From the NCBI GenBank assembly GCA_041615815.1, contig JBFJCP010000001.1, positions 204,337-268,336 of the forward strand: a DNA stretch of 64,000 nt. Reading direction: 5' to 3'. The position numbers and the translations under genes are program-made. This document shows positions 1 to 64,000 of the stretch, in pieces (position 1 is the first letter of the stretch; each line of letters starts with the position of its first letter). Below the pieces are notes generated by a model. It was not told the DNA's origin. It made no database searches and saw only the letters and a program-made list of their open reading frames with translations. The stretch comes from Gemmatimonadales bacterium (GTDB taxonomy: Bacteria; Gemmatimonadota; Gemmatimonadetes; Gemmatimonadales; GWC2-71-9).

Positions 1-1267
1 TCCGAACGCCGGGGCGGTGCGGCTTGCCGTGCGAGCGGCCGTCGCGCTCGACTGCACCATCCACGATGAAAGTGTCTTTGCCAGGAAGCACTATTTCTAC
101 CCGGATCTTCCCAAAGGCTATCAGATCTCGCAGTTCGCCCAACCCCTCGCCACCGGGGGTAGCGTGCTGATCGAATCCTCGCAGGGACCAAAGCGCATCG
201 GCTTGACCCGACTCCATCTCGAGGAAGACGCTGGAAAGTCCCTCCACGATCGGGTGCCGAACCGCACGGCGCTGGACTTCAACCGCTGTGGGGTACCACT
301 CATCGAGATCGTGTCCGAACCCGAACTCCGTAGCCCAGCGGACGCGCGCCTGTACTTGGGCGAGTTGAAACAGATCCTCGAGTACGTCGAAGTCTCCGAT
401 TGCAATATGGAAGAGGGAAGCCTTCGGGTTGACGCCAACCTCTCGGTCCGACGCCCAGATCAACCGTTGGGCACCAAACAGGAAATCAAGAATCTGAACT
501 CCTTCGCCGCGGTCGAGCGCGCCCTCGCCGACCTGCGAGATCGCCAGATCGCGCAGCTCGAGCAAGGCCGGCCGGTTGGGTCCACCACGTATTCCGCGGC
601 CACCGGGACGTTACGAGAGCTTCGAGGCAAAGAGGAGAGCCACGACTATCGGTATTTCCCCGATCCCGACCTTCCCATCCTCACGCTTGCGCGATGTGGG
701 ATCCACGTCGAGGCTGAGCGCGCCGCGCTCCCCGAACTACCTGCCGCCCGACACCGGCGGTTCGTGTCGGCCTACGGGCTGACCGAGTCGGACGCACAAG
801 TGCTGATCGCGACTCGATCGCTGGCGGACTATTTCGAGGCGGTCGCCACCGAGGGCGCCGATCCGAAGACCGCCGCCAACTGGGTCATGGGATCGGTCCT
901 CGCCGACGCCAACGAGCACGAAGGGAGGTTCCGCGTCGCACCACACCGTCTCGCGGCGCTGATCGCCCTCGTGGAGGGTGGGGGTGTCAGTCTCCAGGCC
1001 GCCAAACGCGTCTTCGGCGCTCTCGCAGACGGTGACGAGCATCCCCGCGCTGCCGCGGAACGCTTGGGTCTCGTGCAGGTCGGGGACCCTGGGGCCGTGG
1101 ACGGTTGGGTGCAGGAGGTACTCGATGCCCACCCGGATGAGGTGGCACGGTATCGTGGCGGTGAGCGCAGATTGTTCGGGTTCTTCATGGGAGAGGCAAT
1201 GAAGGCGTCGCGCGGTCGGGCTGATCCCATTCTCGTCCGCCGCCTCTTGCAGCAGCGGTTGCGGTGA
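1..1267 (+). CDS. gatB: Asp/Glu-tRNA amidotransferase subunit B (5' truncated by window)
   Basis: FARKHYFYPDLPKGYQISQ, HLEEDAGK, DFNRCGVPLIEIVSEP, YRYFPDPDLP; frame open from the window start. Confidence 0.97.
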   Translation, partial: PNAGAVRLAVRAAVALDCTIHDESVFARKHYFYPDLPKGYQISQFAQPLATGGSVLIESSQGPKRIGLTRLHLEEDAGKSLHDRVPNRTALDFNRCGVPLIEIVSEPELRSPADARLYLGELKQILEYVEVSDCNMEEGSLRVDANLSVRRPDQPLGTKQEIKNLNSFAAVERALADLRDRQIAQLEQGRPVGSTTYSAATGTLRELRGKEESHDYRYFPDPDLPILTLARCGIHVEAERAALPELPAARHRRFVSAYGLTESDAQVLIATRSLADYFEAVATEGADPKTAANWVMGSVLADANEHEGRFRVAPHRLAALIALVEGGGVSLQAAKRVFGALADGDEHPRAAAERLGLVQVGDPGAVDGWVQEVLDAHPDEVARYRGGERRLFGFFMGEAMKASRGRADPILVRRLLQQRLR

Positions 1268-1271
1268 GGCG

Positions 1272-2207
1272 CTACGGCGTATCCTGGCCCCCCCGCCAGG
1301 GGGCCTGCGCATCGGAGGTCTCCCAAAACCCGAGTTCGTAACTGGGCAACCCAAAGCGCTCGTCGGCCAGCTCGGCGAGTTGGTCTCGATCACTCGGCAA
1401 GCGCGCCCGCATGACGTCGAGCCGCATCCGCTTGGCCAACATGAGGGAGGCCTCGCCCGAGGGATCGAGCCGATGCGCCGCCCCGTCTCCGTCGCTCAAG
1501 ATCTCCATCACCAGCTGGAATGCCACCGCCATATGCTCCTCCACGGCGGTCTCCGAGAGATCCCAGCGACTCGCCTCGGCCATTAGGCGAAACGCGCGCT
1601 GCCAGCTCTGGGTCTCCGTGATCCCCACCATGCCGCGAAACAGACGTCGGCTGGTGCGGACCGAGAAGATGGTCGGCGCCAAAATGCGATCGAGGTGTGC
1701 ATCGGCACTCCCGTGATCAAAGCGGATCACCTCCATCGCCGTCCGCGCAAACTGGTCACCGAGATGGGTCTCGAACCGACTTTCCCAGTAGGAGTGCCCC
1801 AAGGCAATCGTAGTGGAGGTCACCACCAACTGTCGGGGGACGAAGAAATTGTGGGCCACCGTATCCGCCGCTAGATGCGCCAGATACCCGAGACCGAAGG
1901 CGCGAAGGTTGTCCGTCTCAGCGGAATCGTGAATCTGCTGGCCCACGTGCCACGAGTGACAATGCCGTCCAACTGGCGCGTACTTCTTCGCCATCGACGT
2001 ATCGGCGGCGATGTTGCCATAGAGAAAATCGTAGGGAAACGCCCGGAGGAGGTCGGCCACCCGCGCAGGAAGTTGAGGCAGGTTGGCGAGGACGGTCTCG
2101 CCAAGGAAGATGTGCGTACCGGGCGTCCACGCGTTGGCGACGTCGGGAAACACCACGAGGGCGAAGAGAGCCGCCGCCGTGGCCAGCAGGATCCAGCGAA
2201 GCTGCAC
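1272..2207 (-). CDS. Zinc-dependent phospholipase C family protein
   Basis: Signal-like N-terminus then WTPGTH, LYGNIAAD, GYLAHLAADTVAHN and HSYWE Zn-ligand motifs; start moved to GTG at 2207. Confidence 0.75.
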   Translation of the reverse strand: MQLRWILLATAAALFALVVFPDVANAWTPGTHIFLGETVLANLPQLPARVADLLRAFPYDFLYGNIAADTSMAKKYAPVGRHCHSWHVGQQIHDSAETDNLRAFGLGYLAHLAADTVAHNFFVPRQLVVTSTTIALGHSYWESRFETHLGDQFARTAMEVIRFDHGSADAHLDRILAPTIFSVRTSRRLFRGMVGITETQSWQRAFRLMAEASRWDLSETAVEEHMAVAFQLVMEILSDGDGAAHRLDPSGEASLMLAKRMRLDVMRARLPSDRDQLAELADERFGLPSYELGFWETSDAQAPWRGGQDTP

Positions 2208-2211
2208 CCGG

Positions 2212-2661
2212 TTAGCGTCCCCGTCCGAGGAAGGCTCGTCGCATCTTTCGGAAGACGCGCGCGCCGCGCCGAGTCGTGCGAAGCGCCGAGGCGACATCGA
2301 GCATCGTGTCTTCCACCTCCTCCTGCACCACCTCCAACAACGCGTCGAGATCTTGGAGACGCTCCTGAGCGGCGTCACTGACGCGCAGGAGACCTCCGCG
2401 GAGTTTGTCCGCGGTTTCGGCAAACTCACCGGTCTCCCGAGCCACCAACGCGGTGATCTTGGCCGTGTCCTCGAGGACCCCCCGGGCCAACTGGATGGTG
2501 GGGCGGGCTTCGTCATCCATCCAGTCCACCATATTCTCCAGTCGACCCCACATGTGTTTCTGCAGCCGAGCAAACCACATCAACCACGCCACGGCGGAGA
2601 TGACGAAGAGGAGTGCGATGACTGCCAACGAAATCGCCGCTACCGCGGCCCAAGCGGTCAT
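2212..2661 (-). CDS. Single-TM coiled-coil protein (DUF948-like)
   Basis: MTAWAAVAAISLAVIALLFV TM segment then helical domain; upstream AGGAG. Confidence 0.65.
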   Translation of the reverse strand: MTAWAAVAAISLAVIALLFVISAVAWLMWFARLQKHMWGRLENMVDWMDDEARPTIQLARGVLEDTAKITALVARETGEFAETADKLRGGLLRVSDAAQERLQDLDALLEVVQEEVEDTMLDVASALRTTRRGARVFRKMRRAFLGRGR

Positions 2662-2764
2662 GGTCTTCTCCTGAAAGGCTTCAGCACAACAAGGAGTTAG
2701 AAGATCCCCTGGCCTCCCGCACAGTGTCAAGCGATGCGCTTGCGCAGCGGGGCAGGGGAAGCGT

Positions 2765-4075
2765 ATGGTTCGCCCCACGATGCCCCAGTGCTTCCGCGTG
2801 ACAGGGGGCGTTCCGCTGCATGGAACGGTACGGCCGGCGGGCAACAAGAATGCAGCGCTGCCCATCCTGGCCGCGACGCTCCTCGCGGACACCCCATCCG
2901 AAATCCACAACGTCCCGCGAATCGGGGACGTGGACGGACTCCTCGCGATCCTGGGCGAGTTGGGCGTCGAGAGTGAGTGGCGGGAGGACGACGTGCTCCG
3001 CGTGGATCCCGCCGGGCTCGCGTCCCGCCGGCTCAATCCGGCCCTCTGTGCCAAGTTGCGCGCGTCCATTCTGCTGGCCGGCCCCCTCTTGGCACGGTTC
3101 GGAAGCGTCGCGCTCCCACCCCCTGGAGGCGACGTGATCGGGCGCCGGCGGCTCGACAGCCACTTCCTCGCGTTCGAGCGAATGGGCACCGAGGTCACGA
3201 TCGGCGCGGACTATCATCTCGAGGGACGGAACCTCGAGGGCGCCGACATCTTTCTGGACGAACCGAGCGTGACGGCCACCGAAAACGCGCTCATGGCGGC
3301 GACGGCGGCCACCGGACGCACGGTCCTCCGCAACGCGGCCTCGGAACCCCATGTGCAAGACCTCGCCCGCGCGCTTCAGGCCATGGGTGCACACATCGAA
3401 GGCGTGGGCACGAACATGCTGACCATCGAAGGGGGACGACCCCTCCGCGGCAGCACGCTCGACGTGGGTCCCGATCACGTGGAGATCGGAAGCTTCATCG
3501 GCCTCGCTGCCATTACCAATGGCCACCTGGTGATCGACAACGCCCGGCCCGATGACCTCCGCAGCATTCTGCTGAATTTCGATCGCCTCGGCGTGCGCCC
3601 CCGTTTCGACGGGCAGCACCTCGTGGTCGATCCACACCAAGAACGCCGCATCCAACCCGACTTGGGCGGACATATCCCCAAGATCGAGGACGGACCGTGG
3701 CCCGCCTTTCCGGCGGACCTCACCTCGATTGCAGTGGTGGTCGCCACACAGTGTGATGGTATGGTGTTGGTCTTCGAAAAGATGTTCGAATCGCGCTTGT
3801 TCTTCGTGGACAAGTTGGTGGGCCTCGGAGCGCGGCTTCTCCTGTGCGATCCCCACCGCGTGGTCATCTCTGGTCCATCCCCACTGCGGGGCGGCGTGGT
3901 GGAGAGCCCCGACATTCGCGCCGGCATGGCCATGCTGCTCGCCGCGCTCGCCGCCCAGGGTGAAAGTGAGATCCACAACATCGGCCAGATCGACCGCGGG
4001 TACGAGCGGATCGATGAGCGTCTTCGCGCGCTGGGCGCCCAAATCGAACGGGTCGAGCTGGGCGACCGCCGGTGA
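2765..4075 (+). CDS. murA: UDP-N-acetylglucosamine 1-carboxyvinyltransferase
   Basis: GNKNAALPILAA, RASILLAGPLL, SVTATEN, SPDIRAG, IDRGYE. Confidence 0.96.
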   Translation: MVRPTMPQCFRVTGGVPLHGTVRPAGNKNAALPILAATLLADTPSEIHNVPRIGDVDGLLAILGELGVESEWREDDVLRVDPAGLASRRLNPALCAKLRASILLAGPLLARFGSVALPPPGGDVIGRRRLDSHFLAFERMGTEVTIGADYHLEGRNLEGADIFLDEPSVTATENALMAATAATGRTVLRNAASEPHVQDLARALQAMGAHIEGVGTNMLTIEGGRPLRGSTLDVGPDHVEIGSFIGLAAITNGHLVIDNARPDDLRSILLNFDRLGVRPRFDGQHLVVDPHQERRIQPDLGGHIPKIEDGPWPAFPADLTSIAVVVATQCDGMVLVFEKMFESRLFFVDKLVGLGARLLLCDPHRVVISGPSPLRGGVVESPDIRAGMAMLLAALAAQGESEIHNIGQIDRGYERIDERLRALGAQIERVELGDRR

Positions 4076-4833
4076 CCTCCCTGGCGTTGGAGCGCTCGGA
4101 GATCGCCGTCGACGACCCCGAGCTTGCGCGGTACGCACTCACCCACTGGCAGGACGAATTCGACGTCGTGGCCGGCGTCACCGCTCGGGCGCACAGCTTT
4201 CCGATTGACCGCCAGGCTGCGCAACCGCGTCCGGGGTCGCCGGATTGGCAGCTCGCGAGGGACCGTTTCGCCCCCGGGTTCACCAGCATCGTCGTCGGGG
4301 CTCAGGTGCACGGCACCCGTCTTGGGACCCATGCCGACCCATCCCCGGGGCTTTATGTGCTGCCAGCGCTCGACGGGCACGTGGCGACCACACCGGGGCT
4401 CCTCTTGACCGTGACGCTGGCGGACTGCATCCCCGTGTATCTGCTGCATCCGGCGTCCGGCACCCTGGCCCTGCTGCACGCCGGCTGGCGCGGCACGGCC
4501 GCCGGGATCCTCGAATTGGGAGTCGAACGCCTATGCGCCCTCGGAGGAGCCTCCCCCAAAGAGGTCGTAGCTCATTGCGGTGTTGGCATTTGCGGGGCAT
4601 GTTACGAGGTGGGGTCTGAGGTTGTTCGTGCCGTCACCGGACACACGGACGGGGAGGCCGGACGGCTCGACCTTCGGCAAGAGCTCGCGCAGCGGGCCGT
4701 CCGCGGCGGACTTGCGCGGGTGACGGTGAGCGCCTGGTGCACAGCGCACGACCACGATCGCTTCCACTCCCACCGTCGGTCCGGCGGGGGGCCGGGGCGG
4801 ATGATCGCATATCTAGGCCGGCCGGTGACTTGA
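4072..4833 (+). CDS. pgeF: PgeF/YfiH family protein
   Basis: QVHG, LADCIP, HAGWRG, FHSHRR; GTGA overlap with murA. Confidence 0.88.
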   Translation: MTSLALERSEIAVDDPELARYALTHWQDEFDVVAGVTARAHSFPIDRQAAQPRPGSPDWQLARDRFAPGFTSIVVGAQVHGTRLGTHADPSPGLYVLPALDGHVATTPGLLLTVTLADCIPVYLLHPASGTLALLHAGWRGTAAGILELGVERLCALGGASPKEVVAHCGVGICGACYEVGSEVVRAVTGHTDGEAGRLDLRQELAQRAVRGGLARVTVSAWCTAHDHDRFHSHRRSGGGPGRMIAYLGRPVT

Positions 4834-4858
4834 ACCTCTTCCGGCTTGGCGGTAGCTT
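4830..4858 (+). promoter_or_regulatory. Candidate sigma70 promoter of the rimP-nusA-infB operon
   Basis: TTGAAC-17nt-TAGCTT; same -10 context as the candidate rRNA promoter. Confidence 0.5.
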
Positions 4859-4879
4859 TGAGATCTTAAGCGTGCGGGT

Positions 4880-4906
4880 GCGGGTCGTCGGGCCCGCGTT
4901 TTTTTT
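4880..4906 (+). terminator. rimP leader hairpin/attenuator
   Basis: GCGGGTC-GTCG-GGCCCGC stem followed by T8 just before rimP. Confidence 0.6.
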
Positions 4907-4912
4907 GGACGA

Positions 4913-5422
4913 ATGGACAGCTCCCTGACGGACCTGACCGCCGAAATCCGACGGCGCGTGACCTCGCTTGGGTACGAGCTGGTCGATCTCCGCAAACGCG
5001 GTACCCGGACACGGGTGGTGCTGCAGATCCGGGTCGACCGGCCGGACGCGGCGCCGGGTCAGGGCATCACGGTGGAGGAATGCGCCGCCGTCAACCGCGG
5101 CCTCCAGGAATGGCTGGACGGAAGCGGCGTGTTGGGCTCCCGCTACGTGCTCGAGGTCTCTTCGCCCGGCATCGAGCGCCCGGTGCGGTGGCGTGAGCAT
5201 TGGGAGCGTTTCGTGGGACGTGAGGTCACCGTACGGGTGCCGGAACGGGGTCGCCTGCGCGCGAAGATTGTGCGGGTTCCCCCGGGCAGCGACGACGTGG
5301 TGCTGCGTCCGGCGGACAGTGACGAAGAGATCACAGTGCCCCTGGGGGAGGCCCGGGACGCAAAACTCGTGGTGGACTGGTCCGCGTTCGACTGGTCGGC
5401 CACTCCTGAGAAGAAGGAATAG
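4913..5422 (+). CDS. rimP: Ribosome maturation factor RimP
   Basis: YVLEVSSPGIERP; directly upstream of nusA. Confidence 0.93.
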   Translation: MDSSLTDLTAEIRRRVTSLGYELVDLRKRGTRTRVVLQIRVDRPDAAPGQGITVEECAAVNRGLQEWLDGSGVLGSRYVLEVSSPGIERPVRWREHWERFVGREVTVRVPERGRLRAKIVRVPPGSDDVVLRPADSDEEITVPLGEARDAKLVVDWSAFDWSATPEKKE

Positions 5423-5431
5423 GTACGGGTC

Positions 5432-6949
5432 ATGGTGAGTTCTGCCGAGATGATCGCCGCGCTTCGCGAGCTGGCGAACATGAAGCAGCTCGATCGCGAG
5501 GAGCTGATCGACCTGCTGCGCGATGGCATCCACGCGGCGCTGGTCAAGCGCTTCGGTGCCAACGTGCGCGCGGAAATCGAGATCGATGACTTGAAAGGAA
5601 CGATCCTCACCACGGTCCTCAGAACGGTGGTCGACGAGGTTGACGACCCGAGCTCGCAGATCTCCCTAGAGGAGGCCCGGTGGGAGGACGAGGATTTCGA
5701 GCCCGGTGACGTGCTTGAAGAGGAGGTGCCGTTCGAAGCCTTCGGGCGCCTCGCGGTCCAAGCGGCCAAGCAGCGGATCATTCAGCGCGTCCGGGAGGGG
5801 GAGCGCGCGCGCATCCGGGATGAGTTTGGGCCCAAGCTCGGCGAGCTCATCACGGGCGAGGTGCAGCAGATCGAACGCGGCCGGTTGGTCATCATGATCA
5901 ACAAGTTCCGCGAGGCCGAGGCGATCATCCCCTATCGGGAACAGAATCCTCGTGAGCATTTTCATCAGGGGGATGCGATCCGCGCCGTCTTGAAACGACT
6001 CGAGGAAACCCCAAAGGGACCTCGGCTGATCCTGTCGCGAGCGGACCCATTGTTCGTCCAGGCTCTGTTCAAGCTCGAGGTCCCCGAGGTGCAGCAGGGT
6101 CTGGTCGAGATTCGGGCGGCCGCGCGTGAGGTCGGAAGCCGCACCAAGATCGCCGTGAGCAGCCGCGACGATTCCATCGATCCCGTGGGCGCCTGCGTCG
6201 GGCTGAAAGGAAGCCGCGTGCAGGCCGTCGTGAACGAGCTCGGCGGGGAGCGGATCGATATCGTGCCGTGGTCGCCCGATCCGGAACGGTTTGCCAAATT
6301 GGCGCTGGCCCCGGCCCGCGTCGCCAGGGTCTTCTCCGACGCCGACGGTCGGACGATTCAGGCGATCGTCGACGAGGATCAGCTATCATTGGCCATCGGG
6401 CGCAACGGCCAGAATGTCCGGTTGGCCTCGGAGCTGACGGAGTGGAAAATCGATCTGTACTCGAGCCGCGAATGGCTCGAGCGAGGTGGTGAGGGACCCC
6501 TGTTCGCCCCGTTGCCCCCCGAAGACGAATTGGTGGCAGACGTGCGATTGGACGAACTCAAGGGGATCTCACCCGAGCTCGTGCAGACGCTGGAACGTGC
6601 GGGGTTGAAGACACTGCGCGATATTTTGGATCTGGAGCGCGACGACGTACTCAAGATCCACGAGATCACGCCGGAGCAAGCAGACGAGCTGATGGCGTTT
6701 CTCTCCGAGCTGACGGAAGAGAATCCCGACGGCGAGGCGGCGGCGGCCACCAGCGGCAGCAAGGGCGCGGGGACGGGTGGTGCGCAGGCGGCACCAAAGG
6801 GCGATGATGAGTCGAGCACTGAAGGCCCGGAGCCGGCGGCCGGCAGCGCAGGCGCGAATGCGGGGACGGATGGTGAGCAGGAGAAGTCGGAGGGGGATGA
6901 TCAGCCAGGCGCGGAGGGACGGGAGCCGGAGACGTCTCCAGCGGCGTGA
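5432..6949 (+). CDS. nusA: Transcription termination/antitermination factor NusA
   Basis: FGRLAVQAAKQ, DPVGACVG, SLAIGRNGQNVRLAS. Confidence 0.97.
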   Translation: MVSSAEMIAALRELANMKQLDREELIDLLRDGIHAALVKRFGANVRAEIEIDDLKGTILTTVLRTVVDEVDDPSSQISLEEARWEDEDFEPGDVLEEEVPFEAFGRLAVQAAKQRIIQRVREGERARIRDEFGPKLGELITGEVQQIERGRLVIMINKFREAEAIIPYREQNPREHFHQGDAIRAVLKRLEETPKGPRLILSRADPLFVQALFKLEVPEVQQGLVEIRAAAREVGSRTKIAVSSRDDSIDPVGACVGLKGSRVQAVVNELGGERIDIVPWSPDPERFAKLALAPARVARVFSDADGRTIQAIVDEDQLSLAIGRNGQNVRLASELTEWKIDLYSSREWLERGGEGPLFAPLPPEDELVADVRLDELKGISPELVQTLERAGLKTLRDILDLERDDVLKIHEITPEQADELMAFLSELTEENPDGEAAAATSGSKGAGTGGAQAAPKGDDESSTEGPEPAAGSAGANAGTDGEQEKSEGDDQPGAEGREPETSPAA

Positions 6950-7248
6950 GCGCCCGGTTACGCCTCGGCCTGCTGGGCCTGGGCGCGCGGGGCGGACACG
7001 TGGTGGCCGGGACGAGCGGTGTGCGGGCGGCGCTGCAACGGGACGAACTCGTGTTAGTGGTCGTCGCCTCCGATGCGAGCGCACGGACGCACGACAAGGT
7101 CAGTCGCCTGGCACGGGCAAGGGAGATTCCTGTCCTCACAGGGCCCGACGCCACAGAGTTGGCCCGTCGGGTCGGGCGTGCGGGATCGCTTCAAGCAGTG
7201 GGTGTTCGCGATCGGCATTTGGCGGCAGGGATTCAAGGTGAATCGTAG
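6946..7248 (+). CDS. L7Ae/YlxQ family RNA-binding protein
   Basis: LGLLGLGARGGHVVAG, VVVASDAS; between nusA and infB. Confidence 0.8.
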   Translation: MSARLRLGLLGLGARGGHVVAGTSGVRAALQRDELVLVVVASDASARTHDKVSRLARAREIPVLTGPDATELARRVGRAGSLQAVGVRDRHLAAGIQGES

Positions 7249-7260
7249 CAGGAGGAGTGA

Positions 7261-9957
7261 GTGAGTAAGACGCGGGTCCATGATCTCGCTGCGGAATTTG
7301 GCGTCGAGAGCGGCAAGCTGATCAAGCTGCTTGCCGATATGGGTATTCACGTTCGCAGTCATTTGTCCGCACTCGACACCGGACAAGTGGCCCTGGTGCG
7401 TGCGCGCTGGGAACGGGAGAAACGCCGCGATTCGGGTACTCAGACGAAGACGCGTCGGCGTCGAACGACGAAGACCACGAAGACGGCGAAGACCGCGAAG
7501 ACCACGAAGACCACGAAGACCACGAAGAAAAAGGCCACGCCGAAGCCCAAAGAGCCGATTCGGCCCAAACGGCGCCGCCGCACCGCCGCCGAAGTGGCGG
7601 CCAAAGAGGCGGAAGCGGAGGCGAAGCGCCAGGCCGATGCAGCGGCCGCACCGGTCGCCGAAGCCGAGCCGGAGGCGGCTGAGGTCCCAGCGCCCACCCT
7701 CGAAGAGCGGGCCGCCGCATTATTCAAGGAGCCGCCCACCACCGAGCCTGAGGTTGCAACACCTGAGATCGTCGAGCCGCCCGCACCTCAAGAGGCCGCG
7801 CCTCCGGTGGCGGAACCGAAGGTGACGGCTGCGCAGGCCGCACCACCGCGTCACAAGCCAGCGCCGGTCATCCCCACACGCGTGCCCCGCCAGCCCCCAC
7901 CTCGGGCCTGGACGCCGCGCAAGACGGGGCCACGTCCCGTGGCCTCCGCCGCCCCAGGCGAGCTGGCCGAAGAGCGCCGCCGCGACAAGAAGCGGCGCAA
8001 GAAGGGGAAGCGTCAACAGGTCGACAAGGAAGCCGTGCAGGCCAACATCAGCCGTACGTTGGCCACCATCAAAGGACCCGGTCCACGCAAGGGCGCACGG
8101 CGGCGTGACGATGAGCCCAGCGCACGCGAGATCGCCGAGCAGCGACGCGCCGAGGAGCGCGAACGCGAGAAGACCCTCGTTCGCGTCAACGAGTTCATTA
8201 CCGTTTCCGAGCTGGCCACGAATCTAAGCGTGCCCCCCACGGAGATCGTCACCTTCTGCTTCAAAGAGCTGGGCATGATGGTGACGGTCAACCAACGGCT
8301 CGACTTCGACCAGATCGACCTCATCGCTGGTGCGTTCGGCTTCAAGGCCGTGCAGGAAGAAGAGTACGTGCCCGAAGAAGTCGTGACGGAGGAGCAGGAT
8401 CAGCCCGAGGATATGGCGCCGCGACCACCGGTCGTCACCGTCATGGGACACGTGGACCACGGAAAGACGTCGCTGCTCGACTACGTTCGCAAGACGAATG
8501 TGATCGCAGGAGAGTCTGGCGGGATCACTCAGCACATCGGCGCGTACCACGTCGAGCTGGCCAACGGCAAAGTCATCACGTTCCTCGACACCCCTGGACA
8601 CGAGGCCTTCACCGCCATGCGCGCTCGCGGCGCGCAGGTGACGGATCTCGTGGTGCTGGTAGTGGCGGCAGACGATCAGGTCATGCCGCAAACCATCGAG
8701 GCCATCAGTCACGCCAGGAACGCGGGCGTCCCCCTGGTCGTTGCCATCAATAAGATCGACCTGCCCAACGCGAACGTGGCGAAAGTCAAGCAAGACCTCC
8801 TCAAGCACGAAGTGCTGCTGGAGGAGTTTGGCGGAGAGACGATGGGCCAACCGATCTCGGCCAAGAGTGGCCAAGGCGTGGACGAGCTCCTCGAAAAGAT
8901 CCTGCTGCAATCGGAAGTCCTCGACCTCACAGCCAACCCAGACCGGCCGGGCCGAGGAACCGTCATCGAATCCACGCTCGATCCCGGGAAGGGACCCGTC
9001 GCGACGATCCTCATCGAGAACGGAACGCTCAAGGTGGGTGACGACTTCATCTGCGGAAATCTCGCAGGACGCGTCCGTGCCATGATCGATGAGCGTGGCC
9101 AACGGGTCGACGCCGCTGGGCCATCGATTCCTGTTCAGATCCTCGGCTTCGAGGGCGTGGCTCAGGCGGGAGACACCTTCATGGTCGTCGACTCCGCGCA
9201 GCACGCTCGCGATATCGCACAAAAGCGGCAGCGGCTGGATCGTGAGGCCGCCCACCGTCGCTCGTCCCGGGGTGTCTCCCTCGAGGACTTGTCGAAACAG
9301 ATCGAGGTTGGAGAGGTGCAGGCGCTCAACATCATCATCAAGGCGGACCAGGGCGGGCCCGCAGAGGCCCTTGCCGACGCGTTTGCGCAGCTGTCCACGG
9401 ATGAGGTCATGGTGGAGGTGATTCACCGCGGGGTGGGCGCCATCACCGAGAGCGACGTGCTCCTCGCCAAGGCGTCGAGCGCGATTGTGGTGGGCTTCCA
9501 TGTCCGACCCGACGCCAACGCCCGCGCTGCGGCGGAGCGGGAATCCGTCGATATCCGCACCTATCGCGTGATCTACGAGGCGGTGGAAGACGTCAAGGCC
9601 GCGCTCGAGGGGCTGCTATCACCGGAAAAGAAGGAGATCGTCCTCGGGGAGGCCGAAGTCCGCCAGACCTTCAAGATCTCCGGGGTCGGTACCATCGCGG
9701 GCTGTTACGTTCGCAACGGGATCATCCGGCGCGGAGCCAAGATGCGGGTCATTCGAGACGGCGTCGAAGTCTACGCCGGCGGGATCGGAAGCCTCAAACG
9801 GTTCAAGGAAGATGTACGGGAGGTCCGGGAGGGTCTCGAATGCGGCATCGGTGTCGAGAACTTCAACGACATCAAGGTGGGCGACGTGCTCGAAGCCTAT
9901 CAGATCGAGGAGGTAGCCCGGTCCCTGGAAACGGCGGGAACCGGCAAAGACACCTAG
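7261..9957 (+). CDS. infB: Translation initiation factor IF-2
   Basis: [44 protein letters not shown]. Confidence 0.98.
7466..7530 (+). repeat. 9-bp tandem repeat (ACGAAGACC-like) in the infB N-terminal region
   Basis: Encodes [22 protein letters not shown]. Confidence 0.85.
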
Positions 9958-9958
9958 C

Positions 9959-10240
9959 GTGGTCATCGGCCTCAAGACCTGGGAGCTGCACCTGCAGGGA
10001 TGCCAGTCTCTCAAGGACAAGCGCCGGATCCTCAAGAGCCTCAAAGACCGTCTCCACCGCCGCTTCAACGTGTCGGTGGCCGAAACCAATCACCACGATC
10101 GCTGGCAACGTGCCGAGCTTTCCTGCTGCGTGGTCGCTGTCGATCGCCGGCAGGCCGAGTCCGTCCTCAACTCCGCGGATGAGCTCGTGGCGAGGGACGG
10201 ACTGGCCCGGATCGTCGATTCCGTGACCAACCTGCTATGA
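9959..10240 (+). CDS. DUF503 (YlxP) family protein
   Basis: SLKDKRRILKSL, FNVSVAE; between infB and rbfA. Confidence 0.88.
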   Translation: MVIGLKTWELHLQGCQSLKDKRRILKSLKDRLHRRFNVSVAETNHHDRWQRAELSCCVVAVDRRQAESVLNSADELVARDGLARIVDSVTNLL

Positions 10241-10602
10241 CGCGTCCCCGACGACCCCACCGTCCCGAACGAATCGCTGCCTTGATTCAGGAAGCGCTCG
10301 CGACGGCGCTGACCAAGGAGCTCAAAGATCCCCGCGTCGGCTTCGTAACGCTCACGGGCGTCACGGTGTCGCAAGACGGAACTCACGCGAGCGTTCGCGT
10401 GAGCGTCATGGGGGACGAGCAGACGAAAGACAGCGCGATGGAAGGCCTCAAGAGCGCCCGTGGGTTTCTGCGGTCGTATCTCGCCCAGCACCTTCCACTC
10501 CGGACGACACCCGAACTGCACTTTGTCCTCGATCGCGGGCTCGAGCACGCCGCGCGCATCAACGAGCTCCTCGGCAAGCTCAAACAGGAGGACGAGTCCT
10601 GA
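10237..10602 (+). CDS. rbfA: Ribosome-binding factor A
   Basis: LKDPRVGFVTLTGV, GFLRSYL, PELHFVLD. Confidence 0.95.
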   Translation: MTRPRRPHRPERIAALIQEALATALTKELKDPRVGFVTLTGVTVSQDGTHASVRVSVMGDEQTKDSAMEGLKSARGFLRSYLAQHLPLRTTPELHFVLDRGLEHAARINELLGKLKQEDES

Positions 10603-11456
10603 GCGGGGCAGGACTGCTCCTCATCGACAAGCCCGAGGGTCCCACGTCGCACGACGTGGTGGATGCCGTGCGCCGCAGACTGGGCGTGCGGCGAGTCGGT
10701 CACAGCGGCACGCTGGACCCGTTCGCGTCCGGACTGCTCCTCATGTTGGTGGGGCGGGCGACACGATTGTCGCAGTTCCTGGTCGGTCTCACCAAGCGGT
10801 ATAGCGGGGAGATTCACCTCGGCATGGTGACCGATACCGATGACCGGACGGGCGAGCCCCTGCGGTCGAGCGACACCTGGCGCGGGCTTTCCCGAGAGGA
10901 CATCGCCAGCGCCGTCTCGGGACTCACCGGTCGCTACGGGCAACGCCCACCGGCGTATTCGGCAAAGAAAGTGGACGGTCGCCGCGCGCACCGCCTGGCG
11001 CGGCAAGGCGTGCCCGTGGACCTCCCTCCTCGCGAAGTGGAGATCTTGGCGTTCGACGTCGGCGCGCTGCGCGGTCCAACGCTCGCCTTCACCGCCCACG
11101 TGAGCAGCGGGACCTATCTCCGGGCCCTGGCACGGGATCTGGGGGAGCGGCTCGGCTGCGGCGCGCACCTCCACCGCCTCCGGCGAACCGCTATCGGCCC
11201 ATTCGCGGTCGAACAGGCGCTACCGTTGGACGACCTCAACGCGGATAGCCCGATCCTGCCGGCGATGGAGGCCGTCCGTCACCTCCCGACGCTCGAGTTG
11301 AGCGCCGGCGAGCGCGAACGCGTCACGCACGGTCAACCGATCGACTTACACGCCGCCGGGCGCGGGCCTGTGGCACTTGTGCGGGACGCCGAGCTGGTGG
11401 CCGTTGCCGAGCCGCGGAACGGTGTCCTGAAGCCACGGGTCGTCCTCGCCGGATGA
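10599..11456 (+). CDS. truB: tRNA pseudouridine(55) synthase
   Basis: GLLLIDKPEGPTSHDVV lies upstream of the listed ORF start; GHSGTLDPFASG, SSGTYLRALARDLG; start inferred at CTG overlapping the rbfA stop. Confidence 0.93.
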   Translation: MSGAGLLLIDKPEGPTSHDVVDAVRRRLGVRRVGHSGTLDPFASGLLLMLVGRATRLSQFLVGLTKRYSGEIHLGMVTDTDDRTGEPLRSSDTWRGLSREDIASAVSGLTGRYGQRPPAYSAKKVDGRRAHRLARQGVPVDLPPREVEILAFDVGALRGPTLAFTAHVSSGTYLRALARDLGERLGCGAHLHRLRRTAIGPFAVEQALPLDDLNADSPILPAMEAVRHLPTLELSAGERERVTHGQPIDLHAAGRGPVALVRDAELVAVAEPRNGVLKPRVVLAG

Positions 11457-12388
11457 GCCAATCCGCTTTGCCGCTGGATGGTCGCGGAACGGTGCTCACT
11501 GTGGGCAGCTTCGACGGGGTGCACCTCGGGCACCGCCAGGTATTGGAGGAAATTGCCATCAGGGCGGCTCGTGCGAACCGCCGGAGCGTCCTCGTGACGT
11601 TTGAGCCGCACCCGCTGGAGATCGTGAACCCCCAGGCGGCGCCGCTCCTCCTGACCCTCGCGAATGAGCGCCGCGAGATCCTCGCCCAATGCGACCTGGA
11701 TGTGGTCGTGTTTCTGGCGTTCACTCGAGCGCTCTCGCAGTACACGCCGAAGGCGTTTGTTCGCCTGCTCCTGGACCGGTTTCAGATGCGGGAACTCGTG
11801 ATCGGGTACGATCATGGTTTTGGCCGCGGACGCGCCGGCGACGTGGGGGTGCTCCGGGTCCTGGGACAAGAGATGGGATTTGCGGTCGACGTGGTGGCGG
11901 AGGTCGATTCGGCGGGACGACCGGTCTCCTCGACGCTCGTGCGCCGCGCGGTAGCTGGGGGAGATCTCGCCACGGCGACGCGGCTCCTGGGACGGCCGTA
12001 CGCCCTCACGGCACCGGTCATGCCAGGGAAGGGCCGCGGACGGGACATCGGGTACCGCACCATTAACCTCGTGCTTCCCGATGCACGGAAGCTCCTGCCG
12101 CCGGACGGGGTATATGCGGTACAGGTGGAATGGCGCACGGGCCGGGCAGGGGGGATGATGCACATCGGACCGCGCCCGACCTTCGCGGAGACGGACCGAT
12201 CGCTCGAGGTTCATCTTCTCGATGCGCAGGTGGACCTTTATGACCACGAGATTAAGGTCTCGTGGATCGCCCGGCTTCGGGATGTGATGACGTTTCCTTC
12301 GCCGGAGGCGCTCAAGCAACAGTTGGACAAGGACTTCGCCGCTGCCCGCCATGCGTTGACAGCACCGGGCAGCCTCAGTAGTCATTAG
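11453..12388 (+). CDS. ribF: Bifunctional riboflavin kinase/FAD synthetase
   Basis: GSFDGVHLGH, TFEPHP, VSSTLVR, GYRTIN, LEVHLLD. Confidence 0.95.
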   Translation: MSQSALPLDGRGTVLTVGSFDGVHLGHRQVLEEIAIRAARANRRSVLVTFEPHPLEIVNPQAAPLLLTLANERREILAQCDLDVVVFLAFTRALSQYTPKAFVRLLLDRFQMRELVIGYDHGFGRGRAGDVGVLRVLGQEMGFAVDVVAEVDSAGRPVSSTLVRRAVAGGDLATATRLLGRPYALTAPVMPGKGRGRDIGYRTINLVLPDARKLLPPDGVYAVQVEWRTGRAGGMMHIGPRPTFAETDRSLEVHLLDAQVDLYDHEIKVSWIARLRDVMTFPSPEALKQQLDKDFAAARHALTAPGSLSSH

Positions 12389-12415
12389 GGCCTTTCGGGG
12401 ACTTCAACGGAATCC

Positions 12416-14080
12416 ATGTTTTCGACAATCAAGGGCCGTTTCATCGTCATCCTCGCGCTCGTGGCATTGAGCGTCTGGTCGCTCATTCCACGCAACGTCA
12501 CGATTCGGGAGCGCGGGGAGGATGGGGTGATGCGCGACGTCGTCGTCAAGCGGGTCCCGCTCAAGCAAGGCTTGGATCTGCGCGGCGGCATTCACTTGGC
12601 GCTCGAGATCGATGAGTCGGCAGGCCAAGTGGCCGACAAGGCCGATGCTCTGGAGCGGGCACTGACCGTCATTCGCACCCGGGTCGACGAGTTCGGGGTT
12701 GCAGAACCGCTCATTCAGAAGGTCGGCGACGAGCGTATCGTCGTCGAATTGGCCGGCATCGACGATCCGGCACGTGCCAAGCAGATCGTCCAGCGTTCGG
12801 CCTTTCTGGAATTCCGGATCACGGACATGGAGCAGCAGTTCCGCGATGCGCTTCCCGCGATCGACCAGGCGCTGATGCGCGAGGGAGTGCGAGCGGATCG
12901 GACCACGACCGGCGCCGCAGGGCCGAGCCAGCTGGAGGCCCTCCTGGGTGCGGATACCACGGCCGCGGACACGGCGTCGGTGAATCAGGATACCACGGCC
13001 GCGGACACGGCGTTCGCGCTGGACCAACCCGGGCCGTTGAGCACGTATCTGTTCAACGGGAATCTTCCTGGCGAGTTTCTCGTACCCGAGGAAGATTTTC
13101 CCCGGGTGGACAGCCTGCTCAACCACCCGGCAGCGGTGCGCGCCTTCCCGCGAGGACTGGAGCTCGTGTGGGCGATGGAGCCGATCGCGCAGGGAGCGCG
13201 CTCATATCGCGGCCTTTATGTCGTTCAACGGCGCCCTATCATCACGGGGGAGTACCTCTCCGACGCTCGCGCTACCATCGACCAATTGAACAATCAGGCC
13301 ATCGTACAGTTCGAGCTCACGCGCTCCGGCGGCCGCATCTTCCGTCGCGAGACGGGCCGGCACGTGGGTGACTACATGGCGATCATGTTGGATGGACGGG
13401 TACACCGCTCGCCACCGGTGATTCGGTCGCAGATCGGACGGAACGGGCAGATCGAGTTGGGCAACGCGAGTCTCCAGGAAGCGCAGGATCTGGCGTTGGT
13501 GCTCCGCGCGGGAGCGCTTCCCGCACCTATTCACATCGTGGAAGAGCGAACGGTCGGACCCAGTCTCGGGCGCGATTCGATCGCCCAGGGGAGACGGGCC
13601 GCGATCATCGCATCCGTCGCGATCGTGCTGATCGTGATCGCGTATTATCGGTTCTCTGGGCTGCTGGCAGTCCTCGCGCTCGGCTTCTACGGGCTGTTTA
13701 CGCTCGGCGGACTTGCGATGTTCGGCGCCACGCTCACGCTTCCGGGTCTGGCCGGCTTCGCCCTCTCCATCGGCATGGCGGTCGACGCCAACGTGCTGAT
13801 CTTCGAACGGATCCGGGAAGAGCTTGGCTACGGCAAGTCCGTGCGACTGGCCGTGGACGACGGATTCAAGCACGCCATGCCAGCTATCGTCGACTCCAAC
13901 ATCACCACCGTGCTCACCGCGTTGTTCCTCTTTCAGTTTGGAACGGGACCGGTCAAAGGATTTGCTGTCACCCTGATCGTCGGCATCTTTGCCTCTTTCA
14001 TCACGGCGGTCTTCATCACTCGCACGCTTTTCTTGATCTGGCTACAAGCCGGTCAGACGACGAAGGAACTCTCGATCTGA
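12416..14080 (+). CDS. secD: Protein translocase subunit SecD
   Basis: GLDLRGG, LRAGALPAP, VGPSLG, GMAVDANVLIFERIREE. Confidence 0.97.
   Translation: MFSTIKGRFIVILALVALSVWSLIPRNVTIRERGEDGVMRDVVVKRVPLKQGLDLRGGIHLALEIDESAGQVADKADALERALTVIRTRVDEFGVAEPLIQKVGDERIVVELAGIDDPARAKQIVQRSAFLEFRITDMEQQFRDALPAIDQALMREGVRADRTTTGAAGPSQLEALLGADTTAADTASVNQDTTAADTAFALDQPGPLSTYLFNGNLPGEFLVPEEDFPRVDSLLNHPAAVRAFPRGLELVWAMEPIAQGARSYRGLYVVQRRPIITGEYLSDARATIDQLNNQAIVQFELTRSGGRIFRRETGRHVGDYMAIMLDGRVHRSPPVIRSQIGRNGQIELGNASLQEAQDLALVLRAGALPAPIHIVEERTVGPSLGRDSIAQGRRAAIIASVAIVLIVIAYYRFSGLLAVLALGFYGLFTLGGLAMFGATLTLPGLAGFALSIGMAVDANVLIFERIREELGYGKSVRLAVDDGFKHAMPAIVDSNITTVLTALFLFQFGTGPVKGFAVTLIVGIFASFITAVFITRTLFLIWLQAGQTTKELSI
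12952..13013 (+). repeat. 26-bp direct repeat (period 36) within secD
   Basis: GGATACCACGGCCGCGGACACGGCGT at 12952 and 12988; DTTAADTA twice. Confidence 0.9.
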
Positions 14081-15051
14081 TGATTCGCATATTCGCCGAG
14101 GCCAACTACGATTTTCTCGCGGTTCGAAAGATCGCGTATGGTCTTACCGCCGCCATTGTGATCCCGGGTCTCGTGCTCTTGGCGGTCCGCGGGCTCAACG
14201 AGAGCATCGAGTTCACCGGCGGTACCCTCATCGAGATTCAGGCCAAGCAACCGGCCATCACCATCGCGGGCATTCGGGATGCGCTGTGCGGTTCGGACCT
14301 CTGTGATGCGGAGATTCAGACGTTTGGGGCGCCCAACGAGTTCGTGATTCGTGCGCGGCTCGCGGCGGACGCTGCGACAGTTGTCGACCAGGGGACGCAA
14401 GAGGTGAGTGAAGCCGTCGCGGCCAGTCTTACGGGCACGTTTGGAGACGGAAGCTACGAAGTGGTCCGCACCGAGGCGGTGGGACCCAAAGTGGGCGGCG
14501 AGCTTCGACAGAAAGCGCTGCTGGCCATCATTCTGTCGTTTGGCGTGACCCTCATCTACATCGCGTTTCGGTTCGAGTGGAGGTTTGGCATCGCCGCCAT
14601 CGCCGCGACGGCCCACGATATTCTCGCTGGTGTCGCGTTCATCACCATCTTGAATCTCGAGATCTCGCTGGTCGTCGTCGCCGCCGTGCTCACCATTCTC
14701 GGGTATTCCCTCAACGACACCATCGTCGTCTTCGACCGCGTGCGGGAGAATCTCCGCAAGTACAAGCGGGAGAATCTCTACGCCATCCTGAATCGTAGCG
14801 TCAATGAGACGCTGCCACGCACCTTGCTCACCGGGGTCACGACCCTCGTCGCGACCACCTCACTCCTTATCTTCGGCGGACGGGTGATCGCCGGGTTCGC
14901 AGCCGTGATGACATTCGGCATCATCATTGGGACCTTCTCATCCATCTACATTGCTTCACCCGTGCTGCTAGCGATCGAGCAACGCTGGCCCGGCGAAGAC
15001 GTCCGGGGGGCCAAGACGATCATGCCGCGCGCCGCACCGGTATCGGGATAG
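14080..15051 (+). CDS. secF: Protein translocase subunit SecF
   Basis: IEFTGGT, VGPKVG, GYSLNDTIVVFDRVREN. Confidence 0.97.
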   Translation: MIRIFAEANYDFLAVRKIAYGLTAAIVIPGLVLLAVRGLNESIEFTGGTLIEIQAKQPAITIAGIRDALCGSDLCDAEIQTFGAPNEFVIRARLAADAATVVDQGTQEVSEAVAASLTGTFGDGSYEVVRTEAVGPKVGGELRQKALLAIILSFGVTLIYIAFRFEWRFGIAAIAATAHDILAGVAFITILNLEISLVVVAAVLTILGYSLNDTIVVFDRVRENLRKYKRENLYAILNRSVNETLPRTLLTGVTTLVATTSLLIFGGRVIAGFAAVMTFGIIIGTFSSIYIASPVLLAIEQRWPGEDVRGAKTIMPRAAPVSG

Positions 15052-15064
15052 TCTTCTCCCGCCA

Positions 15065-15835
15065 GTGCTCGTCGACACGCACTGTCATCTGGCCGACGCC
15101 CGCTTCGATGACGATCGGACGGTGGTAGTCGAGCGCGCTCGCCAAGCGGGCGTCACCCATGTCGTGATTATCGCCGATTCGGCTCCGAATACGGGCCGCG
15201 TCGTCGAACTCGCCAAGGCGCTCGATCTCTCAGCGACGGCCGGTGTGCATCCACACGAGGCTTCGTCGTGGTCCTCGGAAACGCGAGCTCGCATCGAGGC
15301 GGTCCTCCACGATCCGGTGGTCGTCGCCGTGGGAGAAACCGGCCTCGACTACCATTACGATCACGCGCCACGGGAGGCACAGCGTCGGGCCTTCGGCGAC
15401 CAGCTCACGCTGGCCAGCCAACACGGACTCCCAGCCGTCGTACACTCCCGCTCCGCCGATGACGACATGGCGGACATGCTGCGGGATACCGAAGCCGCGG
15501 TCGTGCTCCACTCCTTCAGCGCCGGACCCAAGGTCTTGGACGTGGCCCTCCAGCGGTCCTTCTACGTTTCGTTCAGCGGCATGGTCACCTTTCGGTCGTG
15601 GACCGATCGGGAGGCCGTCACCGCCGTCGCCGACGATCGCGTCCTGGTCGAGACTGATGCCCCGTACCTCGCTCCCGTGCCGCACCGGGGGAAACGCAAC
15701 GAACCGGCATTCGTGCGACACGTTGCCCTGTGCGTCGCGGAGTTCCGGGACACGGCCCACACGGACCTGGCCCGCTTGACCACGGACAATGCTGTGCGTT
15801 GTTTCGGAAATCGCATCGCTCAACTCTGTCCCTGA
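15065..15835 (+). CDS. tatD: TatD family hydrolase
   Basis: DTHCHL, GVHPH, GETGLDY, ETDAPYLAP, NEPA. Confidence 0.93.
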   Translation: MLVDTHCHLADARFDDDRTVVVERARQAGVTHVVIIADSAPNTGRVVELAKALDLSATAGVHPHEASSWSSETRARIEAVLHDPVVVAVGETGLDYHYDHAPREAQRRAFGDQLTLASQHGLPAVVHSRSADDDMADMLRDTEAAVVLHSFSAGPKVLDVALQRSFYVSFSGMVTFRSWTDREAVTAVADDRVLVETDAPYLAPVPHRGKRNEPAFVRHVALCVAEFRDTAHTDLARLTTDNAVRCFGNRIAQLCP

Positions 15836-15838
15836 TCC

Positions 15839-17518
15839 ATGACTGTTACCAAGATTCCCTCCGACATCGCGATCGCGCAGGCGGCAGCCTTGCGTCCAAT
15901 CGCGGACGTAGCCGGCGATCTGGGTCTCGGCACGGACGATCTGATCCGCTACGGAGACGACAAGGCAAAGATCCGGCTTGATCAACTCGCCGCCCGCCCG
16001 CGCCGAGGCCGCCTGGTCCTGGTCACCGGTATCAACCCCACGCCGGCCGGGGAGGGGAAGTCGACCGTGACGGTAGGGGTGGCCCAGGCGTTGCGCCGCA
16101 TGGGACAGAACGTCCTCGTGTGCATTCGGGAACCGAGCCTGGGCCCGGTGTTTGGCATCAAAGGTGGGGCGGCCGGAGGGGGGTACGCACAGGTCGTACC
16201 CATGGAAGACATCAATCTCCACTTCACGGGAGATTTCCACGCCATCACCAGCGCGCACAATCTCCTCTCGGCCCTGCTCGACAACCACCTCCATCAGGGC
16301 AACCGCCTGGGCATTGACCACCGGCGTATCAGCTGGCCTCGGACCATCGACATGAACGACCGAGCGCTTCGGAACGCGGTCGTGGGCCTCGGGGGGGTAT
16401 TGGGCGGTATCCCCAGACAAGAGCGTTTTGTCATTACGCCAGCCAGTGAGATCATGGCCGTCCTCGCCCTGGCCACCGATCTTGACGATCTGGAAGCACG
16501 CCTCGGACGCATCATTGTGGGGCTCACGCGGGATCGCACGGCGGTACGCGCCGACGAGCTCAAGGCCAACGGCGCGATGACCATGTTGCTAAAGGACGCC
16601 TTACTCCCCAATCTCGTTCAGACCCTGGAAGGGGGACCAGCCATCGTGCACTGCGGCCCGTTCGGCAATATCGCGCACGGATGCAATTCCCTCATCGCCA
16701 CCGAAACGGCGCTCAAGCTCGCCGATATCGTCCTCACCGAGGCGGGCTTCGGCGCCGACCTGGGGGCCGAAAAGTTCTTCGACATCAAGTGCCGCGTCGG
16801 GGAGCTGCGACCCGAGGCGGCCGTCGTGGTCGCAACCATCCGTGCCCTCAAACTGCATGGCGGTGCGGCCAAGGATCGGCTGAGCGAGCCAGATGCCGCC
16901 GCCGTCGAGCGCGGATTCGCCAACCTCGGCCGCCACATCGAGAATGTCGGCAAGTTCGGCATACCCGCCATTGTGGCGCTCAACCGATTCATCACGGACG
17001 CGGACGACGAGATCCAGGTCGTGCGGGAGCGCTGTGCCACCCTCGGTGCTCGGTTTGGGCTCTGCGAAGTATGGGAAAAGGGTGGCGAAGGTGGCCTCGA
17101 GATCGGTCAGGCCATCTTGAATGTGCTCGACGAGGGCAACGCCGATTTTCGACCACTGTACGACCACACCGCGAGCATTCCGGACAAGATCGGGCGAATC
17201 GCCCAGGACATCTATGGTGCCGACGGTGTGGATTTCGACCCCGCGGCCACCCGAGCGATCCACCAGCTCGAGGCCGCCGGGCTCGGCGCCACACCGGTGT
17301 GCATGGCCAAGACGCAATACTCGTTCAGCGACGACCCCACTCGGATGGGCGCGCCAAGCGGCTTTCGCATTTCCGTACGGGATCTCTATCCGTCCGCGGG
17401 CGCGGGTTTCGTCGTCGCCCTCACTGGGGATGTCATGACGATGCCCGGCCTGGGGAAGACCCCAGCGGCGGAAAAAATGCGGGTCAACGCCAACGGTACG
17501 ATCGAGGGACTGTTCTAG
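15839..17518 (+). CDS. fhs: Formate--tetrahydrofolate ligase
   Basis: PTPAGEGKST, KGGAAGGGYAQ, GPFGNIAHGCNS, TEAGFGADLGAEKF, MTMPGL. Confidence 0.97.
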   Translation: MTVTKIPSDIAIAQAAALRPIADVAGDLGLGTDDLIRYGDDKAKIRLDQLAARPRRGRLVLVTGINPTPAGEGKSTVTVGVAQALRRMGQNVLVCIREPSLGPVFGIKGGAAGGGYAQVVPMEDINLHFTGDFHAITSAHNLLSALLDNHLHQGNRLGIDHRRISWPRTIDMNDRALRNAVVGLGGVLGGIPRQERFVITPASEIMAVLALATDLDDLEARLGRIIVGLTRDRTAVRADELKANGAMTMLLKDALLPNLVQTLEGGPAIVHCGPFGNIAHGCNSLIATETALKLADIVLTEAGFGADLGAEKFFDIKCRVGELRPEAAVVVATIRALKLHGGAAKDRLSEPDAAAVERGFANLGRHIENVGKFGIPAIVALNRFITDADDEIQVVRERCATLGARFGLCEVWEKGGEGGLEIGQAILNVLDEGNADFRPLYDHTASIPDKIGRIAQDIYGADGVDFDPAATRAIHQLEAAGLGATPVCMAKTQYSFSDDPTRMGAPSGFRISVRDLYPSAGAGFVVALTGDVMTMPGLGKTPAAEKMRVNANGTIEGLF

Positions 17519-17616
17519 CCGCATGCCGTGAGCAGTGAGAAGTAGTGCGTAAGCGTTGAGGCGTGGGGGTGAGCGGGATCATCCACGGCCGATCATTCGC
17601 GACAAGGGGAGCGTCC

Positions 17617-17994
17617 ATGGACACGGTGGCCACGAAGAACGCACCACAAGCAATTGGCCCTTACAGTCAAGCCGTCATTGCCGGTGATCTCGTGTTCACC
17701 GCGGGGCAGATTGCTCTGGACCCGGAGACGATGGAGGTGGCAGGCGCGGACGTCGCGCAGCAAACCGACCGGGTCATGCGCAATCTGGCGGGCGTCCTGG
17801 ACGCGGCCGGAAGTAACCTCTCGCGCGTGGTGAAGACCACGGTCTATCTTGCCAGTATGGACGACTTCGTGGCGATGAACGAGGTATACGGAAAACACTT
17901 CGGTTCACATCGGCCCGCGCGGTCGACCGTCGAGGTCTCGGCCTTGCCCAAGAAGGTGCTCGTCGAGATCGACGCCATCGCCGTGCGCGGATGA
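17617..17994 (+). CDS. ridA: RidA family enamine/imine deaminase
   Basis: APQAIGPYSQA, TAGQI, PARSTVEVSALP, VEIDAIA; start set at ATG 17617. Confidence 0.92.
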   Translation: MDTVATKNAPQAIGPYSQAVIAGDLVFTAGQIALDPETMEVAGADVAQQTDRVMRNLAGVLDAAGSNLSRVVKTTVYLASMDDFVAMNEVYGKHFGSHRPARSTVEVSALPKKVLVEIDAIAVRG

Positions 17995-18001
17995 CCTGCG
18001 C

Positions 18002-18098
18002 GGGAGCGGATTGGGTCTGGTGGCCTGCACGGTCTTCAAAACCGCTGGGAGGCGCCTGAGGCGACTTCGGTGGGTTCGATTCCCACACGCTCCCGCCA
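18002..18098 (+). tRNA. selC: tRNA-Sec (UCA)
   Basis: 97 nt; anticodon loop CT-TCA-AA; 6-bp D stem with 4-nt loop; long variable arm; GTGGG-TTCGATT-CCCAC T arm; ends GCCA. Confidence 0.93.
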
Positions 18099-18106
18099 TG
18101 ACGACC

Positions 18107-18230
18107 GTGGGGAGTGAGGAGTGAGCAGTGCGGAACCAGGAGGCCGTGAGCTTTGTGCTGGGCCAGCGCCTCGCACCAGACCCCTCACGGGGGTGGGGAG
18201 GGTGAGCATCGCTCACTCCTTACCCTTCAC
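18107..18230. repeat. Heptamer (GTGRGVA-like) tandem array with an inverted copy
   Basis: gtgggga gtgagga gtgagca gtgcgga at 18107-18134; reverse-complement-like gctcactccttacccttcac at 18211-18230. Confidence 0.6.
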
Positions 18231-18256
18231 TGGGGCGCGGGTGACAGGGTAGGACC

Positions 18257-19162
18257 ATGGCGGCCGTCTCCGCCCTCATCATTCTCAACCCGCAAGCCGG
18301 CGGCGGCCGCGCGAGAAACAGCGCTGCCCGTCTCCTCCGCCGTGCCCGCTCCCTGGGCTGGGACGTGGCGCTTCGTCTGACGGAACACCCGGGACATGAA
18401 GTGTCGCTCGCGGAGGAAGGGCGGCGGGAGTCCTGGCCCCTGATCATCGCGGCCGGCGGGGACGGGACGGTGCACGGCGTCGCCAACGGACTGCTCGCGG
18501 ACGGCAAGACCGACGTCGTCCTCGGACACGTGCCCATTGGCAACGGGAACGATTTCGCTCGGGCCATTGGCCTCGATTCGCGCTCGCCCGAAAAAAACCT
18601 CGCCGCCCTCGCCGCCGGGCGCGTGAAAACGCTCGACGTGGGCCAAGCACTCGGCGAGATCTTCGTCAATGGTCTGGGGGTGGGTTTCAGCGCCGCCGTG
18701 GTGAGCCGCCTTCTCGAGTTCAAGCACCTTCGCGGGTTCCCGCTGTACCTGGCCGCCACGTACCGGACGTTTGCGTCCTTCCAGGCGCCGATGCTGGACG
18801 TCAAGTCGGAGAGCCACGCCGAGCACGGACGTCTGATGATGGTGGAGGTCACCAACGGCCCCACTGCCGGTGGCGGATTCCGGTTGACACCGGGCGCCAC
18901 ACCCGACGACGGGGTCTTTGACGTGTGTGTGATTCGCAAGGTCGGCCTCCTCCGGTTCCTGCGCTCGCTCCCCTCGGTCGTGCGGGGCACGCACGGGCGA
19001 CTGGACGAGGTGACGCTGTTTCGCACACGCCATATCCGACTCGCCGGGTGCGCGGGCGAGCAGCTGACATATCACCTCGACGGCGAACTGCGAGAAGGGA
19101 TCGGGGAACCCGTGGACGTGCGTCTGCTTCCTCAGCAACTCAAGGTGTTATGCGCGGGCTGA
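18257..19162 (+). CDS. Diacylglycerol/lipid kinase (YegS/DagK family)
   Basis: ILNPQAG, AAGGDGT, PIGNGNDFAR, LDGE. Confidence 0.92.
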   Translation: MAAVSALIILNPQAGGGRARNSAARLLRRARSLGWDVALRLTEHPGHEVSLAEEGRRESWPLIIAAGGDGTVHGVANGLLADGKTDVVLGHVPIGNGNDFARAIGLDSRSPEKNLAALAAGRVKTLDVGQALGEIFVNGLGVGFSAAVVSRLLEFKHLRGFPLYLAATYRTFASFQAPMLDVKSESHAEHGRLMMVEVTNGPTAGGGFRLTPGATPDDGVFDVCVIRKVGLLRFLRSLPSVVRGTHGRLDEVTLFRTRHIRLAGCAGEQLTYHLDGELREGIGEPVDVRLLPQQLKVLCAG

Positions 19163-19641
19163 TCGTGCTCGCTGCCCTCGTGTGCATGCCACTCGTCGCA
19201 GCACATGCGCAGGTGCCGCAACCCCCACCGCAACGCCAGCCCTCTCCGAGGGACACGATCAAAGTTCCCCAATTCCGTATCGATCCTCCGGTGTCCCCGC
19301 TTGGCGCCATGTGGCGCTCCCTGCTGCTTCCGGGCTGGGGGCAGTCGATTCTGGGCCGCCGCGTGACGGGAGCGGCGTTCATATTCTGGGAGGGGCTGAC
19401 CATCGCAATGACGGCGAAGTCGATTGCCCAATTGGACTACCAGGAGGATGTCGAGGCCGAGACGGTCGCGGAAAAGCGCCAAGAGGTGCAGGACTGGGCC
19501 ATTCTGTGGGGCTTCAACCACCTTCTGGCCGCCGCGGACGCGTTCGTCGCCGCGCAACTCTGGGATTTTCCAACCGAGCTCGAGGCCCGGAGGCTCCCGA
19601 GCGGGGACACGGCGGTCGGGCTCAGAGTATATTGGGATTGA
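19150..19641 (+). CDS. Exported/membrane protein (DUF5683-like)
   Basis: Signal peptide ending AHAQ; SLLLPGWGQ motif. Confidence 0.6.
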   Translation: MRGLIVLAALVCMPLVAAHAQVPQPPPQRQPSPRDTIKVPQFRIDPPVSPLGAMWRSLLLPGWGQSILGRRVTGAAFIFWEGLTIAMTAKSIAQLDYQEDVEAETVAEKRQEVQDWAILWGFNHLLAAADAFVAAQLWDFPTELEARRLPSGDTAVGLRVYWD

Positions 19642-20362
19642 ATTGCTGGAGGACCGGCCCCGCCTCCGTGATCTCGAGATACCGAAAACCCTCCATCCAC
19701 GCTCCTGGGTTGGCATACCAGCGGCGCTCACCCATCGATTCGAGCACTGGGCGATGCGTGTGCCCGAAGACCACGAGGTCCAGCTCCGGGCGCGTTGCCA
19801 GCAGGTTGGTCGCATAGGCGGACTGTTGCGCTGCTGAACTCGCCAAGACGTGTGCCCGGCGAGTGTCTCCTGCCACCTGCCCGGAGAAGCGTTTCACCAT
19901 TCGCAGCCCAAGATCGGGATGGATCCAGCGAAAAACCCGTGGCGTCAGCGGAAACCGGGTGAGCGCCTGGAGGACACGCGAGCTGAGGTTGCGCTCCATT
20001 CCGTCCCCGTGGGCGACCAACGCGCGCCACCCCGCCAGTGACAGCTCCACCCCGTGGCGATGGAACGAGGCCCCGAGTTCTCGTTCCCAAAACGACCCTC
20101 CCCACCGATCGTGGTTGCCACCGATCACGGTCACGCGCGTGCCGGCGTCCCGTACCGCCGCGAGCGCGGCCAGGGTCCTGAACGCCGAGCGGGGAATGAC
20201 CGTACGGTACTCGAACCAAAAATCGAAGAGGTCACCGTTGATCACCAGGTGAAACGCCCGATTTGGCAGGCTGCGGAGAAACGCGTGAAACGCCTCCGTC
20301 ACCACCGGCGGCGCTTGGCCCAAGTGGGCGTCGGATACGACGATCGCAGCGGGCCGTGTCAC
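19622..20362 (-). CDS. lpxH: UDP-2,3-diacylglucosamine diphosphatase (LpxH-like)
   Basis: SDAHLG, GDLFDFW, GNHD, AHGD, FGHTH, NPGAW. Confidence 0.85.
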   Translation of the reverse strand: MTRPAAIVVSDAHLGQAPPVVTEAFHAFLRSLPNRAFHLVINGDLFDFWFEYRTVIPRSAFRTLAALAAVRDAGTRVTVIGGNHDRWGGSFWERELGASFHRHGVELSLAGWRALVAHGDGMERNLSSRVLQALTRFPLTPRVFRWIHPDLGLRMVKRFSGQVAGDTRRAHVLASSAAQQSAYATNLLATRPELDLVVFGHTHRPVLESMGERRWYANPGAWMEGFRYLEITEAGPVLQQFNPNIL

Positions 20363-20484
20363 GGCGGCAGTATAGGAGTGCACCGACGACTCTCGCAACC
20401 TCCTGTCGTTATTGACTTTTGAGTCGGGAGCACCTTAATTTGCTCCCGCTCCCACCCACCCGTGCTCCCATTGGAGGAGGCTCG

Positions 20485-20769
20485 ATGTCCGATAATGCGT
20501 TGGGGCTCATTGAAACGCGCGGCCTCGTAGGGTCGATCGAGGCGGCTGACGCCATGGTCAAAGCCGCCCCCGTCCGGCTGGTCGGGAAGGAGAAGGTCGG
20601 CGGCGGTTATGTGACCGTCATGGTTCGTGGCGACGTCGGGGCCGTCAAAGCCGCCACCGACGCCGGCGCGGCCGCCGCGGACCGAGTGGGGGAACTGGTC
20701 TCCGTCCACGTCATCCCGCGGCCGCATCAAGAGATCGAGCTGATCCTACCGCAGCGCGACGAGGGTTAA
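20485..20769 (+). CDS. BMC-H shell protein (PduA/EutM-like)
   Basis: [49 protein letters not shown]. Confidence 0.96.
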
Positions 20770-20772
20770 CTC

Positions 20773-21258
20773 GTGGCCTGGTCGGGCCGGGCCCTCGGGC
20801 TGATCGAGACGCGGGGATTAGTCGGCGCGCTCGAAGCCGCGGATGCGGGAGTGAAGGCCGCTGACGTCGAGCTGGTGGGAGTAGAGTATGCCGACGCGGG
20901 GCTGATCACGGTGCATTTCCAGGGTGACGTAGCCGCGGCGAAAGCGGCGGTGGATGCCGGTGCTGCCGCCGCCGAGCGGGTGGGTCAGCTCGTCTCGGTC
21001 CACGTAATCCCGCAGCCGGATCCCGGCATCGACGTCATTGCCGATGAGGTGCACGGCGCCAACACCGCCGATATAGGCACGGGGAGTGGGGGAAGCTCCA
21101 GTGTGGTCCCGGACCCCGCCCGGCTGCGCTCCATGAAAGTCGTGGAGCTCCGGCGCGCCGCGCGGCGCGTGAAACACTTCCCGATCCAAGGCCGCGCCCT
21201 CGCCAGGGCAAGCCGGGAAGAGATTCTCCAGGGCTTCGAGAGCCTGGGGATGTTGTGA
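20773..21258 (+). CDS. BMC-H shell protein with C-terminal helical extension
   Basis: ALGLIETRG...AADAGVKAA...GDVAA...HVIPQP, then linker and LRSMKVVELRRAAR domain. Confidence 0.92.
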   Translation: MAWSGRALGLIETRGLVGALEAADAGVKAADVELVGVEYADAGLITVHFQGDVAAAKAAVDAGAAAAERVGQLVSVHVIPQPDPGIDVIADEVHGANTADIGTGSGGSSSVVPDPARLRSMKVVELRRAARRVKHFPIQGRALARASREEILQGFESLGML

Positions 21259-21358
21259 GGGAGATGCGTCATCCCCCTGCCGTCACCGCCGCTCCTGCCC
21301 CTATCCATGCGGCAGCGGCGGCGGCTGAGTCCCTCGCCGGTCCACTCCCCGCCTAGCC

Positions 21359-22873
21359 ATGGACCGCGATCTCCAATCCATCCAAGAAGCACGCGATCTC
21401 GTGGCTCGTGGGCACATGGCGGCGGAGGCGTTCAAACGGGCCTCGCAAGATCAAGTCGATCGGATCGTCGCCGCGATGGGGGTTGCCACGGAACGCGAAG
21501 CCGAACGTCTCGCGCGACTGGCGGTGGATGAAACTCGGATGGGGCGGTATGAAGACAAGATTGTCAAGAATCGCTTCAGCGCCGTCGATGTTCGAAACTA
21601 CATCCTGCCGCTCAAGACGTGTGGCATCATTCGCGAAGTCTCCGATGTTCGCGTGCGTGAGCTAGCCGTTCCCATGGGCGTCGTGGCGGCGCTCATTCCC
21701 ACCACCAATCCCACGTCGACTGCCATCTACAAGGCGTTGATCGCCGTCAAGGCGCGAAACGCCATCGTGATGTCGCCGCACCCGCGCGCCACCGATTGTG
21801 TCGTGGAGACCGCGCGGATCATGCAGGAAGCAGCCAGTGCCGCGGGGGCTCCCGAGAATCTCGTACAGTCGATGGCCACGCCGACCGTCGAAGGAACCAA
21901 CGAGCTCATGCGGCATCGCCGAACGGCCGTCATCCTCGCCACCGGCGGCTACGCGATGGTGCGGGCAGCCTACAGCTCGGGAAAACCCGCCTACGGGGTC
22001 GGGCCCGGCAACGTGCCGGCCATCGTCGAGCGCACGGCGGACGTCCCCAAAGCCGTGGCCGATATCGTGGCCGGCAAGAACTTCGACTACGGCTTGCTGT
22101 GTTCGGCGGAGAATTCGTTGATATGCGATCGCCCCGTCGAGAGCCAAGTCCGGGCGGAGTTGCGACGCCAACGCGCCGTGTTCGTGGCGGGTGCGGATCG
22201 CGAGCGACTCCAACGCGTCATGCAAGACCGCAAAACTGGGGGCATCAACACTGCTATCGTTGGGCTGCCAGCCACCGAGATTGCGCAGCGCGCGGGCCTC
22301 GGCGTGCCGGGCGACACGCGCATCTTGGTGGTCGAGTGTACCACGGTCGGACCAGAGGAGCTGTTTTCGCGCGAAAAGCTCTCGCCGGTGTTGGCGTTCT
22401 ATGTTGAGGATGGGTGGGAGCGCTGCTGCGAGCGCAGCATCGAGCTGCTGAATTTTGGCGGGGTAGGGCACTCGCTCGTCATCCATAGCCGCGACGAGCA
22501 CGTCATCCAGCGGTTCTTCGAAGAGAAACCGGCGTTTCGTATTCTCGTCAATACGGTGGCGGCGGTGGGCGCGGTCGGCTACACAACTGGGCTCGCGCCG
22601 GCGATGACCCTAGGCCCTGGAACCTGGGGCGGATCGTCCACCAGCGACAACATCACGCCGCTGCATCTGGTCAACGTGAAACGGTTGGCGTACGAGACGA
22701 GACCGTACACGGCCGTGGATGCGGTGCCCTTGGCGGATCGGCCGATCGGCAAATCGACCGCGCATCGCCAAACCGCCGACCCACATGGCCGTTCGGCCAC
22801 CGATCCGTCTTCCGAGATCTCCGCAGCCGTTGAGGCATTTCTCGCCGAACGACGCGCCGGGAGACGCGTATGA
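21359..22873 (+). CDS. Acylating aldehyde dehydrogenase (EutE/PduP class), BMC-associated
   Basis: PTTNPTST, ILATGG, GVGPGNVP, LLCSAE catalytic Cys, REKLSPVL, LGPGTWGG. Confidence 0.93.
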   Translation: MDRDLQSIQEARDLVARGHMAAEAFKRASQDQVDRIVAAMGVATEREAERLARLAVDETRMGRYEDKIVKNRFSAVDVRNYILPLKTCGIIREVSDVRVRELAVPMGVVAALIPTTNPTSTAIYKALIAVKARNAIVMSPHPRATDCVVETARIMQEAASAAGAPENLVQSMATPTVEGTNELMRHRRTAVILATGGYAMVRAAYSSGKPAYGVGPGNVPAIVERTADVPKAVADIVAGKNFDYGLLCSAENSLICDRPVESQVRAELRRQRAVFVAGADRERLQRVMQDRKTGGINTAIVGLPATEIAQRAGLGVPGDTRILVVECTTVGPEELFSREKLSPVLAFYVEDGWERCCERSIELLNFGGVGHSLVIHSRDEHVIQRFFEEKPAFRILVNTVAAVGAVGYTTGLAPAMTLGPGTWGGSSTSDNITPLHLVNVKRLAYETRPYTAVDAVPLADRPIGKSTAHRQTADPHGRSATDPSSEISAAVEAFLAERRAGRRV

Positions 22874-23946
22874 CTCCCGAGGAGATGCGCACCCTCGCCC
22901 GGCGAATCGCCGAGAAGCTCCAATCGGCCACAGGATCCGAGACTCCCAGCTCCCCCGCCGCTTGGGTACCGTCTCCGATGCGTCCGGCACCCCCGGGGCC
23001 CCCCACCCCCGGCCAGCTTCCGCCGTGGGCGGCTGCCGCCCAATCGCTCAGCGATGTCGCGCCGATTCCGGGACGCAGGACGAACTCGGGCCGGCACCGG
23101 CCAGCGTACGACGCCATCACCGCCGCCTGGCGGGGCGCTGCCGCCGGACGGGCACCGGCACCCCTTCCCGGGGGGCGGGCGACCGCGGCTGAGCGTGCGG
23201 CGGCCGGACGGACGGTCCCTATCGGGATCTCCAATCGACACATCCACATCACCCAGCAGGATTTCGAAACCCTGTTCGGCGCCGGGAAACGTCCGCAGCC
23301 CGATCGCCCCATCACGCAGCCCGGGCAGTTCGCGGCGAGGGAACGCGCCCGCGTCGTTGGTCCCACGGGCGCCGTCGAGGGTATCCGCATCGTTGGACCC
23401 ACACGTCAGGCAACGCAGGTCGAGCTCTCGATGAGCGACTGCCGGGGTATCGGGCTGGACGCCCCCATCCGGCCGTCCGGCCATATCGCCGGGAGTGCCG
23501 CCGTGCGCCTCGAGGGACCCGCCGGATCGGTCGATCTCGCCGAGGGTGCCATTGTCGCTGCGCGGCACGTGCACGTGGCGCCAACCGACGCCGCGCGGCT
23601 CGGACTTGCCGACGGTGACCGGATTACCCTCGCCGTGGGCAGGGGAGATCGGCATACGACACTCCATGATGTGCTCGTGCGCTCGGGGGAGACCCACGCG
23701 ACCGAGTTGCATCTGGACACGGATGAAGCGAGCGCGTTAGGGGTCCAAACGGGTGACCGTGCCGTGATCGTGGGCAAGGCAAGTCCCAAACGGAGCAGCG
23801 GACGCGGACCGCGTCCGCTGCTCACCGAACGAGACGTCGCGAGACTGGCCGCTTCGGGCGAGAAACTGGGACCGGCCAGTACCTACTTGGTGACCCCAGC
23901 CGCTCGTGACCGCGCCAAGGCGCTTGGCATCTGGATGGATCGATAG
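22870..23946 (+). CDS. pduL: PduL phosphotransacylase with N- and C-terminal extensions
   Basis: SNRHIH, QPGQFAA, QVELS, AARHVH, ELHLDTDEA. Confidence 0.92.
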   Translation: MTPEEMRTLARRIAEKLQSATGSETPSSPAAWVPSPMRPAPPGPPTPGQLPPWAAAAQSLSDVAPIPGRRTNSGRHRPAYDAITAAWRGAAAGRAPAPLPGGRATAAERAAAGRTVPIGISNRHIHITQQDFETLFGAGKRPQPDRPITQPGQFAARERARVVGPTGAVEGIRIVGPTRQATQVELSMSDCRGIGLDAPIRPSGHIAGSAAVRLEGPAGSVDLAEGAIVAARHVHVAPTDAARLGLADGDRITLAVGRGDRHTTLHDVLVRSGETHATELHLDTDEASALGVQTGDRAVIVGKASPKRSSGRGPRPLLTERDVARLAASGEKLGPASTYLVTPAARDRAKALGIWMDR

Positions 23947-23947
23947 C

Positions 23948-24415
23948 GTGGCGCGAGTCGAGGATCCCGCGGCGCCTTCCACCCCTTTGGCCGGTTCTAC
24001 CATCACAACGTTCGAACTCCGCGTCCGCTACGCTGAAACAGACCAAATGGGCATTGCCCATCATGCGAACTACCTCATCTGGTGCGAGGCCGCCCGGACC
24101 GACCACATGCGCCACCGGGGCGTGAGCTATCGGGCGCTCGAGGAACGCGGCATCCGACTACCCGTCGTGGATGCGCAACTCCGCTATCGAGCCGCTGCAC
24201 GCTACGACGATCTGGTTCGGGTGCGGTGCTGGGTGCGCGAAGCATCCAGCCGCCGCGTGACCTTCGGCTACGCCATCGAATGCGCCGCCGACGATCGGTT
24301 GCTTGCCACCGCCAGCACCGCCTTGATCGCGGTAGATTCGAAGCATGTTGTCACCCGCCTGCCCGGCGAAGTTCGCGATCGGCTCGTTCCCGTTCCCGAT
24401 CCGGTTCGCGTGTAG
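23948..24415 (+). CDS. Acyl-CoA thioesterase (YbgC/4HBT family)
   Basis: RVRYAETDQMGIAHHANYLIWCEAAR. Confidence 0.92.
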   Translation: MARVEDPAAPSTPLAGSTITTFELRVRYAETDQMGIAHHANYLIWCEAARTDHMRHRGVSYRALEERGIRLPVVDAQLRYRAAARYDDLVRVRCWVREASSRRVTFGYAIECAADDRLLATASTALIAVDSKHVVTRLPGEVRDRLVPVPDPVRV

Positions 24416-26426
24416 CCTCCTCCTGCTCGCGAGCGCCGCGCCCACGGCTACCGCCCAAGACGCGGCGGTGGTGGACGCGGTGGCAGCGATCCTCGCGACC
24501 GAGGACGCCCGCCGGTACGATCGCGTCGTACTCGAACAGGGCGCACGACACGAAGCCCCTGTCATTCGGCGCCGCGCGGTCCTCGCCATGGCCCGTATCG
24601 GTGACCGCCTTGCCGTCCCGACCCTCTTGACCCTCCTCGCGGATCCGGACAGCACGATCCGTCAAGACGCCGCGTTTGCACTGGGCCAGCTCGCTGATCC
24701 GGCCGCGGTTGCGCGCTTGCGGGAACTAGTGCTGGCCACTCCCACCCCCGATCATACACAGCTGCACGCGGAAGCCGTGTCCGCGCTCGTGCGGATTGGG
24801 GGTTCCGACGCGGCCAACATTCTGAGTGAGCTCATGACACGCTCTGGCACGGCAGGGTCGGCGAGCCCGCTCGCTCCGTCGCTCACTCGCGCGCGGCGCG
24901 AGGCGTGGCGCCTCCACTCCCACGCCCCCATCGCGATTCTCACCCAAATGGCGCAATCGGCCCTCCCCACCGTGCGGCACGCCGCCGTGTATTCGCTGGC
25001 CAGGCTGCGTCATCCGCAATCGTTACCAGTGCTGGTTCGAGCCACCGACGATCCCGATCCGGCCATCCGCGCGCTCGCGGCTCGCGCCCTCGTCAAGCGC
25101 ACAGCCGACTCCGCGGGTCAGGATCCCCGTGACCTCGCCGAGCGCGTCCGCAGGCTGGTGGACGATCCGGACCCCACCGTCAGGATCCAAGCACTCCGCG
25201 CGCTGGCGACGTACGAGAGTCCGCAATTCGGCCGCACCGCGCAGGACGCCACCGCTGACGCCAACCTGCACGTCCGCCTGCAGGCGCTGGCGACCGTCGG
25301 CGTCTTGGGCGGGCCGGACGCCGCTCGCGTGGCACGCGAGTACACGCAAGCCGGTCCGTTCGCGCTCCGGTATCGAGCCCTGCTCAGCCTGGCGCAACTC
25401 GATGGTCGGGAGGGGCGCGAGCGTGCCCTCACGTGGGTGCGGGACCCGGCCTGGTTTCGCCGAGCGGCGGCGGCCGAAGCGTTGGGATTGGCTGGTGGAG
25501 ATACCGCGTTACTGTGGCTCGAGCGACTCGTCGAGGACCCGGACGGCCGCGTGGCGGCCCAGGCGTTCGCAGTCCTGCGGCAGGCAGACGCCACCCGGGC
25601 CTCGTCGCTCGCGCGTGCAATGCTAGTCCACCCCGATCCCGTCGTCCGCACGTTCGCAGCCGAGCACCTCGCCTCCGACCCCAACCGGTCCGATGTCGAT
25701 CGCCTGGTGGACGCGTATGGCCGGGCGCGCGACGATACAATCCCTGACGCGAGGATGGCCGCCGTCGCGGCACTGGGGTCCATCGCAGCCGAGGGACTCG
25801 CGGCACGCGTGGCCGTCCAGGAAGCGCTGTTTGGCCGATTCCCACGCAGCGACGATTACCTGGTGCGACGCGTTGCGGCGGAAGCCATACCCGATGCGGA
25901 AAGCCGCTGGGGACCCGTTGCCCCGATGGCGACGGGGCGGGAGATCGGCGACTATCGGGAGATCGCCCGCCGGCTCGTGCTGCCGGCTGCGCGGGGAGAA
26001 CCGCTCCCAACGGTGACGGTCGAAACGGAGCGAGGCCGCCTCGTCATCGAGCTCTTTGCCCACGAGGCACCGATGACCGTCAATGCCATCCTGCGGCTCG
26101 TTGACCGTCGATTCTACGACGGGCTCACGGTGCATCGCCTCGTTCCGGGTTTCGTGCTGCAAACGGGCGATCCCAGAGGCGACGGGTGGGGCGGACCGGG
26201 CTTCACGCTCCGAGACGAGGTGAGTCGCCGGCCGTACGAGCGCGCAACGGTCGGGATGGCGCTGTTCGGTCCCGACACCGGCGGCAGCCAGTTCTTCGTG
26301 ACCCTCGTGGAACAGCCGCATTTGGAGCGGACCTACCCCGTGGTCGGTCGCGTCGTCGACGGCGTAGACGTGCTGGAACGCATCCTCCCAGGAGATCGCA
26401 TTCGGACCGTGCGGAGGGGACGATGA
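24345..26426 (+). CDS. HEAT-repeat protein fused to a cyclophilin-type PPIase
   Basis: Many DPDxxVR HEAT repeats; C-terminal FYDGLTVHRLVPGFVLQTGDP and DTGGSQFF; start uncertain. Confidence 0.88.
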   Translation: MLSPACPAKFAIGSFPFPIRFACSLLLLASAAPTATAQDAAVVDAVAAILATEDARRYDRVVLEQGARHEAPVIRRRAVLAMARIGDRLAVPTLLTLLADPDSTIRQDAAFALGQLADPAAVARLRELVLATPTPDHTQLHAEAVSALVRIGGSDAANILSELMTRSGTAGSASPLAPSLTRARREAWRLHSHAPIAILTQMAQSALPTVRHAAVYSLARLRHPQSLPVLVRATDDPDPAIRALAARALVKRTADSAGQDPRDLAERVRRLVDDPDPTVRIQALRALATYESPQFGRTAQDATADANLHVRLQALATVGVLGGPDAARVAREYTQAGPFALRYRALLSLAQLDGREGRERALTWVRDPAWFRRAAAAEALGLAGGDTALLWLERLVEDPDGRVAAQAFAVLRQADATRASSLARAMLVHPDPVVRTFAAEHLASDPNRSDVDRLVDAYGRARDDTIPDARMAAVAALGSIAAEGLAARVAVQEALFGRFPRSDDYLVRRVAAEAIPDAESRWGPVAPMATGREIGDYREIARRLVLPAARGEPLPTVTVETERGRLVIELFAHEAPMTVNAILRLVDRRFYDGLTVHRLVPGFVLQTGDPRGDGWGGPGFTLRDEVSRRPYERATVGMALFGPDTGGSQFFVTLVEQPHLERTYPVVGRVVDGVDVLERILPGDRIRTVRRGR

Positions 26427-29254
26427 GACGCCGGTGGATTGCGCTGCCCGGGTGCTGCCTGTGGCTCACCTTCGCCGCGCCCCCGGCCCGGGCGCAAATC
26501 GACTATTTCGGACAGAACAAGGTGCACTACCGCAACTTCCAGTGGCGGGTCCTGCGGGGTGCACATGTGGATTTGTATTACTACGCCGAGGAGTCCGAGC
26601 TCGCGCGCGCGGCGTTGGAAGCCGCCGAACGCACCGTTCGAGAGCTCGAATGGAAGTTCGGACACACGCCGACCGCTCGGATCCCGCTCATCGTGTACGC
26701 GTCTCATGCCCATTTCGAGCAGACCAACCTCGTGCCATTCGTCCCGCCCGAGGGGCTGCTGGGCGTCACTGAGTTCTTACGGCGGCGGGTCACGCTCCCA
26801 TTCAACGGGAACTACGCCCAGTTCCGGCACACGCTGCAGCACGAACTCGTTCACGCCTTTCAGCTGAGTCTCCTTGCCGAGACGTATCGGCGGCACCCCA
26901 GGGGGCGGCGACCCCGTATTCCCCTCTGGTGGAGCGAGGGGCTCGCCGAGCTGTGGTCTGGTGGTGAGGACACCCGAGACGACATGCTGCTCAGAGAGCT
27001 CACGATCGCGGGGCGCCTCCCAACGCTCGAGCAGTTGACCTACACCGTGAGCGGGGTGGTGTATCCCTTGGGAGGCGCCATTCACCGGTGGCTGGCCGAG
27101 CGCTTCGGTGAATGGCGGGTGGCGGTCTTCTATCGGGACCTGTGGAAATACCGGACGTTTGCCGAGGCATTGGAGGACGTCTATGGGGTGCCGCTCGACG
27201 AGATCGAGAACGCGCTTCGCTACGACTTCCGACGCCGGTATTTCCCAACGGTCACCGAGCGACGTCCATTGGACGTGAGCGCCGAACGTCTCGTCGAGCG
27301 CGGGAGTCGTCCCGTCGCCTATGGACTCGCCGGCGACTCAACAACGCGCATTCTGTTCCTATCGGGTCGTACTGGCGCGGTCACCATCTACTCGACGCCG
27401 CGGGACCCATCTGATCGGCCCAACGTGGTGCTCCGCGGTGAGCGCTCGGCCGAGTTCGAGTCGCTCCATCCCCTTGCCTCTCGGTTGGACGTCCGCGGGG
27501 GTGTAGCCGTCTTCTCCAGCAAATACCACGAGCGGGACGCGTTGTTTTTTTGGGATCTCGCGCAGGAACGCGTCGTCGGACGCTACCAGTTCCCCGAGCT
27601 GGTGTCGATACGCTCCCCCTCGTGGGCGCCGGACGGTGAAAGCGTCGTCATGAGCGGACTTTCCCGCGCCGGGTACGCGGACCTCTACCGGGTCCAGCTG
27701 CCCCATGGTCACCTCGAGCGCTTGACCGCGGACCGATACGACGATCGCGATCCCAGTATCAGCCCAGACGGCACGACGGTAGTGTTCGCGTCCGATCGGA
27801 CGCTTTTTGGATCCGGCGGCGCGTTGAATCTCTGCCTCCTGGACCTCGCGTCCCGGACGGTGCGGCCCCTCACGTTCGGACCGTGGCGCGACGAAAGCCC
27901 GCGGTGGGGAGACAACGGTCGTATCTACTTCACGTCCGATCGTGCGGGCGTGTTCGATATCTACTCCGTCGACTCGGTCGGAATGGGACGTCGAGAAACG
28001 GTGACATTGACCGGAGCATTCGACCCCCAGTGGCTGTCCGACACACAGGAGCTGCTGTTCTCTGGCTGGGCGGGCTCGTCGTTCCACGTGTACCGGTCCC
28101 GCGCCGATGCTGTGCCCTCTGCCCCGACATTCGAACTGCCCGATTCGGCCCGCTTAGGCTGGGCATGGCCGGAGCTGACGCAGCCCCTGGCGTTTGAGCT
28201 GGAGCCGGTGCCATACGAGCGCCGCCTCAGTTTGGACGTCGTCGCGGGGGATGCACTCGTGGCGCCGGGTCTCGGCACGGCCCAAGGAGCGCTCTTTCTG
28301 TTTTCGGATCTCCTGGGCGATCACCTCGCGCTGGTGAGTGCCACGACGTTTCAGGGAGAAGGGTTTGGAGGGTTGATCGACAACCTCAACGGGCAAGTGT
28401 TCTACCTCAACCAGAAGCGCCGACTCAATTGGGGTGCAGGTGCTTTCCGTCTGCGGGGCCTGTTTCTCGAAGGCGATCTCAGCACGGTGTACGAGGAGAC
28501 CGCCTGGGGCGGGTTTGGCGTCGTCCGCTGGCCGTTTTCGCGCTACGAGCGGATCGAGGGACAGCTCCGCTTTGAGCGCTCCGATCGGTTCGATCGCCTG
28601 TCGAATGATGTGGGGGAGGAGCGCCGGGTGGGCTGGCTCGCGTCCAATTTCCTGAGTTATGTGTCCGACAATTCCCTGTGGGTTCCCACGGGACCGATCG
28701 ACGGTCATCGCATCAATCTGACAGCGGGTGTCACCAACGACCTTACGAACGGTCGTTTCGATGCCTGGACCCTTTCCATCGATCATCGGCGATATCTGCG
28801 GCTCGGCGTCCGGTCTGCCTTTGCACTCCGCACGTTCGGCTATGTGACGGGGGGAGCGCATCCGCGCCGTATCTCGATCGGGGGAACGTGGGGCCTCCGC
28901 GGGTACCCGCGCATCGGACGCATCACGGGAACGCGCGCATTCTTGATCAACAATGAGGTACGATTTCCTCTCACCGACTTTCTCGCGATCCGGTTTCCGA
29001 TCGGTGAGCTCCGGCTTCCCGGGATGGAAGGGGCACTGTTCGCCGATCTCGGTGGCGCGTGGACTGACGCCTCCACCGATCGCGGGGCGCTCGGCAGCGC
29101 CGGGCTCGGCGTGCGCATGCCCATTGGTTTTCCGCTCGTGTTGCGACTCGATGTCGGCTGGCGTTTTGCACTGGGCGAAACGCGCGGGTATGGGCTAGCT
29201 TCGAACGCGATCGGGGGTAGATTCGTAGACTTCTTTTTTGGATTTAACTACTGA
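26423..29254 (+). CDS. Gluzincin-like peptidase / PD40 propeller / Omp85 barrel fusion
   Basis: FGQNKV, HELVH...WWSEGLAE, PSWAPDG/PSISPDG repeats, LRGY, terminal FFFGFNY. Confidence 0.85.
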   Translation: MRRRWIALPGCCLWLTFAAPPARAQIDYFGQNKVHYRNFQWRVLRGAHVDLYYYAEESELARAALEAAERTVRELEWKFGHTPTARIPLIVYASHAHFEQTNLVPFVPPEGLLGVTEFLRRRVTLPFNGNYAQFRHTLQHELVHAFQLSLLAETYRRHPRGRRPRIPLWWSEGLAELWSGGEDTRDDMLLRELTIAGRLPTLEQLTYTVSGVVYPLGGAIHRWLAERFGEWRVAVFYRDLWKYRTFAEALEDVYGVPLDEIENALRYDFRRRYFPTVTERRPLDVSAERLVERGSRPVAYGLAGDSTTRILFLSGRTGAVTIYSTPRDPSDRPNVVLRGERSAEFESLHPLASRLDVRGGVAVFSSKYHERDALFFWDLAQERVVGRYQFPELVSIRSPSWAPDGESVVMSGLSRAGYADLYRVQLPHGHLERLTADRYDDRDPSISPDGTTVVFASDRTLFGSGGALNLCLLDLASRTVRPLTFGPWRDESPRWGDNGRIYFTSDRAGVFDIYSVDSVGMGRRETVTLTGAFDPQWLSDTQELLFSGWAGSSFHVYRSRADAVPSAPTFELPDSARLGWAWPELTQPLAFELEPVPYERRLSLDVVAGDALVAPGLGTAQGALFLFSDLLGDHLALVSATTFQGEGFGGLIDNLNGQVFYLNQKRRLNWGAGAFRLRGLFLEGDLSTVYEETAWGGFGVVRWPFSRYERIEGQLRFERSDRFDRLSNDVGEERRVGWLASNFLSYVSDNSLWVPTGPIDGHRINLTAGVTNDLTNGRFDAWTLSIDHRRYLRLGVRSAFALRTFGYVTGGAHPRRISIGGTWGLRGYPRIGRITGTRAFLINNEVRFPLTDFLAIRFPIGELRLPGMEGALFADLGGAWTDASTDRGALGSAGLGVRMPIGFPLVLRLDVGWRFALGETRGYGLASNAIGGRFVDFFFGFNY

Positions 29255-29967
29255 TGAGACAACGGTTTGCGCTTGACCGCATCGTCCGAGCCCCGTATGT
29301 TCTCGTGCTCGGAGCCCTCCTCGTGGCTGGGCTCGGCTGTCGGGCCGGGGTGTCGCCCATCGCCCCAGTGGACATGCCGGTGCTGGCGCGAGAGGTCGCC
29401 GTCGCCTGGGTCGACTCGCTGGTCCCGGCGGCGCCGATGCGATTCGACGTACGGTGGACCGTGGAAACCCAAAAAGGACATGTGCGGGGCCGGGCGTCCG
29501 CACGGGTCGTGCCCCCCGACTCGCTCCGGTTCGATTACCGGGCACCCTTCGGGCGGTCCGGGGCAGCCGTCCTGATCGGGGACTCACTCGTGTGGGCGAA
29601 GCCCGAGGACCGCAACCCCGTGCCGCCGGCCCCGCTGTTTTGGGCGGCGCTGGGAATCGCGCTCCACCCGCCGGCCGGCGGGGCCATCACCGGTCGAGCC
29701 CTGACGACCGAGCGGGCGTGGCGCTACGCACATGGACCGGACACGTTGACCTACGTCGTGGCGCTTTCGGGGAGCCGTCGCCTTCGTGCTTTGTTCCGCC
29801 GAGAGGGGGAAGTGGTTGGCACCGTGGAAACGGCATTCGAAGACGGGGCGCCCATTCCCAAGGACGCCAAGGTGGTGTTTCCCAGCTCTGGTGCGCTCTT
29901 TCTCATGACGATCCAAACCGTCGAGTCGCTCACGTCGGTGGATTCCACTATCTGGGCGGAACCGTAA
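29254..29967 (+). CDS. Lipoprotein, possible LolA/LolB-like fold
   Basis: Lipobox-like GLGC; PDSLRFDYRAPFG; beta-rich. Confidence 0.55.
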   Translation: MRQRFALDRIVRAPYVLVLGALLVAGLGCRAGVSPIAPVDMPVLAREVAVAWVDSLVPAAPMRFDVRWTVETQKGHVRGRASARVVPPDSLRFDYRAPFGRSGAAVLIGDSLVWAKPEDRNPVPPAPLFWAALGIALHPPAGGAITGRALTTERAWRYAHGPDTLTYVVALSGSRRLRALFRREGEVVGTVETAFEDGAPIPKDAKVVFPSSGALFLMTIQTVESLTSVDSTIWAEP

Positions 29968-29968
29968 G

Positions 29969-30463
29969 GTGCGTTTGGCGATCGTGGTGCTGACCCTCGT
30001 GACGAGCACGGGATGCCTGTACGGCTTTGCCGGCGGTGGACTTCCCAGCCACGTGCGGACCGTCGCCATCCTGCCGTTCGACAATCAGACCGCCGAACCC
30101 ACGCTGACACAGGAGGTGTTCGACGCGATTCGGGAGGCCATGGAGGGTCGGTTGGGACTGCGTTCGGCTGCGGAGACGGACGCCGACGCGATCGTGCGGG
30201 GAACCATCGTGCGGTATCAACCGGATATTCCGCTTTCGTTCCGAGCGGGGCAAACCGCAGGCGCGGTGTCGGTCACGCGACGGCGGATCCAGCTCACGAT
30301 CAACGTCGAGATCTTCGACCAGCGGGAAGGACGTGCCCTCTGGGAGCGTTCGGGGCTCACGATCGATGGCGAGTACGATCCTCCGAACGAGAGCGAGGGC
30401 AGGGAAGTGGCCTTGGAGAAGCTGGTGTCCGACATCGTCGACGGAGCACAATCGCAATGGTGA
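29969..30463 (+). CDS. lptE: LPS assembly lipoprotein LptE family
   Basis: STGC lipobox, LPSHVRTVAILPFDNQT, ADAIVRGTI. Confidence 0.75.
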   Translation: MRLAIVVLTLVTSTGCLYGFAGGGLPSHVRTVAILPFDNQTAEPTLTQEVFDAIREAMEGRLGLRSAAETDADAIVRGTIVRYQPDIPLSFRAGQTAGAVSVTRRRIQLTINVEIFDQREGRALWERSGLTIDGEYDPPNESEGREVALEKLVSDIVDGAQSQW

Positions 30464-30828
30464 CCGCGCGTTGGGCTACTCGCGACGGCAAGTCTCGCAT
30501 CGGTTGCTTGCTGACGATCCTCATGCTGATACTGATCGTCTACACCGGCGTCAACGTGGGACAGGTCTACTATCGCTATTGGATGGTCTTGGACGAGATG
30601 AAGACCCAGGCCCGGATGGCTCCAGGTCTCACCGACGATGTGATTCGGCGGCGCGTGCTTCAACGCATCGAAGAACTCGAGCTGCCCTCGGAAGCGCGCA
30701 CGATCCGCATCCGTCGAACGGCGCGACCCAGGGAAATCTTCATTGGCACCTCGTGGCAAGACACCCTGATCTTTCCTCTATATAAGCACCCCATCCGGCT
30801 CGCCCCGGAAGCCCGGCAACCTCTGTGA
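30457..30828 (+). CDS. Single-TM hypothetical protein
   Basis: GKSRIGCLLTILMLILIVY TM segment; overlaps the lptE stop. Confidence 0.6.
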   Translation: MVTARWATRDGKSRIGCLLTILMLILIVYTGVNVGQVYYRYWMVLDEMKTQARMAPGLTDDVIRRRVLQRIEELELPSEARTIRIRRTARPREIFIGTSWQDTLIFPLYKHPIRLAPEARQPL

Positions 30829-30841
30829 GCACCCGACACCC

Positions 30842-32236
30842 GTGAGACGCACGGTCACGGCACTCGTGTGCCTCATGTTGGCCGTACCAGCCGCGCTGTG
30901 GAGCGCGGAGGCGGCCGATTCGGGTCATTCCCTCGTGGTGCGGCTGTTTTTCGTGTTTGCCGTCATGCTCATTGCCGGCAAGCTCTCTGGCGAACTCTTC
31001 GAACGCATTGGCCAACCCGCGGTGCTGGGAGAGTTGATCGCCGGAGTCATCCTCGGCGGAAGCCTCCTCGGCATCATTCCCACCTCACCGGACGACCCGC
31101 TCACCGAGATCGTCAAGCTGCTGGCCGAAGTCGGCGTGGTCATCCTGCTCTTCGAGATCGGTTTGGAAACCGACCTCAAGGCGATGTTCAGGGTGGGCCC
31201 GGGCGCCTCCACCGTGGCGCTCGTGGGCATTGTGCTGCCCATGCTTGGGGGAGCGCTGTTCTGGATATCCCCCCTGGCGAAGGCTGAGTTCAGTACGGCG
31301 GGCGCCTCCACCACCGCGATCTTCCTGGGGGCCGCACTCACGGCCACGTCGGTGGGCATCACGGCGAGGGTGCTGCAGGACCTGAACGTCATGCGCTCGG
31401 TCGAATCCCGTCTGATCATCGGGGCGGCGGTGATCGATGACGTGCTGGGACTGGTGCTGCTCGGGCTCGTATCCTCGCTCGCCGCCGGGCAGGCTGTGAC
31501 CGTGCTGAGCGTGGCCGGCAACCTTGGCGTGGCCATCGGGTTTCTGGTCGTGGCTGTCGGCATCGGGCTCGTGGTCGCGCCGCGGCTCTTCGACGTGTTG
31601 GACCGCATGCGTGTTCGCGGGGTGATGTTGGTGTCGGGTTTCGCGTTCGTGCTGGTCCTGTCCGCCCTGGCGGACGTCGTGGGTTCGGCGATGATCATCG
31701 GCGCCTTTGCCGCCGGCGTCATTCTCTCGGGAACCAATCAGTTCGACGTGATTGCCGAGCGGATCAAGCCCGTGGCCGATATCTTTACGCCCGTCTTTTT
31801 TCTCAGTATCGGCGCCGAGCTGAATGTGGCGCTGCTCAACCCGCTCAATCCCGAGAACCTCCCGGTGCTCGCTGTGGGGTTTTCGCTCCTGATCATCGCG
31901 ATCATCGGGAAGCTGGCGGCCGGGTGGGCCGTGCCGTGGCGGAAGTTCAACAAGGTGGCGGTCGGCGTTGGCATGATGCCTCGGGGCGAGGTGGGCCTCA
32001 TCTTCGCGAATATCGGGCTCGTGACGGGCGTGCTCACGCCCGAGCTCTTCGGCGCCATCATCATCATGGTGATTGGGACCACGTTCATGGCTCCGCCGCT
32101 GCTCAAATGGAGCTTCGGAAGATGGGGGGTGACGCAGCCCGATGAGGCGGCACCACAGAAACTCGACCCCCCCCCGACCCCCACCACGCCGACGCACCCG
32201 ACCGCCGACTCGAGCGATGACCAAGCCGCGTCCTGA
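30842..32236 (+). CDS. Cation:proton antiporter (CPA2/NapA-like)
   Basis: QPAVLGELIAG, LFEIGLET, TATSVGIT, AAVIDD, GMMPRGEV. Confidence 0.93.
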   Translation: MRRTVTALVCLMLAVPAALWSAEAADSGHSLVVRLFFVFAVMLIAGKLSGELFERIGQPAVLGELIAGVILGGSLLGIIPTSPDDPLTEIVKLLAEVGVVILLFEIGLETDLKAMFRVGPGASTVALVGIVLPMLGGALFWISPLAKAEFSTAGASTTAIFLGAALTATSVGITARVLQDLNVMRSVESRLIIGAAVIDDVLGLVLLGLVSSLAAGQAVTVLSVAGNLGVAIGFLVVAVGIGLVVAPRLFDVLDRMRVRGVMLVSGFAFVLVLSALADVVGSAMIIGAFAAGVILSGTNQFDVIAERIKPVADIFTPVFFLSIGAELNVALLNPLNPENLPVLAVGFSLLIIAIIGKLAAGWAVPWRKFNKVAVGVGMMPRGEVGLIFANIGLVTGVLTPELFGAIIIMVIGTTFMAPPLLKWSFGRWGVTQPDEAAPQKLDPPPTPTTPTHPTADSSDDQAAS

Positions 32237-32930
32237 CGGCCGCCACGCCGGCGAGCTGCGCCCAGTGGTGCTGGAGCGACGGGCCAACCCGTATGCGGAA
32301 GGGTCGTGTCTCGTCCGCATGGGTGGAACCCTGGTGTTGTGTACGGCGAGTGTGGTACAAGGCGTGCCGCCGTGGCGCCGGGACGCGGGGCTCGGTTGGC
32401 TCACCGCCGAGTACGCCATGCTTCCGCGGGCCACGACCGAGCGCACGTCGCGGGAGCGTGGGCGTATTGGAGGACGGACAGCTGAGATTCAACGACTCAT
32501 CGGCCGGAGCCTGCGGGCCGCCCTGGAAACTTTTGCGTTCGGGTTGTTCACGATTCATATCGATTGCGACGTGCTCCAGGCAGACGGTGGAACCCGCACC
32601 GCGGCCATCACGGGTGGTGCGGTGGCGCTGGCCGATGCGTGCGCCTGGCTCGAGCGCCACCATGGCACCAATCCGTTCGGTCGCCTCGTCGCCGGTGTCT
32701 CCGTGGGAATCGTGGAGGGTGAGCCACGACTCGACCTTGCCTATGCCGAGGACAGCGCGGCCGAGGTGGACGGTAACGTGGTGATGGCGCATCCGGACCG
32801 CTACGTGGAGGTCCAGAGCACCGCGGAAGCGGGGGTGTTTGGGCAGGATGCGCTGGACCGCATGTTGCAGCTCGCCGGCTCCGGGCTGCTGCAACTCTTC
32901 GCCGAGCAGCAACGCGCGCTCGAGGGATGA
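32217..32930 (+). CDS. rph: Ribonuclease PH
   Basis: RPDGR, GWLTAEYAMLPRAT, EIQRLIGRSLR, DCDVLQADGGTRTAAITG. Confidence 0.96.
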   Translation: MTKPRPDGRHAGELRPVVLERRANPYAEGSCLVRMGGTLVLCTASVVQGVPPWRRDAGLGWLTAEYAMLPRATTERTSRERGRIGGRTAEIQRLIGRSLRAALETFAFGLFTIHIDCDVLQADGGTRTAAITGGAVALADACAWLERHHGTNPFGRLVAGVSVGIVEGEPRLDLAYAEDSAAEVDGNVVMAHPDRYVEVQSTAEAGVFGQDALDRMLQLAGSGLLQLFAEQQRALEG

Positions 32931-33559
32931 GTCACCAGCTCCTCGTTGCCACACGAAATCCCGGGAAAGAACGTGAGATCCGGGCCATTCTCGCCGATGT
33001 GGGTCACCAGATCGTCTTCCCCAATGACCTGCAGCTCATCGAACGACGGGAGGAGGCCAATCTCGAGCTCGCCGAGACGTTCCAAGGCAACGCGCGACGC
33101 AAGGCCGAATATTTTGCGCGACGAACGGGGCTGCCGACGGCCGCTGACGATTCCGGACTCGAGGTCTACGCGCTGGGCGGACTTCCCGGCGTCCGCTCCC
33201 GCCGGTTCGCCATGCACGACGGGCCACCTGAGGAGCAGGACGCCGCCAACAACGCCGAGCTCATGCGGCGCCTCTCCGGCCTCCCCCGGGAAAAACGGCG
33301 CGCCCGCTACCGCTGCGTCGTGGCGTTTCTCCCCCGACCCGATGCACCGCCCATGACGTTCGAGGGAAGCTGCACCGGTCACATTCTCGAGCAGCCCAAA
33401 GGGGACGGCGGCTTTGGCTACGACCCGCTGTTTTGGTCTGACGACCTGGAACTCTCCTTCGGTGAAGCGCCGCCGGACGAGAAGGACGCGGTGAGCCACC
33501 GGGGCAAGGCATTCCGCGCGCTGGCCGCATGGTTGAGGGAGAAGAGCCAGGGGCGGTAG
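32927..33559 (+). CDS. rdgB: Non-canonical purine NTP pyrophosphatase
   Basis: ATRNPGK, ADDSGLEV, GFGYDPLF, SHRGKA; follows rph. Confidence 0.95.
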   Translation: MSHQLLVATRNPGKEREIRAILADVGHQIVFPNDLQLIERREEANLELAETFQGNARRKAEYFARRTGLPTAADDSGLEVYALGGLPGVRSRRFAMHDGPPEEQDAANNAELMRRLSGLPREKRRARYRCVVAFLPRPDAPPMTFEGSCTGHILEQPKGDGGFGYDPLFWSDDLELSFGEAPPDEKDAVSHRGKAFRALAAWLREKSQGR

Positions 33560-33744
33560 GCGGGAACGAGAGACACCACGGAACGCGAGGTGAGCCCGGT
33601 TGGTCACCCCGTAGTCGAAATCCGCGCGACGCCTCTACCTTTACCTATGTATGCGAGATTCCACGCGGGACTCAGCCCTCCAGGCCAACGCGGACCTGCG
33701 GTATCAGTGCCCATCCCGCTCATCCCCCCTCACGGAGGTCCCCG

Positions 33745-34137
33745 ATGCATCGAGCGCTCGTCTGCACCAGCCTCGTCGTCTCCGTCACCTGCGCCTCGAG
33801 CACCCAAACCGGCGAGCCGCGCCCGAGCCGAAGCGTGATCACGGCCGATCAAGTTGCGGCGGAAGATCTTCAGGGAGCCACTGCTTGGGAGGTGGTTGAG
33901 CGGTTTCACAGCGATTGGCTCTTGGGCTCCCCCCCCACGTCCCCCAACGATCCCCCTAGGCTGTACCCCGTCATTTATGTCGACGACATCCGCATGGGCG
34001 ACCTCGAGACGCTGCGGACCGTGCCGGGGGGCGACATTCGGGACATTCGCCTCATTGCGCCCAGGGACGCCATCTTCCGCTACGGAGTGGGCCACGATGG
34101 CGGCATAATCGCCATACGCACCAAGCTGAAACACTAA
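33745..34137 (+). CDS. Small lipoprotein resembling an isolated TonB-receptor plug domain
   Basis: SVTC lipobox-like; VITADQV...PVIYVDD...DIRDIRLI...RYG...GGIIAIRTK; no barrel. Confidence 0.7.
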   Translation: MHRALVCTSLVVSVTCASSTQTGEPRPSRSVITADQVAAEDLQGATAWEVVERFHSDWLLGSPPTSPNDPPRLYPVIYVDDIRMGDLETLRTVPGGDIRDIRLIAPRDAIFRYGVGHDGGIIAIRTKLKH

Positions 34138-34197
34138 TCTCCGTGGGGACTTGTGGTTACGGTACCTCGCATATACATTCCGGCGGTTGGAAGCCGG

Positions 34198-34215
34198 TTC
34201 GAACGTACGTTCGAA
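34198..34215. promoter_or_regulatory. Perfect 18-bp palindrome, SOS/Cheo-box-like
   Basis: TTCGAACGTACGTTCGAA. Confidence 0.5.
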
Positions 34216-34534
34216 TAACCCGGTCGCCCGGGAACCGGCGACCTGACAACGAGTAGCATTGCCAGAGCCCTGCTTTGGGCACCGCGGGCGGTCCTTACCC
34301 TCCCAGTAGAGGCGTCGCGGTAACTGGTTCATTAAAGAGACAGCGAGGTCGCGACACCGGGATGACCGGTGACGTTGGTTTGTGCTTATGACCCCATTCG
34401 TTTGGTGCGCGCTGTGGATACGCACCGCAATCAGCTCCCTCCCTTTCTCCCATTTCGGGGGTTCCGCCTATGATCCGTCCCATTGCTTTCGTTCGATTCT
34501 CTCTTTCGTCAACCCAACAGTGAGGATGCGACAC

Positions 34535-37500
34535 ATGAGTTTGCGACGTGCTATCCTCGCCGCGGGGACCGTGTTCGCGCTGATCCTGAGCCTACCGTTG
34601 GTAGCTCAGGCGCAGCAGGGAACGATCCGCGGCACCGTGACGGCCCGGGCCACCGGCGAAGCACTGCCGGGCGCCAGAGTGCAGTTGGTAGGCACCACCC
34701 GGTTCGTCGCCACCGCCTCCGACGGGAGCTACGAGCTCAGCGGAGTGCGGGTAGGCCAAGTGCAGGTGCGCGTGGCCATCATCGGGTACCTCTCACAGAC
34801 GGCGAGCCTCGAGGTCAGTGCCAACCAGACCGCGACGGTGGATTTCCAGCTGTCCGAGTCGGTGCTCACGCTCGACGCCGTGGTGGTCACGGCGCTCGGC
34901 GAGCAGTCCGCCCGCGAGGTGTCCAACGCGATGTCATCCGTGAACGTGGCAGATCTCATGGACGCCGCGCCGCAGGTGAACATCACGGAAGTCCTCCAGG
35001 GCAAGGCCCCCGGCGTGACCCTGCTTCAGTCCTCCGGTACCACGGGGTCTGGGCACTCGATCAAGATCCGGGGCAACTCGTCCATCAACCTGAGCAATAC
35101 GCCTCTCATCTACATCGACGGCGCTCGGGTGGACAATGACAACAACGCCAACCCCCAGGGCTTTGGCGTCGGTGGTCAGGACGCCAGCCGCCTCAACGAC
35201 ATCAACCCTTCCGACATCGAGCGGATCGAGATCGTCAAAGGTCCCTCCGCTTCGACGCTCTACGGGACCGAAGCTGCCGCTGGCGTGATCCAGATCTTCA
35301 CCAAGAAGGGCCGCCGCGGCGCCGCGCCGGAGTTCAATTTCCGCACGGACCTGGGCAACAACTGGAAGAACGAGTACACCTTTGCACCCAACGTCTGGAA
35401 TCCGCTCTCCTTCGGGTTCGGGTTTGACACGCTCTACGTGATGAACCTGCTGGAAGAGGCGGACGCCCGCGGTAACTATGGGAGTCCCTTCCGCAACGGC
35501 TTCATGCAGACGTACGCCGGCTCCATCCGCGGTGGTACGGATGACGTGACCTACTACGTCTCGGCCGAGTTCCAGGACGAAGAGGGGATTCTGCCGAACA
35601 ACCAGATGACCCGCTACTACGGGCGCGGCAATTTCAACATCAGCCCCGCCCCAACGTGGGACCTCCAGGCCAGCGTCGGTTACACCAGCAACTTCCTGTC
35701 GCTGCCCGACAACGACAACAACGGCTTTGGCTACATCGGCGTGGCCCAGGTGGGCTTCCCGTGGAACGCCTCGATCATGGCGTCCGACCCGATCGCGGGT
35801 GGAAGTCCGATCCTGACATGTCCCTTCGCCGTCGAGCTGGCGCGTCTTGGCGCCGGCACCCTGGCGGACAATAGCCCCGGCGGCGCGGCCAATGCATGTC
35901 CTGAGGCGGCCGGGTTCGGTGGCCGGACCTTTGCCGATGTGGCCTCGCTGCAAAACCGGCAGGCCGTTGAGCGCATGACCGGGAGCACGACGGCCCGGTG
36001 GCGTCCCACCGAGTTCTGGAGCAACCGCTTCACGCTCGGTTATGACCTCATCGATCAGCGCTCGAGCACGCTCGTTCCGGTGAACCCGGATCGGCCCTTT
36101 GGCTCGCTCTCCGAGGGAGACCGAGATCTGTCCACGTTGACCGAGCGTAATCTGACGGTCGACTACTCGGGCTCGCTCAACTTTTCGTTTGGCGACGTGG
36201 GGACGGTCACGTCCTTCGGGTTCCAGTTCTTCCGTGAAGTGCAGGAGCTCGTACGGTGTAACGGGGGTGAATTCCCGGCCGGCGCCACGACGTGTTCCAA
36301 TGCTGTGACGACGGACGGCTTCGAGACGTATGCGGAGAACAAGACCCTCGGTCTTTACATCCAGGAGCAGTTCAGCTGGATGGACCGGATCTTTGTCACA
36401 CCGGCTGTCCGGTTCGACGAGAACAGTGCCTTCGGGCGGAACTTCGACATTCAGGTATACCCCAAGGTGGGCGTGTCGGCCATCGCCATCGATGAGCCCA
36501 TCGGCCCCCTCGATCAGCTGAAGTTGCGTGGCGCGTGGGGACGCTCAGGCAAGGCCCCCACCAACACGGCGTCCTTCGAGACGTTCAATGCGCGCGGCTT
36601 CGCTATCGGCCTGCAGGACGCCCTGGGCGTCGTGCCGCAGCAGCCGGGTAACCCGGATCTCCAACCCGAGCTGGGCGAGGAATGGGAAGCCGGTTTCGAT
36701 GTTGGTTTGCTCAACAACCGGGTGGGCCTCGAAGCCACGTACTACCAGCAGAAGACGCTGGACGTGCTGGTGACCAGGCCGCAGGCACCCTCCTTGGGCT
36801 TCCCCAACGCGGTGTGGGACAACTTGGGTCGGATGGACAACCGAGGCTTCGAGTTCGCCCTGAACGTGAATGCGTTCAATCAGCCCAATCTGCGGTGGGA
36901 TTGGACCATCAACTTCGCCACCAACGACAACGAGATCAAAGAGCTGGAGCAGTTCGTCCCGCTGTCGTTTGGCGCGAGCCAGCGGCACCAGGAGGGCTTC
37001 CCCTTCGCCGCGTACTTCACCGAGATCATCACGTTGGATGCCAATGGTGATCCAATGGTGGTCCCGTATGACGACGCCCTGGATATCCTGGATGGCGTCA
37101 ATGACGATCACCAGCTTGTCGGACAGCCCACCCCCGAGTGGGAGGGTTCGGTCTCGACGTCGATCAACTTCCTGCGGCACTTCACGCTGTACGCCTTCCT
37201 TGACTTCAAGGGCGGGCATCAGCTGTTCAACTCCACCGAAGAGTTCCGCTGCGGCTTCTTGGGCGGCGGCGAGAATGGTGGCGTGTGCCCCGAGATGTTC
37301 GAGAAAGACGCCAACGGTGACTTCACGGCGGACGCCAAGATCAAGCAGTTTGCTTCGGCGATCCAGTCTGAGTTCCCGTGGGTTGAGGACGCCGACTTCA
37401 TGAAGCTCCGCACGCTCTCGCTCAAGTTCCAATTCCCGGAAGAGTGGGCGCAGATGCTGCGGATGAAGCGGGTGAGTGTGTCGTTCGCCGGATACAACCT

Positions 37501-37633
37501 GAAGACCTGGACGGGGTACTCGGGCGCCGATCCCGAGATCAACAACTTCGGCCAGAACGAGGTGATCCGCGCGGACTTCCTGACGCTACCGCCACAGCGG
37601 CGGTTCGTCGGAACGTTCTCGATCACGTTTTAA
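34535..37633 (+). CDS. SusC/RagA family TonB-dependent receptor
   Basis: Signal peptide, carboxypeptidase-regulatory-like domain, LDAVVVT, PLIYIDG, DINPSDIERIEIVKGPSASTLYG, GNPDLQPE, terminal Phe. Confidence 0.95.
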   Translation: MSLRRAILAAGTVFALILSLPLVAQAQQGTIRGTVTARATGEALPGARVQLVGTTRFVATASDGSYELSGVRVGQVQVRVAIIGYLSQTASLEVSANQTATVDFQLSESVLTLDAVVVTALGEQSAREVSNAMSSVNVADLMDAAPQVNITEVLQGKAPGVTLLQSSGTTGSGHSIKIRGNSSINLSNTPLIYIDGARVDNDNNANPQGFGVGGQDASRLNDINPSDIERIEIVKGPSASTLYGTEAAAGVIQIFTKKGRRGAAPEFNFRTDLGNNWKNEYTFAPNVWNPLSFGFGFDTLYVMNLLEEADARGNYGSPFRNGFMQTYAGSIRGGTDDVTYYVSAEFQDEEGILPNNQMTRYYGRGNFNISPAPTWDLQASVGYTSNFLSLPDNDNNGFGYIGVAQVGFPWNASIMASDPIAGGSPILTCPFAVELARLGAGTLADNSPGGAANACPEAAGFGGRTFADVASLQNRQAVERMTGSTTARWRPTEFWSNRFTLGYDLIDQRSSTLVPVNPDRPFGSLSEGDRDLSTLTERNLTVDYSGSLNFSFGDVGTVTSFGFQFFREVQELVRCNGGEFPAGATTCSNAVTTDGFETYAENKTLGLYIQEQFSWMDRIFVTPAVRFDENSAFGRNFDIQVYPKVGVSAIAIDEPIGPLDQLKLRGAWGRSGKAPTNTASFETFNARGFAIGLQDALGVVPQQPGNPDLQPELGEEWEAGFDVGLLNNRVGLEATYYQQKTLDVLVTRPQAPSLGFPNAVWDNLGRMDNRGFEFALNVNAFNQPNLRWDWTINFATNDNEIKELEQFVPLSFGASQRHQEGFPFAAYFTEIITLDANGDPMVVPYDDALDILDGVNDDHQLVGQPTPEWEGSVSTSINFLRHFTLYAFLDFKGGHQLFNSTEEFRCGFLGGGENGGVCPEMFEKDANGDFTADAKIKQFASAIQSEFPWVEDADFMKLRTLSLKFQFPEEWAQMLRMKRVSVSFAGYNLKTWTGYSGADPEINNFGQNEVIRADFLTLPPQRRFVGTFSITF

Positions 37634-37701
37634 CTGACGAGGCCAACCTTCCGGGGTCGCAGGCGCGGCCCCGGGGGCTGCCATAGATCTGGAGATTACG
37701 T

Positions 37702-39111
37702 ATGCGATTTGATCTGAAGCCGATTAAGAAGGTCCTGATGGTGGGCCTCGTCGGCGCCATCGTCGGATCTGTCGGCGCCTGTGGGTTTTCCGACCCGCTG
37801 CGTGTCCAAGATCCGGGAACGCTCACGGATGATGAGCTGACGGGCGTGGGCGCGGTTCCCGCCACGGTGAACGGCATGATCGGACAGTTCCAGGAAGCCC
37901 TGGACGATTACGTCCGATACTCCTGTCTGTTTACCGATGAGTGCATCCTTGCCGGCACGTTCCCGACGCGGGTCGAGGTCGAGAACCGCCGGATCACCAC
38001 CGCCAACGTGTCGTTGGACGATGAGGTGTACGAGCCGATCCACACGGCCCGCTTCCAGGCGGACAACACGGTAGAGCAGTTCCAGACGATCGACCAGAGC
38101 GATCCTGAGTTCGCGGGCGTCGTCGGTAAGATCCAAGAGGGAATCGTTGCTGGATTCCTATACGGGGGCTACACCCGGGTCCTCTTGGCGGAGCTGTATT
38201 GCGAAAGCGCCATCAATGCCGGTTCCTACGTCTTTTCGGACGAACGGATGCGCGACGCGCTGACGATCCTGGAACAGGCAGAGACGGAGGCCAACAATGT
38301 TGGTCTCTCGAGCTACGCCAACGCCGCCATCGTGGGACAGGCCCGCGCACATCTGTGGCTTGGCGAAGATGGCAACGCCGCGGCCGATGCAGCGCGCGTG
38401 CCGGCCGGGTTCGTATTCAACGCGAATTACTCCGAGAACGACGACGCCAGCTTCAACGAAATGCACTCCTCGAGTTGGGGCCGCGGCGGCTGGGTCATCC
38501 GGTGGACCGTGGGTGACGGTACCCGAGGCGACCGGAACAACGAGCGCTTTGGTCAGCAGCTCGTGACCCAGGGTGTAAACGTGACCGACTCGTTCGACGA
38601 GTGGGTCAATATCGGCCTGATCGATCCGGATCCGGGCCCGAACTTTGTGGCCTTCAACAGCGCAATTCCGGTGAAGCTGCAGCTGAAGTACCGCGCCGGG
38701 ACCGCGCCCATTCGGATCGCCTCCACGACGGAAGCCGATTTCATCGAGGCCGAGGCCGCCATCCGCGGCAGCGATTTCGCGACCGCCAACACGATCGTGA
38801 ACGGCTATCGGGCCACGTGGACCGACGAGACCACCGGCAATCCACTCCCGGCTATCGATTATGCAGCGCTGCCGGACCTGCAGAGCCGCCTCATTCAGCT
38901 CGCGCAGGACAGGAACCGCGACATGTGGCTCGAGGGTGAGCGACAGGGCACGTTCCGGCGGTTTTTCCGTCGCGACGGCATCGACCTGTACACGCCGGTC
39001 ACGGCAGCCGCCACCTTCAACCAGATCTGCTTCCCGGTGCACCAGCAGGAGCTGGATACCAACAGCAATCCTGCCAACTGCCCCGATCCCTCCGTGCCCT
39101 GCACGCCGTAA
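37702..39111 (+). CDS. SusD/RagB family lipoprotein
   Basis: VGAC lipobox; ARAHLW, EAEAAIR, RNRDMWLEGER; follows susC. Confidence 0.88.
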   Translation: MRFDLKPIKKVLMVGLVGAIVGSVGACGFSDPLRVQDPGTLTDDELTGVGAVPATVNGMIGQFQEALDDYVRYSCLFTDECILAGTFPTRVEVENRRITTANVSLDDEVYEPIHTARFQADNTVEQFQTIDQSDPEFAGVVGKIQEGIVAGFLYGGYTRVLLAELYCESAINAGSYVFSDERMRDALTILEQAETEANNVGLSSYANAAIVGQARAHLWLGEDGNAAADAARVPAGFVFNANYSENDDASFNEMHSSSWGRGGWVIRWTVGDGTRGDRNNERFGQQLVTQGVNVTDSFDEWVNIGLIDPDPGPNFVAFNSAIPVKLQLKYRAGTAPIRIASTTEADFIEAEAAIRGSDFATANTIVNGYRATWTDETTGNPLPAIDYAALPDLQSRLIQLAQDRNRDMWLEGERQGTFRRFFRRDGIDLYTPVTAAATFNQICFPVHQQELDTNSNPANCPDPSVPCTP

Positions 39112-39143
39112 CGCAGGTTCACAAAGAGGCAGAGCGCGTAGTC

Positions 39144-39178
39144 ACCGGGCGCCCCTTCGGGGGCGCCCGGTTTCTTCT
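39144..39178 (+). terminator. Rho-independent terminator
   Basis: ACCGGGCGCCCC-TTCG-GGGGCGCCCGGT then T-rich tail. Confidence 0.85.
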
Positions 39179-39325
39179 CGCCGCTCGCTTGCGTCGCCCT
39201 CAGCCAACTCCCAGTTTTCTGACCGGCACCAAGGCTCGCTTTTACGGCACGCCCCATCCCGCCCTTCCCACCCATTACGCGGATCCGGCGCCGAGTGGGA
39301 GGCGGATGACACCGCGGAGGACTCC

Positions 39326-39739
39326 ATGTACTACCGCCGTCTGAATGTCGCCTCACTGGCCCTCGCCGTCATCGTTCTCGGGTGCGGTAGCGGGGGGGGA
39401 GCCGACACCGCAACGGACGGACCGACCCCCCAACGATCCGGTCGCAATCGGTTGACCCAGGCCGAGATGTTGGAGACCACGGCCACGACCGTCTACGAAG
39501 CGGTGCAGCAGCTGCGGCCGACCTGGTTCACCCCACGAGGTACCGATCCGAGTAGCGGTGACCCGCTCATCCCGGTGGTCTACGTGGATGGCGTGCGAGC
39601 GGGAGACCTCGAGTTCCTGCGGCAACTGCGCATCGAGGAGGTCGAGCGCCTCCGCTACATCAATGCGCGGGACGCCACCACGCGCTGGGGAACGGGGGTG
39701 CCCGGGGGCGTCATCGAGGTCTCGCGCGCTCGAGGCTAG
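39326..39739 (+). CDS. Small lipoprotein resembling an isolated TonB-receptor plug domain
   Basis: VLGC lipobox; LTQAEM...TVYEAVQQLRP...PVVYVDGVR...EVERLRYI...RWG...GGVIEVSR; GGAGG RBS. Confidence 0.75.
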   Translation: MYYRRLNVASLALAVIVLGCGSGGGADTATDGPTPQRSGRNRLTQAEMLETTATTVYEAVQQLRPTWFTPRGTDPSSGDPLIPVVYVDGVRAGDLEFLRQLRIEEVERLRYINARDATTRWGTGVPGGVIEVSRARG

Positions 39740-39819
39740 CGCGCGCGAAGTCGGCCGATCGCGCTGGCGGCCGCCGCCGTGACTGGGTACCATTCGACGC
39801 GGTTGACACTCCCGCACCC

Positions 39820-39893
39820 CGGGGCGTGGCGCAGCTCGGTAGCGCGCCTGGTTTGGGACCAGGAGGTCGCCGGTTCAAATCCGGCCGCCCCGA
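39820..39893 (+). tRNA. tRNA-Pro (UGG)
   Basis: CGGGGCG acceptor stem; CCTGG-TTTGGGA-CCAGG anticodon arm; GGTTCAAATCC. Confidence 0.96.
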
Positions 39894-39925
39894 CTGCGAG
39901 TCCTCCGCCGAGGGAAGAGGAAGGT

Positions 39926-40399
39926 ATGCAAAGGCCAATCAGCTGGGCGCTCGCCCTCGTCCTGGCCTCCTGTTCGGGAGGCACGCCGTCACCCGACGGT
40001 CCGAGTCCCCAAGTCTCCTCTCGCAACGCCTTGGCTGGATCGGATCTCCGAGCCACGGGCGCCTCGAGCGTCTACGACGCGCTGAAGCAGCTGCGCCCCA
40101 CCTGGCTCACTCCGCAGCGCTCGTTGTCACGCGAAGGCGCACTCGCGGGAGGAGCCTCGTCGTCAGGCCGCAACGAGGCGGACCCCCGCCAGGCAACCTC
40201 GGGGTCCGCAGGGGCTAGCTCGGGGGTCGCGTTGGCCGTGGTCCTGGATGGCATCCGCGTGGGCGGTGTCACGTACCTCCAGGGATTATCGGTGGAAGGC
40301 GTTCAGGTGATTCGTCTCATCGAGGGCACGGAGGCCGCACGACGTTGGGGCCCGCAAGCCGGTGCCGGAGTGATCGAGGTCGTCCGTGGCGGCTCCTGA
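39926..40399 (+). CDS. Small lipoprotein, divergent isolated plug-like domain
   Basis: LASC lipobox; SVYDALKQLRPTWL...VVLDGIR...RWG...AGVIEVVR. Confidence 0.7.
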   Translation: MQRPISWALALVLASCSGGTPSPDGPSPQVSSRNALAGSDLRATGASSVYDALKQLRPTWLTPQRSLSREGALAGGASSSGRNEADPRQATSGSAGASSGVALAVVLDGIRVGGVTYLQGLSVEGVQVIRLIEGTEAARRWGPQAGAGVIEVVRGGS

Positions 40400-40447
40400 G
40401 TCACGCTGAACGCGGCAGCCAGCGGGAACAGGCCTCGTGAGCCGTCG

Positions 40448-41407
40448 ATGAGGGGGGTGTGGCTGGAAGACGGCACGTTCCGACTCGATCACGACCTTCC
40501 GCTTCCCACCACCGCACCACACGAAGTCCTGATTCGCGTTTCTCTCGCCGGCATATGTGGGACGGACCTCGAGCTCGCCAGGGGCTACGCATCGTTTCGA
40601 GGCATCCCTGGTCACGAGTTCGTGGGCCGGGTCGCCTCGGCGCCCGAACACGAGGAGTGGATGGGCCGGCGGGTGGTCGGGGAGATCAATGTGACCTGCG
40701 GCCGCTGCGGTACCTGTCGTGCCGGCCGGCGTACCCACTGTGACCATCGCACCGTGCTCGGAATCTCAGGTCGCCAGGGAGCCTTCGCCGAGTATGTCAC
40801 GCTTCCCGTCGAGAATCTCCATCACGTGCCGGACACCATGCCGGATGACGTTGCGGTGTTCACCGAGCCCCTCGCGGCCGCCCTCCAAATCCAGGAACAG
40901 ATCACCATTGACTCCACGGACCGTGTCGTCGTGATCGGGGATGGCAGACTCGGGACGCTCGTGGCACAAACGCTCGCCCTCACGGGCTGCAGACTCCTCG
41001 TCATCGGCCGGCATCCCGCAAAGCTCGAAGTACTGCGGCAATTGGGCATCGCCACCGGGCTCGCGGCCGATCTTCCGGAGCGGACGGCGGACGTTGCCGT
41101 CGAGTGTACCGGCAATCCCACTGGCTTCGGCGTGGCCCGGCGGGCGCTCCGACCGTGCGGGACCCTCGTGCTCAAAAGCACGTACCACGGGCCGGCCCAT
41201 GTCGATCTGTCACGCATCGTGGTCGACGAGATGACGGTGATCGGCTCTCGGTGCGGCCCCTTCACACCGGCGCTGGCACTCCTGGCCCGGGGGGACATCG
41301 ACGTCGCATCGCTCGTCGATGCCCGCTATCCCATGGCCGCCGCGGTTCAGGCCTTCGAGCACGCGGCGCGCCCGGGGACACGGAAGGTGCTCTTGGAGGC
41401 GGACTGA
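40448..41407 (+). CDS. Zinc-dependent alcohol dehydrogenase (MDR family)
   Basis: GICGTD, GHEFVG, CGRCGTC...C, EPLAAA, GDGRLG. Confidence 0.92.
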   Translation: MRGVWLEDGTFRLDHDLPLPTTAPHEVLIRVSLAGICGTDLELARGYASFRGIPGHEFVGRVASAPEHEEWMGRRVVGEINVTCGRCGTCRAGRRTHCDHRTVLGISGRQGAFAEYVTLPVENLHHVPDTMPDDVAVFTEPLAAALQIQEQITIDSTDRVVVIGDGRLGTLVAQTLALTGCRLLVIGRHPAKLEVLRQLGIATGLAADLPERTADVAVECTGNPTGFGVARRALRPCGTLVLKSTYHGPAHVDLSRIVVDEMTVIGSRCGPFTPALALLARGDIDVASLVDARYPMAAAVQAFEHAARPGTRKVLLEAD

Positions 41408-41518
41408 GACCCAACACGGACCTCAGGTATCGCATTCGCCGGAGCACGTAACACATTTTCAATTAATGGGTTGTATGAGCTCATACGAGGCACTACTCGA
41501 GATGAATCAATCCGTCGC

Positions 41519-42184
41519 CTAGGGCCGGAAGACCATTCCCTCCCGCTGGGCCCGTCCGGCGTCCAACGCGACGGGGAAGAGCGTCAACTGGTTGTAGACC
41601 GCTCCCTGGAGGTTGGTGGACCGTATGATCGCCTCGCGCATGTCGGCGCTGCGGAGATCAGCGCCACGGAGATCCGTCCGAGTGAGGTTGGCTTGCCGCA
41701 GGTTGGCGCCGTTCAGGATGACCCGGCGCATCCGGGCCTCGGTCAGATCGGCTCCTTGCAGGTTGGCAGCCGACAGGTTGGCGCGCTCGAGCTGTGCCTC
41801 CTGGAGCTGCGCACCGCGTAGGACGGCGAACTGTGCTTTGACGTTCCGAAGGAGCACGGAGGTAAGGACGGCGCCAGCGAGGTTGGTCTGAAACAGCTGC
41901 GCGTTGCGCAAATCCGAACCGGTGAAATCGATCTCGTGCAGGTCGTATTCCCTGAGGTCGGCGCTGCGCAGCTCACCGCACTCGCCGATGAAGTTGGGAT
42001 TCAGTCCCTTCTTCCCCTGTGGGTTCACGCACTGGCCGTCCTTGAAACGAAACCCCAGATCCTTGCGCTCCTGCGCCGCTCCCGGCACGGCAGCGAGCAT
42101 GAGAGCGATCAGCGCCAGCCCTGGTCGGAGTTTCCTGAGCACCGATTCGGTAGCGTGTGGACCAACGGGGTGCTTGCCAATCAT
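41519..42184 (-). CDS. Secreted pentapeptide-repeat protein
   Basis: A(D/N)Lxx repeats after a signal-like segment; GGAGG RBS. Confidence 0.9.
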   Translation of the reverse strand: MIGKHPVGPHATESVLRKLRPGLALIALMLAAVPGAAQERKDLGFRFKDGQCVNPQGKKGLNPNFIGECGELRSADLREYDLHEIDFTGSDLRNAQLFQTNLAGAVLTSVLLRNVKAQFAVLRGAQLQEAQLERANLSAANLQGADLTEARMRRVILNGANLRQANLTRTDLRGADLRSADMREAIIRSTNLQGAVYNQLTLFPVALDAGRAQREGMVFRP

Positions 42185-42288
42185 GTACCCTCCAACCATC
42201 GCGTGCACCCTACCCACCTGAGTGGGGGGCCAGTATCCTTCACCTATCGTGGACTCGTGTGATTAGAGAAACGTAAGGGAGGCTGTGT

Positions 42289-43488
42289 ATGCAAGCTAGT
42301 TGTTCGAAAACACTGGCGGCGATGGCTGCGCTCGTCCTCATCGGCGTCGGGTGCGGCGACGACCCGACGGGACCCATCTCCTCTCCCTTTGTATCCATTA
42401 CAGCCGGCGTCGTCCATACCTGCGGCGTGGGCCAGAACGGTGAGGCGTATTGTTGGGGATGGAATCGAGACGGGCAGCTGGGGGACGGGACAAAGGACGA
42501 TCGGGCCGCCCCCGTGCGCGTGCAGTCGGGGGGCGTCGCGTTCGAGGCGCTCAGCGGAGGCGGGGCCCACACCTGTGGCCTTGGTACCGACGGATTCATC
42601 TACTGCTGGGGATTCAACCTCAACGGGCAATTGGGCGACGGCACCATGGACTCGCGAACGGCGGTGGCTCGCATCGACGGCGGAATCGCGTTCGACGAAA
42701 TCTCCGTTGGGGCGTCCTACAGCTGCGGGCTGAGCAGCGCGCAGGGCGCGTTCTGCTGGGGCTGGAACGAGCGTGGCCAGTTGGGCGATGGATCCACGGT
42801 CGATCGCCCAACCCCGGTCACAACGGCCGACGGCATTCCCCTGGTGTCCATCAGCGCCTCGAGTTTCCACAGCTGCGGCGTCACCGCGGCTGGCGACGCC
42901 TACTGCTGGGGGCAAAACGAATCGGGCCAATTGGGCGATGGCACCACGACCGACAGTCCCACACCGGTCCAAGTGGCCGGAGGGCAGTTGTTCCAGAGCG
43001 TGTCCACGGGCTTCCGGCACACCTGCGGGATCAGCGTCGACGGTGAAGCGTTCTGTTGGGGGTACGGTGAGCTGGGACAATTGGGCAACGGCACCAGCGC
43101 CAGCTGGTCGCAGCCGGTGGCGGTCACGGGTTCGATGACCTTCACGCAGCTGTCGGCGGGAACCGGCAACTTCACCTGCGGCATTACGCCCGGGGGAGAC
43201 GCATTCTGTTGGGGGTTCAACAACAATGGTCAGCTCGGAGAGCTCTCGTCGGACGATTGCACCGACCCGGAACAAGGAAACATTCAAGCCTGCGCGTTGG
43301 ACCCACTGGCCGTGTCCGGAGGCCTCACCTTTCGGCAGATCACGGCGGGCACGCAGCACAGCTGCGGGCTCTCGACCGACAACGTCGCCTACTGCTGGGG
43401 CCTGGGGAACCTGGGGCAGCTTGGAACGGGTGAGAAGGGGGATTTGCTGATCGTGGTCGAGCCAGCCCGAGTGGCGGGCCAGCCGTAG
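42289..43488 (+). CDS. RCC1/BLIP-II repeat lipoprotein
   Basis: GVGC lipobox; seven HTCG...AYCWG.N..GQLG repeats. Confidence 0.92.
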   Translation: MQASCSKTLAAMAALVLIGVGCGDDPTGPISSPFVSITAGVVHTCGVGQNGEAYCWGWNRDGQLGDGTKDDRAAPVRVQSGGVAFEALSGGGAHTCGLGTDGFIYCWGFNLNGQLGDGTMDSRTAVARIDGGIAFDEISVGASYSCGLSSAQGAFCWGWNERGQLGDGSTVDRPTPVTTADGIPLVSISASSFHSCGVTAAGDAYCWGQNESGQLGDGTTTDSPTPVQVAGGQLFQSVSTGFRHTCGISVDGEAFCWGYGELGQLGNGTSASWSQPVAVTGSMTFTQLSAGTGNFTCGITPGGDAFCWGFNNNGQLGELSSDDCTDPEQGNIQACALDPLAVSGGLTFRQITAGTQHSCGLSTDNVAYCWGLGNLGQLGTGEKGDLLIVVEPARVAGQP

Positions 43489-43518
43489 CTCAACGGGGAT
43501 CGGCCGCGCGCCTGTTCG

Positions 43519-43962
43519 TTATTGGGGCCTTGGACCTGGTCCCGGTCCCCCATTACCACCGTCGCCGCCCACCAGTTGCTCGACGGAGAAGATCACGAGC
43601 CCGAGCGCCCCAACGCCGGCCCCGGCGAGGACGGCCGTGCGCCAGGCGGATACCCGGCGCTCCTGGAGCGCCTCCACTCGCTGCCGCGGAATGGCGAGAC
43701 GGGCCCCGTAGCCCCGGTGCTTGGCACCGGCGACGGACCAGAGGTAGTCCGCGGTGACGATCAGCGAATCTGCCGAGTTCGCCAGGTAGGTGCCCTCGAT
43801 GCGGTTGAGATTCTGGAGAAGGGCCCCCACCACTTGAAACTCGATTGGCTCGTTCAAGTCCATTTGCACCGTCTTACCCGGAGTGGGGGCAACCCCGTCC
43901 AGCGGCACGAGCTGTACGCAGCCAGCGAGCAGGCAAAGCGAAAGACAAAAGACCGGCTTCAA
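43519..43962 (-). CDS. Hypothetical lipoprotein with C-terminal hydrophobic segment
   Basis: LAGC lipobox; TTG start inferred with GAGG RBS. Confidence 0.6.
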   Translation of the reverse strand: MKPVFCLSLCLLAGCVQLVPLDGVAPTPGKTVQMDLNEPIEFQVVGALLQNLNRIEGTYLANSADSLIVTADYLWSVAGAKHRGYGARLAIPRQRVEALQERRVSAWRTAVLAGAGVGALGLVIFSVEQLVGGDGGNGGPGPGPRPQ

Positions 43963-44081
43963 ATTCCACCTCAGTACGCTTGAGACACCGAAATCTCGCT
44001 CAGGCCCGGGGTGCCCCGCAAGGAACCTGCGGGCAGACAGTTCGGTTATCCTGTTATACCCGTGAATATGGATCAGTGCCC

Positions 44082-45167
44082 ATGCTCCGTCTGCGCTCGT
44101 TGGCTTTCCCTGTCCTGCTCGCCGGCACCCTGACGACACTCGGGTGCTCGGACCCACAGGGGGTGTCCGGAGGGTTCGACCTCTCCACCTGCGATCTCTT
44201 TTCCAACAAGCTCTTCGACGGCGGCCCCGGTCGCGACGGAATCCCGGCGCTCACGCACCCCGAGGTGGGGCCGCCCGACGCCGAGCCACTGCTCGAGCCG
44301 GACGACCGAGTCTTGGGTGTCGTCCGCAATGGTGCCGCCCGTGCGTACCCGTTCATCGTGATGTGGTGGCACGAGATCGTGAACGATACGCTGGGTGGCG
44401 AGCCGGTATTGGTCACGTATTGCCCGCTTACCGGGTCCGGCCTCGCCTTCGATCCACGCGTGAACGGCGAGGTGACCGAGTTCGGTGTCTCTGGGGCCAT
44501 CTTCGAGAACAACCTCATGATGTTCGACCGGAGGACCGAGAGCCTCTGGCCACAACTCATGACCTCCGCCCGTTGTGGTCCCCTGCTCGGTACCGAGCTG
44601 GCGGTGGGCCCGATCGTCGAGACGACGTGGGAACGATGGCAAGAGCTCTACCCCCAAACCACCGTCGTCACCACCAACACCCGATTCGTCAACTTGTCCT
44701 ACGGGGAGTACCCCTATGGGAGCTACGACCTCACGACCAATCAGAGCTTCCTGTTCCCGGGGTCACCGTTCAACATCACGAGGCTGCCCAAAGAAGTCAT
44801 CTTGGGCATCGTAGACGGCGAGGCGAAGGTGGCCTATCCGTTCCTGGCCCTGCACGACCGCGGCGAAGTCGTAGCGATCAACGACACGATCGGGGGCCGC
44901 CCGATCGTGGTCTTCTGGCACGCGGCATCCGAGACCGCCATCGCGCTCGACCGACGGGTTGGGGGCGAGACATTGGAATTCCAGGTGAGCGGGCAAGACC
45001 CAACCCTGTATGAGGACTCCGGTACCGGGTCACTCTGGAACCAGGCAGGGACCGCGATCGCCGGGGACCTCGCCGGTGCACAGCTCGCCCCCGTCGAGGG
45101 CGCCTATGCAGTCTTCTGGTTCGCCTGGTCCGTGTTCCATCGTTTCCACCGTCTCGGGGTCGAGTAA
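44082..45167 (+). CDS. DUF3179 family lipoprotein
   Basis: TLGC lipobox; GGPGRDGIPAL, RAYP, HEIVND, TYCPLTGSG, FGVSG, FWFAW. Confidence 0.88.
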   Translation: MLRLRSLAFPVLLAGTLTTLGCSDPQGVSGGFDLSTCDLFSNKLFDGGPGRDGIPALTHPEVGPPDAEPLLEPDDRVLGVVRNGAARAYPFIVMWWHEIVNDTLGGEPVLVTYCPLTGSGLAFDPRVNGEVTEFGVSGAIFENNLMMFDRRTESLWPQLMTSARCGPLLGTELAVGPIVETTWERWQELYPQTTVVTTNTRFVNLSYGEYPYGSYDLTTNQSFLFPGSPFNITRLPKEVILGIVDGEAKVAYPFLALHDRGEVVAINDTIGGRPIVVFWHAASETAIALDRRVGGETLEFQVSGQDPTLYEDSGTGSLWNQAGTAIAGDLAGAQLAPVEGAYAVFWFAWSVFHRFHRLGVE

Positions 45168-45213
45168 CGGACCTCTGAAGGCGGTGCCGTCTGGAACGCT
45201 TCGGGCCAGCTAC

Positions 45214-45229
45214 TGGCACACAAGTTGCT
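45214..45229 (+). promoter_or_regulatory. Candidate sigma54 (-24/-12) promoter upstream of the second susC
   Basis: TGGCAC-ACAAG-TTGCT, exact consensus spacing. Confidence 0.65.
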
Positions 45230-45373
45230 AGCCGCACGAACTCGCCGCTGCTAACCCCTTGACGTAGCGCACACCAGGGGAAAATTTCCCATAATCGTGA
45301 AGATCGGCTCCCTCCAATCGCAGCCGATCTCCACATCTGTCGTTCCATCCACATCCCCAAGCCAGGAGGGCCT

Positions 45374-48300
45374 ATGTCCCCTGCACGTAGTTGGCTTGCT
45401 CGGTTCCTTACCGCGGGCCTCGTTGCGGTGTTCTGCACCGCGACGGCGGCCGCGCAACAGGGAATCGGCACTGTCCGGGGCGTCGTGACTGATGATGTCA
45501 GTCGACGCCCCATTTCTGCGGCACAGGTTTATGTGCCGGGCTTGGAGGCCCTGGGAACGATTACGGACTCCGAGGGCCAGTTCGAGCTCAACCTGCCTCA
45601 GGGTGCCCACCGGCTCACGGTGCGCCGCGTGGGGTACGCGACCAGCGGCTTGAACATCACCGTCACCGCCGGCCAGGTCACCGAGACCAACTTCCAGCTG
45701 AAGCAAGTCGTGATTCTGCTGGATGAGGTCGTCGTGACCGGTGCCGGAGCCGCGACCGAGAAGAAGCGACTCGGCAACACCGTCGCCTCCATCAAGACCA
45801 GCGAGCTCGAGAACGCTCCCACGGCAAACTTCTCGGAGCTGCTCGCTGGACGTGAGCCCAACGTCTCCGTGATTCCCTCCGGGGGCTATGCAGGCGAAGG
45901 CGCACGCATTCGCATTCGAGGATCCGCCAGCCTCTCGCAGTCCAACGAGCCGATCATCTACGTGGATGGTATTCGCGTGGATAACGGCGGCGGGATTCAA
46001 GGAACCAACGTCGGTTCCGGCGGTGGCGGTGGCACGTCCCGTCTGGACGATATCAACCCCGACGCCATCGAGCGCGTGGAGATCCTGAAGGGCGCCGCTG
46101 CTGCGACACTCTACGGCACGGAAGCCTCCAACGGCGTGATCCAGATCTTCACCAAGAAGGGTGCGCAGGGTGCGCCGAAGTTCGACTTCTCGCTCGAAGT
46201 CGGGGCCACGAGTCCCAATTCGGATCGCATCAAGAAGAACACGGGATTCGTCCGGGCCGGAGACGAGGCTCGGCTCTCCCAGTTCTGGGCAAATTCTCCG
46301 ATCTGCCGGAATCTGTCCGGTGGATCCTGCGCTAGCATGTCGGCCTATGACATCTTCGAGGTCGACTACTACGACGCACTCTTCGAGACCGGCTTCAACC
46401 AGGCCTACTCCGGCTCGGTGAGCGGTGGGTCCTCCATCTTCACGTACTTCGTGTCCGGCCGCTTCTCCAGCGACCAGGGCCAGATCACGACCAAGCCGTT
46501 CGACGGCCTTGCCGACGACTTCAACCGCTTGGTTCAGGCGTCGGCCAACATGGAGATCATCCCCCACGAGAAGGTCCGTCTCCGCATCAACAGCCAGGTG
46601 GCCGATGTTGGGCACAAGACCCCGGAGAACGGCAACAACATTTGGGGACTGATCCCCTCGGCGATGGATGCGAAACCCGAGCGCGCGACGTGCGATACCT
46701 CCTTCGGCAATGGAACGCCGAATGGTGACGGCACGTGCGATCCTGTCGGCAACCCCGAGGGCGCCACGTTTGCGACCACACGGGAGATTGCGCAGACGTT
46801 CATCGAACAGGACGTGCGCCACTACACGTTGAGCCTCCAGACCCAGTACACGCCGGTGGCCGAGCTCAGCCTCGACGCCACGGTTGGTCTCGACTACACC
46901 TCCACGGAGAACGTCATCCAGTGGCCGTTTGCGTGGAACGTCGACGGTCTGGCTGGCGCGGACCCCTTGGGTAACCGCGGCATCGACAACCGCAATCGTC
47001 GTGAGATCACCGTCGAGACGAAAGCCCAGTGGGACGCTCGTTTCGGTGAGAACTTCAGTTCCACCTTCGTCGCCGGCGGGCAGGGCTTCATCGCCCGGAC
47101 AACGCAAAAGGGTGGCTTTGGCGCTGACTTCCCCGGCCCCGGTCTCGGAGTTGCCGGTGCGGCGGCCAGTCAGTCCGTCAGCGAGTCGTTCCTGGAAGTG
47201 GTCAACGCTGGTGCTTTTGCCCAGGAGCAGTTCGGCTTGTATGACGTCGTGTTCTTGACGGGCGGTTTGCGCTATGACCGCAACAGCGCGTTCGGGGAGC
47301 AGACCGAGGGAACGCTGTATCCCAAGGCCAGCATTTCGATCGTGCCCAGCGATCTGCCCTACTGGAACATCGCGCCGCTGTCCACGTTCCGGGTGCGGGC
47401 CGCCTGGGGTAAGTCCGGTCTCCAGCCGGGCGCCTTTGACAAGTTCACCACCTTCGCGGCCACGGCGTCGGCACTCGGACCAGGCCTCACGCCCGACAAT
47501 CTCGGCAACGATGCGCTCGAGCCCGAGAAGGCGACCGAGATCGAGCTCGGCGCCGAGTTTGGTCTGTTCGACAACCGCCTGGGCCTGGACTTCACCTGGT
47601 GGGATCGCTCGACCAAGGACGCGCTCTTCTCACGTCAGTTTGCGCCGTCCGGCGGCTTCACCAACCAGCAGATCGTGAACATCGGACAGGTGGACGCCAA
47701 CGGGTTGGAGTTCAACCTCACGGGACTCGTCGTGAACAAGCCCGATTTTAGCGTCCGCTTCTTCGGTAACGCTGCGTACCTCACAGAAACGGTCACCGAT
47801 CTCGGCGGATCGCCGCCACTCAAGGTCGGTGCGTCGTATATCCGTTACCGCGCTTGGTTGGTCGAGGGTTGGTCCCCCGGAGCGTTCTTCGGCAACCGGC
47901 TCCTCCCCACCCAGCCCGGTTTCTTTGCGATAGACACCAACGGCGACGGCCAACCCGACAGCGAAGCCGAAGTGCTGGCGTTCTTCGCCAATCCCGTCTC
48001 GAGCGGTTTCAGCTCGTCGGCCATCCGGCCGCTCGTGGAGAACTGCGACGCCAGCCAGTCGACCCCAGGCCCCCAGAGCGGCCCCTTCGGGTGCTACCTG
48101 GGTAAGCCGACACCCGACTGGCAAGGCTCGTTCGGGCTCAACATCGGGATCCTCGGCAACCTTGAGATCTCGTCGCTGTGGGAGTACAAGGCCGGTAACT
48201 TCTTCGTGCACAACCTGACCGATTCGTTCCGCTCGACGCACTCATTGATCGGACGGAACTTCGAGCAGGCAACCGCGGCGGAGCGCACCTTGGTCGACCC

Positions 48301-48670
48301 GTCGTCCACCGCACAGGATCGTTTGGCGGCGTGGCGCGTGTTCTCCGAGGAGCTCAAGCACCTGGCGCCGCTCAGCGGCCTCAACGCGGTCAGGCCGGCG
48401 GACTTCGTACGCTGGCGCGAGCTGAGCCTCACGTATCGGCTCCCCGTCGACTTCGTGCGGTCCAAGCTGGGACTGCGGTACGTAACGCTCAACGTCGCGG
48501 CCCGAAACCTCGCGCTGTGGACGAAGTACGACGGTATCGATCCGGAACTCAACTTGATCAGCCGCGGCAACGACTCGAACACGGCACAGGGCGACTTTGC
48601 CCAGAGCCTGGACGCGTGGGGCATTCCGGTCCCAACGCGGTTTACCTTCAATGTCCGGTTCGGCTTCTAA
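45374..48670 (+). CDS. SusC/RagA family TonB-dependent receptor
   Basis: LDEVVVTG, PIIYVDG, DINPDAIERVEILKGAAAATLYG, GNDALEPE, terminal Phe. Confidence 0.95.
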   Translation: MSPARSWLARFLTAGLVAVFCTATAAAQQGIGTVRGVVTDDVSRRPISAAQVYVPGLEALGTITDSEGQFELNLPQGAHRLTVRRVGYATSGLNITVTAGQVTETNFQLKQVVILLDEVVVTGAGAATEKKRLGNTVASIKTSELENAPTANFSELLAGREPNVSVIPSGGYAGEGARIRIRGSASLSQSNEPIIYVDGIRVDNGGGIQGTNVGSGGGGGTSRLDDINPDAIERVEILKGAAAATLYGTEASNGVIQIFTKKGAQGAPKFDFSLEVGATSPNSDRIKKNTGFVRAGDEARLSQFWANSPICRNLSGGSCASMSAYDIFEVDYYDALFETGFNQAYSGSVSGGSSIFTYFVSGRFSSDQGQITTKPFDGLADDFNRLVQASANMEIIPHEKVRLRINSQVADVGHKTPENGNNIWGLIPSAMDAKPERATCDTSFGNGTPNGDGTCDPVGNPEGATFATTREIAQTFIEQDVRHYTLSLQTQYTPVAELSLDATVGLDYTSTENVIQWPFAWNVDGLAGADPLGNRGIDNRNRREITVETKAQWDARFGENFSSTFVAGGQGFIARTTQKGGFGADFPGPGLGVAGAAASQSVSESFLEVVNAGAFAQEQFGLYDVVFLTGGLRYDRNSAFGEQTEGTLYPKASISIVPSDLPYWNIAPLSTFRVRAAWGKSGLQPGAFDKFTTFAATASALGPGLTPDNLGNDALEPEKATEIELGAEFGLFDNRLGLDFTWWDRSTKDALFSRQFAPSGGFTNQQIVNIGQVDANGLEFNLTGLVVNKPDFSVRFFGNAAYLTETVTDLGGSPPLKVGASYIRYRAWLVEGWSPGAFFGNRLLPTQPGFFAIDTNGDGQPDSEAEVLAFFANPVSSGFSSSAIRPLVENCDASQSTPGPQSGPFGCYLGKPTPDWQGSFGLNIGILGNLEISSLWEYKAGNFFVHNLTDSFRSTHSLIGRNFEQATAAERTLVDPSSTAQDRLAAWRVFSEELKHLAPLSGLNAVRPADFVRWRELSLTYRLPVDFVRSKLGLRYVTLNVAARNLALWTKYDGIDPELNLISRGNDSNTAQGDFAQSLDAWGIPVPTRFTFNVRFGF

Positions 48671-48698
48671 AACCGGCTACCGCGAAAGCACAGGAGCT

Positions 48699-50063
48699 AT
48701 GAACATGCTTAGATCCAAGCTATTGCGCGGCGCCGGCTGGCGAGCACGGGTGACTCCCGTGCTTGCCGTCGTAGCCGCGTTGGCGTTGGCAGGGTGCGAC
48801 AATCTGATCGACGTCCAAAACCCCAACAACGTCAACGAAGAAAACGTCAATGACCCCGTTTCCGCGTTGGCCATTGCGAGCGGCATCCTGTCTGAGGTCC
48901 AGGACGCCTGGGAAGAGTCGCTCACGCCCTATTCCACTGCCACAGATGAATTGAAGTGGGTGGGGTCGCGGGATTCCTGGACGCAACTGGAGCGCGGTGA
49001 CCTCGGTGACCCCATCAACGAGTTCACCGACGCGGCGTTTCCGGACGTCGGTGAAGCCAGGTGGCTTGCCGACGAGGGGATCAAGATTCTCGAGGGATTC
49101 GATCCGGCGGATTACGACCCGATCAACCTCGCCCAGGCGTACCTCTACGGCGGCGTGCTGTACATGTCGATCGCGGACCGCTGGGACGACTTCGTGATTT
49201 CGTCCAGCAAGCAGGAGGCGGGACCGCCGGTTGGCGAGGCCAACATGGCGTCGCTGTATGACACCGCGGTCGCGTACTTCACCAGCGGGCTCGCGATTGC
49301 TGTGAGCGAGGGCAATACGGAGCTCCAGACCCGTTTCCTGGCGCTTCGCGCTGTTGCGCGGCACCGTCAGGCCGTCTGGAACGTGGTGCAACCCTCGTTC
49401 ACGGGTCCCGCACCGGTGTACGTGAGCCTGCCAGCGGCAGCAATTCAGGATGCCAATGATGCGCTCGCGTTGATCGGGCCGGCGGACTGGCAATTCGGCT
49501 TCGTCTACTCCGCCCAGACCCGGACCAACACCATGGCGTTCTGGGTCAACGAGCGCCTGGAGCACCGGGTGGACGATCGCTACGGGGTGCCCGATGGCTC
49601 GGACAAGACCGTCAATGCGACGGCCCTGCTCGATCCGATCGACGGGACCCCCGACCCGGAGCTCGACCAGATCATCTTCGACGAGCTCACCTGCTGCGGC
49701 GACGAGAGCCCGTTGCGGATCACGTCAGTGCATGAGCTTTACCTGATTCTGGCGGAAGACGCCATCGCCACTAGCGCTGACGTGAACGATCCGGCGGCCG
49801 TGGGATTCATCAACAGCCTGCGTGCATTGAACGGATTGACACCCTTCAACGCGTTGACCCATGCGCCGCTCACGGCTGCAGATCACGTGCAGCACCACCG
49901 ACAGGCTAGCCTGTTCGTGCACGGCGTTCGACTCTCGGACATGTATCGGTTTGGGATCACCGACACGCGGTGGGTAGCGGGATCGCAGGCACTCACATCG
50001 CCCGGCGTATTCCTGCCGATCACGACGATCGAGTGCAACGCGAATCCAAACATATCCTGCTAA
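48699..50063 (+). CDS. SusD/RagB family lipoprotein
   Basis: LAGC lipobox; LILAEDA, INSLRA, SLFVHGVRLSDMYRFG. Confidence 0.88.
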   Translation: MNMLRSKLLRGAGWRARVTPVLAVVAALALAGCDNLIDVQNPNNVNEENVNDPVSALAIASGILSEVQDAWEESLTPYSTATDELKWVGSRDSWTQLERGDLGDPINEFTDAAFPDVGEARWLADEGIKILEGFDPADYDPINLAQAYLYGGVLYMSIADRWDDFVISSSKQEAGPPVGEANMASLYDTAVAYFTSGLAIAVSEGNTELQTRFLALRAVARHRQAVWNVVQPSFTGPAPVYVSLPAAAIQDANDALALIGPADWQFGFVYSAQTRTNTMAFWVNERLEHRVDDRYGVPDGSDKTVNATALLDPIDGTPDPELDQIIFDELTCCGDESPLRITSVHELYLILAEDAIATSADVNDPAAVGFINSLRALNGLTPFNALTHAPLTAADHVQHHRQASLFVHGVRLSDMYRFGITDTRWVAGSQALTSPGVFLPITTIECNANPNISC

Positions 50064-50089
50064 AGCCAAGCAGCGATACGGAGCAGTTG

Positions 50090-50120
50090 GAGAGGCGGCC
50101 GCTTGGCCGCCTCTCTTTTT
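50090..50120 (+). terminator. Rho-independent terminator
   Basis: GAGAGGCGGCC-GCTT-GGCCGCCTCTC-TTTTT. Confidence 0.9.
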
Positions 50121-50272
50121 GTCCGGTCTTCTCTGACCAGGGTAACGTCGCCAGAGAGGGGGGAAGCGCCGTGCTGAGACTCTGCGAGACGGGTGAGGCG
50201 TCACTCGCGGATTACGTTGGTTGTAAGAAGTGGAAAGGGCGCGCTACATTTACCTTGAGTCCGCAACGGTCC

Positions 50273-50346
50273 GCCCCCGTAGCTCAACCGGACAGAGCAC
50301 AGGACTTCTAATCCTGGGGTTGGAGGTTCGAGTCCTCCCGGGGGCG
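50273..50346 (+). tRNA. tRNA-Arg (UCU)
   Basis: GCCCCCG acceptor stem; CAGGA-CTTCTAA-TCCTG anticodon arm; GGTTCGAGTCC. Confidence 0.95.
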
Positions 50347-50377
50347 CTCGACCCCTCCAACCTCAAACAGACGCCGC

Positions 50378-50797
50378 CTACGATACGTCGGGCAGAAGCC
50401 CCGCCAAAATGCGATTGGTCCCATTGAGGACCGCTTTCACGGTCGCCTCCTCGGGATTCTCCTTGATGAGACAGAATCCGACGGAGTAGCGGACATGATC
50501 GTCTTCGCGCACCGCCAGGGCGATGACCACCGCAGTCGCATCGAACACCTTCACCGTCTCGATGTCCAAGATCTCGAACGTGGCTTGACCCGAAAGGACC
50601 CGCTTGAGACAGTCGCAGGTGGCTTGGGCCGCGCACCGCATACGACCCAATTCCGTTGCGTCTTCCTCTGCCGCACCGACGAATGTCTGCCCCTCCCAAT
50701 CCATATCCACGCGCGCGCCGCATCGGGCGCCCGCAAGGTCCTCCATCGCGAGGGCGACGAACCGGACCCGCGGGACCGTTCCAGCACCCATACGCAT
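50378..50797 (-). CDS. Hypothetical protein, possible stand-alone LeuA allosteric-domain fold
   Basis: GGAG RBS; C-terminal EATVKAVLNGTNR. Confidence 0.6.
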   Translation of the reverse strand: MRMGAGTVPRVRFVALAMEDLAGARCGARVDMDWEGQTFVGAAEEDATELGRMRCAAQATCDCLKRVLSGQATFEILDIETVKVFDATAVVIALAVREDDHVRYSVGFCLIKENPEEATVKAVLNGTNRILAGLLPDVS

Positions 50798-50972
50798 TTC
50801 TCCTCTCTCCCCATGCCCGGGCTCCGCGCCTAGAACGCGGCGCCGCCACAGGTGGCGCGTACACGCGGAATCGGTTCGGGCGCGAGGCCCCGGGAATTGC
50901 CCCGGGGACGAAAACGGCGGGGAACAACCGATTCTAGAACAATGTCCCAGCGTTGGCTAGGGTCTCGATCAC

Positions 50973-51761
50973 TCAGTCGGTATGCTTCGGGATCCACGGA
51001 AAGAACGCGTTCGTGCGGGCCACGTAGTCTCGATACCGCGGCTTCGTCTGTTCGAGATTGCGCTCCAGCAGCGCCACCCCGGAGACCTTCATCAGCAGCA
51101 CCGTCATGACGACAGGACCATACACGGTCCACCACCCCCCGGATGCTACCGCAAAGACATAGAAGCTCCACCAAACCACCGCATCTCCGAAGTAGTTGGG
51201 GTGCCGGGTGTAGCGCCACAGCCCGCTGTCCAGGACCTTTCCCTTGTTCGAGGGATCGGCCTTGAAGCGGGCCATCTGCCAATCCCCCACGGCCTCGAAG
51301 GTGAGCCCGACACCGAAACCGGCGAGGGCCACCCAATCGAGCCAGATCACCTCCTCCGGCGTGGCCGCGCGCATGACGTCGAGCACGGGAGCGGCCACGA
51401 GCCAGAGAATGACGGCCTGCAAGAGAAACACGGTGATCAGACTCTTGATCGGAAACGCCGCTCCACCCCGCTCGCGCATGGCCCGATAGCGGTAATCCTC
51501 GCCCTCGCCCCAATTGCGCCACGTGATATAGGTCGAGAGACGCACCCCCCACACTGTGACCAGCGTCGCCACGAGGAGCTGGCGCACGCCGCCGATTTCA
51601 CCGATCCACAAAGCGACCCAGGCCACCAGCACGAATCCGAGTCCCCAATACCGGTCCACGAGACTCGCGTCGTGCCGCACGAGACTCGCAATCCAGACCA
51701 GAACCATCAGTCCAGCCGCGGCGGCGAGGCCGACGCTGTAGAGTGTCACGCCAGAGGTCAT
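50973..51761 (-). CDS. DUF1295 family membrane protein (steroid 5-alpha-reductase-like)
   Basis: VDRYWG, EDYRY, GLWRYTRHPNYFGD, YVARTNAFFP. Confidence 0.9.
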   Translation of the reverse strand: MTSGVTLYSVGLAAAAGLMVLVWIASLVRHDASLVDRYWGLGFVLVAWVALWIGEIGGVRQLLVATLVTVWGVRLSTYITWRNWGEGEDYRYRAMRERGGAAFPIKSLITVFLLQAVILWLVAAPVLDVMRAATPEEVIWLDWVALAGFGVGLTFEAVGDWQMARFKADPSNKGKVLDSGLWRYTRHPNYFGDAVVWWSFYVFAVASGGWWTVYGPVVMTVLLMKVSGVALLERNLEQTKPRYRDYVARTNAFFPWIPKHTD

Positions 51762-51792
51762 CGAGAGGTGAACTCCTGCAGGAGGAGAGGGT

Positions 51793-51821
51793 CGGGGGGG
51801 CGGACCGATCCGCCCCCCCCG
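51793..51821 (-). other. GC-rich intergenic hairpin
   Basis: GGGGGGGCGGA-CCGA-TCCGCCCCCCC between the TonB receptor and DUF1295; no clear U-tract. Confidence 0.6.
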
Positions 51822-51858
51822 TCTTCTAACCCCTAGTCCCTAGAGCCTGTCACTGCAG

Positions 51859-54414
51859 TTAGTACGTGGCCGTGAGGCCGCCGAGGAAGCGCCGGCCGAT
51901 CACAGACCCACCATAGATCTGATAGCGCTCCTGATCGAACACATTGGTGGCGATGGCGTGAATACGAAGGTACGGGTTGATCTGGTATCCGGCACTCACA
52001 TCCACGAACTGCCGATCCGGGATGGGACCGCCAAACACGCCCGCAGCCCACTGGTACGAATCCACTAAGTGCGCGACCACGCGGAAATCGAATCCCTGCC
52101 GACCCTGGTACGCCACGGAGAGGTTCGCGCGGTGTTGCGGCGTGTTGGGAAGCAACTGATCGCCCAGCGCCTGGGACTTCACGTCGAACTCGAAGAACGT
52201 GTAATTCCCTTCGAGCAGCAGCTCGTCCGTGGCCCAGATGCCGGTGCCGAGCTCGACGCCGTACTCGTCCACTTTGCCTGCGTTCCCATACGACACGACG
52301 ATGGCCGTCGTCCCGTTGCGGCGGGTGAGGCCCAACGCGGCAACCGTTTGACCGGCGGCGAGGAGTTGATCCCGCACGGCCTGCTCGAGCGCCGGCCGGA
52401 ATGCCTCGGGGACCGCCGCTGGCGCCGTCCACGCACCAAAGGCCGGATTGATCCCGGGGAGCAAGTCCGTGACGAAGTCCGTCAGTCGGCTCCAGTACCC
52501 GTCCACCGTCACGAACACGCGGCGTCCGAGCTGTCCCTTGTACCCGGCCTCGAGACTCGTGACGTGCTCCACGTTCAGGGCCGCGTTGCCCTGCGCCCAA
52601 ACCGCGACCGCCGCGGAGTTGTCGAACAGCTGCCCGTCCGGGACACCGGCCAGGACAGGACCGAGCGGCGACGCCCTGAGTCCCGCCTCGAGAAGGCTGA
52701 AGTCTGCCGGGGCACCGGCCGGGACGTTCAGGAAGAACTCGCTGTAGTTGGGCGTTTGAAAGGCGCGATTGACCGTGAACCGGATCGAGTGATCCGGCGT
52801 GGGCGTGATCACCAACGCGCCTTTGGGAGAGAACTGCGGCTCGAAGAGATCGCTTTCGTCCACACGCGCCGCACCCAGCAACTTCACCTGCGGGGAGACC
52901 TCGAACTCGATTTGGGCGTAACCCGAGTAGTAACCGTCCGACCGATCGTCGTTGGCAGCTGCCATGAGCGTCAGCTCGGTATCGACCAGATACGCTCGCG
53001 CCGACGCACCGATCACCACGCGGCCGCGTTCCTCCGCGAATGGGAAGTTGAATTGCGCTTCACCGTGGACGAGGTGGGACGTCTCCAAGAGATCCAAACC
53101 CGATGCCAGCGATTTCTGCGGATCGATGGTGTTACGACCGGACCACCACGCCATCACGTTGAAGCGCTCGGCCGCCCAGGCCGCGCGAGCCCACGGGCGG
53201 AGTGCCTTCTGCACCTGCACCCGACCGATGCCGGTGACGAACACTTCGTTCTCACTCTGCGCGGCGCCACCGTCGATCGTGAAGACCGAACCGTCATCCG
53301 CGTAGTAGTCGAACCGCGCCGACCCGAAGAAGCTCTGTAGGGGATCGGGATCTCCCGTGGCGGGCCCGAACGGTAGCGGCGCCCCCTCTTTCGTCTGCCC
53401 CGCAAGGGGGACGAGCTCGAACCCGGGAGACGGCGTGATGACCGTATCGGCCAAACCGCTGTACTCCGTTGCGAGATCACCGATGTTCGTCCGAGAGCGA
53501 CTCCAGCTGTCACTGCGGTAGTAGCCGCCGTTGAAGCGGTAGCCGAAACGCCCGTCCGCGGCCACCCCGGCGTGCCGCAGATCGGCCTTGAAGGTGCTCA
53601 GCTCGCCGCCGGCCACCGTGAGCTTGGTCCCGGCCACTTCCCGAGCGGTCGGCGTCGTGATGTTCAGTACGCCGCTGAATGCGTTCGCGCCATAGAGCGC
53701 CGATCCCGGACCCCTGACCATCTCGAGGCGGCCAAGATCCTCCAGTGGAATGGACAGCGCGGACCATTCTTGGGATCCCAGGAATGCCAGCGCCAAGTCC
53801 CGACCATCCTGCAGCACGAGGACCCGTCGGTTGAGGGTCGAGTTGAACCCCCTCGCGTTGACGTTGAAGTCGTTGACCCCACTCTGCACGACGTCTGCTC
53901 CGGGCAGCGCCTCCACGGCTTTGGGGGCCTGACCCGTCACGGACAGGTCGCGCTGGGCTTGGGGACTGACCACCGCCACGGCGGCAGGGGCCTCCACCAC
54001 TCGCTCCGGCGCCCGTGTCACGCCTTCAACCACGACTTCCGCCAGAGTGACCGGCTGAGCCTCCATCGCCACGTCCGCCGTGGTCGTGGCATCCGCGGTG
54101 ACGCTCACCGGCACCCTTTGGGGCCGGTAGCCGAGCCACCGCACGAGGATGACCTGCGCACCAACCGGGACGCGATTGAGCGTGTACGCCCCGTTTCGAT
54201 CGGTAACCGTGCTGATACCGGTCCCTTCCACCGAGACGATCACACCGCGAAGCCCACTCCCATCCGTTGCCTCGGTCACCGTCCCCTGGACGGTCCCCGT
54301 GGCTTGCGCCACGAGTGGGCTCGATGGCCCCGTGAAGAGGGCGATGATCGAGAGGACCAGTAGGGCCCTCACGATTCCGCGGAGATCCCGAAACCGACAC
54401 CCAATGCCTTCCAT
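51859..54414 (-). CDS. TonB-dependent receptor (non-SusC)
   Basis: AGGAGG RBS; LAEVVVE, RGFNSTLNRRVLVLQDGR, EMVRGPGSALYGANAFSGVLNITT, terminal Tyr. Confidence 0.93.
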   Translation of the reverse strand: MEGIGCRFRDLRGIVRALLVLSIIALFTGPSSPLVAQATGTVQGTVTEATDGSGLRGVIVSVEGTGISTVTDRNGAYTLNRVPVGAQVILVRWLGYRPQRVPVSVTADATTTADVAMEAQPVTLAEVVVEGVTRAPERVVEAPAAVAVVSPQAQRDLSVTGQAPKAVEALPGADVVQSGVNDFNVNARGFNSTLNRRVLVLQDGRDLALAFLGSQEWSALSIPLEDLGRLEMVRGPGSALYGANAFSGVLNITTPTAREVAGTKLTVAGGELSTFKADLRHAGVAADGRFGYRFNGGYYRSDSWSRSRTNIGDLATEYSGLADTVITPSPGFELVPLAGQTKEGAPLPFGPATGDPDPLQSFFGSARFDYYADDGSVFTIDGGAAQSENEVFVTGIGRVQVQKALRPWARAAWAAERFNVMAWWSGRNTIDPQKSLASGLDLLETSHLVHGEAQFNFPFAEERGRVVIGASARAYLVDTELTLMAAANDDRSDGYYSGYAQIEFEVSPQVKLLGAARVDESDLFEPQFSPKGALVITPTPDHSIRFTVNRAFQTPNYSEFFLNVPAGAPADFSLLEAGLRASPLGPVLAGVPDGQLFDNSAAVAVWAQGNAALNVEHVTSLEAGYKGQLGRRVFVTVDGYWSRLTDFVTDLLPGINPAFGAWTAPAAVPEAFRPALEQAVRDQLLAAGQTVAALGLTRRNGTTAIVVSYGNAGKVDEYGVELGTGIWATDELLLEGNYTFFEFDVKSQALGDQLLPNTPQHRANLSVAYQGRQGFDFRVVAHLVDSYQWAAGVFGGPIPDRQFVDVSAGYQINPYLRIHAIATNVFDQERYQIYGGSVIGRRFLGGLTATY

Positions 54415-54860
54415 CGAGTTCCTCCTGGGCAGACAGTCCATGAACGAGGCGGTTTTGCGGGACCCGGAGGCGGATCGGGTCCCGTGCTCGACCGGGGAAA
54501 GATGTACTAAATCATTGCGGCCCGCGAGGGTAGAGGCCCTACCCAAGGAAGGGCGAGCGGCCGTGGGACGCGATGCCGCCTCGCACGGGATCGCGGCGCC
54601 GCACCCGCGACGCCCAGGGTCTCACCGTGTAAGGCCTTACTAGAAAACGAGTTGTCACCCCCCTACCAAGCGCCGGCCGCGCTGGCAGCGCCGCTCGCTC
54701 CCCGGTGCCCGAACGTGGCCATCAGCCTCATCACCAACGTGAGAATTCTCACCGCAACCCGGGGGTCATTGGCACATGATTTCCTGTCGCCATTGGCGGC
54801 CCCGTTCGAGCCCGAAGTCGGCAACGGACAACTCGCTCACGGCCAACACTCTCGCATCGA

Positions 54861-56609
54861 ATGACCATGATCCCATGGCGCCACTTCCGTTTCCTCGCAG
54901 CCGTCCTGACGGCTACGGCATTCCCGATCAGCGGGTGCCAGGTCATGACGAGTGCCGAAGAGGACCCCCCGCCGGGCGAGGAACCACCACCAGTACCGGG
55001 AACGCCCGATTTTTCTCTCACCGTCGATCCGGCTAGTCAAACGGTGACACCAAGCGGGGCGGCGCAGTTCAACGCCGACATCCAATTCCTGAACGGGTTC
55101 GAAAGCACCAGTATCACCTTGTCGACATCCGGTGAGCCTGCGGGCGTGACCGTGGATTTCGATCCCAATCCGCTCCCGCATCAGGGACGTTCCGTCCTCA
55201 CGTTGACCGGTGACGGATCGGTTGCCCCTGGCCTGCATACGGTGACCGTCTCCGCCCTATCCGAGGGCATCAGCAAATCCCAGGACGTCGCGCTCGATGT
55301 GACGGCCGCCGCGAGCTTCACGGCCTCGATTTCACCCGGAGCGCAAAACGTCGGCGCCGGCGGTGCCGTGACGTACGACGTAACCGTCACCGGCCTCAAC
55401 GGATTCTCCGATCCGGTCACCTTGGTGGTGACCGGGCTCCCCGCCGACGTGACGGCGAGTTTCTCGTCGAACCCCGTGACGCCCACGGCCACCTCGACAC
55501 TCACGCTCACCACGCAGCCCTCCACGTCGCCGAACACGTATGACTTCACGGTGACCGCCACCGGCGGCTCGATCGAGCGAACGCTGCAGGGAGCGCTGGA
55601 CGTAAATCCGCCGGGATCGGCCTGGGGCATCAACACGGCGGGCAGCACGGGGGCATCCAACAACTGCGTGATCGTGGGTCCCGCTCGGAACGACGGTGTC
55701 GCCCGAGTCTACGTAGGCACCGTCACGACCGGCGAAATCTTCGAGTTCACATGGGGCGGGTCGAGCTGGACCTCTCTCAACATCGGTGGTTCGAACAGTG
55801 GCGAGGAGGTCCACAACATGGGGATGGGAGCGGGACGTGGTGACGGCGTGATTCGCATTTACGCTGGAAGTGTGGACGGCGAGCTCTACGAGCTGTCGTG
55901 GAGCGGCTCCGCGTGGACGCAGACAACGATCGACGCCACGAGCGGCCCGGTGTTCCATGCCGTGGTTGGCGACGGCAGGGGCGATGGCGTCACACGGGTC
56001 TATGCAGGTCGCGGCGGTAGCGTGTGGGAGTACTTGTGGAATGGCTCAGGCTGGGATGCTACGGAAGTTGGATCGGTCTCTGGGGTAGCCCACGGATTGC
56101 GTTTGGGTGACGGGCGAGGAGACGGCCAGCCGCATATCTACGTCGCCACAACGCAAGGCGGGGTCTACGAGGCCACGTTCAGCGGTGGCAGTTGGTCCAT
56201 CGCACAAATCGCGAGCACCCAGGATACGCGGAACGTGAACGTGGGAGCGGGGCGGGGAGACGGCGTCAACAGAGTGTATGCGGCCCGCGCGGCAGGCGTC
56301 ATCACCGAGATCAGCTGGAACGGCAGTTCGTGGACGACGATGGACATCAACCAGCCCGTGGGCGACGTGCTCGTGCACGCCTATTTCACCGATGGACGCG
56401 GTGACGGCGTGACCCGCGTCTACAGTTCCGGAGCGGACGGCAACAGCTACGAATTCACTTGGGACGGCTCGAGTTGGTCGCAATACACGCTCGGCGGGGG
56501 GCAGAACTACATGTACGGGTTCGACGTCGGGTTCGGGCGCAACGACGGCGTCATGCGGCTGTACGGCGCGAGCTTCAACAATCAGCTCTACGAGTACTCG
56601 TGGCAGTGA
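54861..56609 (+). CDS. Lipoprotein: two Ig-like domains plus a 7-repeat beta-propeller (lectin-like)
   Basis: ISGC lipobox; two F(S/T)x(T/S)xxP Ig-like units; seven G.GRxDG..R(V/I)Y...E..W repeats. Confidence 0.8.
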   Translation: MTMIPWRHFRFLAAVLTATAFPISGCQVMTSAEEDPPPGEEPPPVPGTPDFSLTVDPASQTVTPSGAAQFNADIQFLNGFESTSITLSTSGEPAGVTVDFDPNPLPHQGRSVLTLTGDGSVAPGLHTVTVSALSEGISKSQDVALDVTAAASFTASISPGAQNVGAGGAVTYDVTVTGLNGFSDPVTLVVTGLPADVTASFSSNPVTPTATSTLTLTTQPSTSPNTYDFTVTATGGSIERTLQGALDVNPPGSAWGINTAGSTGASNNCVIVGPARNDGVARVYVGTVTTGEIFEFTWGGSSWTSLNIGGSNSGEEVHNMGMGAGRGDGVIRIYAGSVDGELYELSWSGSAWTQTTIDATSGPVFHAVVGDGRGDGVTRVYAGRGGSVWEYLWNGSGWDATEVGSVSGVAHGLRLGDGRGDGQPHIYVATTQGGVYEATFSGGSWSIAQIASTQDTRNVNVGAGRGDGVNRVYAARAAGVITEISWNGSSWTTMDINQPVGDVLVHAYFTDGRGDGVTRVYSSGADGNSYEFTWDGSSWSQYTLGGGQNYMYGFDVGFGRNDGVMRLYGASFNNQLYEYSWQ

Positions 56610-56876
56610 CCGTATCACGCCGCAAACCTCGTGTCCAACCGTCCCTCGGGCGGCGCGAACCCGCTGTCGGGCCCACACCACATGTGGACGACGGCCGTGG
56701 ATGGCGTGTGGTCTCCCCGCCACAACCCAACCCATTCCTTCATCTTCGCTTACCGAGATTTGGGGATGGTGCGGCGCCGCACCGTGGCCCAGTTCCTGCC
56801 ATACGTGCCAGCGCTCTCCGCGTCCCGCTCGGGGACCCATCCGTCATGCGCCCTTTAAGGAGTTAGAGCACGGACC

Positions 56877-59348
56877 ATGGCAGCCAGGAATCCATCGATC
56901 GGCAAGAGTCTCAAGCGTAAGGAAGACAAACGCTTGCTCGTGGGGAAGGGCACCTTCGCCGACGACCTGAAGTTCTCGCATCTGTCCCACTGCGCGATCC
57001 TGCGGAGTCCCCACGCGCACGCGCGGATCCGATCGATCGACACCTCCGCCGCCCTGGCGCACCCCGGCGTGTTCGGTGTGCTGACGGGCGAGGAAGTGGG
57101 ACGTATCTCCCGTCCCTTCCCAACCGGCATGCCCACCCGTCTTCCTTACTACAGTGCCGCCGTCGAGAAGGCCCGGTATGTGGGCGAGCCGGTCGCCATC
57201 GTCATCGCGGAGAATCGGTATGTCGCCGAGGACGCGTGCGAGCTGATTCGAGTGCAGTACGACGCCCTCCCGGCCGTCACCGATCCCGAAGCGGCCGCAG
57301 CCGAGGGGGCCCCGCTCTTGTTCGAGGAGCTGGGAACGAACGTGGTGAATCACCGGCTCCTATCCTACGGTGACATCGACCAGGCGTTCGATGAGGCCGA
57401 CGTCGTCATCAAGGAACGGTTTCGGTTTCACAAGTACAGCTCCACACCGATCGAGACCTGCGTGGCCGTGGCGCAATATGACGACGCCACTGGTGTCATG
57501 ACTGTTTGGTCCAACTTCCACGGACCGTATTCGCTGCACTCGTTCGTCGCCAAGGGCCTCAACCTTCCCGAGAACCGCCTGCGGCTCATCGCGCCGCCGG
57601 ACATCGGCGGAAGCTTTGGCATCAAGATCGGGATCATCTCCTATCTGACACTCCTGGGGCTCGCGGCCAAGAAGACGGGTCGCACGGTCAAGTGGGTCGA
57701 GGATCGTCGCGAACACCTCATGGCGCTGAACAGCGGCGCCGAGCGCACCGCCGATTACGAGATGGCCGCCAAACGGGATGGCACCATACTTGGCGTTCGG
57801 GCGCGATACATGGACAACAATGGTGCCTACATTCGTGCCCCGGAGCCTGCCAACCTCTATCGGACCACCGGCAACACGCCCGGCGGGTACCGGATCGCCC
57901 ACCTGCAGATCGACGCCAACTGCGTCGTCACCAACAAGTCACCCACGGGACCCAACCGCGGATACGGCTGTCAGCAGCTGTACTACTGCTTGGAGCGGAT
58001 GGTCGATCTCTTGGCCCGCGAGCTGGACGCGGACCCGGCCGAGCTACGGCTCCACAACCTGGTGCAACCGGACCAGTTCCCGTACCGCACCCCTTCCGGT
58101 GGCTTGTACGACAGCGGGAACTACCCGGCGGGAGTCCGCAAGGCGCTCGAGCTCGCCGACTACGAGAGCCTGCGACGCCAGCAGGCCGCGGCGCGGCGGG
58201 ACGGGAGGTTGGTGGGTATCGGGATTGCCACCGGCGTAGAGCCCTGCGTGAGCAACATGGGGTACTTGAACATCGCCTTCCCGCCAGAGCAGCGTGCCAA
58301 ACGAGGGTTTCACGGAAAGTCGGGCGCCGGGGAAGCCGCGACCATCAAGATGGATCCGATGGGTCAGGTGACCGCGATCCTTGGCAGCGCGCCCAGCGGG
58401 CAGGGCCATGAGATCCTCGTAGCCCAGGTCGTCGCCGACAACCTGGGGATTGCCCCGGATTCCGTGACCGTGGTCTCCGAGATGGATACGTTCACGCGTC
58501 TGTGGACGATCTCATCGGGGAACTACTCGAGCCGTTTCGCGTCGGCGGGCCTCAGCGCGTTCGCCGAAGCGGCGGTGAAGCTCAAGGAGAAAGTGCTGCG
58601 GGTCGCGTCCAATGAGCTGGACATCCCGATCGAGCGTTTGCGGACCGAGGACGGGAAGCTGTTTGTGGACGACGCCACGGAGCCCGTCATGGATTTTCGC
58701 CGTATCGCCGGGATCGCGCACTGGAACCCCGATTCGCTGCCTGACGGAATGGAGCCCGGGCTGCAGGTGGCCCACATCTTCAATTTCACACCCGCACGAA
58801 TCATCGACGAGCAGGACCGCGTCAACAGCTCGAACACCTACGGGTTCATTGCGGAGATCGTCATGGTAGAAGTCGATCGCGAGACGGGAGAGATCGAGTT
58901 TCTCAAGTTTGTCAGCGTGCACGATGCCGGTGTCATCATCAATCCCCAGCGCGTCGAGGGACAGGTGTACGGTGGGCTGGTGCATGGCATTGGCGGCGCG
59001 ATGTATGAAGATTTGGCGTACGACGAGAACGGGCAATTCTTGGCTGGCTCGTTCATGGATTACCTCTGTCCCACGGCCATGGAGATTCCGCCCTTGGCCA
59101 TTGGGCACACCTGCACTCCATCACCCTTTTCGACCGTGGGCACCAAGGGATGCGGCGAGGGTAGCGCGATGACCGCTCCAGCGGCCATTGCCAACGCCGT
59201 GAACGACGCGCTGTCCACCACAGGCGTGCAGATCAACGAGTTGCCGCTCACTCCGAGCAAGATCTGGACGGCAATGTGGAAAGCTGGAGCGGCGGAGGGT
59301 GGAGAAGCGGCAACAGTCTCTGCCCCTGCCACGTCTCCCGGAAGCTAG
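56877..59348 (+). CDS. Xanthine dehydrogenase family molybdopterin-binding large subunit
   Basis: RSPHAHARI, GGSFG, GQGHE, QVYGGLVHGIG, KGCGEG. Confidence 0.93.
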   Translation: MAARNPSIGKSLKRKEDKRLLVGKGTFADDLKFSHLSHCAILRSPHAHARIRSIDTSAALAHPGVFGVLTGEEVGRISRPFPTGMPTRLPYYSAAVEKARYVGEPVAIVIAENRYVAEDACELIRVQYDALPAVTDPEAAAAEGAPLLFEELGTNVVNHRLLSYGDIDQAFDEADVVIKERFRFHKYSSTPIETCVAVAQYDDATGVMTVWSNFHGPYSLHSFVAKGLNLPENRLRLIAPPDIGGSFGIKIGIISYLTLLGLAAKKTGRTVKWVEDRREHLMALNSGAERTADYEMAAKRDGTILGVRARYMDNNGAYIRAPEPANLYRTTGNTPGGYRIAHLQIDANCVVTNKSPTGPNRGYGCQQLYYCLERMVDLLARELDADPAELRLHNLVQPDQFPYRTPSGGLYDSGNYPAGVRKALELADYESLRRQQAAARRDGRLVGIGIATGVEPCVSNMGYLNIAFPPEQRAKRGFHGKSGAGEAATIKMDPMGQVTAILGSAPSGQGHEILVAQVVADNLGIAPDSVTVVSEMDTFTRLWTISSGNYSSRFASAGLSAFAEAAVKLKEKVLRVASNELDIPIERLRTEDGKLFVDDATEPVMDFRRIAGIAHWNPDSLPDGMEPGLQVAHIFNFTPARIIDEQDRVNSSNTYGFIAEIVMVEVDRETGEIEFLKFVSVHDAGVIINPQRVEGQVYGGLVHGIGGAMYEDLAYDENGQFLAGSFMDYLCPTAMEIPPLAIGHTCTPSPFSTVGTKGCGEGSAMTAPAAIANAVNDALSTTGVQINELPLTPSKIWTAMWKAGAAEGGEAATVSAPATSPGS

Positions 59349-59363
59349 GAGCACGAAAGCGTC

Positions 59364-59810
59364 ATGAAGATCAAAGGTGAAAGTGAATTCAAAGCGAGCC
59401 AGCAACGCGTGTGGGACCTGCTGCTCGATCCAGAGGTGATCTCCCGATGCATTCCAGGTTGTCAGGAACTCAAGGCCGTTGGGGATGACGCCTTCGAGGC
59501 GCGATTGCGCATCGGGATCGGCGCCGTGAGTGGCACCTATGAGGGGACGCTCCGAATTACCGAACGAACTCCACCGTCCCGGTACGCGATGGTGTTCGAA
59601 GGCACGGGGCGCGGCGGCTTCGTCAAGGGCTCGGGTCATGCGGATCTGCGCGCCGAGCAGGGGGGCACTATCGTAGCGTACGAGTGCGACGTCGAGGTGG
59701 GTGGGCTCATCGCCTCGGTGGGGCAGCGCGTGCTGGAGGGCGTGAGCGGCTTCCTCGTGGGCCAGATGTTCAGCAAGCTGCAGGGCTTCGCACGTGAGGA
59801 GGCCGCATGA
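59364..59810 (+). CDS. CoxG/SRPBCC family protein
   Basis: VWDLLLDPEVISRCIPGC, VGGLIASVGQR. Confidence 0.9.
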   Translation: MKIKGESEFKASQQRVWDLLLDPEVISRCIPGCQELKAVGDDAFEARLRIGIGAVSGTYEGTLRITERTPPSRYAMVFEGTGRGGFVKGSGHADLRAEQGGTIVAYECDVEVGGLIASVGQRVLEGVSGFLVGQMFSKLQGFAREEAA

Positions 59811-60688
59811 AGCCATCGGCCTTCGAGTACGTGCGCGCCACCAGTGTCGCCGACGCGATCGACGCGCTCGCACGGCACGAGTTCGAGGCCAAGATCCTGG
59901 CCGGCGGCCAGAGTTTGGTGCCGCTCATGAACTTTCGGCTTGCCGCACCTACCGTGCTCGTCGATACCAACGGCGTGGACGGATTGTCCTACATCAAGCG
60001 GACAAACGGGACCTTGGCATTCGGCGCGATGACCCGTCAAGGCGCGATCGAAGATTCGCCCATCGTGGCCGAGAGCTGTCCCTTGTTACTGGAAGCGACG
60101 AAGCTGGTGGGCCACCGCACGGTGCGCAATCGCGGTACCATCGGTGGCAGCATCGCACACGCCGATCCATCGGCGGAGTACCCGGCGGTCCTCCTGGCGC
60201 TCGATGGCGATGTCGTGGTGGAGGGTGCCTCCGGACAACGCGTGATTCCTGCCAGTGAGCTCTTCCTAACCGTGTGCACCACCAGCATCGCACCAAACGA
60301 GTTGCTCACAGAAGTACGTCTCCCCGTTCTCCCGGCTGGTACGGGTTCCGCGTTCCTCGAGCTCAACCGTCGTCACGGCGACTGGGCGATCGTCGGGGCT
60401 GTGGCAGTGGTGACGGTGGACGCGCGGGGAATCTGCGAGGAGGCCCGGATCGCGTTGGCTGGCGTGGACGCGACACCCGTCCGTTGTCACGCGGCCGAAT
60501 CGGTCTTGCAGGGCGAGCACCTCACGGAGCAGGTCCTCGCGGAAGCGGCGCGCCAATGCGCGGGGGCCGTGCACCCAGGCGACGATCTACACGCCACCGG
60601 CGACTACAAGCGGGCCATGGTCAGAGTCTTCGTCGAGCGAGCGCTCCGACTGGCTCGGGACCGCTGCGGGAGGATCGAGAATGTCTGA
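59807..60688 (+). CDS. Molybdo-hydroxylase FAD-binding medium subunit
   Basis: MKPSAFEY, AGGQSL, RNRGTIGGSIAHADP. Confidence 0.93.
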   Translation: MKPSAFEYVRATSVADAIDALARHEFEAKILAGGQSLVPLMNFRLAAPTVLVDTNGVDGLSYIKRTNGTLAFGAMTRQGAIEDSPIVAESCPLLLEATKLVGHRTVRNRGTIGGSIAHADPSAEYPAVLLALDGDVVVEGASGQRVIPASELFLTVCTTSIAPNELLTEVRLPVLPAGTGSAFLELNRRHGDWAIVGAVAVVTVDARGICEEARIALAGVDATPVRCHAAESVLQGEHLTEQVLAEAARQCAGAVHPGDDLHATGDYKRAMVRVFVERALRLARDRCGRIENV

Positions 60689-61172
60689 GACGATTCGCGT
60701 GACGGTCAACGGGGTCACCTACGAACGGACCGTCCAACCGCGCAAACTCCTCGCGGATTTTCTGCGCGAAGATCTGGAGCTCACCGGCACGCATGTCGGG
60801 TGCGAACACGGCGTGTGTGGTGCGTGCACGATTCGCGTGAATGGACAGACCGCCCGGTCCTGCCTGATGTTCGCCGTCCAGGCCGACGGCGCTGACCTCA
60901 CCACCATCGAGGGGCTTGCCGAGAACGGCGACCTCTCCCCGTTGCAGCAGGCGTTCTGGGAGCACCACGGCCTGCAATGCGGGTTCTGCACGCCGGGGAT
61001 GTTGATGTGTGCCGCAGAACTGTTGGAGCGCACGCAAGAGCCCAGCGAAAGTGAGATTCGGGAGGCGATCTCCAGCGTCTTGTGCCGCTGCACGGGGTAC
61101 CACCACATCGTGGAATCGGTGAAGGCAGCCGCAAGCTCCATGCGCGGGGAGCCCGACTCCGCCGCGGTGTGA
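60681..61172 (+). CDS. Molybdo-hydroxylase 2x[2Fe-2S] small subunit
   Basis: GCEHGVCGACT, QCGFCTPG, LCRCTGY. Confidence 0.95.
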   Translation: MSETIRVTVNGVTYERTVQPRKLLADFLREDLELTGTHVGCEHGVCGACTIRVNGQTARSCLMFAVQADGADLTTIEGLAENGDLSPLQQAFWEHHGLQCGFCTPGMLMCAAELLERTQEPSESEIREAISSVLCRCTGYHHIVESVKAAASSMRGEPDSAAV

Positions 61173-61392
61173 TCACGTGTCGGGTCCCAGAAGCCGGGTG
61201 CTGGGGTGCGGCATGACGCCTCCGGGGACTCCAGCGAGACGTCCGCAGAGCGTCCGCCCGCTCCCCGGTCGGAATTTGGCGCCCAACCTAACTCCCGCGT
61301 TCTGCAAGAGTGGTCCGGCTTTTGCCCACCTTCGGCCCCTGTCGCCGAACTCTCAAGTTCATATCGTACAATGACTTATGGTGGATGGCCCA

Positions 61393-61408
61393 AGGCACGG
61401 CTCTTGCC
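61393..61408 (+). promoter_or_regulatory. Possible sigma54 promoter upstream of the PAS protein
   Basis: AGGCAC-GGCTC-TTGCC. Confidence 0.35.
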
Positions 61409-61577
61409 GCCACTGTCAGCACAGCACGCCCCCCTGGCGGGGGGTCTCAATCTTTACCAAGATGGATCCGACCCTAGCGGGGCTGTGAGCTGGCGAGCAA
61501 TGGTGCGTGAGACCCCAATGGCGAGATCGCGTGAACCAGCCCACTCGACAGTCCCGCGGCGGAGACGAGGGGCCTAA

Positions 61578-63371
61578 GTGGCCGATAAGAGCACGCGTGG
61601 CTGGACAACCAAGCACACGCCGATCCAGGGATTTCCCGATCGGCCAGCGTCGGCGATGCCGGAGGATGACGAGGAGTCCGGTGAGCCTCGCGGTGCGTCC
61701 GCCGCCCCCGAGCAGGGGGATCTCGTGACGGCCGAGCAAGCGTCGGCCGGCAAGGGACCGGACTATCCGGCCGATCTGGTCTTCATCGTCGGCCCCGACG
61801 GCACGATCCTCTTCGTGAACCGTGAGCTCCCCGGCGTTCCCCAGGGGCAGGTGCTCGGATCTTCCATCTATCAATACATCTTTCCCGAGCAGCACGATGT
61901 GGTGCGCGAATGTCTCGATCGCGTGTTTACGAGCGGCAACGCGAGCGGGTATGAGTGCAGCGGCATGCGTCCGCACGATGCCAAGTCGTGGTACCAGTGT
62001 CGGGTGGCTCCGAATCGGCGTGAGGGACGAGTCGTCTCCGCCACGATCATCGCCCGCGACATCACCGGTCTCAAGAAGACCGAAGAACAACTCCGCCGCG
62101 AGCGCGAGACGCTCCAGACGGAGCTCGAGGAGCGCTCCAGTCAGCTCGCCGAGCTCAAGAAAGCGTGGAGCGAGCGCCTCGAGCGAGAGAGTGAGCGGCA
62201 GGAGGAGTTAGGACTCTTCCGAGACCTCATGGATCGCGCCGGCGAGGCGATCTTTATCACCGACCCCGCGACGGGCCGGTTCCTCGACGTGAACAATACC
62301 GCGTGCCGGTGGCTGGGGCGCAGTCGTGAAGAGTTGTTGACGCTGACGATCAACGACGTGGAGCTCCACTTCCCCGTCCAGACCCGGGAAACCATCGAGG
62401 AGCACGTCGTGGACACGCGGAATACCATGCGCCCCAGGGTGCTCGACAACGGGTTCCATCGTCGGCGAGACGGCTCGACGTTCCCGGTGGAGGTCGCGAT
62501 TGCTCGTCGAAACCTCGACAGGGGCGACTACATCTTGGCCGTGGCTCGAGAGATCAATTCCCGCAAACGGACCGAGGCCGCCTTGCGCGAGGCGCAGGAC
62601 CATTTTGAGACCTTGTTCATGCTCAGCCACGATGCGGTCTATCTGTCGGCACGCGACGGCACGGTGGCTGAGGCGAACGATGCGGCGGTCGAGCTCTTTG
62701 GCTACCCGCGAGAGACGCTCGTTGGGGCGCCAGCCAAGCAGTTGTACCGGCGGCCAGATCAGATCCGTCAATTCCAGCGGGCGGTGGCCGAACAGGGCGC
62801 CGTACGGGACATGCGGGTCGAACTCGTGCGGCGTGACGGCTCGACGATCCCGGCACTGCTCTCGGCGACGCTGCGGAAGAGTGGGGAGGGGCAACTCCTG
62901 GGGTATCAGTGTGTGCTCAGGCCCTCCGAGGAGCGCGCCACCAATCACGCATCTCCCGAGCCCGCGGAGGCGGCGCGGCCCGAGGCGCGGGACCACGCTG
63001 GCACCGTCCTCTTGATCGACCCCAACCCTCAGACCCGATTCAGCACGGCGGACGTGCTCGAGCGAGCCGGTATTTCGGTCGTGGCCACGGGTCCAGACAT
63101 CGGCGACGCGGGGTTTGACCCGCCGGAGCAGATCGACCTGGTGCTCCTGGGTGCCGAAACCGACCCCGAGGCGGCCCGGGGGGTGCTCCAGGACGTCCGT
63201 GGGGAGCATCCCGCGGTGCGTGTGGTCGCCATTGGCGATTCCGACGAGTCCGCGGCGGCCCTCCGGTCGGAGCTTGGCGAGGTGGTCGTCAGTCCGGGCC
63301 ACCCGCTCGCGCTGGTGCAGCGTGTGCGCGAGGCATTGGTGCAGCGTCCGCCCCCGTCGTCGCCCGCTTGA
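61578..63371 (+). CDS. Multi-PAS protein with C-terminal pseudo-receiver domain
   Basis: Three PAS/PAC units (DGTILFVN; RRRDGSTFPVEV; VRRDGSTIP), coiled coil, VLLID...IDLVLLG; start uncertain. Confidence 0.8.
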   Translation: MADKSTRGWTTKHTPIQGFPDRPASAMPEDDEESGEPRGASAAPEQGDLVTAEQASAGKGPDYPADLVFIVGPDGTILFVNRELPGVPQGQVLGSSIYQYIFPEQHDVVRECLDRVFTSGNASGYECSGMRPHDAKSWYQCRVAPNRREGRVVSATIIARDITGLKKTEEQLRRERETLQTELEERSSQLAELKKAWSERLERESERQEELGLFRDLMDRAGEAIFITDPATGRFLDVNNTACRWLGRSREELLTLTINDVELHFPVQTRETIEEHVVDTRNTMRPRVLDNGFHRRRDGSTFPVEVAIARRNLDRGDYILAVAREINSRKRTEAALREAQDHFETLFMLSHDAVYLSARDGTVAEANDAAVELFGYPRETLVGAPAKQLYRRPDQIRQFQRAVAEQGAVRDMRVELVRRDGSTIPALLSATLRKSGEGQLLGYQCVLRPSEERATNHASPEPAEAARPEARDHAGTVLLIDPNPQTRFSTADVLERAGISVVATGPDIGDAGFDPPEQIDLVLLGAETDPEAARGVLQDVRGEHPAVRVVAIGDSDESAAALRSELGEVVVSPGHPLALVQRVREALVQRPPPSSPA

Positions 63372-63396
63372 CCGGGGTCATCCCGCCCGGTAGCTT
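63368..63396 (+). promoter_or_regulatory. Candidate rRNA operon promoter
   Basis: TTGACC-17nt-TAGCTT. Confidence 0.6.
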
Positions 63397-63533
63397 TCCT
63401 CTACAGTGACGGACACACACGGGTAGCGCGACACCTGTGGGGATCTAGTTCACCCACGGGAGTTTTTGTCGTGTACGTTCCCTTGACGTTCCTCGGAGCG
63501 GTGTCTAGCTTTGGTGTCTGTCTTGGACATTTT

Positions 63534-63545
63534 TGCTCTTTGAAA
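63534..63545 (+). promoter_or_regulatory. rrn boxA antiterminator
   Basis: TGCTCTTTGAAA in the 16S leader. Confidence 0.75.
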
Positions 63546-63679
63546 ATCGACGGATACGGGATCATCGAGGAGTGCGGCCCGTTTGAGCGATGAGCGGATT
63601 CGGACGCTGATCGCAAGGGAACTAACTCCGAATTTGATCCGGACGACCTGATCGTTCGGTTCGAGCAGATTCAAACTTT

Positions 63680-64000
63680 CGGTGGAGAGTTTGATCCTGG
63701 CTCAGGACGAACGCTGGCGGCGTGCTTAACACATGCAAGTCGTACGAGGTTATCGAGGTGCTTGCACTTCGGTGCCTAGTGGCGGACTGGTGCGTAACAC
63801 GTGAGCAACTTGCCCTTTGGTGGGGGATAGCCGGCCTAACGGCCGGGTAATACCGCGTATGGCGTCGGGGCCTCATGGGCCTGACGTGAAAGCGGCCTTC
63901 GGGTCGCGCCAGAGGAGGGGCTCGCGGCCTATCAGCTTGTTGGTGGGGTAACGGCTCACCAAGGCGACGACGGGTAGCTGGTCTGAGAGGATGGCCAGCC
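63680..64000 (+). rRNA. rrs: 16S rRNA, 5' part (runs off window; 5' end approximate)
   Basis: AGAGTTTGATCCTGGCTCAG, ACACATGCAAGTCG, GGTCTGAGAGGATG. Confidence 0.99.

Follow-up and report, generated by a model that had tools for sequence, protein, structure and literature searches.

Organization of the locus

The window, that is, the whole 64,000-nucleotide stretch of Gemmatimonadales DNA that was analysed, contains a complete susC/susD pair and three short genes, here called mini-plug genes, all on the + strand. As in the original prediction, the three reading frames bracket the pair, one upstream and two downstream, and are intact (130, 137 and 157 aa). Gene 1 (33745..34137) encodes the 130-residue protein, with a signal peptide and an atypical lipobox (Cys16). 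It is followed by the gene for a complete SusC/RagA-type TonB-dependent transporter (34526..37633, 1035 aa) comprising an N-terminal extension, a TonB box (residues 117-123; 34874..34894), its own plug domain (PF07715 residues 130-254; 34913..35287) and a barrel. In HMM searches, this SusC scored above the cut-off of TIGR04056 (476 bits) and also matched PF13715, PF07715 and PF00593; its plug served as our comparison sequence, and its TonB box is an element absent from the mini-plugs. The SusD-like lipoprotein (37702..39111, 469 aa), in which acidic residues follow the Cys, had no match of its own in the Pfam search; the SusD homologue neighbouring a family member in another locus, L132, matched PF07980. 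Gene 2 (39326..39739, 137 aa, lipobox Cys20) is a canonical family member, and gene 3 (39926..40399, 157 aa, lipobox Cys16) carries a low-complexity insertion of about 25-30 residues. A codon-pair model that had been trained on this genome scored all three mini-plug ORFs as coding, and each reaches its stop codon no more than 7 residues past the last plug strand, in agreement with the earlier claim that they lack a beta-barrel.

The three genes and susCD likely do not form one operon, because a tRNA-Pro(TGG) gene (39820..39894, + strand) separates genes 2 and 3, and a terminator-like hairpin (39144..39171, + strand; 12 pairs, 11 of them G-C, with a T-rich tail), found by a consensus scan only that returned 3 sites against 5.1 expected in shuffles, separates susD from gene 2. 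The stem of this hairpin is long and lies directly 3' of susD. An Rfam scan of positions 30000-52000 yielded two tRNAs and nothing else, a sigma-70 scan found no promoter-like site, and only short patches are shared among the sequences upstream of three orthologous loci.

Homology and predicted fold of the mini-plugs

The motifs described as common to the three genes do align with one another. A profile built from these genes alone ranked a fourth paralogue first, followed by the SusC proteins of the genome, and gene 1 matched the family profile with an E-value of 1.6e-34. The proposed likeness to the plug of the neighbouring SusC was borne out by hhalign, in which the family profile aligned to that plug with a probability of 96.9% and an E-value of 1.4e-10. 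Searches with existing models gave a mixed result: for Pfam PF07715 (Plug; cut-off 23.9 bits), genes 2 and 3 reached only sub-threshold scores of 17.3 and 16.1 bits and gene 1 had no match, the model matching 76 of 150 family members at E ≤ 0.01. None of the three genes matched TIGR04057 (cut-off 46.2 bits) at E ≤ 1; the SusCs of the window also missed its cut-off (35.8 and 40.0 bits).

According to the AlphaFold2 model of gene 2, the only one of the three to be modelled (pLDDT 83.6), this protein is predicted to adopt the plug fold of TonB transporters, with a central mixed sheet and helices, and without the barrel. In Foldseek, all six matches at E ≤ 0.001, and every row listed, were TonB transporters, as were ranks 1-21 in VIA-align. 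The best of these, FyuA, had a Z of 7.8 (rmsd 2.9, 92 aligned), which is modest taken alone; BT3090 (8aa4) gave a Z of 3.8 (rmsd 2.5, 92 aligned). For gene 2, these comparisons argue against an unrelated fold. No barrel fusion occurred among the best 150 family representatives, judged by length, and a search of longer proteins gave a single, weak match among 7999 scored.

Segments lost and residues retained

Alignment indicates that the mini-plugs are trimmed SusC plugs, not plain copies, in which one hairpin and one loop are absent. The P-to-RG spacing is 5 residues in 150 of 150 family members versus 19 in 20 of 20 SusC proteins, the family lacking a hairpin of 14 residues that is present in the SusC plug. 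The D-to-L, or substrate, loop has 9-10 residues versus 17-34 in SusC. The family reads as deriving from a SusC-type plug with fixed losses, leaving a natural plug core of 95 residues. In BT3090, the plug residues Asp166, Asn167 and Asp193 bind dextran (PMC13450635); all three map onto segments absent from the mini-plugs.

The best-kept motif of the family (A117, 100%; T118, 94%; R120, 91%; aromatic 121, 99%; G122, 99%) maps to a loop that faces the periplasm and, in Bacteroides SusC, holds the TonB-box arm. The Bacteroides lock residue Tyr219 aligns within this motif with SusC Y246 and with W121 of gene 2. Tyr117, the tyrosine partner in the Bacteroides lock, is absent from these SusCs, position 124 being mostly Thr. 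The aromatic residue at 121 is retained in ordinary plugs as well, and its conservation may for that reason be structural. The first lock arginine is retained (R71 in the family, SusC R182), and the second lock position, K238 in SusC, is S, N or D. The family also has characteristic conserved arginines at positions 64 (96%), 71 (95%) and 120, the last of which stands where SusC has a leucine (L245), before the Y-G pair. Gene 1 is a divergent variant without the family R-G pair; its proline-rich loop is retained in its two orthologues.

A TonB-box pattern occurred in 1 of 150 family members versus 14 of 14 scored SusC proteins, 9 of the 23 SusC rows having been left unscored; another pattern gave 0/214 versus 20/32. 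No tonB, exbB or exbD homologue was found in 120 family loci. The suggestion that mini-plugs serve as decoys, which would bind TonB and restrict its use, to which the plug fold had given some appeal, is weakened by these data and appears highly improbable.

Family spread and selection

The family is large, with 514 clusters at 50% identity (E ≤ 1e-30), most of them lacking annotation; it is multi-copy per genome and found mainly in Gemmatimonadota. Together with the gene 2 model, this matches the original prediction: the family is paralogous, and its members have a predicted plug fold, no barrel and, probably, a lipid anchor. Tandem mini-plug gene pairs are common. Some proteins join the plug domain to glycine-zipper, Ig-like or other envelope domains, some consist of tandem plug repeats, and in some the domain occurs without a lipobox. 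Four genomes that are 98-100% complete (G009, G014, G017 and G019) contain SusC and lack a family match.

Purifying selection acts on genes 1 and 2, which are therefore not debris. The dN/dS of gene 1 was 0.16 against its orthologue in G002, and 0.07 between those of G001 and G002; that of gene 2 was 0.19 against G001. These values are comparable with those of susC (0.17-0.19). Synteny of genes 1 and 2 is conserved in G001, and that of gene 1 in G002. The alternative that mini-plugs are decayed fragments of TonB-dependent receptors could draw on the sub-threshold Pfam scores and on gene 3, which has a long branch and for which no close orthologue was found. It is contradicted for genes 1 and 2 by their dN/dS and synteny, and a dedicated signal peptide, the fixed deletions and a common end point across hundreds of clusters make it extremely unlikely overall.

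In a quick tree (150 rows, 129 columns), 65 of 147 forks were unresolved, so only supported (starred) splits were used. The family forms a clade apart from SusC plugs (SH-aLRT 99), and the three window genes fall within one 129-row clade. The distance between the family and SusC plugs makes a recent local duplication from SusC unlikely.

Probable lipid anchor and membrane side

The mini-plugs are probably lipid-anchored, judging from the lipoprotein-type signals of genes 2 and 3. The claim of a lipobox-like Cys in each gene stood for these two; gene 1 has an atypical one (S-V-T-C16), where its orthologues have L/A-A-C. Under a permissive rule, 208 of 214 short family members have a lipobox Cys, a figure biased by a search profile that itself includes the signal peptide. 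In the 151 members scored, the median length of the linker between the Cys and the first strand is 17 residues.

At least two acidic residues at +2 to +7 after the Cys were found in 1 of 208 family members versus 17 of 28 SusD proteins. Since the mini-plugs, unlike SusD, have no such acidic stretch, their likely location is the periplasmic side of the outer membrane. The test is a proxy in Gemmatimonadota, as PMC5080379 establishes the acidic lipoprotein export signal for Bacteroidetes only.

The membrane side bears on the idea that mini-plugs are surface-exposed ligand-binding lipoproteins that feed SusCD in the manner of SusE/F. Many divergent paralogues per genome would suit such a role, as would position: 14 of 21 adjacent rows of this type lie directly 3' of susD, 7 on the same strand and 7 convergent. 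That convergence and the terminator-like hairpin argue against co-transcription, and the missing acidic stretch and substrate-binding segments weaken the idea further, leaving it very unlikely. Taken together, the lack of a TonB box, the trimmed segments and the lack of an acidic stretch argue against both a TonB decoy and a surface ligand receptor.

Linkage to susC and susD

Linkage of the mini-plugs to susC is real but loose. Among 54 family-profile matches, 15 lie within 3.1 kb of a TIGR04056 match, where 0.54 would be expected. For the type of the window genes, 10 of 43 lie beside susC (~23%; the count includes kin and reduces to about four independent loci), versus 1/33 and 3/89 (~3%) for two control envelope families. 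The control chosen first, another lipoprotein family, proved to be susC-linked (15/19), so we use it as a positive comparison instead of a null. The 125 rows of this type in 120 loci divide into 21 with susC, susD or another TonB transporter at their flank, 67 with full flanks and no such neighbour, and 37 with flanks too short for a verdict. A free plug lies within 3.1 kb of 12 of 139 susC entries. The neighbourhood survey thus upheld an enrichment near susC, but the majority of members lie away from it. The orientation relative to susCD varies (upstream, downstream, convergent), and the partner SusCs are spread over several separate subclades. No other neighbour family in the surveyed loci recurs as often as susC/susD. 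Of other barrel families, DUF5916 occurs in 2 of 120 loci, and beside the fused paralogue. Linkage to tRNA genes (4 in 80 loci) is not a family trait.

A dedicated third component of SusCD was also considered; it is not supported for this type, because about three quarters of its members are not beside susC (10/43 and 21/125, versus 15/19).

Candidate partners of the mini-plugs

Our best explanation, a tentative one, is that mini-plugs are optional, periplasm-facing partners that tune SusC-type transporters from inside. Such a protein would be a trimmed SusC-type plug fold without a barrel or TonB box, anchored on the outer membrane's periplasmic side. Its partner would be a protein rather than a small molecule, because the outward substrate segments are gone and the best-kept motif lies on the loop facing the periplasm and the TonB-box arm. 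Such a partnership is favoured by the excess of adjacency over the controls and by partners drawn from several subclades. Several observations count against this explanation: 67 of the 125 rows have full flanks without a transporter neighbour, few susC entries have a free plug nearby and four near-complete genomes with SusC have no family member; kinship reduces the adjacent cases; orientation varies, and the hairpin lies between susD and gene 2; fusions link the domain to unrelated envelope domains, and it can lack a lipobox; these SusCs do not keep the lock tyrosine, and ordinary plugs share the aromatic residue; and the export signal that bears on membrane side is one established for Bacteroidetes.

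It is also possible, if somewhat doubtful, that the mini-plug is an envelope interaction module, repurposed and tethered to the membrane, that binds something other than a TonB transporter, proximity to susCD reflecting origin and shared variable loci. The majority of the family away from susC, the fusions, tandem repeats and frequent gene pairs, and the 15/19 reached by a truly tied neighbour family are consistent with this alternative. So are the conserved arginines; R120 in place of the SusC leucine is as expected for life outside a barrel. It accounts less well for the adjacency, several times that of the two other envelope families, for recurrence with unrelated SusC subclades despite the family being too distant for recent local duplication, and for the lack of an equally recurrent neighbour family.

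Returning to a partnership with SusC, the retained loop might catch or shield the released N-terminal TonB-box arm of a neighbouring SusC, and TonB engagement would then be damped or reset. This mechanism is speculation, and improbable as it stands.

Equally improbable is that a mini-plug enters the barrel lumen in trans, as LptE does, as a placeholder in SusC assembly or to reseal the barrel when the plug is out; lacking the hairpin, it might leave the pore partly open and independent of TonB. The fold core and first lock arginine are retained, and the linker is long enough to reach the lumen. For FhuA, in vivo studies with cork and barrel produced separately are cited in PMC2615193, and a passage in 10.1101/2022.08.15.503959 implies plug-less SusC barrels in detergent. 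By contrast, each of the 15 PF00593 barrels encoded in the genome has an in-frame plug of its own, and no plug-less barrel was found among the PF00593 or PF14905 matches of the genome, which argues against the swappable plug of the original prediction as an obligate component. Absence of the family from near-complete genomes with SusC, and the changed residues at K238 and L245, also count against lumen entry.

Relation to known systems

The mini-plugs resemble the SusC/RagA plug (PF07715; BT3090, PDB 8AA4; BT1763; RagA) in predicted fold and in the motifs RGxxS, YVDGxR, AxTx(Y/W)GT and GVI. They differ in having no barrel, N-terminal extension, TonB box or 14-residue hairpin, in the shortened substrate loop, in their own lipoprotein signal and in the Arg for Leu before Y-G. 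LptE in LptD is a lipoprotein plug supplied in trans, and a mini-plug is likewise small, probably lipid-anchored and, from the periplasm, potentially within reach of a barrel lumen. However, LptE has a different fold and is essential, with one plug-less partner, whereas the mini-plug family is patchy and multi-copy, with no plug-less TonB barrel among the PF00593/PF14905 matches of this genome. Utilisome accessory lipoproteins of the SusE/F and BtuG types are likewise encoded beside susC/susD; mini-plugs differ in their plug fold, loose and often convergent linkage and lack of an acidic export-like stretch.

BamP of Flavobacterium johnsoniae (PMC12611786) offers a functional analogy only: it is a periplasmic accessory, multi-copy and not essential, that extends into a barrel of the outer membrane. 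The accessible part of that source describes two loop-joined domains, the C-terminal one a three-helix domain, and not a plug fold; these features are absent from the mini-plug, and we rejected BamP as a known free plug.

Other barrel-less Gemmatimonadota plugs, namely SusC-like plug lipoproteins encoded tail-to-tail with susD and Ig-plus-plug proteins, are uncharacterised and also occur in this genome. The former lie outside the 129-row clade of the window genes and retain a longer segment at the hairpin, and their four partner SusCs form one clade; the Ig-plus-plug proteins are absent from the tree. In line with the earlier statement that no mechanism has been characterised, we found no description of barrel-less plug lipoproteins in the literature searched, mostly outside subscription journals and in main texts only.

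According to 10.1101/2023.07.07.548152, the extent to which the plug unfolds or exits in TonB-driven transport is still poorly understood, as is the way it is reset. It is unlikely, though of consequence if true, that Gemmatimonadota have converted the gate of their SusC transporters into a free-standing, lipid-anchored mini-plug acting in trans, one that would dock beneath TonB-dependent barrels or enter them and so reseal them, hold them open or lock them; outer-membrane import would then be under a level of control for which no counterpart has been described. A natural plug core of 95 residues without barrel, TonB box or substrate loops offers a minimal model of the domain. If the mini-plug binds SusC, this family, characteristic of a phylum of soils and sediments that has been little studied, would provide a ready probe of gating.

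Organization of the locus

Three small lipoprotein-like plug genes had been predicted around a susC/susD pair, and they occupy these positions. Gene 1 (33745-34137) follows rph and rdgB and precedes susC (34526-37633), which is complete and encodes its own TonB box and plug. susD (37702-39111) follows susC, and a terminator-like hairpin (39144-39171, +) separates it from gene 2 (39326-39739). A tRNA-Pro gene (39820-39894) lies between genes 2 and 3, the latter (39926-40399) being followed by a zinc dehydrogenase gene. All of these genes, from rph to the dehydrogenase, are on the plus strand. Each small protein comprises a signal peptide with a cysteine (residues 16, 20 and 16 for genes 1, 2 and 3, respectively), a linker of low complexity and a ~95-residue domain. 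As originally described, this domain finishes at the stop codon, with nothing after it. Identity with the gene 2 product was 28-38%.

The region before susC (34138-34545) yielded no Rfam match at the gathering score and shares short patches with two related genomes, G001 and G002. A second susC/susD pair (45374-50063, +) and a third TonB-dependent transporter (51859-54414, -) occur within 15 kb; a tRNA-Arg at 50273 comes after the second pair, as tRNA-Pro does after the first. Elsewhere in the window, ARAGORN called a tRNA-SeC (18002-18098, +), and N-termini inspected by eye suggested microcompartment-shell-like genes and an aldehyde dehydrogenase (20485-23946, +). The 943-aa exported protein encoded at 26423-29254 (+) presumably combines a peptidase-like portion with propeller repeats and terminates in an Omp85-like region, as judged by eye; we take the gene downstream to be LptE-like.

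Fold and distribution of the family

The plug domain itself is known. The expected Pfam Plug (PF07715) match was sub-threshold for genes 2 and 3 and absent for gene 1; kinship to plugs was instead detected by a family profile, which matched the SusC plug (96.9%) and BtuB (E 3e-5). The AlphaFold2 model of gene 2 had a mean pLDDT of 83.6, exceeding 90 from residue 41 on. With this model, the sole matches listed by Foldseek were TonB transporters, which also took ranks 1 to 21 in VIA-align. The top VIA-align match, FyuA (Z 7.8, rmsd 2.9, 92 aligned), is modest taken alone, as Z is below 8, and the three methods were concordant. A plug fold is thus predicted for gene 2; genes 1 and 3 probably share it, judging from their family profile matches (E 1.6e-34 and 3.6e-25, respectively).

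Of 260 candidates, a search with gene 2 picked out 72 proteins, almost all of them 120-190 aa long. The family profile retrieved 4947 cluster representatives at E<=1e-10, the weaker part of which may hold other plug types; at E<=1e-30 the number was 514. Species-level genomes gave 328 pattern matches, 319 of which were confirmed. By title, 80 kept matches comprised 73 from Gemmatimonadota groups, 2 from Ignavibacteria and 5 otherwise or unclassified. Within the phylum, 29/61 genomes contained a match; 15 genomes from three distant families had none. A quick tree was built from 150 rows after removal of three duplicate loci, and it placed genes 1-3 in a 129-row clade (SH-aLRT 99) that excludes transporter plugs and free plugs of other types. 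A supported subclade unites genes 2 and 3, with gene 1 placed elsewhere.

That the genes are debris is barely credible. The dN/dS values were 0.16 for gene 1 against G002 (0.07 for G001 against G002) and 0.19 for gene 2 against G001, compared with 0.17-0.19 for susC; these figures cover genes 1 and 2, a search for a close orthologue of gene 3 having found none.

The genome of the window encodes related proteins. A fourth family member (contig C4, 7484-8155, -) has a signal peptide without a lipobox, an extra domain of ~100 residues and then the mini-plug; its gene directly follows a DUF5916 gene, and the same fusion occurs in G002 and G003. A plug-only lipoprotein (contig C22, 34742-35209; 7743-8210, -, in locus L002) carries a full SusC-like plug (PF07715, 71.6 bits), clusters with SusC plugs and is convergent with a susC-susD-FG-GAP run. 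Six barrel-less exported proteins (C26:45410, C24:59545, C1:51165, C2:171337, C3:57635 and C2:117498) combine Ig-like domains with a plug-like C-terminus that finishes on the motif C-G-x-I-x-x-W-T; one of their genes is directly 3' of a susD. In family proteins P0076, P0077, P0078, P0079, P0081 and P0131, the mini-plug is repeated in tandem or is fused to an Ig-like domain or to hydrophobic segments resembling a glycine zipper.

Association with susC and susD

The neighbourhood survey revealed a loose but repeated tie to susC/susD. Among 31 related genomes, 15/54 profile hits lay <=3.1 kb from a TIGR04056 match, compared with 0.54 expected from SusC density (144 SusC rows merged to 139, a few of them partial). 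For the window's type the count was 10/43, equivalent to about four independent loci. Control envelope families gave 1/33 and, for RCC1 (126 rows cut to 89 by removing repeat hits within one frame), 3/89. Across 120 loci, 21/125 rows of this type flanked susC, susD or another TonB transporter, 67/125 had full flanks without such a neighbour and 37/125 were too short. The commonest neighbours were TonB-transporter or Ig-domain proteins (31/80 loci) and SusD, whose largest cluster covered 14/80. Over the 31-genome set, family counts correlated with SusC counts (Spearman 0.59), related genomes not being independent. According to FastTree, partner SusCs of the window's type were scattered over several subclades and the four partners of the SusC-like free plug type formed a single clade.

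Several observations argue against a dedicated role: a free plug was near only 12/139 susC genes, orientation relative to susC/susD was variable, four SusC-containing genomes (98-100% completeness) had no family match, the 120 loci held no tonB or exbBD homologue, and all 15 barrels in the window's genome carry their own plug. The mini-plugs may be a repurposed envelope module serving another partner, a possibility nearly as likely as partnership with SusC. The proposed search for plug-less barrels came up empty among these 15 PF00593 barrels, and insertion into a barrel lumen in trans appears rather unlikely.

An uncharacterized lipoprotein gene (43519-43962, -; start not fixed), with relatives at loci L150-L167, encodes a conserved G-C-Y after the signal, a C-terminal hydrophobic helix and a barrel predicted to resemble Sm/LSm proteins (top Z 8.5 with 64 aligned, rmsd 2.0). 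Of 19 hits to this family, 15 were <=3.1 kb from susC, mostly at 1.4-1.8 kb, including in G017 and G019, both without mini-plugs. The family is a candidate fixed third SusCD component, and a better one than the free plugs.

Elements retained and lost

From the SusC plug, the mini-plugs keep RGxxS, the strand bearing YVDGxR, the helix, the Y/W-G loop and the last strand, GVI. By contrast, a TonB box was present in 1/150 family members versus 14/14 scored SusCs. The proposal of a TonB decoy is therefore highly improbable: what a decoy would need is removed, and the 120 loci lack tonB and exbBD homologues. A 14-residue hairpin is also lost (spacing of 5 in 150/150 mini-plugs versus 19 in 20/20 SusCs, an alignment-dependent count), and little is left of the loop that follows DG (9-10 versus 17-34 residues). 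In BT3090, a dextran SusC, the plug binds sugar through Asp166, Asn167 and Asp193, according to the available part of PMC13450635; counted on the alignment, these residues fall within the hairpin and loop segments just described. The same paper reports that Tyr219 keeps the TonB-box arm in place at the periplasmic face. Via SusC Y246, Tyr219 lines up with gene 2 W121, which belongs to the motif that the family conserves best; the match carries little weight, as the partner Tyr117 is not conserved in these SusCs and the aromatic residue is general to plugs.

Post-cysteine residues of the family are small and neutral, with at least two acids in 1/208 mini-plugs, whereas SusDs from those loci carry acids there (17/28). 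In Bacteroidetes, an acidic stretch directs lipoproteins to the surface, as stated in the accessible portion of PMC5080379. By this analogy, the mini-plugs likely stay periplasmic. A surface-exposed form of the suggested ligand receptor is very unlikely, the substrate segments it would need having been removed.

Proposed role of the mini-plugs

Since the core is kept, the receptor and decoy parts are gone and the tie to susC/susD recurs, the likeliest reading, held tentatively, is that mini-plugs are optional, periplasm-facing putative binding partners of SusC-type transporters. The mini-plugs retain a stable core whose conserved surface is marked by arginines, and they might perhaps catch the released TonB-box arm of SusC.

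The isolated TbpA plug is stable, according to the title of a work cited in the available part of 10.1101/2025.01.14.632903. BamP, considered as a known free plug, is not described as a plug in the accessible portion of PMC12611786. Our literature search, with thin coverage of subscription journals, turned up no account of lipoproteins consisting of a free plug. The mini-plugs are real and represent a novel form of an established domain; what is new here are the deletions fixed across the family, the difference in charge from SusD, the linkage controls and the absence of plug-less barrels among the 15 of this genome.
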